Positions 1-64,000 of a stretch of 64,000 nucleotides of DNA are shown piece by piece. How positions within the stretch are numbered: position 1 is the stretch's first letter; every line of letters begins with the position of its first letter. The stretch is from Catajapyx aquilonaris. Its lineage: Eukaryota. The position numbers and the translations under genes are program-made. Where the stretch lies: contig KZ538098.1 in NCBI GenBank assembly GCA_000934665.2, positions 1-64,000 of the forward strand, read 5' to 3'. A model generated the notes under the pieces. The model saw only the letters and a list, made by a program, of their open reading frames with translations, made no database searches and was not told where the DNA came from.

Positions 1-2128
1 GGTGGATCACCGAAAGGAAAATTATTCCTTTTCAGTTTAATAAACATATTGAACTAAAGGTTAGAAACAGCAGTATGGTCACCGAAACACATCCTCAAGA
101 TGATGCCAGAAATAAAACCCAAAAGGCATGTACCAATGAAGAAAGACTATCCGGATATTCAGTGGTCAACAAGGATAATCACAGACTCGAAGAGAGAAAT
201 CACACAGAGACTGGAACGGTCCTCAGGCTTCGTGATTCTGATTCTGAAAGTATTTGTGGTAATAACGATCCTCAGAAATTGGAAAGGGCTTGCAATACGG
301 TCGAGGAAAATCGCAGTGATAATATTCATAAACAATTATGTACTTTCTCGGGCACAGAAAATAATGTCAATGTCATGCAGTTGAAGGACATGGGAAATGA
401 CACAACTCCGAAGAGAGAGGACATTTCAATCGTTTCCGAGGAAGAGAACCACTCAGAAGAGCATAACATAAGTGTGACATGTACAGTCGGCAATGATCAG
501 AGCGAGACACCTCTTCCGATGACATCATCTGACCATGACAAGAATCTGACAGAAATCACTGACAGTGCAGATGTCAATGCGAAGAGTGAGCTTGACCACA
601 ATTCTGGCAAAAACACACTTCCGGTGGTAAAGGCGCACATTATTTGTGTACAAGCAGATGATCGGAAGAGGAGTAATGGTAATGACATCACGAGTTCAGA
701 AGACTCACCAAAATATGTCGATGACAAGAATGCAGAAGAATTAACTCCAATAATAGATATCGATTCTGAAAAGAACAGCGATAATGGCAGTGAAATACAT
801 AACTACCGATTCAAAACTGTACCAAAAGGCCAATTGCAAAATGAAGACGCTGACTACAACATGTGCAAAAAAGACATCTATGCGGATGAAGCTTCTGCCA
901 ATAAACCCGGTCAAGGGTTTGAAACGAACAAGGCGGAAGACATAAACAATGCCTACGAGCAAGAGTCAGCTCTCAGTACTGAAGAGGTAACATGCACAAA
1001 TGTAGGTAATGAAAGTACTTGCCACGATTTGGAAGTTGCCATTAAATGCAAACAATCCTTCGAACAAGCGGAGAGTTATTCAACAGGTGCATCAGAAATA
1101 ACATCCGGAGATGACAATGAGCATGAAAACATTATTAAAAGTGTAAATGACGTACATCACTACCAATTAACTTCAGACCAAATATCAGGCAATGCATATG
1201 ACATTACTGGCCAAGAATTAGACAACGGCTTTGATCACAAATCACGATTACCATCAAGAGGTTTGCGAGAAAATATGTCCGAAATGACGTCGGGAGACGC
1301 CAGTAAAAAGGAAAACACTGGATGTGACTTACATCAATACCAGTTAACGTCAGACGAACTATCACACCACCAAATCGACATTATTGGCCATGAAGTCGAA
1401 AACGACCATGAACAGATGTCACGATCATCAAAGAGTTTGCCAGAAGATTTGTGCATATGCAAGAGCAGTAGGAGAAAGATAGGCTTTAATGCTAACGTAA
1501 AATATACCGGAGGAATTTTGCACATTACCAAGAAAAATTTGTCTTCCTGTGACACGGAATGGAGATGTCGGGGAAATACTTGCGTCAAAATCACTTTATA
1601 TGTAAGTAACGTAAACCTATAATTTTTATTACTCGTATTATTGTGCAATGACTTCATAACATTTTAGAAATTCAATTTCAGGGAGGGCTAGTCAAGAACG
1701 AAGAGTCTGATTGCAGTGGTCCTGGTCAACTGACTTCCATCATTGACGTCAATGGCATTATCGCTGTTGAATCACGCTCAACAATAGATCCAGTCACCGA
1801 TAAAAGCTGTGGTCTAAGACAAACAGAGTTAGATGAAGTGCGGGCCGAATTGCAGGAAATTCGCGACAAGGAAGCCACGGGAGAAAGAAAAGACGCTGCC
1901 AGAAGGCATTTGGAGGAATACGTTTACGAACTGAAGCATGTCTTGACATACGAATCAGGTGGTGACGAGACCTGCAAAGAAGAGAATCGTCGGGCGACGG
2001 TCGAGTGCGACCAAATGTTGGACTTTTTAGATGATGAAAGCGAGCAGACAGAGGAAGTCATGTTTGTCGATAAACTGAAAAAGTTCAAGGAAGAGTTCGG
2101 TTACATTATGAAAAGGAGAAATAAATAA
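1..2128 (+). CDS. 3' part of a divergent HSP70-like gene (G1): long acidic/low-complexity exon (<1-1601), then a last exon (1682-2128) with degenerate SBD-beta and lid helices
   Basis: The frame is open from the window start. Donor GTAAGT at 1602 and acceptor CAG at 1681, phase 0. Last exon reads 'TSIIDVNGIIAVE...ARRHLEEYVYELK...CDQMLDFLD', resembling HSP70 'TFDIDANGILNV...AKNALESYAFNMK...CNEIISWLD'. Layout matches G2 and G3. The NBD would lie upstream of the window. Confidence 0.7.
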
Positions 2129-2534
2129 TGAGCGCCATTTATTATCGCAAAGTGGACATAATAATTAATATGCAATCAAGTACACGGTATCACTGCAATC
2201 AGCTGCTTATTTTTCACTTCCCAGCATTAAAAAAACATTTCCGATCTCCCCTCAAGGAGTCGATAAATTATATTAATCACTTAATTTTTCCCCTACAGAA
2301 TGCCTATAAAAAGAAGCTTCATTTTGTAGGTGAACTTCTTGTTAGTTTATTTTAAAATGTTGTTGCAATCAATTGCTGTAGTTATTCTATTTGGCAGTTG
2401 GAAATATTATCACGAGACTATCTAATCACATGCGCACACCCGATTTCAATGGTAACGAGATAACACGCGAATGATAAAAAAGACACTGACATTTTATCGC
2501 ACATACATTGGCAGCCTTTGAAAGAGTGTCGGAA

Positions 2535-5073
2535 ATGGCTTCTGCCAAGTTTCCTGTTGCTGGGATTGATTTGGGCACCTCCGAGTCCAGAATTGCAGTG
2601 TGGAAGGATGGAAAGGTCCAGATGGTTCCAGACCTTTACACAGGGCAATCGTCCATCCCGAGTTATGTCTCGTTCACTGAGGGGCATGTTTTAACTGGAG
2701 AGTTGGCTAAACAACAGGTCAGCACTATGATCTTGTTTCATTTAGCAGAGTAACTGAAACACTAAGTTGTTCGTAATATTTTTCAACCAGCTTTACTATT
2801 GTCATTTGGTTTTCTTACAGATGGCTACCAACCCGAAGAACACTGTGTTCGAAGTGAAGCGCCTGATTGGTCGAGGATACGACGGATCCATTCCACCAAT
2901 CGGAAGATTTGGCTGGCCTTTTCAAGTACTGCCGTTCACTAGTGGTAAAGCCCGTATTGCAGTCATGGGAAGCAATAACATGATCACGTATTATCCGGAC
3001 AACATCATGTATCGTATACTGGAGGTAATGCTGATGAATACAAAGCAATTGCTACCTCTCGGCGTGACCCAAGCAGTAATGACGGTTCCAGCTTATTTCA
3101 AAGAGTTTCAAAGAAAGCAAGCGACGAGTGAAGTGGCAGACATGGCCAAGATCAGACTTATTCGAGTCATCGACAGCTGCACGGCTGCTGCTCTTGCCTA
3201 CTCTCACAAGAAGGGCCTGAAGACTGCAACTCATGTGCTGATCTATGACATGGGCACTTACGCATTCCAAGCCTCGGTGATGAAAGTGAACGACTTTCAT
3301 GTTGAGACGATTGTAAGCGAGACCAACGCTTTTCTGGGAGGCAAAAACTTGGACCGAAGTCTGATGTTATGCTGCTTGAATGAGATCATGAGGATTCAGA
3401 AGCTGGATTTGAGGAATGACCTCCAGGCACGAACTAAGCTCTATTCGGCGTGTGAAGAAGCCAAAAAAATGCTATCCACCCAGAATGAGGTCACTATACG
3501 AGTTGATAAACTTTCAAAGAATTTGAACTTCACCTGCAAGGTGGGCCGTGTTCAGTAATTGAAGGGATGGAATGCAAGAAGTTTCATCTACAAAAATCCC
3601 TTTCGGCTGTTTAAAGATTTCAACAAACTAGAAGGGTATGATATTCCTCTACTTTTTGCTTTCAACCCCTTCAATTACTGTGTTTACATAAAATAATACA
3701 AGGTAACTTCTTGTGCATAGTCATATTCGAATTTCCATTTTCCACTTACCTGTGCATCCTGTTTTCTCTTTACGACAGATTTCTCGGCAACTTTTTGAAG
3801 ACTTTGCCATTATTAGCATGGTAAATAGCACTTTGGATCTTGTGGCACGTGCACTGTCGAAAGCAGGAATAAATAGAAGCCAAATAAAGGATGTTGTCCT
3901 GGTCGGAGGATCTACACGCATTCCAAAGCTGAGAGATATGGTAAAGGAATTCTTCAACTTGCAAGAGCTGGACCAGTGCGTGGATCCGGAGGATGTACTG
4001 GTCTATGGCGCTACTGTACAAGGTGCTCTTTTAAACAACGACATAAAAAGCAACAGTACGAGCAGCACAAAGAAAAAAGTTTCTCCCAACCCATTTGGAG
4101 AGTACAGGTACACCACGGGTAGAACAAATACCTCAAAAAAGAGAAGTAGCCAGTTTCCACTAGCTGCTGGTTTGAAAAGTTCTGATTTAAGTGGAAAGGA
4201 CATGAATCAAAGGGTAAATCGCAATATCGAATTTCTTTCTACCCAATCAGAGGTCATGAAAGGTAAATCACATGCCCAAGACCTATTTCAAAAAATATCC
4301 CAGCATGATTATAACATGTCCTTAGTCACAGAAGGGCAGAAAGGTGCAGCTGGTGCACCACCCGGCCTCTTTGGAAAGTCTGGAACCCAGCGCTTTACGA
4401 GAAATAATACAAGCGAACCCCGAAATTGGTTTCTGAGTGCTCCAGTGGTTGTCAGCTTGAGCGGAGCTATTTTGCAAATTTCAAAGAGAAAATGGATATC
4501 GCATTCTAACGCAAAGTCTAAAGGAAAGATGGTTAGAATCATAGTCCCTGTAAGTAACATACTTTTTTATTTTTTATGACACAAGATTTCATCCGGAATC
4601 TCCAATATTTCATACTTACTTTAATTTAGTTCCAGGAAGGGATTACCTACAGTGATTCTGGCCGTAGTATTGAAATATCATTAAATGTCAACTCGGACGG
4701 AATTATTCACGCGAAAGCAGTCAAAACATTACCTGGACTGAGCAACAACACAGGAACCAGGAACAAAGACGATCTAAGGAACACCGATTTGTTAGAAATG
4801 AAGAAGGAAGCAGAACAGTTCCGCAAAAAGGAAGCAATGAAGATGGAAAAAGAAGACGCAAAAAGAGAATTGATTAGCAGGGCATACTCATTTAAAAAGG
4901 AGGTGGAATCAGGACACTATTACAAAAAATTATCCCAAAGTGATAAACAGCAAGTGAAGGATGAGTTCAATAAAGCTTTGAATTTTTTTGAGGAAAATGA
5001 ACAGGCCGAACCAAGCACACTTGAGAATGTGATGGAGAAATTGGAGCAAAATATTCGTCGTTTTTCGGTCTGA
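2535..5073 (+). CDS. Divergent HSP70-like gene G2; exons 2535-2717, 2821-3540, 3779-4549, 4630-5073
   Basis: Motifs [40 protein letters not shown] and C-terminal 'IEISLNVNSDGII...AKRELISRAY'. Three phase-0 GT-AG introns keep the frame. Confidence 0.85.
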
Positions 5074-5918
5074 AAATGATTGATGACAACATACTGTTCC
5101 TGATATTCATTAGAAAGAACTAGGGTGGGCATTTTAACAATGTCGACTCTGTACTCGTATATGGAATTTGAGATAGGCTGAGATAATATTCAAACTTTTA
5201 TATGTTGCTGTAACACTTCATGTCAGTGTGAATTATGCATTATAACAAAGTGTACGTATATACCTTAAAATAAGACTTACCTTAAACCCAGGACTAGCCC
5301 AGGACAATCGCCGATTTTCCGCATGGATATCCAGGTGATATAATTCTTATTTTTCAAGTGGTTGCTGTATATATGGACCTGTGTAAATTGACCGAAAGAT
5401 TGAGTGGAATATAATGATGCAGAGCTGATAAATTTCTCTCAGAGTTGTATTATGATTTGTGTACTACATTATATCGCTAGTCAATAAATCATTCTCAAAT
5501 TTCAATATAATCAATCAAATTTCATGATTATAATTTCTTTTTATTACTCAGAAGCAGAATAAATTGAGGCAGCAACGCCAGTGGTCCTTGAGGGTAAGAA
5601 TATTTTTTATATTTTTATATTTTTTTAAAGTCGTAGGTATAGCACGCAAAGATTCTGCGAAGTATCTTTAGGAGCGTAGTGAAATTAAATGCCTAGAGTT
5701 ACACATGATATAGATAATGAGGTCTGCCAGTAAAATTAATATCTATCACGTAGATTAATCTTTGTGATAAAAGGTCTCGAACATCTACAAGGACTATAAG
5801 ATAATGTAAACAGAGGTTGTGACTATTCACCTGATAATAATTCATTTATTCCACAGGAATACGTCAGCCTGTAAAGTAACAAACTTCTAAATAAAACTGA
5901 TTTTATTATTGAATTACT

Positions 5919-8561
5919 TTAATACATGAGTTTATAAATTAATGGTTGGATCCTCGTCTTGAAATCCCTCAACAGAACTTCGTAGGTGTTTTTTTCTGCC
6001 GGTCCTATCTCGTCTATAATGTCCAGCATTTGGTAGCACGCGTTCTCCAGCCATTCCTCCTCATCTTCAGAGATCTTGCCTTCCCATGTATCTGCAACCA
6101 CATTCTTCAATTCGTACACAAAGTTCTCCAGGTCGGTCTTGGCAAGGTCTCTCTCCCGTCTAATTAATTCGTTCCGCCTTAATTCCTTCAGTTCTTCCTT
6201 CATTACTGACAGCTCCGTTTCCTTCTGCTCATCTGCTTGATTATTACCGGCGACAATGAAATTCCGCTGACCCGTGACTATTTTGGTGTAATCTGAGACG
6301 TCAGTAATTCCGTTGGCATCGACGCTGACAATCACTTCTCTATGATGATTTGAATTATTGCTGTAAATCACTTTCTCTATACTTCTTCCCTGAAACTGCA
6401 ACAAAACACAATATCAAAATTTGTGAGTCAAACTTAATCTTCTTGGGCTAAAATTAATTTAGTCATCGTACATAATATGATTACTTTTTTTTCCAAGGAG
6501 TGCTGCACAAAACAACCAAAGGTATGTAGGCTTATACACTTGGTAACAGATAGATATTTACTTACGGGCATAGACATGATGGCACATTTTCTTCCCATAT
6601 TTTCACACCGAATATACTTGGGAATTGATTTTTCCTTGAAAATGCTCACAATTCCTCTAGTGTACGTCATATCAAAGGTTAAATCGACTTCTTCGTCCTG
6701 ACTGCTTCTACCTGGAGACAGCTCTTCCACATGGTGCTCATTTCCTTGTTCCGTAATTTTGTCAAAATTTGTCACTTTGCTTCTGTTCCTTTTGAGCTTC
6801 CGTGTGTCCGAGATGACATCATTTTGTGTAGGTTCGTTTAAAACGGGACCAGAAAAACGGTACTGATGCATATCATTACCTTTGTCCCTGATATGTTCGT
6901 AAGAGGCTACTCTTTTGGGACGTTGTTTGACCTTTTGTTCAGGTATGTGTCCTGATCTGGTCGTCAGGTCATCATAGGACATACTGTAATCAAACGATTG
7001 CTTTTCTTTTCGACGAGTGCTTTTAACACTGTTGTGGTTATGAAAGCCATTTTGACTGCCAGATGAATCTTCCCTTTTGATCTTAGGCTTACTTCCCTGA
7101 GCAGATTTCATGCATTTCTGTGTCACACCGTTTGACGTAACTGTTTCGCTTTGAGCAAACCTGACCTCCTTAGGTTTATTGATGTGAATTGGCCTGATAC
7201 CCTCAACTGTGCTCTCTTGTTGTATGCTCTCGTTCAGAAGAGCACCTGCAATTGCAGCTCCATAAACAACAGCTTCCTGCGGGTCGACACACTGGTCCAG
7301 CTCTTCTCTCTCGAAGTGATCCCTCACCATCTCCCTCAATTTTGGTATTCGGGTTGATCCCCCCACAAGAATCACGTGATTTATATGAAATTTTTTGATC
7401 CGGGCTTTTTCCAGAGTACTTTCCACGATGTTGAGCGTGTCCTTGATGAAGCCTGTGTACAGCCCTTCGAATTTTTGTCGCGAAATCTGCGGGAAATAAT
7501 AACCAATTAGTAGTCTACAGTTCAACTCAAATTCAGCGAAAATTTATGTTATTTTTTTCAACATGGTTGAACTTTACCAGTCTAATACTGTACCTTACGA
7601 GTGAAGCTAAAATCATTGCATAGACAATCAACTCTAATTGTTGCCTCATATCTCTCGGACAGTGTCTTTTTGGCTTCTTCACATGCAAGTAAAAGCTTCC
7701 ATTGTGCTTCGAAATCATTTCTCAAGTCTATTTTGTGGCATCGCCAAATCGCGCTCAAACAGTAAGACAACAAGCACAGGTCGATGTCACTACTTCCAAG
7801 GTTTTTATCGAAATCCGTCGCAACAATTTTAGGGTCGAAGTTCTGCACATCCAGCACTGACACTTGGAGCACATATTTGCCCAATTCGTACACCAGCACG
7901 AGACCCGCGTCCTTCAGATTCTTTTCGCAACAATAGGCAAGTGCAGCAGCCATGCAATTGTCGATCACATGAAGCACATTTATTTTGGCTATCTCCGCAA
8001 TGTCTATTGTTGCTTGCTGTCGTTGGGCCTCGTTGAAGTAAGTCGGGACTGTCATCACCGCTTGGGTCACCTGGTGATCCAAAAATTCGTGGGCATTTTT
8101 TAGCATTCGCTTCAACACGTATGATAAAATGCGTTCTGGGTAATACTCTCGAGGCGCCCCATTTTTCTCCACTTGAATGTGAGCTTTTCCACCGCTAACT
8201 GACACTTCAAATGGCCAGTAAAACTGGTCAGTCGGCGGAAGAGAGCCGTGGTCACTTCGTCCGATCAGACGCTTCACATCGAAGACTATGTTCATCAGGT
8301 TGGTTCCCGTCTGTAACTAAGGTAAAAATGTTTCAGTATTTTTAAACCAGTTTTATCTATAGAGATAGGTCTAACCTGCCTTTTGGCGTATTCTCCGACG
8401 TACGTTTTCTTCCCGATGAATGTGACGTAACTGAGCGTAAAAAGCTTTCCTTCTGCGTAATAGTTGGGTATGATCTCTACTTTTCCATCTCTACACACAG
8501 CCATTCGTGACTCGGAAGTGCCTAGATCTATACCCACAACAGGCGGTCTTGTATTGTCCAT
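5919..8561 (-). CDS. Divergent HSP70-like gene G3; exons 8561-8376, 8310-7594, 7486-6566, 6395-5919
   Basis: Motifs [43 protein letters not shown], 'VSVDANGIT', 'AKTDLENFVY'. Phase-0 GT-AG introns at the same positions as in G2. Confidence 0.85.
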
Positions 8562-8697
8562 TTCCGAGCCACAGTTTATTCCTTATTAGTCACTTCCTTA
8601 TCTTTATTTGCTGCCTCTTTATTTTAAATCTGAAACGAAATTTTTTTGTCTACAGTTCCATTACAGAGCCTATTTTGTGAAAAGCTCTAGTCTATCC

Positions 8698-8698
<1 letters not shown>

Positions 8699-8772
<74 letters not shown>
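8699..8772. repeat. (TAT)n microsatellite
   Basis: About 24 perfect TAT units. Confidence 0.95.
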
Positions 8773-8773
<1 letters not shown>

Positions 8774-9466
8774 GAAAGCACGTCTTACCGGTGTTAGGAC
8801 TATGTAATTGAACTGCTGTCCAGCCATATTTTCCTGGCGTGAATATTGCGGATTGCACGAACATGTAAGTGTATTCCAAGTGGAAACACGAAGCATCCTT
8901 CCATTTTGCACTGTTATCTTGTTACTACAGCAGCCAGGGGGTGATAAGGTGATTAGATAAACATTTGATAAAGGTAGGATGTCGTGGTCGTCAGAGAGAG
9001 GCAAAAAAATACTTGCGTAACTACACTTACGTATAACATTGTGAGCCAACAAATGAAAAGTTAAAGTTACCGGAAATTATTATGATATCGCAAACTTGTA
9101 GAGTGTGCATTAGGAGCATGTCACAAGATATTTAAAATATTTATTCTTATCTCTTCGTGGTTGCATGCTGTGAAAAATTCACAAACCACTATTTTTTAAT
9201 ATTTTATCATTATGCGCACTTCAGTATAACATTCAAAAAGTCAGGACTTGGTTGAGATTTATTGTTACATAATGATTACATCGTGTTTTAGACTAATTTT
9301 GGCAAGTACAACTACGTAGCCTTGGAATTACAGTCCGAAAGGAAATGTGCAACATTAATATAGGAACAACTTGTATAAATGAAAGAGAACGAACCAATGC
9401 AATGAACAGCAGCCCAGTCATCCAAAATTATGATAGTCTCAAATATTGCTTGCTTTTCCCTATAAG

Positions 9467-11300
9467 CTACTCATCGTCACTTATGTTGTATGATTGTCTG
9501 TAGACGTGAAGGTTTTCTATCTGTTCCCTTAATCGGTGGTCATGTGGTGTCGATTCCTTTCCTTTTGCTCGGAATAGTCGTACACCGCAAGTGTTGGGCT
9601 CCTTCATCTCCGCCTGATTGTTCTGATGGAATTGCTTTGCGTCATCGCATTGACAATCCGGTCCGCAGGATGCTGAGGAACTCTTGGGATCTTCCAATTC
9701 GACAACCGGTTTCTAAAAAGCAGATTTGCTGATATTTCTGTCTAATTTTTCTGACTATTGTTGTGCCTACCTGAAGGCGTACGTCATCCTCAATCGAGTG
9801 TTTAGTACTAACATCCACTTCAATAACAGGATGAAGAGAGACGGCTTGCATAGCAGCTCCAGTCACAACTGTTTCTTCAGGACGGGCATTGTTGCAAATA
9901 GCTTTGCCTTTGAAGAAAGCCTTCACCATGGCCTGTATTCTGGGGATGCGAGTGGAACCCCCAACCAAAACCACGTCGTCAATATCACTCTTGTCCACAC
10001 TGGCATCGCAGAGAGCTTTTTCCACAAAGTGCACGGTCCTTTGGAAAAGGTCCAGGCACAGAGAATCTAACCGGATTCGTGTCAACTGCAAAGTAAGTTG
10101 TAAAACTTAGACCGGTCTAATGCATATTGATGGTGCATCGTATACCTTGAGGCACAAGTCGATTCCGTCGCATATGTTGTCAACGACGATTGGCGCCTCA
10201 ATAGAGCTGGCGAGTGTTTTCTTGGCTTTCTCGCAGACTAGTCGCAGTCGATCCATTGCCATTTGATGCCCTGTGATGTCCACATTATGCTTGTTCTTCA
10301 ACCATCTGACGTAAAAGTCAGCTACACGATTATCAAAGTCTCTTCCTCCCAGGTGAGCGTCGCCACAGGTGGACATGACCTTGAAGGTCAGGTTTGTGAT
10401 AGTCAGCACTGTGACGTCAAACGTGCTTCTTCCGAGATCGTACACCAACACGTTTCTCTCTCCAGTCGACTTCTTTTCCAATCCGTAGGCAATGGCTGCT
10501 GAAGTTGGTTCGTTGATCAATCTGATCCCTGTGAAGCCAGCGATCTGTCCCGCGTCTTTGGTCGCCTGTCTTTGGGCGTCGTTGAAATACGCCGGTACCG
10601 TCACCACTGCGTCGGTCACCTTTGTCTTCAGAGCAGATTCGGCTCTTGCTTTCAAATTGGCCAAAATCATTGCACTAATTTGCTCAGGGTAAAACCGCTC
10701 CTTCTCTCCGTGCTGCTGGACTTCAATGGAAGGTTTACCAGCATCGTTCACAACAGGAAAACTCCAGGACTTCAGGCTCCTCTGGACTTCTGGATGGTCA
10801 TAAGTACGGCCAATCAAGCGCTTCATGTCGTAAACAGTATTCTCAGGTGTTATCACCATCTGAAAAAATGTACAGTAGGCTCCAGGGTTATCCGCAGAAA
10901 ATATTTTAAATAAATAATCATAAATATAATACTTACATTTTAATATCCAGCATGAGGTGTTTTAATTGCAATATAGTAGCCTACTCTTTTCTCATTGACA
11001 TCCTTTATTATTGTTTTTTATTGTTTTGGTTGATATGTGCATATGCATTATTTGTGTACTAACCTACACCATAGCATAGGTGTGTACAGTAAAGTACTAA
11101 TACACTGTACATGAGAAATTAGTTCTTGCCTGCTGCTCAGCGGGGTCTCCAACAAGCCGTCCTCTGTCAGTGAAAGCGACGCAATTAAGGGTAGAAAGGT
11201 CCCCATGCTCGTTATAGAGGACCTTGACATGACCTTCGTGCCACACTGCCAGTCGAGAAGTTGTGGTTCCCAAGTCAATTCCAATCGCCTTCCGGTCCAT
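9467..11300 (-). CDS. NBD-only HSP70-like gene G4; exons 11300-11130, 10859-10146, 10085-9771, 9712-9467
   Basis: Motifs [45 protein letters not shown]. No SBD follows; the last exon is a short unrelated tail and is less certain. Intron 1 donor is GC (CAG|GCAAGA). Confidence 0.75.
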
Positions 11301-12576
11301 TAGTCTCCTCTACCTGATAAATCACAGACTGAAATGGAAGGTCCGGTACTGAATTAAAGGCGTGATTAGGCGACAAAGCTAATGTCATTGACTCATTGTT
11401 GGCAACAGCCTGATTCTCTAGATATAGGATAATAATGCTCATACTAATATTCATTACCTGCAGCTTGAATAGTAACGCTAATAATCGATAAAGCGAAAAA
11501 TACCACAGTATCAAGTAAGTTCTTTTATGTTACTACCTTTAGGAGTATCCATTAATGGCCGACTTTTATCTATTCTCTCTCCTATCTCTTCCTCTTCAGG
11601 CGATTATCTTACCGTTATGGTGCTATCGCGGACTTGCAGTGCAGTCCTGTCATGCCACGTAAATGTTCCCTTGAGGAATATTATACGGCCGCAAAGAACA
11701 GTCTATATACAACATTATTTTGTACAATAGAATTTTTTTGCATAGGCCTACTCATTTGTCACAACTGACGTCCAAGTATCAAGTAGTACACCTATTATTG
11801 GATATTTAATGCATTCTGATAATGAATTAAGTTTTTTAAATAAAGTGTAGATGTACTGTCTACGACATACCTCGTTACGCTGATTACGGACCAAATACAA
11901 TTATATCATTAGGTTCTCAGCAGGTCGAGCGCGCTGTATGAATCCGACAACACGAACGAACTGATGACTCTTCCATCTTACGTGTAAAAAGTTATCATGT
12001 AGCTGCTTGTCACACAGCACGCAGGGTATTTTAACCATTATAAAATATGTAGCCTACAGTATTATGTTACAAAAGGATACCGGTAATATCTTTCTGTCAG
12101 GACAGCAATATATTCATTCGCAATATGCAAGTTTTCGTTATAGGGTCGACCTCAACATGCCCGTTGAGCCGTATTAATAAATTAAAGTTCGGATTGACTG
12201 CCTGATGAATATGGCATCAATATGGGTTCAAACATTACCTGATTCTCTCCCATTCAAATAATGGCTCAAACGTCATAACAGGCCGTACAACTGCTAATAA
12301 TAATTTACACAAAAAATTGGAAATGAGTGAAAACTCATTACATTTGTCTCGGTAAATGTACGGTCCGTCTTTATGGATATGAGCCAGAAAATTCACAATT
12401 ACACTGAAAAAAGTCACACTTTATTTTTACACATAAATGCATAAAAATATTTGAAGTTGCAACACAATTTTAATTAGAAAATCAGACATTACAAACAAGA
12501 CAAAATATGAGGCAGAAACGTTGTCTCTTGTGATTGAATGGGCATTATTTCGGACATTTCTGGCAGTCTTTTCTTC

Positions 12577-14475
12577 TCAGTCCACGTAAATCTGAAACAA
12601 AATTTTACGGTGTCAAGATGCATATTGTAATGTCACATACTGTGCAATTAATAGTACCTCAATTTCTTTTTCTTGGTCGTATCCCAAGTACGAGTCAGAC
12701 TTCAAACAAGCTTTGTACAGGTAACCTCCCGGAATGAACGGCAGGGTTATCGTGAATAACACTCTGGCATAATCCCTCAAATCATTCACAAACTGAGGTC
12801 CTTTCACCAATCTTAGACACCATATGTCACACAGGTACAACCACCAACCTTCCTCCCTTTCCTGCAATTAAAGGAAAGATCTGTAAATTGTCATAATTAT
12901 TCAAGCAAAAGCTGGTGCTCACATATGCAAAATCTGACATTAACTAACCTGCGTAATTAATGGGCAGTGCACATTTATATCCGTCTGTGGATCTGCTGGC
13001 TCATAACCATGACCAAACTTTGAGTTCAGCATGTTTCTTCGCGTTAATATCACAGTGACGTCTATGAAGAGTAGGTTTTCTTCACGTGAATCTGTAACTA
13101 CAGAGTTACATTTAAAAAATTGGCCTTGGAAATATAGTTAAGTTTTCACACGTCGTAATGATTACCTCGCGTGAGGACATGCATTTCAACAAGAGGCATC
13201 TTCTGACACATTTTCATCGCTGTCCAGTACTCATCTTCGTTGAGATTTCGCAAAATGTCCCTCCTTTTGCGATCCTCCGAATGTGCAAACTTTTCCAGGC
13301 TTTCGACTCGATTCCGATTGATGCCAAACTGGTCCAGCACCCCGTCATTCACATGTGGAAGCTGCAACAATGAGTTCTGACCCTTCCATAGTCCCTGAAC
13401 CAACATTGGACTCAGGTCCATGCACCTGACCAGATTGTCCAAATCATGTCCCCCTCTGCGATTCGCCATTTCGGTCGCAACTTTCACCAATACAGGAACC
13501 AACTCCAGGCACTTCTGAATCACAAATCGAACGTCCTCTACATTACTGGACGATTCCAATTGATGCAAATAAGCCATGATTATCGATTTGGCCTTCAGCT
13601 GGCAAAAATCCATGCCTCTGTCCATATCGCCAAAATAATAGACGAATCTTTTGGTTATTCGTGCGACCATCTCTCTGTCTCCTCGTCGTTCGCAAATTTC
13701 GTCGTTTTGCTTCGAGTCGAACTCAACAGACCATGCCAATATGGTCACCACTTCTGTATGGTTCGTCATGTGAGATTCGCTCAGCTTTAGCTTGTAACAA
13801 TCTTGAGTTCCTTTGCGAATTTTAGCCTGAAATAATTCATAAAGTATTAGAAACGCAATTTTTAAAAAATTGTCGCCATTTCTTCCTGCAAGGCCGTACC
13901 TGTCTCTCAGGATATCGAAGCGATTTGTAATGCCTGTGAGCCAGCCATGGAAGGCCAGCGAGCAACAAAACGACGCACAGTATCAGTACCTTTGGATGGT
14001 AAATTAAATTATTAAAAAGTCAACTTTATGGTGGTTTGAACAACTCACATTTAGAGAGTTGAGTACCTTGCCCGTTTTGAAAGTGGGGTCATTCACGTCC
14101 GCATTTATTTCCGTGGAAGTGACATACACCAACAATAGGTACAGCATCCACACAGTAGATAAGCTTAAACAAAATTGTTGTAATACAAAAAAAATCGTCC
14201 GGTTACATAACGCACTGACATAGAGACTCACATTGCATATCTGATGTGTAATTCATTCTGCTGAGATTGAGTGGCCTTGACTTTTGACAGGCAACCATTG
14301 CAGCTGCAGCGCTCACTTCCGGCTGGTTCTGAAGGTCACAACCATTAAAACGCAGTCACTAATACATGTCAATTGTACTTATTGGCTCACCTTTTCGTTT
14401 AATTCGCGGCCAGACCAGGTAGGTCGCCGGTATGATGAAAACCGTAAAGATAGACGTCAGGAACAAGAGGAGCAT
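12577..14475 (-). CDS. SEC63-like protein lacking the J-domain; exons ~14475-14391, 14328-14232, 14163-14067, 13989-13900, 13826-13166, 13091-12949, 12861-~12658, 12591-12577
   Basis: Hand translation gives 'FEFDTYGDMLLLFLTSIFTVFIIPATYLVWPR' (SEC63 TM1), CSCNGC, TM2, TM3 'LPWLAHRHYKSLRY', 'ILAWSVEFD', 'LSPMLVQGLW..NSLLQLPH', 'EEGWWLYLCD' and 'LKSDSYLGYDQ'. All introns are GT-AG with compatible phases. The start codon is uncertain: homology extends upstream of the first in-frame ATG. Confidence 0.8.
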
Positions 14476-15525
14476 GTCCCCATACGTGTCAAACTCAAAT
14501 TTGCGGAAAGTGATTGCAACGTGTCGCTTCAGTGTCGCGTTCTTGACTTGGAATGGATAAGTCTTATCATATTATGCTTCCCGGGGCGGTTTATGTTTCC
14601 AGGGCAATGACTCAGTCTAGATAACTACCCTCAATCCTTATCAGGGACGGCGCCAATCGCTCCATGTCGCGCCTTCTAACGTTTAGAAATTAAACTTAGT
14701 TCAAATTGCACATAGCACTCTGACTCTATATGAGCTACAGTATGTTACACGGTTAGGATAGGTTGCGTGTTTACCTATCGTATCCTTGGACTAGGTCGTG
14801 AGAACAAGGGGAATTTACATCTCACAGAAGCTCTTGCGTGATCAAGACACCTCTTGGGGGTTCATTCATACGAGTAATTATTATTGACGTAAATCGTCAT
14901 CTTCATGCACTGCCGTGTCATTTTGGCGATTTAAATTTTTATATATACCATATCACCAAATATTCACCAAATGTTAGTGCTCGTTGACCCTGGCCATTTC
15001 AATCACTGCAGGCGTTTGAGGCAGAGTTGTCAAAACATATTTAATTGGCATTTTCAGCTGTGACCTTGTGACGATCGTAAAATGCACAAAATCGGAGATT
15101 TTCTCCGTAATTATGGAATTGTGATTAGGTAACACAAATAATCCAGAAAATAACAGTCAGTTTAGAGATTTGAGATAAATCTCGCACATAATTATACCAT
15201 GTGTACAGTACTATGCGTAGGCCTAATCACTCTAGTTGTCTAGTATGCTCTATACTTTGTACATCCGTATGCAATGTCATTGGTCATAATCACGAGTTAA
15301 TGAATGCAGGTCCACCATTCAAAATTAATGTTTGATTTACCTACTCGATGAAAGTGCATTTTTAGCATTTGTGATCAATTTGCAAGGCAATCATTAATGC
15401 CTACATTGAAACGTTGTCATATAATTTATTATCTCTTTCAAAAAGTGTGGTGAAGACACAAAAGGCACGGTAAACTGGTACAAGATCTTTGAATGTAATT
15501 AAATTAACAATTTTAGAGTGCTGTG

Positions 15526-15698
15526 AATGACTGGTCCCTGATTTGTTAAGTCAGTCGTCCCACAGCTGAGGCGCCTTGGACGTGTCCATCTTGGCTGCCT
15601 CTATACCTTTGACCTGTTCTTGTTGGCAAACGCACCCAACCTCATGTGTCTCTCCTGGACGTCCTTAATGCTTCGATACGCCTCGTCTTTTGGGTCGC
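15526..15698 (-). pseudogene. Fragment of an MpaB/DUF2236-like oxygenase gene
   Basis: Clear nucleotide match to 18280-18457 (DPKDEAYRSIKDVQERH...EAAKMDTSK) with indels. It joins directly to sequence resembling the upstream flank of the 17688-18764 gene. Confidence 0.8.
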
Positions 15699-16289
15699 AT
15701 GTGGCACAACACCTGAAATTAACTCTAACTGCTCACGTTGACTGGGAAACGCTATTTTCTGCAGTAATAATTATAATATTTCATCCCAAAGTAGCTACAG
15801 TACTGTACACCTGCATATACAGTAGAATGTTGCATGTTTAGAGTGATCTTAAGTATGGGAACTACAAGGTGGGTTCTTCGTTGATATCAAGCAGTGGCAG
15901 CAAATGTTCGAAATTATTTTTTAAAATCCACATTATAAAAGCTTTCCAAATGTAGCAAAATGTGTGACTTGTTGTGTCCCATCGTCATGAGTTATGCACC
16001 GTACACTCTTATTTTATTTGAAAATCTAGAGGTGCGCCACGGGGAAATAAAATTATAGATTAAACATGAGATGCTCTTAATTATTCAGGCTGGGATAAAT
16101 ACCGCACATACCGCTTAAACTACTGTGCTTAAACCATTGCTATTGATATTTCTCTGACTCATTAGAACTGATATGAGTGGCTCCACCAATTTTTGCACTT
16201 TGTAGTAGGCATACGTAGTTTAAAAGGAAGCAGTCATCAGGCCCTGTCTTAGCAGCATTTTCGTTCTTCACAGAGAGTCTCTAAAATTA

Positions 16290-16651
16290 TTGTCTGACCA
16301 GAAGCATAAGAGAGTTGGTGGGTTTTCCCCATCAAGCCAAAATCCCCCACGCCACCCCACCCCCTCGAAAATGCCCCTCTTCCCAACAATATTAATCCGC
16401 AAAAGGGTTCGGAAAGATCAGTTTAAAAGGAGACGTTGCCATAATTGTGGATCTGTGGTTATTATACGCATAAAAAAATTGTAATAAGGCACCCTGATGG
16501 GCAACATCTTATTCCGGTCTGACCTTTCCGAACCTTTTTGCAGATTAAGATTGTGGGGAAGTCGGGCATTTTCGAGGGGGTGGGGTGGCGGTGGGGAATT
16601 TTGGGTTGATGGGAAAAACCCAGCAACTCTCTTTAACTTCTGGTCAGACAA
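16290..16651. mobile_element. MITE with ~130 bp imperfect terminal inverted repeats
   Basis: 16290-16421 is the reverse complement of ~16519-16651 (TTGTCTGACCAGAAG...). TA flanks both ends. Confidence 0.8.
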
Positions 16652-17687
16652 TACATGTTCACGTGAATCATAATATTGAGTTCACTTGTCAAAATATTGG
16701 TTCCTCAATTTAAACTGGTTTCCGGCGTGAACAATCTTACTAAGATTCCAGAAGTGGCCGTTTTTTATACTCGTAGTTCGACACATGTAGGTGACCCTAT
16801 CTCCAGTTGGGTCACCTATACGTGCGTAATCCTGTGCGCCTTAGCATTGTATTTGAGTCTCCATCCAGAAGCAGCCCTTTCTGCCTTTTAAGTAACGCAA
16901 GGTTTTTCTGGATCCTCCATTTCAGAAATGCGTTTGTTCCCAAGAGACTGCAGCCGCCATGACGGCCATGACGTACGCCGGGCTGTCAGACTTGGTCAGA
17001 CCCCCTCTAGAGTGCTCTAGTTGCCCGGCAAAATATATGCCCCTGAACCTTGCCAGCCCTTTTCCGGGGCGGTTTCGCCCCGGTGTTGTTCCGAGTGTAC
17101 CCCCGGCCCTTTGTGCAGACCCCGGCAGCAATTTTAGAGGCATTCCCTGATATCCACATGAAGACACAGTACACTCAAGAACGACTATATAAGATATAGA
17201 CGTATGTGACCACGTTCGGAAGAGAAAATCCGAAAATCGGAAGGTTTGTGTTCACTCGAGATTTAGTTACAGGTTTGCGCAAACTCGCGTTAATGCAAGT
17301 TTTTCGTTAATCACAGAAAACCTGCTTTGATACAACCGGCCCTTAAAGTGCATTATGCAAATATGCAGGAAATATCAGAAACATCGCACTGCTGTAGACT
17401 TGTATATCATGCTTTATAAAACCCCGAACATTCCAGCCTTTTGCATGTCAATTTATATTTTCTAAGATCAACATTATTTTTCTAGGGGCCACATGTCTCA
17501 TATCCACTGGAGCTCAGGTGCAAGTTTAAGGAAAGGAAAACTGTCTTGAAAAAACACTATTATTAGTTTATGAATATTGCTAACTCAGCCAATAGCTGGC
17601 CAATAGTTTTATTAAGTATATTCTGCTACATAGACACTTGTAAGGTTGAAATCATATTCCACATAATATGCAACACCCCATGCGTCA

Positions 17688-18764
17688 TCATAAGCTTATT
17701 GTGTTTTTACTGATGCATTCTCTCTTAAGCATCGAAACCATCATTCTTGCTGATAAATTCAGCAGTACCACCACAGGTCTAAAACGACACAAACAACCAA
17801 GCAGAAAATTTGTTAACTTGAACTGCACTTTGGAGTACCACCTAACATGGGGGGTTAATGAAGCAAGAACATCGTTAAATCCGCAGATCCAAATAATTAA
17901 GAGAATTAAACTTTCTGAACTCATGGCCATGCGAAAAAAGACAGATATATCACCTGCAGCATACGCCATCATTCTCAAGTAATACTCATTTTCAGTGGAA
18001 ATATTTTTGATGTTTGGATGTAACACTTGGTCCAACCCCTCCTGACAAAGTGCCCTCGTTTGATTCAGAGTACCCGAAAATGGATTCAGGTAGTCCTCTA
18101 CTCCCAGATGGTAACACAACACTCTCCACATATACACATAGTCTCCAATCTCCTCTTCTGTTGCTCCGTGTATGCCCATCTTCTCTGGACACAATATTAC
18201 AGGGGACGCCATTGCGACTGCTGCCACGGCCAAGTCCAGCTGGCTCATGTATGGACACCCATCCTGAAGCTTGAATGGACACGACTGGTCCCTGATGTGT
18301 TCGGTCAAATGACACTCTTCCCACAGCTGAGGCACCTTGGACGTGTCAATCTTGGCTGCTTCCACCTTCGACTTGTTCTTGTTGGCATAAGCACCCAACC
18401 TCCTGTGTCTGTCCTGGACATCCTTCATGCTTCGATACGCCTCGTCCTTTGGGTCCCACAGGTCTCCTTCAAACCAAGTTGTGATATGCACCAGTGTGTT
18501 CTTCAACAAGCGTTGCAGTGACTGTTTACTATCGAACTTGCCGTAGTACATGAGCACCTGATGTCCGGATGGCCAGAGGAAGTTGCTGGTTGCTGCCACA
18601 CACATGGACATCAGGGTACCAAGCAAGTTCTTCTGAACAAACTTCTGTCCCCTCCGAAACCTGTCCTTGTCCAACCAAGACGGGGCCTTGTCCATAGTGT
18701 TTACCGTTGTGTATGGTACCATTGCACCGTCTAGAATGAGCTTCTGCAGGGTTAGTCCTTCCAT
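17688..18764 (-). CDS. Intronless MpaB/DUF2236-like (ER-bound oxygenase / rubber oxygenase catalytic domain) protein, copy 1
   Basis: Motifs 'PSWLDKDRFRRGQKF', 'VQDRH', 'MSQLDLA', 'EEIGDYVYMWRVLCYHLGVEDYLN' are typical of this family from recalled knowledge. Start set at MEGLTL, shared with paralogs. Confidence 0.75.
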   Translation of the reverse strand: MEGLTLQKLILDGAMVPYTTVNTMDKAPSWLDKDRFRRGQKFVQKNLLGTLMSMCVAATSNFLWPSGHQVLMYYGKFDSKQSLQRLLKNTLVHITTWFEGDLWDPKDEAYRSMKDVQDRHRRLGAYANKNKSKVEAAKIDTSKVPQLWEECHLTEHIRDQSCPFKLQDGCPYMSQLDLAVAAVAMASPVILCPEKMGIHGATEEEIGDYVYMWRVLCYHLGVEDYLNPFSGTLNQTRALCQEGLDQVLHPNIKNISTENEYYLRMMAYAAGDISVFFRMAMSSESLILLIIWICGFNDVLASLTPHVRWYSKVQFKLTNFLLGCLCRFRPVVVLLNLSARMMVSMLKRECISKNTISL

Positions 18765-19125
18765 GTTGCGAGTAAGAGAGCCTAACCGAGAAAGTTGATT
18801 TATATATGCTAGAATGTAGCAAGGATTATGCAATGGGATTATGTGTTGTTGTGTTATATGACTGATGTGGCCCAATAACACCTGAAATTTAGTCTAAGGT
18901 GTATAATTACTACGTAAGTTGGTTGTGAAATACTAGTTTCTGAAGTAATTAATATTTCACACCAAAGTACACCTGCATGCAATGTTGCATGATTTGAGGA
19001 ATTATACCAGATGGGCTGAGGTTCTTTATTGAGATCAAGTAGTACGTTGCATTCAGAATTATTTTTCAATTCACTCTAAAAAGCTCTCTATCTCTGTTGC
19101 AAGAGGTGTATCTTGTTCTACCACA

Positions 19126-19416
19126 CCACCATTTTCTCTCATTATTTTCTTCTGTATTTTATTCGGACACCGTGCAAGGAGGAATGACAAGGGAAGGGAA
19201 TTGGGGATTTTTGGGGAGGAGACATAGGCTCTGATGCAATGTCTGAAGAGGGGTCACGTGCAGTCTCTCGGAAGGTTAGGTTGCCTGACCCCTCCATGGT
19301 GCAGGTCACAGACCCTCCTGACGCAGGCGAAAGGGAACTCCCGGGAGAGGGGATCGAACCCGGGACCTCTCACTCAGCAAGCCAAGTAGTTACCAACTCG
19401 GCCACCACGCCTCCCA
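19126..19416 (-). mobile_element. tRNA-derived SINE, 3'-truncated copy
   Basis: Minus-strand head GGGAGGCGTGGTGGCCGAGTTGG...GGTTCGATCCC (Pol III A and B boxes). Body shared with 23779-24164. Confidence 0.7.
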
Positions 19417-19829
19417 TTCATACTGGAAATTTAAATAAACCAGCTTAAGTTATTGCTATTCACGCTCATTGACTCATTATAATTTATGTCAGTGTCTGCA
19501 TTCCGATTTGCATTTTCCATAGTTTAAAAGGAAGCATCCATTTGGTCCTGTCTTAGCAAATATTTCAATTTGCGGCTCTTTATTTGGCAGGTGAAAACAG
19601 AATATCCCGTTTTTTGTCAAAATGTATCGTAGTGACTTTTCGTTGATGCCGGCAGCCTATGTAAAAGACAAAGAATTCATTCGACATCGTCTCTGCCGAA
19701 GTGTTCGGGGCACTTTAATATCTTTTATAACTCGGTCAAATCTCTGTCATTTCAAATCAGCGGTCAGCTTTATTAATTTTTTATTAGGATGATTGTCACC
19801 ATAATTAAAGAGGAATTATGCTCAAAACT

Positions 19830-19946
19830 GGGATGGAATTTTCTTGCCATTGCTAGTTACTGCTACCTTAGCAGTACCATTTCCATCACAGGTACTGGCG
19901 TACTGTTAACTTCACAGTATCAAGCAGAGGGACCAAAATTCGACCC
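19830..19946. mobile_element. ~110 bp palindromic mini-MITE (other copies at 24560-24677, 43051-43158, ~55704-55830)
   Basis: Ends GGGxxGAATTTTC...GAAAATTCxACCC, with shared internal TAGTTACTGCTA. Confidence 0.7.
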
Positions 19947-22255
19947 GTCTTGTTCTACTCACGGTTGCCAGTGTAATATCCAATTTGACAAGAGACAACA
20001 CAAATTAAATTCATTTTCTCACATATTGTTAGGCTGTATTGATGCTATGATGCGTCAGTCTATTCATAAAGAGCAAAGCTAACAAGGTTGCAAATACATA
20101 TTGTCACTTCTCTTGAAGGTTATCGATCTGTATCATTTTGAAACACCTATGTGTTATTCTCGAATATTGCTCGGCTCTTTAATACATTAATAAGTACATT
20201 TTCTATTATAAAGTAAGGACACCAGCAAGCAAGTGTACTACTCGCTTACGGGTGCATATCCCCATCACCTAAGGGCTTCAGTTGAAATCAAATATGACGC
20301 CTCTCTGGTCTCAGAATGCACGATTCGAGATTTTTAGTGTAATTTTCGGTTTCAGTGACAGCATATTATATCTAAGCGATACCTCACATGCCACCGTTTA
20401 GGCGCAGATACCATTAGACATAATCCATATGGTAATTTAAAAGTGACGGTCATATGTCACAAACTAATGACCTTATGACCTACTTCGTGTTTCCAATCGT
20501 CTTAGCGACCTCGAATAATTATGCGGAAATAACACCAACATTGACATGGAGAGGCAATTTGGAATTTTCAAAAAATATATGACCTTATTCCAAAAAGGCC
20601 GCCATTCTGACCCCGCAAGGTCAAGGGGCAGGGTGCTGCGGGTCACATTGAACGCCTATGGAACGTATGTGCAAAGTGGCTTGCCTTCTGCAAGAATTCG
20701 CAGCAATTTACCGTTTTTCCAAGTGTACCGTTTAAACTAGCACGATGGCACCACGCTAAGAGCGCCTTTAAATATTTTGGCAGTTTGTTAACAGATGATC
20801 ACACAAATATGCCAGGGATATCGTTGTAAAGATGAGAATGCGCGGAAACCTTTTCCTGTCCTGCACATTTTGTCGCGTCTGCAGTGCGGAACGGATTATT
20901 TTCATGTTTTCAAAAGTGCAAGGAGAAAATTCGAATTAGGCGGGCGTTTTTCCGGTGACCTTGAACTACAGGTGGTATGATGACTTGATAGTCACGTTGT
21001 ACATCCAATTGTAAACATTTTAAGAGCAATCCGAGCAAAATCGGACGAGGAGTTTCGTTTTTATAGACACTTATTCTATGGCGAGTGTCACTTATGTACT
21101 CCCTTCTTGAGCCGAAAAAAACATGACGCCGACAGGGAAGAGTCGGGAACTTTTGATCTGTTGTTCAGCATGCCAAACTGAGCCTGTGTGCAAATTTTCA
21201 GCTTTACATAATATTTGTCCGGGTTCGGCATCATTTTTGTCTAAAACAGTGATGGGTGAGTTCTGTGCACATCCAACCAGATTCCACCGGACACTGGCAC
21301 GTAACTCGAGTATTCCGTGTCTATTCGCAGTCGCAAAGAGGGTTTCCCCATGTCTTTCATAATAAGAGAGAGATTTTTTTCACAACAGTGGCGTCACTCG
21401 GGTGGTTCGCGCAGATTGGCCGGCCGCTGCACGGCGACAGGCCCTGAGCCAGTGGTGTCCGTTTCGGATATCTCGCGCAGCCCACACAGACTGCAGCCGC
21501 CTTCTTTGGCCATGACGCCGGGCTGTCAGACTTGGTCAGACCCCCTCGGGAGTGGTCTAGTTTCCCGGCAAATTATGCTCTTATGCGCCTGAACCTTGCC
21601 AGCCTTTTTCCGGGGCAGTTTCGCCCCCGGTGTTGTTCCGAGTGTACCCCCGGTCCTTTGTGCAGTCCCCGAAAAACATTTTTATAGGCATTCCCTGAAA
21701 TCCACATGAAAATACTCTCAAGAACGACTAGATAAGTCGAAATGCGGCCGCGTTCGGAAGAGAAATTAAATTAGAAAATCGGGAGGTTTGTGTTAACCAG
21801 ATATTTAATTACAGGTTTGTGCAAACTCGCGTTAATACAAGTTTTTCATTAATCACGACTTTTATGCCTAGTAAACAGAGAAAATCTGCTTTAATACAAC
21901 CGGCCCTAAGAGTGCATTATGCAAATATGCAGGAAACATCGGAAACATCGCACTGGGCTGTATAGGCTTGTATAAGCATCATGCTTTATGAAACGCCGAA
22001 CATTTCAGCCTTCTGCATGTAATTTTTTTTCCAAGATCAACATTTTCTAGGGGCCACATGTCTCATATATGGTGGGGTTTCCACCGGAGCTCACGTGCAA
22101 GTTTAAGGAAAGGAAAACTGTCTTGAAAAAACACTATTAGCACTCGATATTGCTAACTCAGCAAGTAGTTTTATTATATTCTGCTACAGAGACCGACAGA
22201 GACACTTGTAAGGTTGAAATAATATTCCACATAATATGCAACACCCCATGCGCCA

Positions 22256-23335
22256 TCATAATCTTATTGTGTTGTTACTGATGCATTCTCTCTTAAGCAT
22301 TGAAACCATCATCCTTGCTAATAAATTTATCAGTATCACCACAGGTCTAAAACGACACAAACAACCAAGCAGAAAATTTGTTAACTTGAACTGAACTTTG
22401 GAGTACCACCTAACATGGGGCGTTAATGAAGCAAGAACATCGTTAAATCCGAACATCCAAATAATTAAGAGGATTAAACTTTCTGAACTCATGGCCATGC
22501 GAACAAAGACAGACATATCACCTGCAGCGTACGCCATCATTCTCAAATAATACTCATTTTCAGTGGAAATATTTTTGATGTTTAGGTGTAAAACTTGATC
22601 CATCACCTCATCCTGACAAAGAGCCCTCGTTTCATTCAGAGTACCCGAAAATGGATTCAGGTAGTCCTCTACTCCCAGTTGGTAACACAACACCCTCCAC
22701 ATATACACATAGTCTCCAATCTCCTCTTCTGTTGCCCCGTGAACGCCCATCTTCTCTGGACACAATATTACAGGTGACACCATTGCGACTGCTGCCGCGG
22801 CCAAGTCCAGCTGGCTCATGTATGGACACCCATCCTGAAGCTTGAATGGACACGACTGGTCCCGGATGTGTTCGGTCAAATGACAATCTTCCCACAGCTG
22901 AGGCACCTTGGACATGTCAATCTTGGCTGCTTCCACCTTCGACTTGTTCTTGTTGGCATAAGCACCCAACCTCCTGTGTCTGTCCTGGACATCCTTCATG
23001 CTTTGATACGCCTCGTCCTTTGGGTCCCACAGGTCTCCTTCAAACCAAGTTGCGATATGCACCAATGTGTTCTTCAACAAGCGTCGCAGTGACTGTTGAC
23101 TGTCGAACTTGCCGTAGTACATGAGCACCTGATGTCCGGGTGGCCAGAGGAAGTTGCTGATTGCTGCCAAACTCATGGACATCAGTGTACCGAGCAAGTT
23201 CTTCTGAACAAACTTCTGTCCCCTCCGAAACCTGTCCTTGTCCAGCCAAGACGGGACCTAGTCCACAGTGTTCACTTTTGTGTATGGTACCATCGCACCG
23301 TCTCGAACGAGCTTCTGCAGAGTTAGCCCTTCCAT
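22256..23335 (-). pseudogene. MpaB/DUF2236-like oxygenase copy 2 with an early nonsense codon
   Basis: Close duplicate of copy 1. ATG at 23335 is in frame, but AAG has become TAG at 23260-23258. Confidence 0.8.
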
Positions 23336-23778
23336 GTTGCGAGTACAGTATAATAGAGCTGAACCTAGAAAGTTGATTTATATAGGATAGAAATTAGCAA
23401 GGATTATGTGTTATATAACTGATGTGGCCCAATAACTCCTGAATATAATTTACTCTAAGGTGCATAATTACTACGTATAAGTTGGTTGTGAAATACTCGT
23501 TTCTGTACTAATTAATATTTCAGGCCAAAGTACACCTACATGCAATGTTGCAGGTTTTGAGTGATAATACCAGATGGGCTGAGGTTCTTATTGAGATCAA
23601 GTAGTACGTTGCATTCAGAATTATTTTCCAATTCACGCTAAAAGAGCTCTCTCTATATCTGCTACAAGAGGTGTATCTTGTTCTACCCCGTCATCATGAG
23701 TTAAGAATTATTTTATTGGAAAGCATAGAGGCGCTCTGCCGGGAAATTAAATTAAATGAAGTGTTCGTTCAGACTGAG

Positions 23779-23780
23779 AT

Positions 23781-23819
<39 letters not shown>

Positions 23820-24164
23820 TTTTACTTACCCCATTGGGAGAACATCGTACCTTTAGTGGGGTGGAACATCACCATTTTCCATCACTTTTTTTCTCAGTTA
23901 TGTATTTTATTCGGACACCGTGCAAGGGAGAAAGGACAAGAGAAGAGAATTGGGTATTTTTGGGGAGGAGACGTGGGTGCCGGTGCAATGTCTGAAGAGG
24001 GGTCACGTGCAGTCTCCCTGAAGGTTAGGTTGCCTGACACCTCCATGGTGCAGGTCAGAGAACCTCCTGACGCAAGCGAAAGGTAACTCCCGGGACGGGA
24101 TCGAACCTGTGGCCTTTCACTCAGCAAGCCGAGTCGTTACCAACTCGGCCACCACGCCTCCCAT
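23779..24164 (-). mobile_element. tRNA-derived SINE with (TAAA)n tail
   Basis: A/B-box head at ~24090-24164 on the minus strand. The (TTTA)n array at 23779-23822 would be its 3' tail. Confidence 0.7.
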
Positions 24165-25983
24165 TCATACTGGGAATTTAAATAAACCAGCTTAAGCCAT
24201 TGCTATTCACGCTCATTGACTCATTATGTCAGTGTCTGCATCCCTATTTGCATGTTGTATAGTTTGAAAGGAAGCATCCATTCGGTCCTGCCTTAGCAAA
24301 TATCTCAATTTGCGGCTTTTTATTTGGCAGGTGAAAACATAATATCCAGTTTTTTGTCAAAAAGTATCGTAGTGACTTTTCGTTGATGCCAGCAGCCTGT
24401 AAGTAAAAGTCAAAGAATTCACTCGACATCGTCTCTGCCAAAGTGTTCGTGCACTTTAATATCCGTTATAACTTAAATTGTTTCAGTTTATATTGTCGAA
24501 CCTCTGTCAGTTCAAATCAGCGGTCAGCATTATTAATTTTTTATTATGATGATTAAAACTGGGGTGGAATTTTCTTCCCATTGCTAGTTACTGCTACCTT
24601 AGCGGTACCATTTCCATCACAGGTACTGGCGTACTGCTACGTTAGCAGTATGTAGCAGTGGGACGAAAATTCGACCCGTATTGTTCTATTCACGGTTGCC
24701 AGTGTAATATCAAATTTGACAAGATACAACACAAATTAAATTCATTTTCTCACATATTGTTAGGCTGCATTGATGCATCAGTCTATTCATAAAGAGCAAA
24801 GCTAACAAGGTTGCAAAGACCTATTGTCACTTCTCTTGAAGGTTATCGATCTGTATCATTTTGAAACACCTAAGTATTGTTCTCGAATATTGCTCGGCTT
24901 TGTAAGACATTAATAAATACATTTCTTAATATAAATTTAATAGTACATTGAAATTTTGAAAATCGACTTGTAATGTCAGTCTATATAATTATTATTTATG
25001 TAGTTCTACATAAATTTAAATTTCCCAAGAGTTCGCCATATTACATGACAATGCATGCGTACTCGTAGATGAGGATTAACTGCAATCCTATACTGTTGAC
25101 AATACATTGTATGAATACGCAGACAATCGGCTATTTAATATAAGGCCATTGATGACGTTGGCATAAATCTACACATACTGTATTTACGAGAGTGCGGAAA
25201 TCGTGAGTTAGCAATATCATAAAAAATGTATTACACACTACTTAATAGACGTGCATAAGTGTTCATGTGCAATAAGAGTAGGCACTTATTTGTATGAAAG
25301 GTGACCCTGTCTGATACGACACGTACAATCGTATACATTGTGACAAAATAATGTACATTTCGTCACTGGCTTAGGTAACAAGATCAACATTTGTCATTTT
25401 ATTAGCCATAAACACTTCTTGGAAAAAGGAAATTGCAAAAAATATTCAAAACTAATATTTCTTCGCATTTTCAATCCAATTTTTGTTAACTATGTGCATA
25501 ATGGGAAATATTTTCACAAAGTATTGATAGAGCAGTCTCAGACTTGTGACAATAAATTATTAATAATATTTCGATGAATACGCTGACCTTGTGCGATTTT
25601 GAAAATCACAAGACTATTGATGACGACTGCTGGCATAACTTATGGGAGTACGGAGATGCTGACTTTTTGTAATATCATAAATTCTGTATAGGAGAATATT
25701 TCATCCTTAAAAGACGTCTATAAGTAGTGTTTATGCGCAAGACCACACTAATAATCCGCACATATTTGGTGACCCTGTCTTCTGATACATTAAGACAAAA
25801 TAATGTGCATTTCATCACTGACTTAGGCAACAGGCAAACATATTACATCAAGAGTTTTTTCTTGGTCAACAACTATGGCAACTCCCACATCAGTGTTAGA
25901 GCTTCTCGTGTAATATTATAAAGGAGTAAAAAACTTCGTGTACCGCCAGCATTTTTCACACTTCGTCTGCGTGGTTGAGCACC

Positions 25984-26970
25984 ATGGAAGGACTTCGTCT
26001 CCAAAAGCTCCTAGAGGATGCTGCATCGGTGCCCTACACCAAAGTGAACTCCTTGGACGATCCTCCGTCATGGCTGGACAAGGACAGATTTCGGAGGGGA
26101 CAGGCCTTCTCCCAGAAGAACTTTCTTGGAGTCTTGATGTCGTTTAGCATGGCTGCTGCAAGCAACTTTATATGGCCACATGGCCACAAGGTCCTTCTCT
26201 TCAACGGAAAGTTCGACAGTCCCCAAACACTCACCCGTTTGATAATGGCAACGGCCGTGCATTTCTCAATCTGGATGAAAGGAGACCTGTGGGGCCCACA
26301 GGACGAGGCGTATCGAAGCATGAAAGATGTCCAGGACAGACACAGGAGGTTGGGGAACCACGCCAACAAGAATAGGTCAAAGGTTGAAGCAGCCAAGGTG
26401 GACACATCCAAGGTGCCTCAAATTCTGAACGAGTGTCGACTGACCGAACACATCAGGGACCACCCACCTCCGTGTCCATTCACGCTGCAGGACGGGTGTC
26501 CATACATGAGTCAACTAGACTTGACCTTGGGGTCAATTGCATTTGTAAGTCCAATTGTGCTGCATCCGAAGAAGATGGGCATTCACGGTGCGACTGAAGA
26601 GCAGATCGGTGACTACGTGTACTTGTGGAGGGTGCTGTGTTACCACCTGGGAATTGAAGACCAATTCAATCCATTTTCTGGAACACTTGAACAAACAAGA
26701 ACCCTTTGCCAGGAGGAGGTGGATGTGTTGTTTGTGCCAGGGATGAAAAACTTGACGTTAGAAAACGAATATTATCTCAGAATGATGGCAGCTTCAACTC
26801 ACCAGAAATTTAGCTTTCTGCGGCCCATCATTACCTCCGAGTCTTTTGTCCTCCTCCCCATTTGGATGCTGGGAATAACTGATCTTCTGGCATCAGTATT
26901 AGCGCATGTTCCATGGCACTCTAAGCTGAGTTTCCTGTTCTTCGAGTTCTTAATGTGTTTTCTGCTTTGA
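25984..26970 (+). CDS. MpaB/DUF2236-like oxygenase copy 3, C-terminally truncated by TGA (ancestral end 27066)
   Basis: Same motifs as copy 1. TGA at 26968-26970 sits where paralogs have Arg. The frame continues 'FKPIAM...KECKDRGIIRI*', homologous to copy 4. Confidence 0.75.
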   Translation: MEGLRLQKLLEDAASVPYTKVNSLDDPPSWLDKDRFRRGQAFSQKNFLGVLMSFSMAAASNFIWPHGHKVLLFNGKFDSPQTLTRLIMATAVHFSIWMKGDLWGPQDEAYRSMKDVQDRHRRLGNHANKNRSKVEAAKVDTSKVPQILNECRLTEHIRDHPPPCPFTLQDGCPYMSQLDLTLGSIAFVSPIVLHPKKMGIHGATEEQIGDYVYLWRVLCYHLGIEDQFNPFSGTLEQTRTLCQEEVDVLFVPGMKNLTLENEYYLRMMAASTHQKFSFLRPIITSESFVLLPIWMLGITDLLASVLAHVPWHSKLSFLFFEFLMCFLL

Positions 26971-27837
26971 TTCAAGCCAATTGCAATGTTGGCAGCGTTG
27001 TACACGCGTGTCGTAATTTCAGGTGTCGAAAAAGAGTGCAAGGATAGAGGAATTATCCGTATATGATAATGTGTGTATATTTTCGTTCAATGTCATTCTT
27101 TACACATTTTATGTATTAGCGGTTTTTGGGAAGTAATAAAATTCCTACTTGGTGGTAAAATGGTTACAGTCCGCTAGTCCACTACTGCACATTTAAGGAG
27201 AATTGACATCCAACTGATCAGGATTACATTTGCAAATATCAACTGCAAAACTAATTATCTCACATACCGTAATAATATTCTCACTGCCAGACTCAGTTGG
27301 TTCTAGAGTTCTGTTAATCATACTACAGAACTGATCCTGTAGAGTATGATCTTAATATATTATTCACACTGAACATTAGCATGTTCAGGATGATTGGTGC
27401 ACATTTCATACCAGCTGCAGCCTCTAAAAATATTTTATCTATTTCTGTAATGAAAGACATGAACTATTTTTTAAACCTGCAGGTTAATTCAATAACGTAA
27501 AATAATATACAATAGAACACTCTGAAACTCTGCTTTCCAAAATATGCATCATTTCGCCATTTTTAACCTTTTGAACCAAATTATTATTCTGCAAATTTAT
27601 GACATTTTGATGGCTTGTTGGGTGGAAAAGTTGCTGCACAAGACAGTGCAATTTACTTATTCTCTCATTATCGTGTATTAAACATTTGGCATTCGGCTTT
27701 AAATCTATTCAGTTCCTCTGTGAACCTCTCCGTATCTGCCTGTGGGTTACTATAAATCCAGTCCAAAAGAGTATTGCACTTTTGTATTAAATTATTTCTC
27801 AGCGTTTTAGTACTGGATTTCCCTGATTTTGTGTTTG

Positions 27838-30800
27838 TCAGTAGACATCATCTTCTAAGGAACTCTTGGCTGAGGGATGAGCTTCTCTGAGTCTCTCCTC
27901 TTCTAATTTCATCCGCTCAAACTCTTTGTCACTGAATCTTGCTATTGAATTAGTTATGGATATGGTTCTCTTCAGCTGGCATTTGGTTTCGATTGCGGTG
28001 ACGTTTAGGATTCCATTCTCGTCAACTTCAAAAGTAACACTGAGTTCTCTTGATCTCACGGGGACTGTAAGATTAAATGAAACGAGAAGATTGTTGCACT
28101 CTCTCTGGACGTTTTCCAACTCATAGACCTGTAAAAAAATACAGTTATCACCAAACATGAACAGGGATAGTCACTAGAGACCGGATGATCTGCAGTTATG
28201 ACTCATGATGCATATTATGCAATGAATATTACTCACACGTATAGGAATTACGGTTTGCTCGTTCTTATCAAGCGTGAACAAGCTGGATGTTTTACATGGG
28301 ACTCTCGTGTTTTTCTCCAGCATTACTTTCATTTTGTGTGTCCCTACTTCTATCCCTAGAGACATGGGAATCACATCATGCAGCACCACTTCATTTATGA
28401 GGTGACCTTTGTGGTCACCATGAAGGACAGCGGCGTGTATGGCTGCCCCGATGGCCACCGCTTCCTCAGGATGGACATTCTTGCAGAGATCCTTGTTGTT
28501 GAAGAACTCCTTCACCTTGGCCTGTACTTTAGGTATGCGAGTGGAACCGCCAACTAACACCACGTCGTCAACGTCTCTTCTGTCAATTTTGGCATCTGAC
28601 AGCGCTTGTTGCACGATCTCCAAGGTTTTTCTGATGAGGTCGCTGCAAAAGTGGTCGAAACGGTATCTTGACAACTGAAACGGCGGTAATGTATAAGTTG
28701 CAGCAAGATTATTAAATTGTGCACAAAATTCTAACCTGGTGATGCAAGTCTACTCCGTCACAAATATTGTCAACAATGACATCTGTCACCGTCTTGTTGG
28801 AGAGAACTTTCTTGGCCTCCTCGCAGGCCACTCTCAGTCGCTGCAAGGCCCTGTGGTTCCCTGTTATGTCCATCTTGTGCTTCACCTTCAAATGATCGAC
28901 GTAGAAGTCCACCATTCCGTTGTCAATGTCTCTTCCTCCCAGATGAGTGTCGCCGCATGTAGATCTGACAGCGAAGGTCAGGTTTTTGATGGTCATCACT
29001 GTTACATCGAAGGTTCCTCCTCCGAGGTCGTAAACCAGAACATTGGTCTCTTTTTGAGCCTTGTTTTGTAGCCCATAAGCAATGGCTGCAGCTGTTGGCT
29101 CGTTTATTATTCGGAGGACGTTCAGACCAGCGATACGACCAGCGTCTTTGGTCGCTTGTCTTTGGGCGTCGTTGAAATATGCCGGCACCGTCACAACTGC
29201 GTCAGTCACCTTTGTCTTCAACCGTGCTTCGGCTGTCTCCTTCAAATTGGCCAGGACCATTGAACTAATCTGCTCAGGGTAAAACTGTTTCCTCTGCTTT
29301 TGGTACTCGACTTCTACAAGTAGTTTATCGGAGTTTTCTACGACTTTGAAGCACCAATTTTCCATGTCTCTCTGAATGTCGGAGTTGGCAAACTTACGAC
29401 CAATCAGGCGTTTACAATCAAAGATGGTGTTCTGTGGAGTCATTAGCATCTGAAAGTATTGTACAAATATGTTAAGAGGAATGTCAGATGATCAAGAAAA
29501 CATGTAAGGTTAGTCAGTGTCATCTGACTCTGTAAACAAACATGTGGGCATCCATCCTCGTAGCTTACTTGTTGCTTGGCAGGATCACCTACAAGCCTTT
29601 CGTCTTCTGTAAATGACACGTAACTTGGTGTCACTCGATTTCCATGATCATTGAACAATATATTGACACGATCTTTCTCCCATACAGCTATGCATGAACA
29701 CGTGGTGCCCAAATCTATGCCCACCGCTGGGCCTGGTCCTCTCATGTCACTTGTCAAATTTGATCCATTTTTTTGCATGTCATCTTCTTCCTCCTCCTGA
29801 TAAACAAATAAGTAATTAATTATTTTATTAAATATTCCGTGTGTTTATACTTACCTTGTCGTTGTTGATACTGCTGGTTTGATTTGAGGACTGGTCATCT
29901 TGAATATGTTGAGCCTCTGTACTAACACTTTCCTCTATGATCCTCCTGTCGGAGGTGCAGGTGATATGTAATTGTTCTAGTGGTGTCTCGATTAGGGATC
30001 GATGTATGTCATCGTCATCTTCAGCATCTTCTTCGGGGATGACGAAGGACATTCTGAACGCGTGACGCTCGTCGCCCGGTACTCTGTGTATGCTCTTGGG
30101 TTTATTACGGGTTTCTGAACCGTCTGGTTTGACCTCTGAACTGTCACTGGTTTGGTTTTTGTCCTGTTCATGTGCATCAACCCGGCTGCTAATGTTCCTC
30201 GGTGTAATTGTAGCCATGTCCTCTATTCGTATGTTTTTATTCAGTAAAGCACCTTGAACAGCCGCGCCATACACAACTGCTTCCTCAGGCTCGATGGTGT
30301 AGTCCAGCTCTTCCAATTTGAAGAAATCCTTCACCACCTGCCTCAGTTTGGGTATTCGGGTGGAACCACCAACCAGGACCACGTGCTCTATTTGACTCTT
30401 GTTTAATTTGGCCTTAGATAATGCACGTTCTATTACCGACAGCGTGGAATTGATCGGGTATCCGCATAATTCTTCAAATTTTTGTCGAGAAATCTGTGGC
30501 AATGAGAGAGATTAGGTTCTTTCTAAATGAAATTAACACATCTAAAACACACATGTGTAAATTAATAAAAATTGCTCACAATGGTAATCTCAACTTTGTT
30601 GAAGTATTGCATACCTTGCAAGTGAAATTGTAGTCCGTGTGAAGATTAGGCACATGTACTGTGGCTTCATTTTCTGTGGACAGTGACTTCTTGGCTTCCT
30701 CGCAGACTGGATAGAGCTTCAACAATGCTTCGATGTCACTTCTCAATTCTAGCTTTTGATTACGCAAAATCTCATTCAAGCAATGTGAGACCATGAGTTG

Positions 30801-31739
30801 ATCAAAGTCTCTCCCTCCCAACATCTTACGACTCTCGCTGCAAACAACACTCGGTTTAAGGTCCTTCACATTCAGTACTGACACTTGGAATGAGTATGTG
30901 CCCATGTTGTACACCAGCAAGTTGTTTACGTCTTTCAGCTTTTTTCCATAGCAGTAGGCAAGAGTAGCAGCAATGCAGTCGTCGATGACATGGAGGAGGT
31001 TGACTCTGGCAATTTCGGCGACACGACTTGTTGCCCGTTGTCGTTGGGCCTCCGTGAAATACGTGGGGACAGTCATTACTACATGGGTCACTGTAAGACC
31101 CAAAATTTTCTGGGCATTGTCCAACAGCCTTTCCAGCATCCAGGACATGAAGGTTTCTGGATAATACGTTTGCTTTTCTTTCTCTTTCTCAATCACAATC
31201 TGAGCTCTTCCTGCAGTACGTGAAACTGTAAACGGCCAGTAATTCCTCGTTGTTGGTTGAAGTGAACCATCACTCGTCTTTCCAATTAATTGCTTCACAT
31301 CAAACACTGTGTTCTTCAGATTCTTGCTCATCTGCAAGAGCATTGCGCATTTTATTTTATTTATATTATAGTTACTTACTACATACTGTAATCCTTTAAG
31401 GTACCGGCATAAAAAGCTGACGACGTATATAGGGAGATGAAATAATATGAAAATAAACATGCGACTAGAACTTAAATCGGCGTTATGTAACTGAACATTA
31501 ACGGTGGAATAGCATGAACTACTGTAGTTGTGCATTTTGTAATAAATAATTCTTACCTGTTTTTTGGCTTGATCTCCGAAGTATGTTTCCCCATCGGTGA
31601 AACACACGTAACTGGGTATGAACGACTTCTTTCCCTGTTGGTCAGGAATAACCTCGATTTCTCCATCCTTCCACACCGCAATTCTGCATTCGGATGTTCC
31701 CAAGTCGATCCCAGCAGCAGGTAATTTTGCAGAAGCCAT
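27838..31739 (-). CDS. Double-NBD HSP70-like gene G5 (~1,069 aa); exons 31739-31557, 31331-30615, 30493-29855, 29796-29569, 29449-28736, 28674-28237, 28128-27838
   Basis: Two complete NBD motif sets joined in frame by a 58 bp phase-0 GT-AG intron (29854-29797). The second module has [24 protein letters not shown] and an SBD. The lid helices continue in another frame to 27668 (frameshift). Confidence 0.8.
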
Positions 31740-33049
31740 TTCGCACTTAATGAGTGTTGGTGTCTTTAACTGATAATAACCCTATAAAATACACTCTGAC
31801 AAAACCTAGAAGTATCAAAAAGGTGCCTGTTTCCAAACATTTGCTTGTATCAGTCGTAGAAAATGTGCGGATTTTGCGAGTCGAAAGTTCTTGTTATCTG
31901 TGCCATATCTTCAAGTGTCTACCAAAAAATAAACTAATGAAAGGAAAAGTGTCAGCCACAGACAATATCTCAGAAATTGTGCAAGAATTTGAGCGCACCT
32001 GCTACTCCTGAAATGGCTTGACGTAGACTAACCTTGATCTCTGTTGCATGATATGCCCTAGCTGACGCAATCGGGCGACTTTTTGATTGCATTATCACTG
32101 GATAACAATAGGCACTCTCATAGGTCCTATAGTGAATGATCAAAGCTACGGTACCGATAGAGCTTTCTTTATTCAAATGTTTGAGGGAACTTTTTCATAC
32201 CTGTAAATTGACTTTTTTCAAAATTGTCTCTCTGATGTAAGTGCACAGTATAAAGTACCTGGTTTAAAATTTAATCGTCATCTGAAAGGCAAAGTAACAG
32301 CAATGACACCGTATATTTTTAGAGGCGTCGGTTTCAATTTTTTCATAATTCAATTTTTGAATGTATTTCAGGGATGTGTCAAAAATTAATAATGTGTGAT
32401 GTTTTCGCAGATGCAGCAGTCAAGATAATATTCCTAATTCGTTTGATGCATAATACATCCTTCTTCATGCACTGCTACCTTGTTATCACAGTTAATCTTA
32501 AGTGTGTTAGTGATTAGATAACTATAAGGAATGGTAATTCTCACTACTGATAAGCAATGCTGTACTATTATTATTATGGGAGATTATTTAGTAGGTCTCC
32601 TACAGTAAATGATGATCGATTACAAGTGAAAAAAAGCCAGAATGTAAAGATAAAACACACAGTTTTCCTCCATGATTTCATATTGCATGTTTTGTCTTTA
32701 TCAAACAAGTCAGCCAAAATAAGTTTACATGGTTTAAGTGAACTTCATCCTGAACAGGACAGGGCAAAAAATGAATTAGTGAAATGAAAAGAAATTAATG
32801 ATTTTAATGACTAGTTTCACCAGTAATTATAAAAATATTATGAAAAATGCCCCTGTAAATAAAAGCATGTATAATATTAAATAAGATATTTTGCACATTA
32901 AAAAGCAATAGAACCAGAATGCTGCCCGTCCGAAATATGTTTTGGCATAGAGTACTTTATTATCGTCATTCAATACATGGAGACGATCACTGCCGTCTGC
33001 TGTATACAGTAAATTATACCACTTCCAATACTTCAGCCCCAGATTTTTT

Positions 33050-36000
33050 TCACTTCTTCTGATTGATATTGGACCATTCCTTTTTCAAATTTTCAAGTTC
33101 TTCCTCAAACCGATCTTTGCTTGCAGTTTCGTCTTCCTCGATCCATTCCAAGAGAGTCTTGCACTTTCTCATCATCACTCGCTTTTGTTCTTCTGATATT
33201 CCGTTTCCAGTGCTTTCTAAGTCATCTTTGACAGAGTAAACGTAACTTTCCAATTTACTTTTTGCTGTAACCTGATCCTTCTTGATTCTCTCCTGTTGTT
33301 TGAGCCTATCTTCTTCCCTCTTCATCTCGTCTAGCTCCTCATGACTGAATCGTCCTCTTGAGTTTGTGACAGTTATGCTCTTCCCTTTACCATATGTGGT
33401 TTCGACTGCAGTGACACTTAGAATTCCATCCTCGTCTACTTCAAAAGTAACGTTGAATTTGGCCTCTCCAGCTGGTCTCAAAGGAAATCCGGTCAATGTA
33501 AATGAATCCAAGAGGTTGTTTTTCTCCACCTCTTCATTTTCTCCTTCAAACACCTAGAGAAAGAAACATCCAGCATTTACGCTACAGTGAAATAAAATCT
33601 TGTCAGGAACCATCTATGATTGTACAAAATTAATTTATGTATAATTATTAGTTAGTAACCTACCTGGCCAGAAAAATGTAGTCTACTCTTCCACAGTAAG
33701 GACAAATTTTAATAATATTAATAAAATAAAAATTATGCAATACTGACACGTATAGAGATTTTGCGCTGGTTGTTTCGCGTTGTGCTGAATAATCTGGACA
33801 TGCTGCAGGGTTTTCTGGTATTTTTTGGCAAAATCACGCTCATTTTATGTCCTTCCACCTCCAACCCAAGTGACATTGGTATGACGTCCTCCAGCACCAC
33901 CTCGTTTATTCGATGACCCTCGTGGTCTTTGTGAAGAGCGGCGGCATGTACAGCAGCACCGTTGGCCACTGCTTCTTCCGGATTGACATTCTGACACAGC
34001 TCCTTGTCGTCGAAAAACTCTCGGACCATCTCCTGTACGCTGGGGATGCGAGTACAGCCTCCAACCAAAACCACGTCTTCGATGTCATCCTTGCTCAGCT
34101 TGGCGTCGGTCAGAGCCTGCTGCACAATATCCAAAGTCTTTTTGAAAAGGTCATCGCAAAGGTCGTCGAACTTGTGCTTTGATATCTGAAAAAATATCCA
34201 TGTCAGGAGGACAAACAGAATATTGAGAATGTCGTACCTTGTGTGTCAAATCTATTCCATCGCATATGTTGTCTACAATAACGTGTGTCTCCAGCTTCTT
34301 GGACAGAGTGTGTTTGGCATCCTCGCAGGCCATCCGTAGTCTGTGCATGGCTTTGTGGTTCCCTGTGATGTCCTTGTTGTGCCTCCTCTTCAACAAATCG
34401 ACGTAGAAATCCACCATTCGGTTGTCAAAGTCTCTCCCTCCCAGGTGGGTGTCACCGTAGGTTGATCTGACAGTAAAGGTCAAGCCATTGACTGTCAGCA
34501 CTGTGACGTCAAATGTTCCTCCTCCGAGGTCGTACACCAACACGTTTCTATCTTCTGTCGCATTGTTTTCCAATCCATAAGCAATGGCTGCTGCTGTAGG
34601 TTCGTTGATTATCCGGAGTACGTTCAGACCAGCGATTTTCCCTGCGTCTTTGGTCGCTTGTCTCTGAGCGTCGTTGAAGTATGCAGGTACTGTCACCACT
34701 GCGTCGGTCACCTTTGTCATCAGGATCGTCTCAGCTGTCTCCTTCAAATTGGCCAGGACCATCGAACTTATCTGCTCAGGGTAAAACCTCTTCTTCTCCT
34801 CCTGGTAATCGACCTCAATACGGGGTTTTCCGGCGTTGTTAACCACTTGGAAACCCCATGACATCATGCTTCTTTGAACCTCTTTCTCCTCATACTTTCG
34901 TCCAATCAATCGCTTTGAATCAAACACTGTGTTCTTAGGTGAGATCGCCATCTGCAACATAAAGAAGACAATGCACACTAAGAGGTTTCCTTATACCCTG
35001 GCTTGCACAACTAACCTGTTGTTTGGCTGCGTCTCCAACCAGCCTCTGATGTTCAGTGAAGGCGACGTAACTCGGAGTCACTCTATTCCCATGATCGTTG
35101 AATAATATCTTAACACTGCCATCCTTCCACACAGCGATGCAGGAACAAGTGGTGCCCAAATCTATGCCCACAGCTGGTCCTCTCTCTGACATTATATTGC
35201 TCGTTTCATTCGGCCCATCTTGTCGCTCCTCATTTCTCTGAATGGTGTCATCTTCGCCACGGTCCATACTGTTAATCAATTGCCCATTGTCGAAGTTGCA
35301 GTCTTCATAAAACTGATGCGTGTCACTGTCTGTCGAGTCATTATCATCAGAATCGAATAAAATGCTGTACGTATGGACCGCTTCAAAACTTGGACGTTTA
35401 CTCCTCCGCAGAATCTGTTCAAATTCATCGTCTTCCTTGGCTTCTGAGATCCACTCTTCTGGCTCCTTTTCTTCGCACTTCTCGTTGGAACCACTTTCTT
35501 CTGTACTGTTGCACTCTGTATCCTTGCATAAAAGAGAGGCTTTCACAGTAGCTCCATACACCACTGTTTCCTCTGGTTCAATGCTATGGTCCAGCTCTTC
35601 CATATCGAAGAATTTTTTTACCATAGATCTCAGCTTTGGTATTCGAGTCGAGCCACCCACCATAACCAAGTGCTTTATTTGATCTACTTTTACTCCTGCT
35701 TTTAGCAGAACGCGTGCTGTTATCCTCAAAGAGGCGCTAATTAGATCCGTGCACATATCTTCAAACTGCTCTCGAGATACCTGTAGCAAAGAAGCATAAA
35801 AAATAAGTCATTAATGCGCAAAGGAACATACAACGTATCCTATACCTTGCAGGTAAAATTGTAGTCCCGAAGAAGGTTGTCGATGCTTATAGTTGCATTA
35901 TCTTGAAACGACAGTGTTTTCTTGGCTTCCTCGCAAGCTGCATAGAGCTTGGAGAGAGCTTCTACGTTCCTCACGTCCATCATACGACACCTTAGAATCT

Positions 36001-36810
36001 CATTGATGCAGTGCGACACTAGATGCTGATCGAAATTCCTTCCACCCAGCATGTTTAAGCACTCCTTATGAACTGTCTTAAAATTTAAGTCCACACTTAT
36101 CACTGAGGCCACAAACACATACGTGCCCATGTCATACACAAGAACATAGCCGTCTTTAATGTTATTTTTGTGGCAGTAAGCAAGGGCGGCAGCGGTGCAA
36201 TTGTCTATCACACTTATGAGAGTGATTTTGGCCTTGTCCGCAATGTCTTTCGTCGCCTGCTTTTGTTGAGCATCGGTGAAATAACTGGGCACGGTCATTA
36301 CAGCCTGCTTAACCTCAAGGTTCCAGACCATCTTGGCATAATTGAGCATTCTCTTCAGCACAATGAACATGACACGTTCAGGGCAATACTTCCCGTAGTT
36401 CTCCAGTTCAATCTCAGCCTTTCCTGTATCATACGTCACTTTGAACGGCCATTGAGACATGTTACTCTTCGTCAGGGATCCTTCGTCACATCGACCAATC
36501 AGACGCTTCATGTCGAACACAAAGTTCTTTGGGCACACACCCATCTGTATCCAAATACGGTTAGAATAATTATTATGTCAATCCGAAATCATCGAAATAA
36601 AAATTGCGTTGAAATAATTCTAACCTCCTTTTTAGCGGAATCGCCGACATGTACGAACTTCTCCGCAAAAAAAACACAGCTGGGCATGAAATTCTTCCCT
36701 CCTCTGCAAAAACTGTGAATGAGTTCGACCTTCCCTTCCTTCCAGACTGCAATTCTGGACTCGGATGTTCCAAGGTCGATCCCAAACACAGGAGTGCTCG
36801 CAGATGCCAT
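33050..36810 (-). CDS. Double-NBD HSP70-like gene G6 (1,101 aa by exon sum); exons 36810-36625, 36544-35846, 35780-35016, 34951-34238, 34185-33748, 33553-33050
   Basis: Exon 35780-35016 runs without interruption from the end of NBD1 ([11 protein letters not shown]) through an acidic linker into GIDLGTT of NBD2. All exon lengths are multiples of 3. SBD and lid are present; there is no EEVD. Confidence 0.9.
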
Positions 36811-37734
36811 TTCAAATGCAGGTGATCGACGGTTTTTTTGCTATTAGAAAGTGTCACATACTCTGGAAAAAAAATTGTACACAATAATTTTGTAATATAA
36901 ACTAGTACAGATTTTTATCTAGAAATAAGTACCGGTATTCTAAATTTTTATAAAAATGATAGACTATACAGCATTGCACAATAATTGTGGCAAATTGTCA
37001 ACGAATTGAAACCATATTTATTCTATTATGCTCCATGTTAAGTACAACTCACTTGACATTATCATATCGGCCGGATAGCATAAGCCGATAATAAGCAATG
37101 AGTAATATTCCCAGCTTATTTCCTAGCTCCAGGATTGGCTCAGTTGACTTACCTCTCAAGTAAAAAGGCCTTCACCTGTAATACACATGCTTCGGAGACG
37201 TTACACTGAGATGATTGACTGTCACTGGACATGCTTTGCCGTTTCAATAACTTAGGTCAGTCCAGAAGCACTTGCTGCTTCATCGTATGCTTGATGGAGA
37301 ATACTTTCTTCATGAACCTGTTATCTTGTTGCTATAGCAATCAGGTGTGGGCAAAGAGATTATATCCAGCATTTGATAATGAACTTGACATATGATTTTC
37401 ATAACACATCTTTCGTCATACATGCGCCGTTTTGTGATTCGGATCTAATGTTCATATATTGGTGTAAACAAATGTGTGTTACATTGCAGTAAAACGGATA
37501 ATACGAGAAAAATTGCAAAAGAAGAAGTTCCAAAACCAGGCAAGTGCCTCCATCTTGCTTGGCACTTGCCTCGTTCTGACCCGTTGCATGAGTAGCATGA
37601 GTGATCTCTGAAAATTTTAGGTATCGATATACTTTCGAAATGGAGGTTCGTAGGACAGTCACGATTTCAGTACAACTTGGTACAACTTCAGGGTGGAATT
37701 TGCTGCAGAAAAACAAAGAAAAGTGATTTTCCGC

Positions 37735-37918
37735 CAAAATGGCACTTGCCTCGTTATGGACGAGCATCCCTCAACTAACTTCCTATATCTAACAACCGTG
37801 AGTGGGAAAGTTTTCCACCACAGTACTTATTGCATGTTGATAAGTACATGCATATTATATCCTTGTAGAGCCCTGGCATGTGCTGGATGAACACGATCGA
37901 CAACAAAACATGCTAGTG
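37735..37918. repeat. Dispersed ~180 bp repeat, second copy at ~46914-47096
   Basis: Near-identical sequence 'CCAAAATGGC...GGACGAGCATCCCTCAACTAAC...AAAACATGCTAGTGA'. Confidence 0.85.
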
Positions 37919-39524
37919 ATGCTACATTGCGCCACGTTACGGTGCCTCTCTTGTTATAAATGCGGAGGTAATGAGAGAATTATAGGAAATATTCTCAAAG
38001 TTTGCGATGCTCGATTACATAAGAGTTTTACAACACAACATTAAAAACACCAGTAATATTGAAATATACAGCGACATTATTGCCACAATGTTTTTGCCCC
38101 AGCTCGAAATTTGCCAATTAAACTGAGTTAATATGACATTGTAATAAGTATAAGAGAAACTTGCTGGAATTTAAAATAATTAATGTACTGTACAAATGGA
38201 GTGGACAGAGCGATTTAGCAACACAGCCGCGAGCTCTTCTAATTTGGAAGCGAGTTGAAGAGACGCAGACAGATACCCTACTTATCCAAGTGACAAATGA
38301 GACGAACAATACTTTCTTAATTTCATTTTAGAAGTGCAATGCGTGCTATTCACATGCAGCATGTTCTTGTATGGATCTCCCGTGCAATCTTTACAACAGA
38401 ACCAACAGATCGGGATCGGGTATGAGCTGTCTATTTCTTAACTCTTGAAAACTGTTCCGCCATATTTCTCGCATGTTTGTTCGCAACTATCTTCCTGGTG
38501 ATTCACTGATTTTTCCATTGTGTGAAAAGTCTTGAAATAAAATATTTGAGCATTTTGAAAAAGATAATATCCTTTCTTGCTAGACTTGCGCAAGCTTCCT
38601 GGAGTTAAGCGTACGTCAGGAGTTGTGTCATCAGGAGCATTTTGGAGAAGTTTTCAAATCGAATCATAATACAGATATCATAACATAAGTGTGTATATTT
38701 ATTACTTGGTATTAAAACCATAAAGATTTGTTTGGAAAATTATTTGGCTTTCCAGATCAAACAGAGAGAAATGCGATAAACTTCAAATATAAAATTCGGA
38801 TCAGAGATAAATTATGGTGGTGCCTGACACACGATTTTTAAGCATTATCCTTTTATCATTTGTTATTTTTCTTGAATCTAGCAAAGCAATGAACCATATC
38901 CAAAACAGTGAAGAACATGGCTCAATGAATACTATTATTTTAATTCGGTTTCACCGCGATTCGAGACAGTGCACAAATCCCATATCTACAGTAATATGAT
39001 AAAATCATTAGTCACAATAATTATATGGAACATGTTCACCTCGGGTCCCCTTTCCATTGGTCACCTCGTCCGTGAAAAGACTCAAGAAGAAGGTTTTGAT
39101 AATGATCTACTCAAAACTTATTTTGCCATTATTGATGCGCCACTTAGAAATTTTTATTTTGCCTTTGGATTATAATGTCGACCCAAAATACCTCTAATTT
39201 GCGATTATCGTGTATCAACAATCACGTCTTGAATTTTAACCCGGTTTCTGTATTCGAACCACTGTGCAATCGAGTAAGAAATTTTTGATGATTAAGTAAC
39301 AAGTAATGCGTGAATTATTACACGCTAAGTTTTTATGAGAGACTAACTGTAAGTCAGAGATAAGTTTGTTACATAACTACCTTTCGCAATAAGCATATTC
39401 CTCGCGATTTAAGGTGCTACTAATTATACCGTAACTTCCACAACAGGCATGCGCCTAACTTAACGTCATCTGGGTGTTATATATACCCTCGAAGATGCTT
39501 TCATCTCAGGTAATCTGAAACGCC

Positions 39525-40607
39525 ATGGAAGGGCTGACCTGGAAGCAGCTCCTTCAGGACGGTGCGATTGTACCTTACATCAAAATCAACTCTTTGGACC
39601 AGCCTCCACCCTGGTTGGACAGGGAGAGGTTTCGGAGGGGACAAAAGTTCGTGCGGAAGAATTTGCTTGGAGTCATTCTCGCCGTAGCCCTGACTTCAAT
39701 GAGCAACTTCGTGTATCAGCCTATTCATCAGGTGCTGCTCTACTACGGAAAGTTCGAGACTCCTCAAACGCTTCGACGCCTGATGATGACCTCCCTAGTG
39801 CATTTCGTCGCCTGGTTCGAAGGAGACCTGTGGGACCCAAAGGACGACGCTCATCGAAGCATGAAGCACGTACAAGACGTGCATCGGAGGATGGGAATTT
39901 TTGCTAACAAGGTCAGGTCAAAGGTAGAGGCAGCTAAGATGGACACTTCCAAGGTGCCTCATCTGTGGGAGGAGTGTCGACTGACAGAACACATCAGGCA
40001 ATCGTCGCCTCCGTGTCCTTTCAAGCTGCAGGATGGGAGTCTATACATGAGCCAGCTGGATTTGGGTGTCGGGGCAATCATACCAGTGTTTCCTGTAGTG
40101 TTGTGTCCGGAGAAGGTGGGCATACACGGGGCGACAGATGAGGAGATTGGTGACTACGTGTATATGTGGAGGGTGCTGTGTTATCACCATGGAATGGAAG
40201 ACCAATTCAATCCATTTTCTGGAACATTGGATCAAACCAGGGCGATTTGCCAGGAGGTGGTGGACCAGGTGTTCCTTCCCGCCATTAAAAACTTTACTAC
40301 CGATAATGAATACTTCTGGAGAATGTTGATGACATCTGCTCAAGATGTCATTTTCTTGCTACGATTTGTCTTCAGTTGTGACAGCTTTGCCCTTTTCATA
40401 CTCTGGTTGTTCGGATTTATTAATATTTTTGAATCGTTGTGTGCACAAGTATCCTGGTTTGCCAGAGTGCATTTTCAATTTTTGAAGTTCATTCTGTGTT
40501 GCATGTGTCGATTTAGACCCATTGTAAATATTGCTAATTTTTTGACGCGCCTCATAATTAACGGTATGAAGAAAGAATGCCTGGACAAAGGCTTCATACG
40601 CATGTAA
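39525..40607 (+). CDS. MpaB/DUF2236-like oxygenase copy 4, intact, 360 aa
   Basis: Single uninterrupted ORF with all family motifs. Confidence 0.8.
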   Translation: MEGLTWKQLLQDGAIVPYIKINSLDQPPPWLDRERFRRGQKFVRKNLLGVILAVALTSMSNFVYQPIHQVLLYYGKFETPQTLRRLMMTSLVHFVAWFEGDLWDPKDDAHRSMKHVQDVHRRMGIFANKVRSKVEAAKMDTSKVPHLWEECRLTEHIRQSSPPCPFKLQDGSLYMSQLDLGVGAIIPVFPVVLCPEKVGIHGATDEEIGDYVYMWRVLCYHHGMEDQFNPFSGTLDQTRAICQEVVDQVFLPAIKNFTTDNEYFWRMLMTSAQDVIFLLRFVFSCDSFALFILWLFGFINIFESLCAQVSWFARVHFQFLKFILCCMCRFRPIVNIANFLTRLIINGMKKECLDKGFIRM

Positions 40608-40806
40608 GAATAAAATAATTTGTAGTGCAATTAACATGATTGAAGGTTAAAATCATGCCATTTAAATAAAAAGTGTTCTAGAATGAAGGAGTAAAACATT
40701 TTTGGTAATGCATTCGCTAAGCAGTTGATTTAAATGGTCACCTTGATATAGCTTATTAGGCCTAAGGTAGTGAACCTTCTGTCAATAGAATAAATCTTTC
40801 AGAATA

Positions 40807-41060
40807 GGGGTGGCACGGTGGCCGAGTGGTTAGCGCAGCAGCCTTCCACCTCTAAGGTCCCGAGTTCGATCCCCGGATCGAACAGAGGATACTTATGTGG
40901 ATAGAGTTTCGATGGGTTCTCTCCGTCTTCGCGTGAGTTTTCGCGGGGTTCTCCCGTTTCCTCCCGCAATCAAAATCCATCACATTACAGGCAATGATTA
41001 AAGGCGGTTATTCAAAAGATGATTCTCTAAGAGGCCCAAGGAGGCCTATCACGGGGTATC

Positions 41061-41108
<48 letters not shown>
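40807..41108 (+). mobile_element. Full-length tRNA-derived SINE with a V-SINE-like core and (TTA)n tail
   Basis: A box TGGCCGAGTGG and B box GAGTTCGATCC. Core 'GTTCTCTCCGTCTTCGCGTGAGTTTTCGCGGGGTTCTCCCGTTTCCTCCC'. Perfect 16 bp target-site duplication TAAATCTTTCAGAATA (40791-40806 and 41109-41124). Confidence 0.9.
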
Positions 41109-41111
<3 letters not shown>

Positions 41112-41506
41112 ATCTTTCAGAATATGTATAAATCTTAATGCATATATTGTCACTAACTCCGGTAAAACATGTTGATATGTCAATTTAATTGATCATGTAC
41201 TCTGAAATGGTTCTGATGATAACGTTTTAAGTCTTATGGGGAATCATTCATATCTTAGTCCTTAGAAATAATTACTACAGTATAATATTATTTTGCCTGA
41301 CTCCAACTTGGTTTCTGCTCCAATCACTGCGAGAATCCCTGCAAAAATATGTAATAACATTCTTACATAGTATAGAACATAGAATATTTTATTACTCTAT
41401 GTTATGTTCTTCATACATTTTTTGTTGTTCAAGAATAAGCTATCAATTATAGTTGAAAATATTCCATTTCATAGGCTACTCTTTCTGCTACCATTGTCTG
41501 GAAGAA

Positions 41507-42613
41507 CTACATGGAAAGTGATTCGCAGTCAGAGTCCATAATGGGAGTGTAGAGTAGGTCGTGTTGAACGCAGTGTCTCTTCAGGAGTCTAAACGCGACT
41601 CCGGTCACGAAGTTCAGCAAAATCACCAGAAGTCTGACCCGACACAGCACTTGGGTCACGAACCTGATGACCGCAAACTGAATCTTGGCCACCCAGGACA
41701 CTTGTCCTTGCAGTTTCCTCTCAACCCCTGAAAATCCGAACGACCAGAAGGAGAACATGGCAATCGCTTCGAAGTTGACGGCAGTGCGCAGTACCAGCGA
41801 TTCTTCACCAACACTGCTCAACAACATCCTCCAGTGGTACTCGTGTTCTGTGGAAAAGCTGCTAATCTCGGGTATGAGCAACTTGTCACGTACCTCTATA
41901 AACAGGGACCTGACGTCGGACAAGGTGCCGGACAGTGGGTTATACCTGTCCGGTACACCCATGTGGTAGCACAGCACTCTCCAGACGTACACGTAGTCTG
42001 CAATGTCTTGCTCCGACGCACCGTGTATGCCGACTCTCTCCGGATACAGCACCACAGGAATTATAGCTATGAATGCACCCATCGCCAGGTCCAGCTGGCT
42101 CATGTGCACTTCGCCATGCTTGGACTGTACAGCAGGACATGCCGATGCGATGTGGCCTGCCAACCTGCACATACCAGCAATCTCAGGCAACTTGGTGTCG
42201 ATCTTGGCTGCGTCGACCTCTGACCTATTCCGATTTGCGATGCGACCCACTTCATGATGCTTGATCTGTAGGTGCTTCATACTTCGGTACGCGTCGTCAT
42301 TCGGGTCCCACATGTCGCCCAGCAGCAACGTTGTCATGTGCACCGCCGCGCTGAATACGAGTCGTCTAAGTGTGGTCAAGGTTTCGTACCTTCTGATGTA
42401 CATCAGCACTTGAAAGGGGGGCTGCCACATGAACACGTTTCCGAAGGGTAATATTGTTCCCAAAAGCATACCAAAGAAATGTCTCCGTACGAAGTCCTGG
42501 CCCCTCCTGTACCGGTCCTTGTTCAACCAGACAGGAGGCTGGTCCACCGAGTTGATGGTGTCGTACGGTACCGAACCCCCTTCCAACAGACGCTCAAAAC
42601 TTGGTCCTGCCAT
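41507..42613 (-). CDS. MpaB/DUF2236-like oxygenase copy 5 (second subfamily)
   Basis: Motifs 'PVWLNKDRYRRGQDF', 'MSQLDLA', 'IADYVYVWRVLCYHMGVPDRYN'. Start set at MAGPSF by alignment with the paralogs. Confidence 0.75.
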   Translation of the reverse strand: MAGPSFERLLEGGSVPYDTINSVDQPPVWLNKDRYRRGQDFVRRHFFGMLLGTILPFGNVFMWQPPFQVLMYIRRYETLTTLRRLVFSAAVHMTTLLLGDMWDPNDDAYRSMKHLQIKHHEVGRIANRNRSEVDAAKIDTKLPEIAGMCRLAGHIASACPAVQSKHGEVHMSQLDLAMGAFIAIIPVVLYPERVGIHGASEQDIADYVYVWRVLCYHMGVPDRYNPLSGTLSDVRSLFIEVRDKLLIPEISSFSTEHEYHWRMLLSSVGEESLVLRTAVNFEAIAMFSFWSFGFSGVERKLQGQVSWVAKIQFAVIRFVTQVLCRVRLLVILLNFVTGVAFRLLKRHCVQHDLLYTPIMDSDCESLSM

Positions 42614-43050
42614 TGTTGTCTCCGACGTTGTTCTGCCCCTGATGATGCATAATCGTACGCGAAACACCGTGCAAAGCGTGTGAACCCTTGCGCAATAGTC
42701 AGCTTGATAGCGTGGAATATGTGGTACGTTACTCGGTACAGTAGCCTACCACTTAAGTGAGTTAAAAACATGTTTGCGGCGATGATAGTATCATAATTAT
42801 ATGGTATACCTACGATTGTTTTTGTTATTATGCAATTAGTTCTAGGTCCACGTATGTCCTTGAGTAATTTGAATGTATGCTAAATATAGGGAAGTGATAG
42901 ATAATTGATAGTATCCAGTTTCCACTGCCTTTTTATTGTAGGCTTGTTGAGCATCCCAATTTCAGCGCCTTCTTTTACCTTCTTTATTTCTACCACATCA
43001 GGGCTCTTCTTTGTTCCCAGTGCTTGTGTTTTCTGACAGGCAGAGGCAAT

Positions 43051-43158
43051 GGGTAGAATTTTCTTCCCGCTGCTAGTTACTGCTAACTTATCAGTACCAT
43101 TGCCAACACTAGTGCTGCTAAGGTAGCAGTAACTATCAGTGGGAGGAAAATTCTACCC
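43051..43158. mobile_element. 108 bp palindromic mini-MITE inserted in the 3' coding region of G7
   Basis: TIRs GGGTAGAATTTTC / GAAAATTCTACCC, with a 3 bp duplication AAT on both sides. Confidence 0.85.
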
Positions 43159-45112
43159 AATATTTCGAAATCGTCCTCTTTTTTTCCTGTGACGTCCTGG
43201 GTATCGCACCTGCCAAAGAGTCCCGAGTCTGTCTCTACACTGCCATCATCTCCCTGCCCTTCTGTCAAGTCTAAAGACAGTCTACCCAGCATGTTACTTT
43301 CATGATGGAAGAGAATCTGAAATGGATTCTCATCATGTGATTTACCTTCCGTGGTCTCTTGTTTGTCAGAAACAAATTCGCTATTGAAACGTGGCCTTTG
43401 ATTCATGTCCTTTCCACCCAAATCAGAACTTCTCTTTTTTGTATTACTTTTTCTAGTTCTGCTATGCTTGTGGTTGTGCAGTACATGCTGAACTTTTTTC
43501 TTTGTACATCTCGTATTGTTGTTTTTTGGGCTATTGTTTAAAAGAGCACCTTGTACAGCCGCTCCATAGACTAGCGCTTCCTCTGGTTCTATGCACTGGT
43601 CCAGCTCTTGCAGGTTGAAGAAATCTTTCACCATTTCTCTTAACAATGGAATGCGTGTAGATCCACCAACCATGACCACGTGCTCTGTTTTACTTTTCTC
43701 CATTGCGGCCCTCGAGAGTGCACGTGCCACTAGATCCAAAGTCCTTCTGATTATGCTAGTGACCATCTGTTCAAAATCTTGCCGAGAAACCTGTCACAGA
43801 AAAAACAATACCCACACGTTAATCGCAATAAAATTTGAATGTGGCGATGCACAAGAAGCTGCTTTGAATTTGTATAAATTCAGTAATTGAATGGGTTAAA
43901 AGCAAAAAGCAGGGGGACATTATACGTACAACTCTTCATTAAAATTATTGTGAAAATCAGAGAGAAAGAAAGAAAATGAAACAAACAGAAATATCAAAAT
44001 ATGAATTTTTTGCATTCCATCCCCATCAATTACTGAACTGATAACAAAGCCTACCTTGCAGATGAAGTTGATATTTTTAGAAAGGTTATAAACTTGTATT
44101 GTTGCCTCATTATGGGTTGACAGTATTTTTTTTGCTTCCTCACAGGCCAAGTACAGCTTAGTCAGTGCTTCCATATTATTTGTGAAATCCAGCTTATAAA
44201 TATTCTTGATCTCATTCAAGCAGTACAACACCAGATATCGGTCCAAGTTCTTCCCTCCCAACATAAGGTCAGTTTGGCTTGCAATTGTCTCAACATGAAA
44301 GTGTTTCACTTTCATCACCGAGACTTGGAAAACATACGTGCCCATGTCGTAGACCAGCACATGAGTTGCAGTCTTCAGGCCCTTCCTGTGAGAGTAGGCA
44401 AGAGCAGCGGCAGTGCAGCTGTCGATGACTCGAATAAGTCTGATCTTGGCCATGTCTGCCACTTCACTCGTCGCTTGCTTTCTTTGAAACTCGTTGAAAT
44501 AAGCCGGAACCGTCATTACCGCTTGGGTCACACCCACTGGTAGCAATTGCTTTGCATTATTCAGCATTACTTCTAGCATACGGTACATGATGTCGTCCGG
44601 ATAATACTTCATCATGTTGCCGCTAATTGTGATTACAATGCGTGCTTTACCGAATGTTAACGGCAGTACTTGAAAAGGCCAGACCACTCTTCTAAATGTT
44701 GGTGGAATTGATCCGTCGTGTCCTCGACCAATCAGACATTTCACTTCAAACACAGTGTTCTTCAAATTGGTAGATATCTAGAAGAAAACCACACAGGTCA
44801 GAATTTGTAGGACGCCTTGCATTATGTGATAATTTTTACTACGATTGGTACGGAGGACATAAATATAGCTGGTTGTACAGTATTGCTAAAAATTAAGAAC
44901 ATCTTAGTAGTCAACCTGACCTGTTGTTTAGCCAACTCTCCAGTTAAAACGTACCCCTCAGTGAAGGAGACATAACTCGGGATGAAAGTCTCTCCCGTGT
45001 ATGGGTCTGGAACAATCTGGGCCTTTCCATCCTTCCACACTGCAATTCTGGACTCGGAAGTGCCCAAATCGATCCCAGCAACAGGATACTTCACAGAAGC
45101 CAGTTGCAACAT
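43083..45112 (-). CDS. HSP70-like gene G7, a paralog of G2, NBD-only with hydrophobic C-terminus; exons 45112-44921, 44777-44055, 43790-43083
   Basis: Long stretches identical to G2 ([31 protein letters not shown]). Phase-0 introns. The ORF stops inside the MITE. Confidence 0.8.
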
Positions 45113-47095
45113 TCTTGTGTTTAACAGGCTGCCAATAATAAAACACTGATAATAATTACTTCAGTGTTGCGATTTAATTTACTAGTAATATTATCTGTTC
45201 CATCAGGTGATTCTCCCTGGAAGTGAGTAAAATTTAAATGTTGAACTCAACAAAACGTATTTGAATCCGCGTTACTTACAGTTATATAGTGAAGGAGACA
45301 TGTTCTGTCAATTTGTTGACATCTTTGTCCCATCCAGCCGTAATATATCTCTTCCAAATTCGCAAAATTCCTTCCTTGTACGTTATGTCCATCTGGAGGT
45401 GATCATCGCCGCCACTCTGACTGTTTGCACTGCGCTCCGGATCTGTGGGGGTGAAAATTTGTAAATGTGACTGAAAATATTAATTCCAAACTAACAAGAT
45501 TGCCTTTCTGTGATGTCATTCTGCTGCGGGAGTTGCCTGAGACCTCAGAAATGCTAGTTGTGGATGGCTCTTGCTGCCAGAGTCAGATGTGTTACTGTCT
45601 CATGTGGCACCCTGGATGTCTCCGCTCTATGACGCACCTAGCAGGAATATTTTCTGATTCCAGCACCGATGCTGCCCCCGACAGGCAACAACTCCTGTGA
45701 CCTTTTATGGTTCCATTCATGAGGGCCCAGTCGAGTCCAAGCACAGGTGTCATTATTTGCTGGTAACGCTTCTAATATTTTGCTGTAAAATAACATTGTT
45801 ATTCCGAGACTGAACTTGTACTTTCTGTATACCTGGTGATAACAAATGCTATTCCACTATTATCATCCTGTTTGTGTAGAAACCAGGCGTGACGTTATGA
45901 TTAGTCTATCACCAGATAAGAGGTAATTCTGACCTAAGGTGATAATTATAAGTATAAATCATAATGCACATATTGTCACTATTGTAACTCAGGTAAAAAT
46001 GATTGTGACAAACAACATGTTGATGTGTCAATTTAATTGATCATGTACTCTGAAATGGTTCGGATGATAACGTTTTATGGGGAACCATTCATTATCTAAC
46101 GTAAGTCCTTAGAAATTACTACAGTCTAATATTATTTTGCCTGACTCCAACTTGGTTTCTGATACAATCACTGCGAGAATCCCTGCAAAAATCTGTAATA
46201 ACATTCTTACATGATATACGATTCTATAGAACATTGAACATTGAATTACTATCTGTTATGTCCTTGATTAGCCCCGCTGTACACAAAATGTTAGGTGACT
46301 GCACAGTACATTGTCATTCTACTCGTGAGTTCAGTGAACATTTGTGTATCTTTGACAGAATTTACGTAATTAGCTCATGTACTGTAAGTCCACTGCCACA
46401 CATTTTCCTGACAATAAATTATGTAGATTGCAGAGCATTAATAAATATACAAGAATCCTATCTCTTGTTATACTATATATGTTATAACTAACCCCCGGAT
46501 TTATAGTTTCAAAAATCGCCAAATTGGAGTTTTAGATCTGCGAAGTTGGTTATTGTTGTTATTGATATTGATATGTTGATATAGTTAACGCGCTTATTGT
46601 TGAGGGGAGCAATGAGAGGACTTGTGCGTGTTGTGGGAGTTAGACTCATTTTCGGAAGCTGAAACATGCGGTATTAATTCGTCGCAAAAAGTATAACCAT
46701 ATAGGCTACACTCCTGCCTCCTGGCGGGGGGTGGGAATAAATAAAAACGTCCCCAGAAAGGCTTTTCTTCCTAGTCCCGCCAGGAGGCAGGAGAGGAGAA
46801 CAGGGTTAGCGATTCTACAATTTCAAAGTTCTTGCCGTGAAGTGGCATGGCCGCCATTTTGCTTCAAAGATGTCCGACCTTTACGGCCTCTACCCTATTC
46901 TATCTCGTTGGCCAAAATGGCCCTTGCCTCGATGGACGAGCATCCCTCAACTAACTTCCTGTATCCAACAACCGTGAGTGGGAAAGTTTTCCACCACAGT
47001 ACTTATTGCATGTTGATAAGTATATGCATATTATATCCTTGTAGACCCCTGGCATGTGCTGGATGAACACGATCGACAACAAAACATGCTAGTGA

Positions 47096-47170
47096 CAGTG
47101 GCGTCGCTAGGCAGGTGCGGGGGGTGCGGACCGCACCGGGTGCCACCCTCAAAGGGAGTGTGACACCCAA
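47096..47170. mobile_element. Terminus of a possible hAT-like non-autonomous element
   Basis: Begins CAGTGGCGTCGCTAG, followed by a GC-rich subterminal stretch, exactly where the 46914 repeat stops matching its other copy. No partner end found. Confidence 0.35.
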
Positions 47171-47265
47171 GTGATGTGTGATATTTTTTGTAACCCTTGA
47201 GAGAATGTATGCTTTCTTTGCGGCTTCCACACATCGATGGAAACTACGGAAATAATTTAAAGGTG

Positions 47266-47905
47266 TACGAGATGTGATCAAAAAGTTTCTGGACTGTCGA
47301 TATACCGTCAAATCCAGTGGAGGTACGAACTTGTGACGTTAGGGGGCGCTAGGTACACCTTTCATCTATTAGTCTGAAAAATGTCGTCTTCATTGGTGCA
47401 CATGTTTCCGAGTTTCGGCAGTTTTCTTGACACCGTGTTCTTGTGCTTCTGCGATTTTTCGAAATCGCTTATGTTAGGGAGCAAAAGATTTGTAAAATTT
47501 TGCTTCCAGCTCAACAAAACTTCGGATGCAACCAACCGAATGCTGAACAAGGCTTTTGATGAGCAAGTTGTAAGACAAGCAATAACATATATGAGTGGGT
47601 TAACAGCTTCGAAGGTGGCGCGTCAAGTTTGCAGCAAAATCAACTCAATGCTGATCATTTTCTTTGACATTTTAGGAATTATGCGTATGGAGTTTCTCCC
47701 TCCTGGTAAAACTGTCAACGGCAAGTATTAGGGCCTACTGGGATGGTTTGAGACGATTGAGGCTCAAATGGCCGGAGATGTGGAAGAACACTGGTTGCTG
47801 CACCATGACAATGCCGCCTGCACACACCTCACGCGTAGTCAGGGACTTCCTGATAAAAAATAACATGACCACTGTTCCCCACCCTGCATATTCGTTTGCC
47901 CTGGC
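47266..47905 (+). mobile_element. Degenerate mariner-family transposon, internally deleted
   Basis: TIR-like TACGAGATGTGATCAAAAAGT. Transposase remnants 'VKFCFQLNKT..AF', 'MLIIFFDILG..EFLPPGKTVNGKY', 'HDNA', 'VPHPAYSFALA' (compare YSPDLAP), with stops and frameshifts. Confidence 0.85.
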
Positions 47906-48042
47906 CAAGGGGGTACTCACTTTGGTACTCCGGTGTACACCTGCAGTTGTCCTCCCTGGTACTCCCAGACAATAAACAAATATGCCTCTAACTTCGGGAG
48001 CTTTTCCCTCTCGTGTCGTGCTTCCAATCTGAAGGGGCTAAA

Positions 48043-48114
48043 AAATGGTGCCGGGGATCGAACCCGGGACCTTTCACATGCAAAGCGAACGCTCTACCAC
48101 TGAGACACACCCCC
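48043..48114 (-). tRNA. tRNA-Ala(TGC)-like sequence, probably a pseudogene
   Basis: Reads GGGGGTGTGTCTCAGTGGTAGAGCGTTCGCTTTGCATGTGAAAGGTCCCGGGTTCGATCCCCGGCACCATT. Anticodon and T arms are good; acceptor and D stems have mismatches. A T-run follows. Confidence 0.65.
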
Positions 48115-48507
48115 ACTTCGTAGGAGTTATTGCTTCATTGCGAGGAGACCTATATGAACATGTTCATAACACATAATATTGAACATAATTTCATGTAGGG
48201 TGACACCATGTCCAAATCTCCAAAAGAAGGGCATAGATGCTCTGTATAGGCTGTGTACAATACACACTAAATTATATACTAATAAATGCGCATTTTTTAC
48301 TTCAGCATAACCGAATCTACGATTTCAAACGTCCTGTCTCTGTCTCTATGAAGTGAGTGATGACCAAGAGTTTCACAACTATCTGTTCTCTTCCTCAGAT
48401 GCAGGACAGAGCTCCTGTTCACATGAACCCCCTGGAGGAGGAGGAGCAAGAAATGCAGAGAGGAACGCTCGAAGGAATATTGAAGCACCGTCATACCTAG
48501 CAGAATC

Positions 48508-51500
48508 TACATCTATACGTATGTGCGATTAAACAGACTCTTTTTTATATATAATGCGTGTTGTGCCCATATCTGTGGATCGGAAAAAACAAAAACAAGC
48601 TTGCTAATAAAGAACCTTAATTATCCCTCAATAAATTCTTCCTCGTTGAGATTCCAGGGCAATTACGAGTAATTTCGGTGTGCCAGGTCTTCAGGGAGGC
48701 AAGTACAGTATATTATTAAGGAAATTTAGAATCAAAAAGGCTTCAATTTTATTGCATGTCATTGCATCTAAACATTAAAATCCGGTACTCAAGTATTCGT
48801 TCGAGTTAAACATTGGCCTGTATTACAGTACTAGCTAATTACCCGCATATGCAGTAGATATTTGTCATGTGTTGCATTGGTCTAGTGGCTAATATGGAGC
48901 TAATAATAATGGCAAAACAATTGAATCTAGATAATGTGCGTCATAGATATTGAATCTATTTTGTGACATAGAAAAATGAGCCAGGAGTGTGAACTTTTTA
49001 TTTCCGGGAAAACTCGGGACACACTTTGGAGTGATGCAGCAAGGTCATGTCAAATCAATAAATGGTTTTAAAAATGTTGTTTTATACCTGCAACTATATG
49101 TACAATTTAATTATAGTATTGAAACTTGTCTAATGTTAATAATAAAATTGTAAGAAAATATAGCATGCTTTAAAATGAGATCGGGACATGCCAAGAATAG
49201 TGATTTTAGGCCCTTTGACATTTTTTGCAGTAAAACTTAATTTAATATTTCTCTTTGTTTTCATGGGGATGGCTAGGTGTCAACTGCGTCTCCAAATGTT
49301 TAAAAAATCAACTCTCTCAGTCAAGCCATTTTTAAGTTATTATGCTGGGACATGCTATTGGTAAGTTTTTGGAGAATCACCCATATGTGCTTTATACAGT
49401 ACAATACATTGTGTGACCCATGACCTCGGGTCACACCCTGACTAGCTCAGTAACGCAGGTTCAGTTGGAGAAAATATATCAGACTGTGAGACTGGGAGAA
49501 AAGGGTGGAAGAAGTGGCGGGGAAAACTGGAAAAGCCGCGAAAATAATGGTTTCTGATAACATACTGATGTATAATAAATATTCCTTTTTTTACTTGATA
49601 TAACTGAAACACAAATAATTATCACATTCTTTTACTTATTAGCACATTAATAAGGCTAAAAAATGTAACCTAAATCAAATATTTTATGGTGATTGTTGAA
49701 TTTTGTGGCGCCCTTTCTTTACAATAAGTACATGCTGGAGAGAGTGTCAGTATCGAAGTAGCGCAGTGGTGTAGTGGTTAAGACTCTCTCTTCGTAACCT
49801 GAAGGTTGAAGGATCGAATCCTGAAAAAGAAAGACGTCGCTTTTTTTAATCGCTATATGGACCTTTCTCGCTGTTACTTTATCTCTCATTTCACATTTAT
49901 TTCTCTTTGAAGTGCATCTGGTAAATAGGCTAGACCCTTCCAACACTCACACTCTCGTTGCAGCATAGCGTGGCTGTGTGGTAACGCATCAGACTCGCAA
50001 TCGGGTAATGAGGGTTCAAGTCCCGTGTCTCCTTGGTTGAGAGTCAGAAAAAAAAAATTTGCAGCCGACATCTCTGGCCAAGATGGCGACTGTTCCTTCG
50101 CAGTTTCCCCAACACTTCTTCAGAGGTGTTAGAGGAGCAGCGAAGAGGGGGGGGAGGGGTGGAGAGGGGGAGGAAGAGGTGGGAGGGGAGAAAATGTTTT
50201 TGGAAATTTTTAAGACACCTGCTTAATGGGAGGGGGCGGTCACTTTTTTCGAAGAAAAAAGTCTAAAAATATAAAGTGGCTTCGCTTGTGTTGTCCATCC
50301 CGGCAGCCCCCACCCTACACACCCCATAGTCCCTACTTTTGTCTTATACCTGGGAGTTCCATTCTCAAACCTATCACCCCTCCAAATATTTAAGTCTACA
50401 ATTTAAACTATAGGTCCAATAAAATCACAAGCAAATGCAAATGAATCGGCACACTTTGTAGGGCATTTCCATTGTTTTTTTGTAGCCTGACCTTTGACCT
50501 GAAAGGCTCTAATATTAGGTTTTTGGTCTGTGGCCAGCCCCTACCTCGGTCTCCATCTGTCGGATCTTTCGTAATGAGACTGTACAGAGCACAGTACTTA
50601 GATATACAGTATATCTCTCGATGTGAGGTAGTATAATTATGCCCCTAGCCAAACGTAGTGGCAGGTATCATTATCTGTGGCGTAGGCGAGTGGTCACCTC
50701 CTTGGGGTCATTAGGACGGACATGCGGCATCACCGTTTCGTGGAATTGCTCTATGGATTATTAAAATAATAAATTCCAACCCGCTTCTGCTGTGCGTGGA
50801 GATGCGCATATCGTCGACGCGGTTTTAGATAGGCAAAATTTGGTGTAGGCTTGGTCGCCTAGCTTCCTGTCTCTTTGACCTTACATATTCCCCCCTTTCC
50901 ACCCCCGCCCCGCTACCAACAAGGACAGGCGGACTGCTACATTTGGCTAGCAGGCTAGGGGCATACTACCTCACATCGAGAGATATACTGATATCTAAGT
51001 ACTGTGCTCTGTACAGTCTCATTACGAAAGCTCCGACAGATGGAGACCGAGGTAGGGCTTGGCCACAGACCAAAAACCTAATATTAGGGCCTTTCAGGTC
51101 AAAGGTCAGGCTACAACAAACCATTGGAAATGCCCTACAAAGTGTGCCGATTCATTTGCATTTGCTTGTGATTTTATTGGACCTATAGTTTAAATTGTAG
51201 ACTTAAATATTTGGAGGGGTGATAGGTTTGAGAATGGAACTCCCTGGTATAAGACAAATGTAGGGACTATGGGGTGAGTAGGGTGGGGGCTGCCGGGATG
51301 GACAACACAAGCGAAGCCACTTTATATTTTTAGACTTTTTTCTTCGAAAAAAGTGACCGCCCCCTCCCATTAAGCAGGTGTCTTAAAAATTTCCAAAAAC
51401 ATTTTCTCCCCTCCCACCTCTTCCTCCCCCTCTCCACCCCTCCCCCCCTCTTCGCTGCTCCTCTAACACCTCTGAAGAAGTGTTGGGAAAACTGCGAAGG

Positions 51501-53449
51501 AACAGTCGCCATCTTGGCCAGAGATGTCGGCTGCAAATTTTTTTTTCTGACTCTCAACCAAGGAGACACGGGATTTGAACCCGCATCACCCGATTGCGAG
51601 TCTGATGCGTTACCACACAGCCACGCTATGCTGCAACGAGAGTGTGAGTGTTGGAAGGGTCTAGCCTATTTACCAGATGCCCTTCAAAGAGAAATAAATG
51701 TGAAATGAAAGATAAAGTAACAGCGAGAAAGGTCCATATAGCGATTTAAAAAAACGACGTCTTTCTTTTTTTAGGAATTTTATCCTTCAACCTTCAGGTT
51801 ACGAAGAGAGAGTCTTAACCACTAGACCACTGCGCTACTTCGATACTGATACTCTCTCCAGCATGTACTTATTGTAAAGAAAGGGCGCCACAAAATTCAA
51901 CAATCACCATAAAATATTTGATTTAGGTTACATTTTTTAGCCTTATTAATGTGCTAATAAGTAAAAGAATGTGATAATTATTTGTGTTTCAGTTATATAA
52001 AGTAAAAAAGGAATATTCATTATACAGTATGTTATCAGAAACCATTATTTTCGCGGCTTTTCCAGTTTTCCCCGCCACTTCTTCCACCCTTTTCTCCCAT
52101 TACTCTCACAGTCTGATATCTTATCTCCAACTAAACCTGCGTTACTGAGCTAGTCAGGGTGTGACCCGAGGTCATGGGTCACACAATGTATTGTACTGTA
52201 TAAAGCATATATACGATATACCTACCAGCTGTGTCCTTCTTACTGAAGATTTGGAAATGGCCACCCCATACCTGCTACAGAAGGCCTAAAAAGGGACATG
52301 TCCACTAAAAGAAAATAATACATTCCCAGCACACATGAAGAGCATAGACTCTCACACTCGTCAAAAACAAACAAAAAAATGATAAGAAACTGCGTATGTT
52401 CCCAAATTATTCTGTCTGCAGTACGCCACCCCCATCATCACAGGATGTTACTCTCGAACTGATAATACTTCAAGGGGTACTCTCTCAGAAGCAACGTGTA
52501 TCCGTGGTACATACACAGCGTTGAATTTTTTTTTTTAAATGCACATTATGTACTGCATTATGTACATTAGTTAGTACAATGCAGTACACAATTTTCTGTG
52601 TATACCATGCATACACATTGTTTTTAGAGCGCTTAAAACTTGTCATAGATAAAATCCTGCTCTATTGAAAAAATACTTGTGGATCGCTGCGAGAGCCAAT
52701 AATAAATTGATATGAAGAAATTAATATGAAGAAAAGATAACTAACTCTGCTCGAGTATATGTGCAGGAAGCGCTCACCTACAATCCTGTAGTGTTGACGA
52801 GTACAAAATGAAGGATTAAAAATTGTCAAAAAAATTTATCTAAAAATATGAACGTGGATCAGTTAAAAGAAAACATAATAACTTAATAATGCCGACTGCT
52901 CGAAACATTTATTATGCACATTTAATTGGAGGTTTCTGGTTACAATTAAGCATTGCGAATGGTTCAACGAGATTGATAGTACCTGATGCAGTTGTGAACT
53001 AGGTTGTCTGAAAATCCGGTAGGACGCACATTATCTAGATTCAATTTTTTTGCCATTATTAGCTCCATATTAGCCACTAGACCAATGCAACACATGACAA
53101 ATATCTACTGCATATGCGGGTAATTAGCTAGTACTGTAATACAGGCCAATGTTTAACTCGAACGAATACTTGAGTAACGGATTTTAATGTTTAGATGCAA
53201 TGACATGCTATAAAATTGAAGCCTTTTTGATTCTAAATTTCCTTAATAATATACTGTACTTGCCTCCCTGAAGACCTGGCAAATTACTCGTAATTGCCCT
53301 GGAATTTCAACGAGGAAGAATTTATTGAGGGATAATTAAGGTTCTTTATTAGCAAGCTCGTTTTTGTTTTTTCCGATCCACAGATATGGGCACAACACGC
53401 ATTATATGAAAAAAGTTAGTCTGTTTAATCGCACATACGTATAGATGTA
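48508..53449. mobile_element. ~4.9 kb nested foldback element: outer arms 48508-48942 / 53023-53449, inner arms ~49388-50650 / ~50953-52207
   Basis: Both arm pairs are near-perfect reverse complements (the ORF track shows mirror ORFs 50033+ and 51330-). TA at both outer ends. No transposase ORF. Confidence 0.9.
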
Positions 53450-54400
53450 CACCCATGTCAGAAATTATTGCATCACCTGTATATTTTGTACATTTTTCAT
53501 TGTAACTTTTGAATTTACTACTCAAATTTTCTGAAAAAAATTATGATGATTCCTTGCACATAATGAGTAATTACAATACAATTAAAAATATTTCTCACAT
53601 TGTTATATTTATAAAAATTAACTATAATTAAAGACTATTGCAGAAACAATCACCGCTGACATTGATGTGTGCTTAGATATTTAAACTATATTTATTAAAT
53701 AACTACTCTCTTTTGTGCTTTTAGGTAGAATATATTTGTGGCAACAATGTCTTGCTAACTAATATTTGGTATTGCCACCTCTTGCACGAATCACTGCAAG
53801 GCAACGTCGTGGCATGGAAGAAATAAGCTTATCCACCAAAAGATTGCCCACTTCATGAAACCAGACACGGACAATCCTCTCCTTCAACTGCAAAAGGTTC
53901 TTCGCTGGCTTCTTCATAACATACTTCCCCAAGTTGACTCCACACATTTTCTATGGGATTCAAATCCGGGCTGTTTCCAGGCCACGGCAAGGTCTGGATC
54001 CTTTTCCGTGCAAGGAAATCCTTCACCTGAACCCAAAGAGCATGACCTACAAATCTGTTTTGTTATGTTCAGAATGAAATTACGGTTGAATTTGAGCAAT
54101 AACACACCCTCTTTGCACGATGACATGAGGCAGAATCATCTTGGAAGATTGCGTCCCGAACTCCCACAAAGTGATCCTTCATTGTGGGGATCATTTTCTT
54201 CTCCAGCATCTCCAAATACTGGACATGATTCATCATGCCGGTGCACAAAATAATGTAGCCGGCCAACCCCTCTTCCAGTTATACACCCCCAAATCATGAC
54301 TGACTGCGAGTGCTTCACAGTCAGGGCCATTACAGTCAGGGCCGTTACAAGCGAAAGTGTGCAAAATGTACAGGTGATGCAATAATTTCTGACAGGGGTG
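53450..54400 (-). mobile_element. Internally deleted Tc1-family (DD34E) transposon
   Basis: 32 bp TIRs CACCC[A/C]TGTCAGAAATTATTGCATCACCTGTA. Remnants 'TVKH..SVMIWGC', 'FQDDSASCH', 'WPGNSPDLNPIENVW', 'SMPRRCLAVIRARGGNTKY', with frameshifts. Confidence 0.9.
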
Positions 54401-54610
54401 GGTATGTTCAAAATCTCACAGTTCACACTGCTACAGGATTGGAGCTGTGATATTTTTACCTCGTATTTTTTCTGTCATTAATTCATTAGTTCATAATGCC
54501 ATCACCTATAGAGACGTCAATTCCTGTTTACCAACTAGCCATATTGTTATTAGCGAAATGTTATACCCTGCCGCTGCTGTAAGGTGAACGCATTGTACTT
54601 ATTACAGATT

Positions 54611-55047
54611 TACAGTTGAATCCGGATATAACAGCCTCGGCTATAACATACTTGGTTATAAAGGCTGTCCCGGCATGCTTCCATAAGGCACTGTGTATTT
54701 TACTCCTGATATAACAGACTCATTTTCATCTCACCTCGGGTATAACAGACAATTTCTTCGACCCTCGGTGGGAAAATACAGTATTGTTTTCCAGGTATAA
54801 AATTTGCAAAAAGGAGACGGCAGAAGGAAATTTCGCCTATTTTGGTCCTGCGTAATTTTCGGGTGAGCCAATATTGCATTTGTGACAGATTTCATTAATC
54901 GGTGTGTAGTCTAATAGTGCATAGTACAGCCATATTGAAAGCAGAAATTTGTGTTTTCGTTGCGTGACGATTCGGCTATAACAGGCCCGGTTATAACATA
55001 CTTTTTCCGCAGTCTCTTGAAGTTTGTTTTATCCGGATTCAACTGTA
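54611..55047. mobile_element. MITE of pogo/Tigger type
   Basis: Ends TACAGTTGAATCCGGATA ... TATCCGGATTCAACTGTA, with TA flanks and internal TATAAC repeats. Confidence 0.8.
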
Positions 55048-55242
55048 CTATTAAGCCAGACTAATTAAATCAGACTAACCGTTGGCTGGTAGCACTGGAC
55101 TTTCGTTTTTTTTACGACTATCTCTGTGAAAATAATATTTTAGGGACTTCTAAGCGACGAAAATCGTCTCCAATGCATTCATAGTGCAGACTGTATAGTG
55201 TAGAGCATAAGTTATGTGTAGCCTACTTGTCAAAAAAAACTG

Positions 55243-56016
55243 AAATTAGATCAAAAACTTTCCCTTCAGTAAAAAAAGAGAAGTAAGACCTCCGCGGCGG
55301 AATGAAGGTACTGAAACAAGGCAGGCGCACGTAGGAGTGACCTTCACCAATTGATTTAAGCTGTACCATAGGTCTTACTCAAGCAATTCTCAAGTACGGT
55401 ATGGAACGGCTCGTAAAATGACTGCTGCAAACTACTCAGAGCAGTATAGGTAGGATTTTATTATGAAAAGAAAAAAATTGGGGAAAAACTACACCCATTC
55501 AAACAGACTCGGTCCAATCGAAAAAGACCCTCTAAAATTCCCCAATTTATTGACGTTTATATGTGAAAAATTAAACGTTAGAGTTAAAATCAGCATGTTT
55601 CATGGCAATAATTCGCACTAATCGCATAGAAATTCAATGTGCTTAATATTGAAGTTCCTAATTTCATAAAACACTGTTATGGAGTGGCTCATGGAAAATT
55701 AATGGGTGGAATTTTCGTCGTACTACTATTACTATTAACTATAGGTCTGTAGTTACTGCTAACTTAGCAGTACAATTGCAGTACACTGGTACTGCTGTTA
55801 GAAGTAATTAGTAGTAGGACGAAAATTCCACAAATTTGTTTCAGAAAGGAGACTTCCTGAGCAGTGAATTGGGAATTGCTTGAGTAAGACCTTTGGTACA
55901 GCTTAAATCAATTGGTGAAGGTCTTACGTGCACCTGCCTTGTTTCAGTACTTTTATTCCGCCGCGGAGGTCTTAGTTCTCTTTTTTTTACTGAAGGGAAA
56001 GTTTTTGATCTAATTT
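55243..56016. mobile_element. Element with ~150 bp inverted arms (55243-55389 / 55873-56016), containing a mini-MITE copy
   Basis: The arms are near-perfect reverse complements (AAATTAGATCAAAAACTTTCCCTTCAG...CTCAAGCAATTC). Confidence 0.75.
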
Positions 56017-56857
56017 TATTTTTTATCGTACATCTAACCTCTCTAAATAAATAGGAAATAATAGAGAGTGACTTCTGTTACTGCAACCTGCGGACTCAAG
56101 TGATGAAACAGCGTCTTTCTCCGGAAAGTACTCTTCGACGACTATAAGAGTGAACCTTAACTGTACAAAACACTACAAGTACAATAAGAAGTAGCCTACA
56201 ACAGATTTTTAAACGGAAATATATTGCACTTGAAATGAGTGTTGAGCGGCAACATGTCTCCTGATTATCCTAATAACTGCACGGGTGTCGCCGGATAAGC
56301 GGAAAACACGAATAATCGGAAAATACCGAGGCCGTAAAAAGGAGCTATTCACACTTTGGGAAGCCATGTATCTACGGAATAGAACAGTGTTCATGAAGCC
56401 CCAAACCTCGTTGCTTTTTATCCTGTTGGATCTACTTGTGCAGTTACATAATACACCGCAGATCACTATCTTGCCTGGGAAGAAAACATTTCGAAATGAT
56501 TATACCCTATTACCTTTATGATTTATTACACCATGTGTGGCATCACGTTATTTGTCGTACATTTCGACACAGCGCAAAAACAAGAACAACAATTTGCACA
56601 TAACGTTAATAGGCTATTGCTGGCCTTGAGCTCACGAATTGCTCCTGCATTATTCATGCTCAGTGTAAGTTGACTGACAAAAGGCGCCAATCGTACCGTA
56701 CTTCAATATTAATGTCGTTACAATCCGCATAAAGTGCTATCTCAAGGCAAGGCACGCAAATTAGTTGTTCAAGAAGCTACCAAATATAGTTGAAAATATG
56801 GGTAATATAATATTCCATTTCATAGGCTACTATTTCTGCTACCATTGACTGGAAGAA

Positions 56858-57964
56858 CTACATGGGAAGTGATTCGCAGTCAGAGTCCGTAATGGGAGTG
56901 TAGAGTAGGTCGTGTTCAACGCAGTGTCTCTTCAGGAGTCTAAACGCGACTCCGGTCACGAAGTTCAGCAAAGTCACCAGAAGTCTGACCCGACACAGCA
57001 CCTGGGTCACAAACTTGATGACCGCAAAGTGAGTCTTGGCCGCCCAGGACACTTGTCCTTGCAGTTTCCTCTCAACCCCTGAAAATCCGAACGACCAGAA
57101 GGAGAACATGGCAATCGCTTCGAAGTTGACGGCCGTGCGCAGTACCAGCGATGCCTCACCAAGGCTGCTCAACATCATCCTCCAGTGGTACTCGTGTTCC
57201 GTGGAAAAGCTGCTAATCTCGGGTATGACCAACTTGTCACGTACCTCCATGTACAGGCTCCTGACGTCGGACAAGGTGCCGGACAGTGGGTTATACCTGT
57301 CCTGTACACCCATGTGGTAGAACAGCACTCTCCAGACGTACACGTAGTCTGCAAGGTCTTGCTCCGATGCACCGTGTATGCCAACTCTCTCCGGATACAA
57401 CACCACAGGAATTATTGCTGTGATTGCACCCATCGCCAGGTCCAGCTGGCTCATGTGCACTTCGCCATGCTTGGACTGTACAGCAGGACATGCCGATGCG
57501 ATGTGCCCTGCCAGCCTGCACATACCCGCAATCTCAGGCAACTTGGTGTCGTTCTTGGCTGCGTCGACCTCTGACCTATTCCGATTTGCGATGCGACCCA
57601 CTTCATGATGCTTGACCTGTAGGTGCTTCATACTTCGGTACGCGTCGTCATTCGGGTCCCACATGTCGCCCAGCAGCAGCGTTGTTATGTGCACCGCCGC
57701 GCTGAATACGAATCGTCTAAGTGTGGTCAAGGTTTCGTTCCTTCTGATGTACATCAGCACTTGAAAGGGGGGCTGCCACAGGAACACGTTTCCGGTGGGT
57801 AATATTGCTCCCAAAAGCATACCAAAGAAATGTCTCCGTACGAAGTCCTGGCCCCTCCTGTACCGGTCCTTGTTCAACCAGACAGGAGGCTGGTCCACCG
57901 AGTTGATGGTGTCGTACGGTACCGAACCCCCTTCCAACAGACGCTCAAAACTTGGTCCTACCAT
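56858..57964 (-). CDS. MpaB/DUF2236-like oxygenase copy 6, recent duplicate of copy 5
   Basis: Intact ORF, collinear and highly similar to 41507-42613. Start set at MVGPSF. Confidence 0.75.
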   Translation of the reverse strand: MVGPSFERLLEGGSVPYDTINSVDQPPVWLNKDRYRRGQDFVRRHFFGMLLGAILPTGNVFLWQPPFQVLMYIRRNETLTTLRRFVFSAAVHITTLLLGDMWDPNDDAYRSMKHLQVKHHEVGRIANRNRSEVDAAKNDTKLPEIAGMCRLAGHIASACPAVQSKHGEVHMSQLDLAMGAITAIIPVVLYPERVGIHGASEQDLADYVYVWRVLFYHMGVQDRYNPLSGTLSDVRSLYMEVRDKLVIPEISSFSTEHEYHWRMMLSSLGEASLVLRTAVNFEAIAMFSFWSFGFSGVERKLQGQVSWAAKTHFAVIKFVTQVLCRVRLLVTLLNFVTGVAFRLLKRHCVEHDLLYTPITDSDCESLPM

Positions 57965-58460
57965 TGTTGTCTCCGACGTTGTTCTGCCCCAGATGATGCA
58001 TAATCGTACGCGACTATTGCGCACGGGTTCACACGCTATGTACGGTGGTACATAGCGTGTGAACCCGTGCGCAATAGTCAGCTTGATAGCGTGGAATATA
58101 TACATTAGCCTACTCGCGAGAATGCACTCCATCAAGCAAGTGAGAACACTATTTCTCAACAGGTATACATAACATTATTTTTAAAATACTCAAGGGGTAT
58201 AGAATCAAAAGGCATCAAGTAACATTTTGCATGTTTCGAGATAAATGAGGAAAACTTGCGCCACTAGTCTTTTTCTCATGATCTAATACATATTTCTCGA
58301 CGTGTATGTCTTTCCTGTTATTCGCTAAGCAAATCCATACGGAGACCCCGACATATGCCCCAGGGGTATCACTAGGGGTAGTTTTTTTTACCGGGAAGGT
58401 TTTAAGCACATTGGAATTGACCTCCGAGGTCATCCTTGGCCACAGGCTTCAATTTTTCAT

Positions 58461-58696
58461 TAAGGTGAAGTGGGGTAAGTGCATAAACTGGCCGCCATAT
58501 TAGAATGAAAATGGCTGACATGCTCACCTCTTGTGGGGATGTGATGGGCAGCTACACAAAAGAGTGCCTGACGTGTTTTGGTGTCGTCAGCCATTTTCAT
58601 TCCAATATGGCGGCCCCGTGTATGCAATTGCCCCATGTATGCACTTGCCCCGTGTATGCACTTGCCCCATGTATGCACTTACCCCACTTCACATTA
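58461..58696. mobile_element. MITE with internal 17 bp tandem repeats
   Basis: TIRs TAAGGTGAAGTGGGGTAAGTGCATA / TATGCACTTACCCCACTTCACATTA, and four copies of GCCCCRTGTATGCAMTT. Confidence 0.75.
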
Positions 58697-58895
58697 CATA
58701 CTTTTGCTGGATTTTTAAGGCGTATTGTGTATTTTCTTACCATCTGACATACTTAGTGTGTTGTTTGGACTTCATGCACATACAATATGCTCCATGTTAC
58801 AGGTATGCCAACATTGTATAGCAATAATTATTTCAAAGGTTACTACCAAATCAATGACTTACACTGCTTACACCTACATGGAAAAGTATTTCATA

Positions 58896-58924
58896 ACCCG
58901 AGCAACGCCGGGTATCCTGCTAGT
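58896..58924 (+). mobile_element. Helitron-like 3' terminus
   Basis: ACCCG-AGCAACGC-CGGGT hairpin followed by CTAG|T. The 5' end was not identified. Confidence 0.45.
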
Positions 58925-60589
58925 GCACAATAAGGTTGGGGTGCAAAAGGATTTTATGAAGTGTTGTGCTGCACGAAGCTTAAACATGGTCACATGCTCC
59001 ACTTATGCAATCGACAGATGTTGCTGCCAAATCTGATTAATGCGACATGTGCGTCGATTACAGTCATTGGCTGCAATGTTACCATATATTCCCACCAAAA
59101 ATAGAACATTGGTAAAAGCTGAAGCTTGAACTTGAACGAGCCCAGACTACCACCTTGCAACGGGTAAAAGATCACCTAATTATCTCCTTCGATTGAAAAC
59201 ATGCCGGCCTCCATCAAAAAATCAAAATTATGCCCCAATGATGGAGTTTATCTAGTTGCTTGATCCAGTTATAACTGGATCACCATTGAATTACATCAAA
59301 AGGCGCTGTGTATTTTTACTCCTGACATGAGACTCATTTTCATGTCACGTCAGCTTTAACAGACCATTTATTGGCCCCTCGGCAGTAGAAAAATAGGCTG
59401 CTTTTGATTACTCAGCTTCCTTTCCCACTGCCAGGAAGGTGCTGGAGCGGAGGTGATTTTCGCATCTGTCACTGATTTAATAAGCTTCCAACTAGCAAGT
59501 TTTTCACTGCAAGGTTGAGGCACACAAAATGTCATCTGTTCAGAAAATTACGCATTTTTTCGTCCCGTATCATTTTTGTGGATATAGTTTCATGAATCAG
59601 TGGTGTGCTTTATTATACAAGAGACAGAGATATTTTAGGAAGTTTGTTTGTTCGCTACAGAAATCCAAAGGATACTCTATCTTTGCTCCTCTTCTGCTGT
59701 GCTGCGTCCACTGGTCCAATCCTGCACAAATCAAGCGGTAATTCTCAATAACACATTCTCCTTCAACATGTATAAATTTTAATGTACATTACCTAGAAGT
59801 TACAGTAGCAATTAGATATGCTTCTTGGCTCCTTTTTTTTCTTCCTTTTTTTCATGACAATGATATCAAAAGTAAAATTACATAACCCTAGTTGGTTGGG
59901 TCGTTGGAGAGAAAAAGTCGTGCGACTTTTCCTCGTACTGTTGTGCACTGGGTTGGAGGGACGTAGGGGGAAGGAAGAAGGGAGGAGGGACTGGTGGTTA
60001 TCGCTCTGTACTAGTACACATTTATTTTACTTCAAGGGTGACAGGGTGATATGGAGTTTTTTTTTTTTTTAACGGAGTTGGGCAGGAAATAACTTTTTCT
60101 CCTACTTACACAAGTCCCTCGTGACGGCTCAAAACAGGATTTCACTAGGAATGCATAGTTTTTTTTTTCTTCTTACGTATTTATAACGGGAATACAGGAG
60201 AAGGAAGCCACCGTTCTTAAAAGATTAAGGGACACCAAAAAAAAAAGTAGAGTGGGATTTATTTTTTGAAGGGGGGTTGGGGTGTTGAGGGATCAACTCT
60301 CTACCTGAGGAAAGTACAGTTACATGTAAGTAGCACATACCTACATTCTTAAAAAATCCCCATAATTGATTCAAACTTTGCCTCTTCTGGAAATAAAAAC
60401 CGATAAAAAGAAAAAAAAAACTTCACTGTTATACAGATCACATCATGCTTGATATGACTTAAATTTCCCTTCCGCCCTTTTCTTCAGATCCGGGTTTCAT
60501 AGAAAATGGAAACTGTACAAATTCGTGTCTCTATGATATGATGATCCTTCCTTGCAACTTCGTATGCACCACTATTACGGAAGCCACTC

Positions 60590-63500
60590 TCAGCGCTTCT
60601 TCAGGACAAAGTCGGACGGTGACTCGACGTCTTCCTCGGTCTGGCTCCGGTCTTCGTCTGCTATGGCATTGACCAGCTCACCCACCGCCTTGCCGAGGTC
60701 ACCTTTGCAAGAAAGAGAGATGTGTCAATACCACCGGCAGCTAATAACTAATCAAAAATCCATGCTGCAATTTATCTACTTTATTATGTTTCAATAGAAG
60801 AAAAGCTGCAAACATCTGCACATATAAAACTACTATACTACTTTGCATTTAAAATGCAATTGACATAGTGCAGTGTTCACAAATTGTGTCACATAAACCT
60901 ACATGCAATCAGCAGTTCATTTAAGCTTAGAATGAATGCAGACCATTATGAATTGCATGTACAGCATTACACTCGGCAACGTCGTTCATGATGTTCATAA
61001 CAGTGTGCATTCATTCTCTGCTGAAAGTGACTGCAGATCCGATGAAAACTATGCATGCAATATCTAAGAGGAAAGCGTAGGTATAAAGTGATGTTTAGTT
61101 ACCGTAGTGAATCCCATTGAGTTCTAGACAAGTAGTGCGCATGTGTTAGTGCCACAGGTTATATTACACAACATCATAACACTTAGTAACTGCAATCTAC
61201 TGAAGGGATCAGCTGGATTATACATTGCAAATTATTTTGACCATGTTATTGCTCAGTTTTAGCAACTATCCAGCCGATCCCATCTGCAGGTTCAGATATC
61301 GACTAACCTGCTCTATGCAGTAGATTCCCGACATTTTGAGCACCACCTCCTCTGGAATGAGGTGCCGGAGCAGGAGGTGGGGGCCTCATCTCCATCCTCC
61401 CTCCCATCCCTCCGCCACCGCCCATTCCGCCTCTCCCTACGTCGTCCCACCACCCTCCCATCCCGTCCAGGTAATGACCATTGACCTTCGCTGGGGAGTC
61501 CGTCGCCAATTCGGACGCCGTCACACTCTTGGTCTGCAGTGTTCCTGACTTCGATGGGCTACCCCCACCCATAATGCCTCCCATTCCTCCCATTCCGCCC
61601 ATTCCTCCTCCGCCGCCCACGACACCACCGTCGTCCAGCAGCTGCCTCAGGCGCTGCAGCTGGGCTTCAAGCTGCCTGTTGTGATCCTCCAGAATCTGCA
61701 TGCGAGCCTCCAGGCGTCCCTTGTGCTGACGCAACAGTCGGGCCTCCGCCAGCATGTCCGAATCTGGGGTCGACTGGGGAGTTCCGTTGGTCTCGTCAGG
61801 CGTGTTCAGAAGGAGGGTCTGTCGTTGTCGGAGTCGTTCGTACTCTGCCTGTAACGAGGCATTTTCTTCCTCCAGGGCACGTATCATGGATTCGAGCTCC
61901 TCTCGCTGCTCAGCATCTATGGCCGCCATTATCTGGACAGGGCTGCGGGGGATCGGAGTCCCAAGCTCGCCACCATTCAGAGAGTGGCAGTATTGCGCTA
62001 TCAAGTTGTGCTCGTCCTCACTGCAAGATGGAAAAAAATAATGCGGTTCATTTACCTGTGAATGCTTCCGATTAAAAAGATTTGCCCGACAACAAATCCA
62101 TCGTCATTAATAAAATGAAACTCACCATAATGGATAAGAACATTGCACATTATCGAATTGTTGTGTGATCCTAGCAATTTTTCAATAGTCGCGGAAAACT
62201 TTTGTGGAACGGAGCAACTTCGTTACAGGCAAGTTTCACTGTACTAATAACGAGAGGTCGTCAGACTTTCAAGGCCAGAACACACATCACCTGCAATTCC
62301 AGGCCTGTCTTGAACATTCTTCTACGAAACATTGCACTAATCTATTAGGATGTAATATCGGGTCTAACTATACATGGCAATTCTACGTCTATTGATGATG
62401 AGAGTTTCCCATCTTTTCGCTAAGAATCAGCGTGAATTAAGAACATCCCATCATCCTATTCAGGGGGGGGCCTACTAATTTGTAAAACACCTTCGATACG
62501 TACCCAATGCAAACCCAATTGGGGGGCTTGGAGGGCCTGTTGTTTGCCAGCGGGAGAATGGAAGCGGTTGTAACAGTGTGTCAACACAAATATCATCGAC
62601 TTTTAGAAATGTGCCATCAACATCAACTTTACGTTTAGCAGTGTGTAAAGGATAGGCCTGTAATTACAGCTGCTACCAAAATATCGTTAAAGTAGCATCG
62701 CCACATTTGGAAAAAGCACGAGAGAATTAAACGCACCATTTACAAGGTCTTTTCGTAAGGCTGTGATGACTTGCCATTAAACAATTACAGTATGTTACAG
62801 CGTGTAAACGGAGACACTCACGAGTCGGGTGTGGAGTTGGACCTCGCCCTCAGCTCAACTTCGGCCAGCCTTGAAGCGTACAACTCCAGGCGCGTGTGCA
62901 TGTCTTGTGCAATGCTGCCGTGCTGTGGGGATGGAGCAGGACTCTCCAGAGCATCGCCTTCAAGCACCGTCTGCACTGGGAGGTACCCAATGCGGGGATG
63001 CTTCTTGAAGTAGCGCTTGGACTTGAAGCGGTTTCGGAGGGCACGAGTGAAATCACGTACGTCCTCACCTGATGTCGTCTGGTTGTTTATAAAAGATGAG
63101 ATGCAACAGTTTAATCCAACAAATAAAGTAATCCCCTCATGTCCCATTTTTGAAAATCCATTCACTTACGGCAGTGCAATATTCCTGCATGGGATGTGTC
63201 AGCTTGTGGTTCTTTGCCTTCCGCCCAGAGAAGAAGCAGTTCTGGCACATGTCAAAGTTGAAGCACTTCAAGCACCGGTACCTGCACAACACAAACACAA
63301 GTGATGTATTCCCGAAGTAAAGCTATTTGTTTCCTTCCCACCGAGGCTGGACTGACCTGAACCCAACAATGGGATATTCTTTGCAGATGTTGCACTTTGC
63401 CTGGTGCTTGGCAGTCTCCGCAGCAGCCAGCCTGTGCAACACTGGAAGCCACACCATGCTCTGCGGCTCCTGCTGCATCCAAGAGAGGAAGTGGACGGCC

Positions 63501-64000
63501 TCTATGCTCTGTCTCTCCTTCCCGGCCTTGGTGAAGCAGCTCCTCACTGACGGCTCGATGTTGGATCCCCCAAAAGCAGCCACCTCTCCAAGCTGGCGGG
63601 GAATCTGGATACAATCGTGCAGAAGAAGGCCCAACTTGCGCTGGTCAGCCAGTCGGTTGGGGTCGGCTATCAGTCGGAAGAGGTCTGCACAAAATAGAAG
63701 CACGTTAAATGCCTTCATCGCCATGCAAATGATCTAACTCACATCTGTATTTCTCCTCCAGATGTCCCTTGCAGAGCAGCACAAGTCCAACCTTGAATGA
63801 CAGCACGCGTATCTGTCCTGTGCGCTGAGAATCGTACACGTTGAGCAGCCAGTTCACACACATGTCAATGCAGAGTGGGACGTTGACCATCGTTGGATTG
63901 TCCGCAGCTATGGTTTCGTATAATGAAGTCAAGACTGTCACCATGTCCGGGACATCTATCAGCTTGTCGTTCTGAGCTCGGAGTCCATGCGCATCAAAAG
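60590..64000 (-). CDS. Dys: Dystrophin, C-terminal region (EF-hand region, ZZ zinc finger, coiled coil); exons >64000-63743, 63684-63357, 63281-63170, 63078-62822, 62020-61308, 60702-60590
   Basis: Motifs 'NWLLNVYD', '[34 protein letters not shown]', '[54 protein letters not shown]', '[25 protein letters not shown]'. Splice phases are consistent. Confidence 0.97.

Follow-up and report, generated by a model that had tools for sequence, protein, structure and literature searches.

A transcribed SEC63-like gene without a J domain among HSP70 genes of Catajapyx aquilonaris

SEC63 is a conserved gene that is normally present once, and through its J domain the Sec61 channel is linked to BiP. What, then, is a SEC63-like gene that has no J domain and is flanked by HSP70 genes? 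We analyzed this question in a 64,000-nucleotide stretch of DNA from Catajapyx aquilonaris (the window), for which the original prediction had proposed a SEC63 paralog with the J domain cleanly deleted. Alignment, Pfam, fold prediction and RNA all supported a SEC63-like gene without a J domain; that this gene is a duplicate, as the word paralog implies, is what we infer.

The gene was modelled by reading the minus strand together with a scripted search for exon ends. The RNA-corrected model starts at the first in-frame ATG (14475), ends with a TGA (12579-12577) and has 471 codons in a frame open across eight exons. All seven introns were of the GT-AG type and 59-87 bp long, all 14 splice dinucleotides were intact, and an inspection for pseudogene features found no stops, frameshifts or broken splice sites in the gene. 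Three hydropathy peaks in the 471-aa model matched TM1-TM3 of canonical SEC63 proteins by alignment, giving the predicted topology TM1, cytosolic loop, TM2, lumenal loop, TM3. The parts are as follows.

14476..14514, minus strand: N-terminal in-frame stretch 5' of the first ATG, resembling the conserved N-terminal lumenal segment of SEC63
14391..14475, minus strand: exon 1, first in-frame ATG and TM1 (hydropathy peak at residues 3-21; aligned to canonical TM1)
14232..14328, minus strand: exon 2, cytosolic loop with CxCxxC (scripted exon ends; Cys columns kept)
14049..14163, minus strand: exon 3, TM2 and a 22-residue lumenal loop replacing J domain and linker (RNA contig 14047-14163, joining 13989)
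13990..14048, minus strand: intron 3, 59 bp, between the TM2 and TM3 exons (joint in run X5 'skips 59, CT..AC (cut +2)')
13900..13989, minus strand: exon 4, TM3 (strongest hydropathy peak; RNA; aligned to canonical TM3)
13166..13826, minus strand: exon 5, helical part of the Sec63/Brl domain (Pfam PF02889; full RNA cover)
12949..13097, minus strand: exon 6, end of the helical part and site of the charged insert, the insert itself missing (RNA and alignment)
12658..12861, minus strand: exon 7, C-terminal beta (FN3-like) part (tblastn E 2e-10; RNA cover; aligns to canonical 587-661)
12577..12591, minus strand: exon 8, 15 nt, four codons and TGA (RNA and alignment; canonical proteins continue here into the acidic tail)
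12487..12576, minus strand: portion of the 3' UTR seen in RNA (X5 contig end at 12487)
12425-12420, minus strand: candidate AATAAA beyond the RNA cover (motif read in the sequence)
1652-10961, 27841-36577 and 43086-45160: HSP70 gene pieces on both sides of the SEC63-like gene (Pfam)

Five public runs matched the window. Four of these were DNA runs from one sample, possibly the source of the assembly itself. The fifth, X5, came from a different sample and a different study and had 0.49 of the sampled words present; since its contig lacked five introns, we took X5 to be RNA-derived. Over 12200-15700, X5 yielded a single spliced contig of 1324 nt, which covered 12487-14163 with zero mismatches and skipped five stretches with CT..AC ends on the plus strand, corresponding to five of the seven introns (introns 3 to 7). 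Introns 4 to 7 were exactly as modelled, and exons 3 to 8 were joined. At the TM2-TM3 junction the contig skipped 13990-14048 (59 bp) with the donor GTGAGT. The original prediction had placed a 77-bp intron here (14066-13990), setting the donor of the TM2 exon 18 nt too far upstream; with the donor in its RNA-defined position, exon 3 ends at 14049 and six in-frame residues (VLNSLN) are added before TM3. Intron 3, being only 59 bp long, is too short for any J-domain exon. The direct TM2-TM3 joining that had been expected in RNA (as 14067>13989) was thus found with the donor at 14049, and the gene was transcribed, the spliced contig over exons 3 to 8 containing no J-domain exon; the 5' end that was to be seen along with it would lie in exons 1 and 2 of the model, which had no X5 contig. 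The contig, the single one from this one run, stopped exactly at the exon 3 acceptor (14163). The missing cover speaks neither for nor against exons 1 and 2, and such a stop would fit an assembly-graph branch with two upstream continuations.

To define what the gene has lost, we compared it with canonical SEC63 (ERdj2 / DNAJC23). The best canonical match of the full model was P0001 of the flatworm Macrostomum lignano (729 aa, DnaJ at 105-162; phmmer E 9e-53), with which it shares the order TM1, CxCxxC loop, TM2, TM3, helical Sec63/Brl part and C-terminal beta part. The two aligned in three blocks (4-78/17-96, 106-373/199-480 and 388-462/587-661), and three stretches of P0001 were left without a counterpart, namely the J domain and its linker, the charged insert, and the acidic tail. 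The 22-residue loop between TM2 and TM3 aligned by MAFFT to the conserved post-J linker of canonical SEC63, and this lumenal segment before TM3 was 8 residues shorter in the copy. The protein ended ~40-65 residues short of the eight canonical SEC63s aligned and had no acidic run. According to a published report, it is the acidic end of SEC63 that binds SEC62 (PMC8657602). Alignments with P0001 and with the canonical SEC63s therefore bore out the predicted absence of both the charged insert and the acidic SEC62-binding tail.

The J domain was sought in several ways. Pfam found no DnaJ in the seven exon translations scanned (all but the 15-nt last exon), and the HPD motif occurred neither in the 471-aa model nor in any frame of 12400-14700. 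A tblastn search of the 64 kb with 11 canonical SEC63 proteins gave no match of the J region better than E 0.05, and a J-domain profile built from 15 canonical SEC63s found nothing below E 2 among 2707 six-frame pieces. Two tblastn matches within the J range, at 18047-18264 and 22788-22835 (E 0.05 or worse), were rejected as noise; they fall in paralogous, unrelated open reading frames, of which the one scanned had no Pfam family. The RNA junction, the motif search and the tblastn and profile searches are all in agreement with the earlier statement that no room for a J domain exists between TM2 and TM3 and that HPD is absent. Having no J domain (PF00226), the copy does not belong to the J-domain proteins.

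The three membrane helices, the CxCxxC loop and the Sec63/Brl domain were retained, the losses on the cytosolic side being the charged insert and the acidic tail. The Pfam Sec63 family (PF02889) was found in exon 5 alone, with an E value of 6.1e-7 and 29.4 bits against a cut-off of 25; a Sec63 hit without a DnaJ hit is what the original prediction had expected of an HMM scan. The three cysteine columns of CxCxxC, conserved in at least 13 of the 15 canonical proteins, were kept. Pfam found nothing in exons 6 and 7 alone, and the C-terminal beta (FN3-like) part aligned to canonical 587-661 with the near-invariant columns there kept. A profile of the linker plus TM3 scarcely recognised the TM3 exon (E 2.6). 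An AlphaFold2 model of exon 5, based on an alignment of 36 sequences, had a pLDDT of 90.7, and Foldseek matched it to the Sec63 units of Brr2 and to the Sec63 chain of a fungal Sec complex (TMq 0.59-0.65), so that, as modelled, exon 5 confidently adopts the Sec63-unit fold. PF02889, this fold, the alignment and the RNA over exons 3 to 8 agree with the prediction that the Sec63/Brl domain is kept in frame. The best solved matches to exon 5 were the Sec63 units of Brr2 / SNRNP200 (3hib by sequence, E 7e-13; 3im1 by Foldseek, TMq 0.60). The copy differs from Brr2 / SNRNP200 in its three membrane helices, and over the full length it matched SEC63 proteins best. Since no Pfam family other than Sec63 was found in the exons scanned, the copy has no helicase cassette.

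We then asked whether comparable proteins exist elsewhere. An exhaustive HMMER search with exon 5 against 1.84 billion representatives gave 164 matches at E <=0.001, the best 150 of which were examined. No ortholog was found in the protein libraries, the closest exon 5 match being 34% identical, and a word-based search for longer proteins, made with exon 5, was likewise negative. When the 33 top exon 5 matches were analyzed by Pfam, 21 had DnaJ and Sec63 (19 of them with a DnaJ score over the cut-off) and 12 had Sec63 alone. Several matches without DnaJ (P0004, P0008, P0027, P0038 and others) had no N-terminal part by profile and look like truncated or variant gene models; we did not count these as counterparts of the copy. 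Among the best 150 of the 164 matches, a different set of 33 had both the N-terminal part and TM3, and a J domain was present in 32 of them. The remaining one, P0085, is a patchy gene model from a fish (202 aa) and was likewise set aside. Full-text literature searches of open-access texts found no description of a published SEC63 paralog without a J domain.

The N-terminus of the copy was altered as well, a start-codon problem that the original prediction overlooked in its account of the 5' gene structure. A profile of the N-terminal part of 15 canonical SEC63s matched the open reading frame at 14362-14571 on the minus strand from residue 23 of that frame (E 2.7e-10), so that the match starts ten codons ahead of the first ATG. 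The canonical Met corresponds to profile position 1, where the copy reads ATC (14514-14512); the first ATG lies 13 codons downstream and TM1 is retained. The tblastn alignments with canonical SEC63s also extended upstream, to 14502-14505, and, read from the stop at 14574-14572, the frame has its first ATG at 14475. As read from these sequences, either the ancestral start was lost and translation now begins 13 codons later, or a non-ATG start is used, or an upstream exon escaped our view. With the first ATG now downstream of it, the conserved N-terminal segment has probably ceased to be translated. In the yeast Sec complex, as described in a preprint, the back of Sec61 is contacted jointly by the N-terminal segment 4-13 and by a short segment that precedes TM3, and TM3 and the FN3 domain make the remaining Sec61 contacts (10.1101/2020.12.14.422728). 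The altered elements of the copy are the two lumenal ones, namely the N-terminal segment and the pre-TM3 segment. Both being altered or apparently untranslated, the copy resembles the yeast lumenal and FN3 mutants of the same work, in particular the deletion of residues 210-216 (yeast's own numbering), which was tolerated alone and was lethal only together with an FN3 mutant (10.1101/2020.12.14.422728).

Taking these features together, we favor, at a probability of roughly 0.55, a lineage-specific, fast-evolving and still-working SEC63 duplicate, which would be uncoupled from BiP and SEC62 and would dock on Sec61 as a brake or competitor or be put to a new use. The strongest rival, which we regard as unlikely although it has to be taken seriously, is a transcribed duplicate in decay that shed its modules (J domain, charged insert, tail and start codon) under relaxed selection and is non-functional or nearly so, its frame not yet having been hit. 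The ATC at the canonical ATG site is one of the points in its favor, the ten codons before the first ATG still matching the N-terminal segment, as would fit a recent loss; another is that no orthologs were found in the protein libraries, and a third that the region is full of young tandem duplicates. Divergence gave arguments in both directions. Identity to canonical SEC63s was 24-30% (that is, 70-76% different), with canonical proteins being 26-49% identical to one another. Of the near-invariant columns (conserved in at least 13 of the 15 canonical SEC63s), 53 of 69 were kept (77%), as compared to 34 of 199 variable columns, an uneven distribution of the substitutions that speaks for the working duplicate. 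When each canonical SEC63 was left out in turn, it kept 80-99% of the conserved columns, so every one stood above the copy. In a tree of 18 SEC63s, the copy had the longest terminal branch (1.68 versus 0.33-1.16). The branch and the lower retention of conserved columns fit relaxed constraint, and hence decay, as well as they fit a working duplicate. In this tree the partners of the copy were two SEC63s, one ichthyosporean and one fungal (support 0.72), and the group fell within a clade that also contained Drosophila. Since these partners are non-animal, we read the placement as long-branch attraction, uninformative on origin, and rejected the grouping as evidence.

What speaks against decay is the state of the reading frame. 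When random substitutions were simulated, the median number of changes up to the first stop was 14 (1.0%), and 55 changes (3.9%) sufficed in 95% of the runs. The 1413-nt open frame would thus survive only ~1-4% neutral divergence, compared with a protein difference of 70-76%, indicating that nearly all of the divergence arose with the frame kept open. In addition, the splice dinucleotides are all intact, the transcript is correctly spliced, and the codon-position composition is strongly coding, the G+C content being 53% at third codon positions versus 33% in the introns.

Much less probable is that the copy is the sole SEC63 of the organism, an ortholog that lost its J domain and left the recruitment of BiP to another ER J protein. 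Its identity of 24-30% does overlap the low end of the canonical range. The J domain is nevertheless established as needed for SEC63 function, and it was carried by all but the patchy P0085 of the 33 matches with an N-terminal part and TM3 among the best 150 of 164. Moreover, the longest branch is unexpected for an essential single-copy gene, and the organism is otherwise slow-evolving, with a dystrophin exon that shares 91% identity with insect proteins. That the J-less junction stems from a deletion in the assembly or from an incorrect gene model has a negligible probability, for even if the DNA runs that agree with the window are themselves its source, the spliced contig from another sample and study has the same TM2-TM3 junction with no mismatch, the 59-bp intron cannot hide an exon, and the DNA depth over the gene (43, as one variant-free contig) equals that of the flanks.

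If the favored reading of a working duplicate is right, the copy would encode a putative ER membrane protein of ~470 residues with three membrane helices, the CxCxxC loop and the Sec63/Brl domain. This protein would use TM3 and the Brl/FN3 domain to bind the back of the Sec61 channel, where canonical SEC63 docks. Residues just after TM3 are required for Sec61 binding, as a report on engineered mutants states from a deletion of residues 230-300 in mouse Sec63 (PMC9723807), and these residues have aligned counterparts in the copy. Having no J domain, the protein would be uncoupled from BiP, if it is made; it would presumably be unable to activate BiP in the lumen or to hold SEC62. A possible consequence is suggested by the engineered Sec63 HPD/AAA mutant, a tool for substrate trapping, which, according to the same report, traps nascent chains at Sec61 (PMC9723807). 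Like that mutant, the copy would not activate BiP, and its binding to Sec61 is predicted. In contrast to the natural copy, the mutant still has its acidic tail, its lumenal face is complete and its J domain is folded. In another study, excess human Sec63 lowered the levels of polytopic proteins independently of the Sec62-binding motif, and did so less with a J mutation (PMC3499540). By analogy with the HPD/AAA mutant trapping weak-signal clients, the copy could serve as a brake on the SEC62/SEC63/BiP branch of import or compete with it. Such a role is plausible, not proven, and the dominant-negative action raised by the original prediction may be viewed in the same light, the engineered mutant being its experimental parallel. 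Alternatively, the copy may have been reused for a new role that needs only a membrane anchor and the Brl domain.

A more specific version of the brake is decidedly speculative, and we consider it improbable. Here a natural, selected 'translocon brake' without the lumenal contacts or the SEC62 hook would hold the SEC63 site and restrain or re-route weak-signal clients, perhaps conditionally together with the neighbouring HSP70-like proteins, one of which is seemingly membrane-anchored. Should the working duplicate be real, a natural copy with only the membrane and cytosolic docking parts would separate the docking and BiP roles of SEC63 in vivo. It would reveal what SEC63 does at Sec61 without BiP and SEC62, a question addressed until now only by engineered mutants. 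If the copy is instead a decaying duplicate, it would be an ordinary by-product of a duplication-prone region.

The surroundings of the gene were examined for a connection with the HSP70 genes, since the original prediction had suggested that the copy and the ATPase-degenerate HSP70s around it share a function. The degenerate neighbours were indeed found, some HSP70s keeping the nucleotide-binding motifs and others having them replaced. No support was obtained for the shared function. A search of the 64 kb in either orientation found no perfect trimeric heat-shock element, with ~0.9 expected by chance, so that nothing points to a regulation shared with the HSP70 genes. At least two further families in the region are tandemly duplicated; duplication-prone DNA therefore suffices to explain where the copy lies.

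Degenerate HSP70-like genes lie at 2758-3555 on the plus strand and at 7585-8316, 30579-31781, 35843-36577 and 43923-44777 on the minus strand; in the ATPase domain of these genes, other residues stand in place of the phosphate-1 and phosphate-2 glycine motifs, and the adenosine motif is retained. They alternate with HSP70 genes of a more regular type (28715-29491 and 34154-34990), which are at most 62% identical to any database HSP70. In a further degenerate HSP70 at 43086-43793 on the minus strand, the ~20 last residues of the open frame, directly before the stop, are hydrophobic and could form a membrane anchor. The open frame at 8690-9076 on the minus strand, which adjoins an HSP70 gene, contains 24 consecutive asparagine codons.

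Six paralogous single-frame genes are interspersed among the HSP70 genes, at 17691-18893, 22259-23257, 41510-42745 and 56861-58174 on the minus strand and at 25930-26967 and 39519-40604 on the plus strand. Their products have 330-440 residues and are 41-92% identical to one another, and the sole Pfam match of the family was a sub-threshold mpaB/rubber-oxygenase domain. Upstream of the SEC63-like gene, at 14761-15013 and 15382-15700, the DNA run had two variants ~5% apart and a depth of up to 152 versus 43, a pattern that points to alleles or to a repeat. Part of a mariner-type transposase was detected at 47378-47728 on the plus strand (Pfam Transposase_1, E 7.8e-5, below the cut-off). The dystrophin exon, which encodes an EF-hand and by which the organism was placed among the arthropods, probably the hexapods, lies at the far end of the window (63708-63998, minus strand), and besides its similarity to insect proteins it is 70-78% identical to crustacean ones.

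Follow-up and report, generated by a model that had tools for sequence, protein, structure and literature searches.

The nucleotide cycle of HSP70 chaperones is set by separate partners, i.e., by J-proteins and by exchange factors, Hsp110 and GRP170 among them. Hsp110/Sse1 and GRP170 possess HSP70-type NBDs, barely hydrolyse bound ATP and exert their effect on the NBD of another, working HSP70, and the NBD pairs of Hsp110 and Hsp70 are textbook structures. Other members of the superfamily, like Ssz1/HSPA14 and HSPA13/STCH, are non-cycling or truncated HSP70 relatives, which serve as partners or consist of the NBD only and represent separate ancient proteins. To our knowledge, every HSP70 characterised up to now has one NBD.

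Here, we analysed a 64-kb stretch of DNA from Catajapyx aquilonaris (contig KZ538098.1, positions 1 to 64,000; termed "the window" in the following), in which a tandem of two NBDs within one HSP70 had been proposed from the letters alone. This locus, gene F, probably represents a real, uncharacterised HSP70 variant. We favour a single gene encoding a fused product of 1,101 aa, which would have emerged from the head-to-tail fusion of long-diverged HSP70 paralogues, and assign a probability of roughly 55% to the fused product.

Gene model, active sites and transcripts

In our gene model, the minus strand reads from 36810 to 33050 as six exons with a 1,101-aa open reading frame, matching the spliced product of the original prediction; all introns show GT..AG borders and every exon is in phase 0. 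Exon 1 (36625-36810) provides the start codon and NBD1 residues 1-62 including the phosphate-1 loop, covers positions 1-53 of the Pfam HSP70 profile and is directly followed by a donor GT. Its alignment to Hsc70 residues 4-57 retains D10 and T13 and shows the exchanges T14S and Y15E. Exon 2 (35846-36544) contributes NBD1 residues 63-295 with the motifs VIDNCTAA and VYDMGTYVF (Pfam E 6.5e-46) and aligns to residues 61-293 of bovine Hsc70. Of central importance is exon 3 (35016-35780), which carries the end of NBD1 (first 84 codons, 35529-35780), an acidic linker of about 110 aa (109-112 aa; 35193-35528) and the NBD2 N-terminus (35016-35192), starting at an internal Met (ATG 35192-35190), in one frame. 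Residues 1-84 of this exon align to the C-terminal portion of an HSP70 NBD of known structure (3kvg, chain positions 314-397) and residues 194-255 to the N-terminal start of solved HSP70 NBDs; residues 85-193 found no match among the HSP70s of the PDB. Since both domain borders and the linker lie within one open reading frame of a single exon, the fusion is indeed independent of any splice guess, as had been claimed.

The remaining exons, also on the minus strand, encode the remainder of a complete, catalytically canonical HSP70, with the core of NBD2 on exon 4 (34238-34951; canonical K71, E175, D199, GGG, T204 and D206; 315 bits to the Hsc70 NBD), the end of NBD2, the interdomain linker and the start of SBD-beta on exon 5 (33748-34185; Pfam profile 292-436) and the remaining SBD-beta, the lid and the stop codon (33052-33050) on exon 6 (33050-33553; Pfam profile 436-596). 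An AATAAA signal follows 3' of the stop codon at 32956-32961, and the product terminates in ...NINQKK, without EEVD. The Pfam HSP70 profile (PF00012) matched all six exons with 37.6-313 bits (cut-off 20.6) and did so in two separate stretches of exon 3, in line with the two NBD matches that had been anticipated. With two NBDs and one SBD plus lid, the product departs from the canonical cytosolic HSP70 layout of one NBD and a terminal EEVD. Moreover, introns interrupt both modules at identical positions, a pattern expected after tandem duplication.

The two active sites differ fundamentally. At the eight catalytic positions K71, E175, D199, G201-G203, T204 and D206 (bovine Hsc70 numbering), NBD2 reads KEDGGGTD and is fully canonical, whereas NBD1 reads KNDGTYVV, i.e., five of the eight are changed (E175N, G202T, G203Y, T204V and D206V) while K71 and D199 are kept. 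Only NBD2 thus has the residue set of a working ATPase. All motifs named in the original prediction were recovered, e.g., YDMGTY in NBD1 and GIDLGTT, IINEPT and DLGGGT in NBD2, and its statement that the catalytic motifs are altered in the first and canonical in the second domain was borne out, with NBD1 predicted to lack residues needed for hydrolysis. Judged from these residues, NBD1 would bind nucleotide without hydrolysing it; the exchanges G202T and G203Y place bulky residues in the phosphate-2 loop, and NBD1 may even bind no nucleotide whatsoever.

Transcript evidence came from one cDNA-like run (X1; 85,611 records, type not on record), of which 19 records were placed on the window and whose contigs skip introns at GT..AG borders. 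One contig covers 35879-36107 on exon 2 of NBD1 (229 nt, 0 differences), another one lies at 34518-34954 on exon 4, and a third joins exons 5 and 6, the joint at 33551/33746 corresponding to 33553/33748 of the model when shifted two places to the right; on the 3' side, the contig covering exon 6 extends to 32938. Overall, the contigs agree with both gene halves at 0-4 differences, and exons from both halves are transcribed. Among the records listed, none covers 35073-35774 within the linker exon or 36126-36827, a stretch comprising exon 1 and the 5' portion of exon 2; a single mRNA carrying both halves is what we infer. A contig linking 27964 to 33398 with 20 foreign letters was taken as a chimera between paralogues and set aside. 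No perfect heat-shock element trimer was found in the 64 kb (about 0.9 expected by chance).

The NBD1-like family

NBD1 does not stand alone in this region. The window harbours five NBD1-like copies, which form one clade (SH-aLRT support 100) and all of which share the motifs TSE[SC]R, VID.C.AA.LAY and Y.[ML]G[TK]Y; at the position of D199, three of the five retain Asp (Glu in copy B, Asn in copy C). Paralogue A (2535-5070, plus strand) stands alone and comprises the NBD, a disordered tail and a lid exon (4630-5070), and the likewise stand-alone paralogue B (5922-8561, minus strand) comprises the NBD, a tail of about 260 aa and a lid exon (6413-5922). Paralogue D (43086-45103, minus strand) consists of the NBD and a tail ending in a hydrophobic stretch, with no lid exon found. 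The stand-alone copies A, B, Z and D share with NBD1 of gene F the clade, the altered motifs, the intron positions and a long disordered tail behind the NBD. In contrast to A, B and Z, which end with a lid exon of their own, NBD1 of gene F and C1, the NBD1-like half of a second gene pair (C), have none and continue into a complete HSP70. An NBD2-like copy, E (9645-11288, minus strand), in which the GGG loop is changed to GRS, shows no recognisable SBD. Copies E and B were considered as a fusion in reversed order, which was rejected, since the roughly 1.1 kb separating them contain stops as well as an Asn-codon repeat.

Taken together, these comparisons identify NBD1, at the level of sequence, as a member of a conserved, lineage-private paralogue family and not as a decayed copy of NBD2. 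The description of NBD1 as a "degenerate ATPase domain" in the original prediction consequently holds for the loss of the hydrolysis residues, but is too simple for the domain as a whole, which belongs to a conserved family with its own fixed motifs in five copies.

One gene, two genes or a passenger

Among the alternatives, two genes lying back to back survive best, and we regard this arrangement as unlikely, yet to be taken seriously. Here, an NBD-only pseudo-HSP70 would be followed by an ordinary HSP70 driven from a separate promoter, the intervening open frame would go unused, the upstream transcript would end or splice elsewhere, and the 1,101-aa protein would never be made in quantity. 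A textbook N-terminus of an HSP70 begins at the internal Met, which could serve a separate transcript; a fused gene would be compatible with an internal promoter yielding a plain 610-aa HSP70 in addition. Furthermore, databases frequently contain models in which tandem HSP70 genes have been merged. What speaks against two genes is the stretch between the NBD of NBD1 and NBD2, where gene F features neither a stop nor a lid exon nor a polyadenylation signal, the only AATAAA of exon 3 being located ahead of the GGSTRIP motif, in the portion that codes for NBD1. An HMM trained on the last exons of the window (end of SBD-beta plus lid) matched, within the window, only A, B, Z and the downstream halves of F and C (F2, C2), and neither NBD1 of gene F nor C1. 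A translated NBD1 mRNA must therefore continue into NBD2, the only exception being an mRNA that terminates with no stop codon. The linker itself (35202-35528) comprises 109 codons with 0 in-frame stops, as compared to 14 stops in another frame, and such an open frame was reached in only 8 of 20,000 mononucleotide shuffles; its net charge is -23 and its coding log-likelihood is highest in the frame of the gene. Purifying selection on NBD1 and the cDNA-like contig covering it argue in the same direction.

The second gene pair bears on this question from both sides. Pair C (27838-31739, minus strand) is a candidate for another double-NBD gene of 1,069 aa, with the exons 31739-31557, 31331-30615, 30493-29855, 29796-29569, 29449-28736, 28674-28237 and 28128-27838 and all introns GT..AG and in phase 0. 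It has the same order as gene F, including an NBD1-like half devoid of a lid exon, and its halves join in frame via a 58-nt phase-0 intron (GTAAGT..AG, 29854-29797), a typical intron length here (other introns 52-194 nt). Three introns downstream of this joint were seen in X1 contigs. The fusion thus appears to recur in a second, candidate gene pair. The joining intron, if retained, would introduce a TAA stop with which an AATAAA overlaps, and it contains a TATAAA as well, which fits two separate genes. In addition, pS between F and C amounts to 0.72 for NBD1 and 0.54 for NBD2, a difference between the halves that would not be expected from duplication of one fused unit, barring gene conversion of NBD2 or codon bias; in the tree, neither F1 and C1 nor F2 and C2 were resolved as sisters.

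A functionless chimera is, in our view, improbable. According to this scenario, a deletion took the 3' end of the upstream paralogue and a read-through mRNA exists, in which NBD1 is a decaying passenger with no regulatory role. Signs of decay are found in pair C, where the lid exon of C2 contains a frameshift near 27841 (colinear in an X1 contig), from which pair C may be decaying. Consistent with a passenger, the linkers lack a conserved motif: those of F and C show no alignable similarity (the observed score was reached by 228 of 500 shuffles), and no motif common to both, or to the tails of A, B and D, rose above shuffles. As weak support for the fused gene, F and C agree over the 21 codons before NBD2 at 14 of the first, 13 of the second and 6 of the third codon positions; the resemblance directly upstream of NBD2 lacks significance (reached by 79 of 1,000 shuffles). 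Also in keeping with a passenger, the protein databases searched contained no close relative of NBD1 and no orthologues showing that the fusion was kept across species.

The passenger scenario is, however, difficult to reconcile with the state of NBD1 itself. In comparison to the four paralogues, NBD1 of gene F displays a pN of 0.28-0.31 and a pS of 0.68-0.76, i.e., synonymous change is saturated against every paralogue, and yet a frame of about 490 codons is intact, with canonical splice sites and all family motifs retained. For the NBD1-like family, dN/dS is about 0.2 (0.31 for the younger A-D pair), and the terminal branch of F NBD1 in the tree is of ordinary length, not appreciably longer than those of the paralogues (0.58 vs. 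0.52-0.53). Based on intact splice sites, low pN/pS, ordinary branch length and the altered motifs found throughout the paralogues, NBD1 looks maintained.

Finally, a misjoin of two paralogues at the linker during assembly, in a dense paralogue cluster, is hardly credible, since the exons of NBD1 share no more than about 37% identity with those of NBD2 and the window contains no N and the junction no repeat (making a collapsed duplicate unlikely), while the linker is unique sequence of coding character, pair C shows the same order and X1 contigs match both halves.

A proposed built-in regulator in comparison with known systems

Under the preferred reading of a single fused gene, two neighbouring, long-diverged HSP70 paralogues would have fused head to tail. 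The upstream partner would stem from the NBD1-like family (TSESR phosphate-1 loop, E175 replaced, GGGT changed to GTYV) and would no longer have a terminal exon and a stop codon of its own, so that its disordered tail reads into exon 1 of a complete, canonical HSP70 without EEVD. The product would consist of the pseudo-ATPase NBD1, a flexible acidic tether some 110 aa in length and the NBD2-SBD-lid module. By keeping NBD1 near NBD2, the tether could allow NBD1 to act in cis as Hsp110 and GRP170 do in trans, i.e., to open or hold the nucleotide cleft, or alternatively to set the HSP70 cycle in another way. In the original prediction, a built-in exchange factor, a regulator or a decoy had been suggested. 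A role of NBD1 as cis-regulator of NBD2, drawn by analogy, is tentative and to be regarded as doubtful at present.

Similar arrangements turned up in the databases. In the search with exon 3, P0014 was the only protein exceeding 37% query coverage among the 120 listed; the searches with exon 2 of NBD1 and with exon 6 gave 55 proteins (best 36% identity) and 2 proteins (best 44% identity), respectively. An exhaustive profile search returned ordinary Hsc70s as best single-domain matches (about 200 bits), and the ESM Atlas generic HSP70 clusters only. P0014 and P0180 (Logan contigs) and KAF2354849.1 of the amphipod Trinorchestia longiramus (P0184), all of them unverified predictions of 1,021-1,055 aa, share the order of gene F, with a degenerate NBD first and a linker of about 60-100 aa before a canonical NBD-SBD-lid. 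P0014 matches P0180 colinearly over about 1,017 aa with 45% identity, suggesting that an architecture of degenerate NBD1 and canonical HSP70 is viable elsewhere. The active-site strings in this group (KEHGGETS, MDHGGHTS and -RRGANHE) differ from KNDGTYVV of NBD1, and the NBD1-like and NBD2-like clades of the window stand apart from the P0014 and P0180 domains (69-row tree; deep forks not resolved); for the group as a whole, a separate origin is therefore probable. Other models with two HSP70 NBD matches and 800-1,200 aa, like P0007 of Salvia, P0010 of Citrus and P0176-P0179, resemble gene F in these respects, but their two modules are canonical and nearly identical, in contrast to the 37% identity and the shared exon of gene F. 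Many database "double HSP70s" hence look like adjacent recent duplicates joined by the gene finder.

The literature searched contained no description of a pseudo-NBD joined to an HSP70. The accessible parts of a survey of the oyster HSP70 family (PMC11268181) report no comparable architecture, nor do those of a sea-bass study (PMC8945262), which mention two Hsp70 domains for the Hspa12 gene only. The view that this architecture had not been characterised thus stands as regards the literature, while other predicted double-NBD HSP70s in the databases suggest that it is not unique. As a distinctly speculative extension, pseudo-NBD-HSP70 tandems could form a recurrent, convergent chaperone class with a built-in exchange factor of the Hsp110/GRP170 type or a cycle governor, paralleled by P0014/P0180, the amphipod protein and the double HSP70s of sedges and rushes. 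The window would then display the birth of such a gene in a cluster, where free, lid-bearing NBD1-like proteins (A, B, Z) act in trans on neighbouring NBD2-like HSP70s and the fused F and C in cis.

If true, a conserved, hydrolysis-dead head tied to a working HSP70 would provide a natural model of NBD-NBD regulation in cis and would show how gene clusters convert trans-acting paralogues into domains. Of special value is the cluster itself, which holds free and fused forms side by side and makes them directly comparable. If no fused mRNA exists, the finding would shrink to a family of atypical HSP70 paralogues with an NBD plus disordered tail, which is of modest interest.

Close to gene F are the exchange factors. 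In the portion available of a recent preprint (bioRxiv 10.1101/2025.10.25.684324), the phosphate contacts of GRP170 include S42-E43-S44, and cytosolic Hsp110 is described as having another residue in place of the Glu partnering the catalytic Lys; as far as this portion goes, NBD1 resembles both, with S-E-S at the corresponding phosphate loop and, instead of this Glu, N at position 175. Acidic disordered insertions likewise occur in both Hsp110/GRP170 and gene F. In contrast, NBD1 keeps the catalytic Lys, which is absent from nearly all GRP170 homologues. In sequence, NBD1 is also nearer to Hsc70 than to Hsp110/GRP170: among the best 60 of the 107 PDB sequences matching its exon 2 at E <= 1e-20, all are Hsp70-type (Hsc70/Hsp70 isoforms, yeast Ssb1 and one unnamed protein) with no Hsp110 chain, the tree having been built from a set free of Hsp110 sequences. 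Hsp110 and GRP170 are, moreover, separate polypeptides, whose own SBD-beta and long lid clasp the partner, whereas NBD1 has neither and would be covalently tethered to the HSP70 beside it. A comparable arrangement is found in the pseudokinase-kinase tandems of JAKs.

A predicted double-NBD gene joined within one exon

The gene under study lies on the minus strand in DNA that is eukaryotic in character, with a G+C content of about 42% and short introns bordered by GT..AG. Phase-0 splicing of its six exons (36810-36625, 36544-35846, 35780-35016, 34951-34238, 34185-33748 and 33553-33050) yields an open reading frame of 1,101 aa, and the coordinates, length and motifs of the original prediction were all correct on re-reading. 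Every exon matches Pfam HSP70, with two separate matches in exon 3, as had been expected of such a scan. Aligned to solved structures, residues 1-84 of this exon represent the end of one HSP70 NBD and residues 194-255 the start of another; the linker in between (residues 85-193) matched no solved structure. All 109 linker codons are open, as in only 8 of 20,000 shuffles, another frame of the linker contains 14 stops, and its net charge is -23. The proposed location of NBD1 end, linker and NBD2 start in a single exon was thus confirmed. SBD and lid are present once in the predicted product, which ends without EEVD. Intron positions are identical in both modules, which would follow from the tandem duplication of a gene with four exons.

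Mapping on bovine Hsc70 also bore out the contrast between altered NBD1 and canonical NBD2 motifs. NBD1 retains D10, T13, K71 and D199 and carries the changes T14S, Y15E, E175N, G202T, G203Y, T204V and D206V, whereas NBD2 (315 bits) is canonical at 8/8 catalytic positions. Among the best PDB matches of NBD1 are the mutants T204V and D206S, which were generated for hydrolysis studies.

Part of the locus was found in a single sequencing run of unrecorded kind, X1, which behaves as cDNA, since introns with GT..AG borders are absent from its contigs. Its contigs fall on exons 2, 4 and 5+6 of the gene, leaving linker exon 3 uncovered. The contig on NBD1 exon 2 (35879-36107, 0 differences) lies wholly within one exon and is alone no evidence of splicing; the one spanning exons 5 and 6 joins them exactly as in the model.

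A cluster of atypical HSP70 genes

The window harbors a cluster of atypical HSP70 genes with five NBD1-like copies, namely F1 (the NBD1 half of the gene under study), the stand-alone genes A (2535-5070, plus strand) and B (5922-8561, minus strand), C1 (31739-29855, minus strand) and D, while a sixth, stand-alone gene Z (3-2125, plus strand), is interrupted by the window start. The copies are 50-52% identical to NBD1, and the motifs TSE[SC]R, VID.C.AA.LAY and Y.[ML]G[TK]Y are common to all five. In a 69-row tree (8 window rows, domains taken from 18 selected multi-domain proteins, and selected single-domain proteins, excluding the rest of 327 database proteins), they form a single clade with 100% support and a long stem. 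Non-synonymous differences among them are far below synonymous ones (pN ~0.3, pS ~0.7; dN/dS = 0.31 for the younger pair A-D), which indicates that NBD1 belongs to a pseudo-ATPase family that is being maintained and is not a rotting NBD2 duplicate. The earlier description as a degenerate ATPase domain holds for the altered motifs but is too simple, since five copies keep these motifs and pN is below pS.

In A, B and Z, the NBD is followed by 170-540 aa without family match and by a final exon that is a homologue of the HSP70 terminal exon (end of SBD-beta and lid); F1 and C1 have no such lid-type exon of their own. For D no lid exon could be identified, and its last-exon ORF (43086-43200, minus strand) finishes with a hydrophobic run ...IFLPLIVTATLAALVLAMVLIS just 5' of the stop, which looks like a tail anchor.

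A second clade of the tree comprises three NBD2-like copies, F2 and C2 (the second halves of the two tandems) and E (9645-11288, minus strand). Copy E reads DLGRSTFD in place of DLGGGTFD, has no recognisable SBD after its NBD and is possibly a truncated gene or pseudogene. Between E and B, ORF 9076-8690 contains about 25 Asn codons (run at 8690-8770, minus strand), a trinucleotide microsatellite. The window also contains an ORF that matches the Sec63 Brl domain (13149-13982, minus strand, 28.6 bits) and a weak, partial mariner-type transposase domain match (47378-47728, plus strand, 22.9 bits, under the cut-off of 24). No perfect three-unit heat-shock element occurs in these 64 kb with at least nine HSP70-type genes.

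Other tandem HSP70s

C1 directly precedes C2, and removal of a joining intron of 58 nt (GTAAGT..AG, phase 0 on both sides) would give a predicted double-NBD ORF of 1,069 aa; if retained, this intron provides a TAA overlapped by AATAAA. Three introns downstream of it were seen in X1 contigs. In the C2 lid exon, the stretch 27600-27900 (minus strand) shows a one-base frame change near 27841, so that the frame stops at 27840-27838 and the lid is truncated, its remainder being readable in another frame. As the X1 contig at 27612-28126 runs colinear and without gaps, the frame change is probably not an assembly error. Another X1 contig joins 27964 (last exon of C2) to 33398 (last exon of F2) with 20 foreign letters between, and is probably an assembly chimera of paralogous transcripts. 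As further caveats to this second pair, the linkers of F and C are not alignable, and the NBD1 halves of F and C have diverged more at synonymous sites than their NBD2 halves.

No close relative of the NBD1-like family emerged from word-based and exhaustive database searches. Among the best 150 profile matches, 31 had at least two matched stretches, and a custom HMM gave at least two NBD-core matches in 46/327 database proteins, most of them twin canonical copies that are likely merged gene models. A degenerate first and a canonical second module were found in six of the 46 (P0005, P0014, P0180, P0181, P0184 and P0315); P0014 and P0180, both from Logan contigs, are colinear with 45% identity, and P0184 (KAF2354849.1) is an annotated protein of the amphipod Trinorchestia longiramus. 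In another six of the 46, from rushes and sedges, the second module is nearly canonical. The predicted rush and sedge proteins (P0181, P0183, P0186 (Juncus effusus), P0192 (Carex rostrata), P0013, P0015 (Rhynchospora) and P0226) span about 1,000-1,220 aa with two HSP70 modules, complete in the four examined; K71 and E175 are missing from the first module, and the second is nearly canonical. In the tree, the domains of P0181, P0183, P0186 and P0226 cluster according to position rather than protein of origin, a pattern suggestive of a conserved double-HSP70 family in these plants. No database double-NBD domain in the tree groups with the clades of the window, and the architecture of degenerate NBD plus HSP70 appears to have more than one origin. 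Full-text literature searches brought up no publication on an HSP70 with two NBDs; within these searches, the presumed novelty stands for published descriptions, but not for predicted proteins such as P0014, P0180 and P0184.

A putative tethered pseudo-NBD

The most likely reading, to which we assign a probability of roughly 0.55, is a genuine fused gene encoding a predicted tethered pseudo-NBD ahead of a working HSP70. Indirectly, fusion is favored because NBD1, though conserved and apparently transcribed, lies in a half of the gene that lacks a stop and a lid exon and shows no plausible 3' end upstream of NBD2. Two separate genes are a distinctly less probable solution given this missing gene end. 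That the fusion is a functionless read-through chimera is unlikely in view of the intact frame and family motifs of F1. A misassembly is very improbable, as a second pair shows the same order of modules and X1 contigs agree with both halves.

Within the fused-gene reading, NBD1 could regulate NBD2 in cis in the fashion of Hsp110/GRP170, a role we regard as doubtful. A GRP170-BiP preprint describes GRP170 as a pseudo-ATPase HSP70 relative with S-E-S among its phosphate contacts, and the Lys-pairing Glu as replaced in Hsp110 (10.1101/2025.10.25.684324). The layout of A, B and Z, i.e., NBD, acidic or disordered stretch and lid, loosely recalls Hsp110. NBD1, too, has S-E-S and a replaced Lys-pairing Glu, a resemblance to GRP170 and Hsp110 in these two traits.
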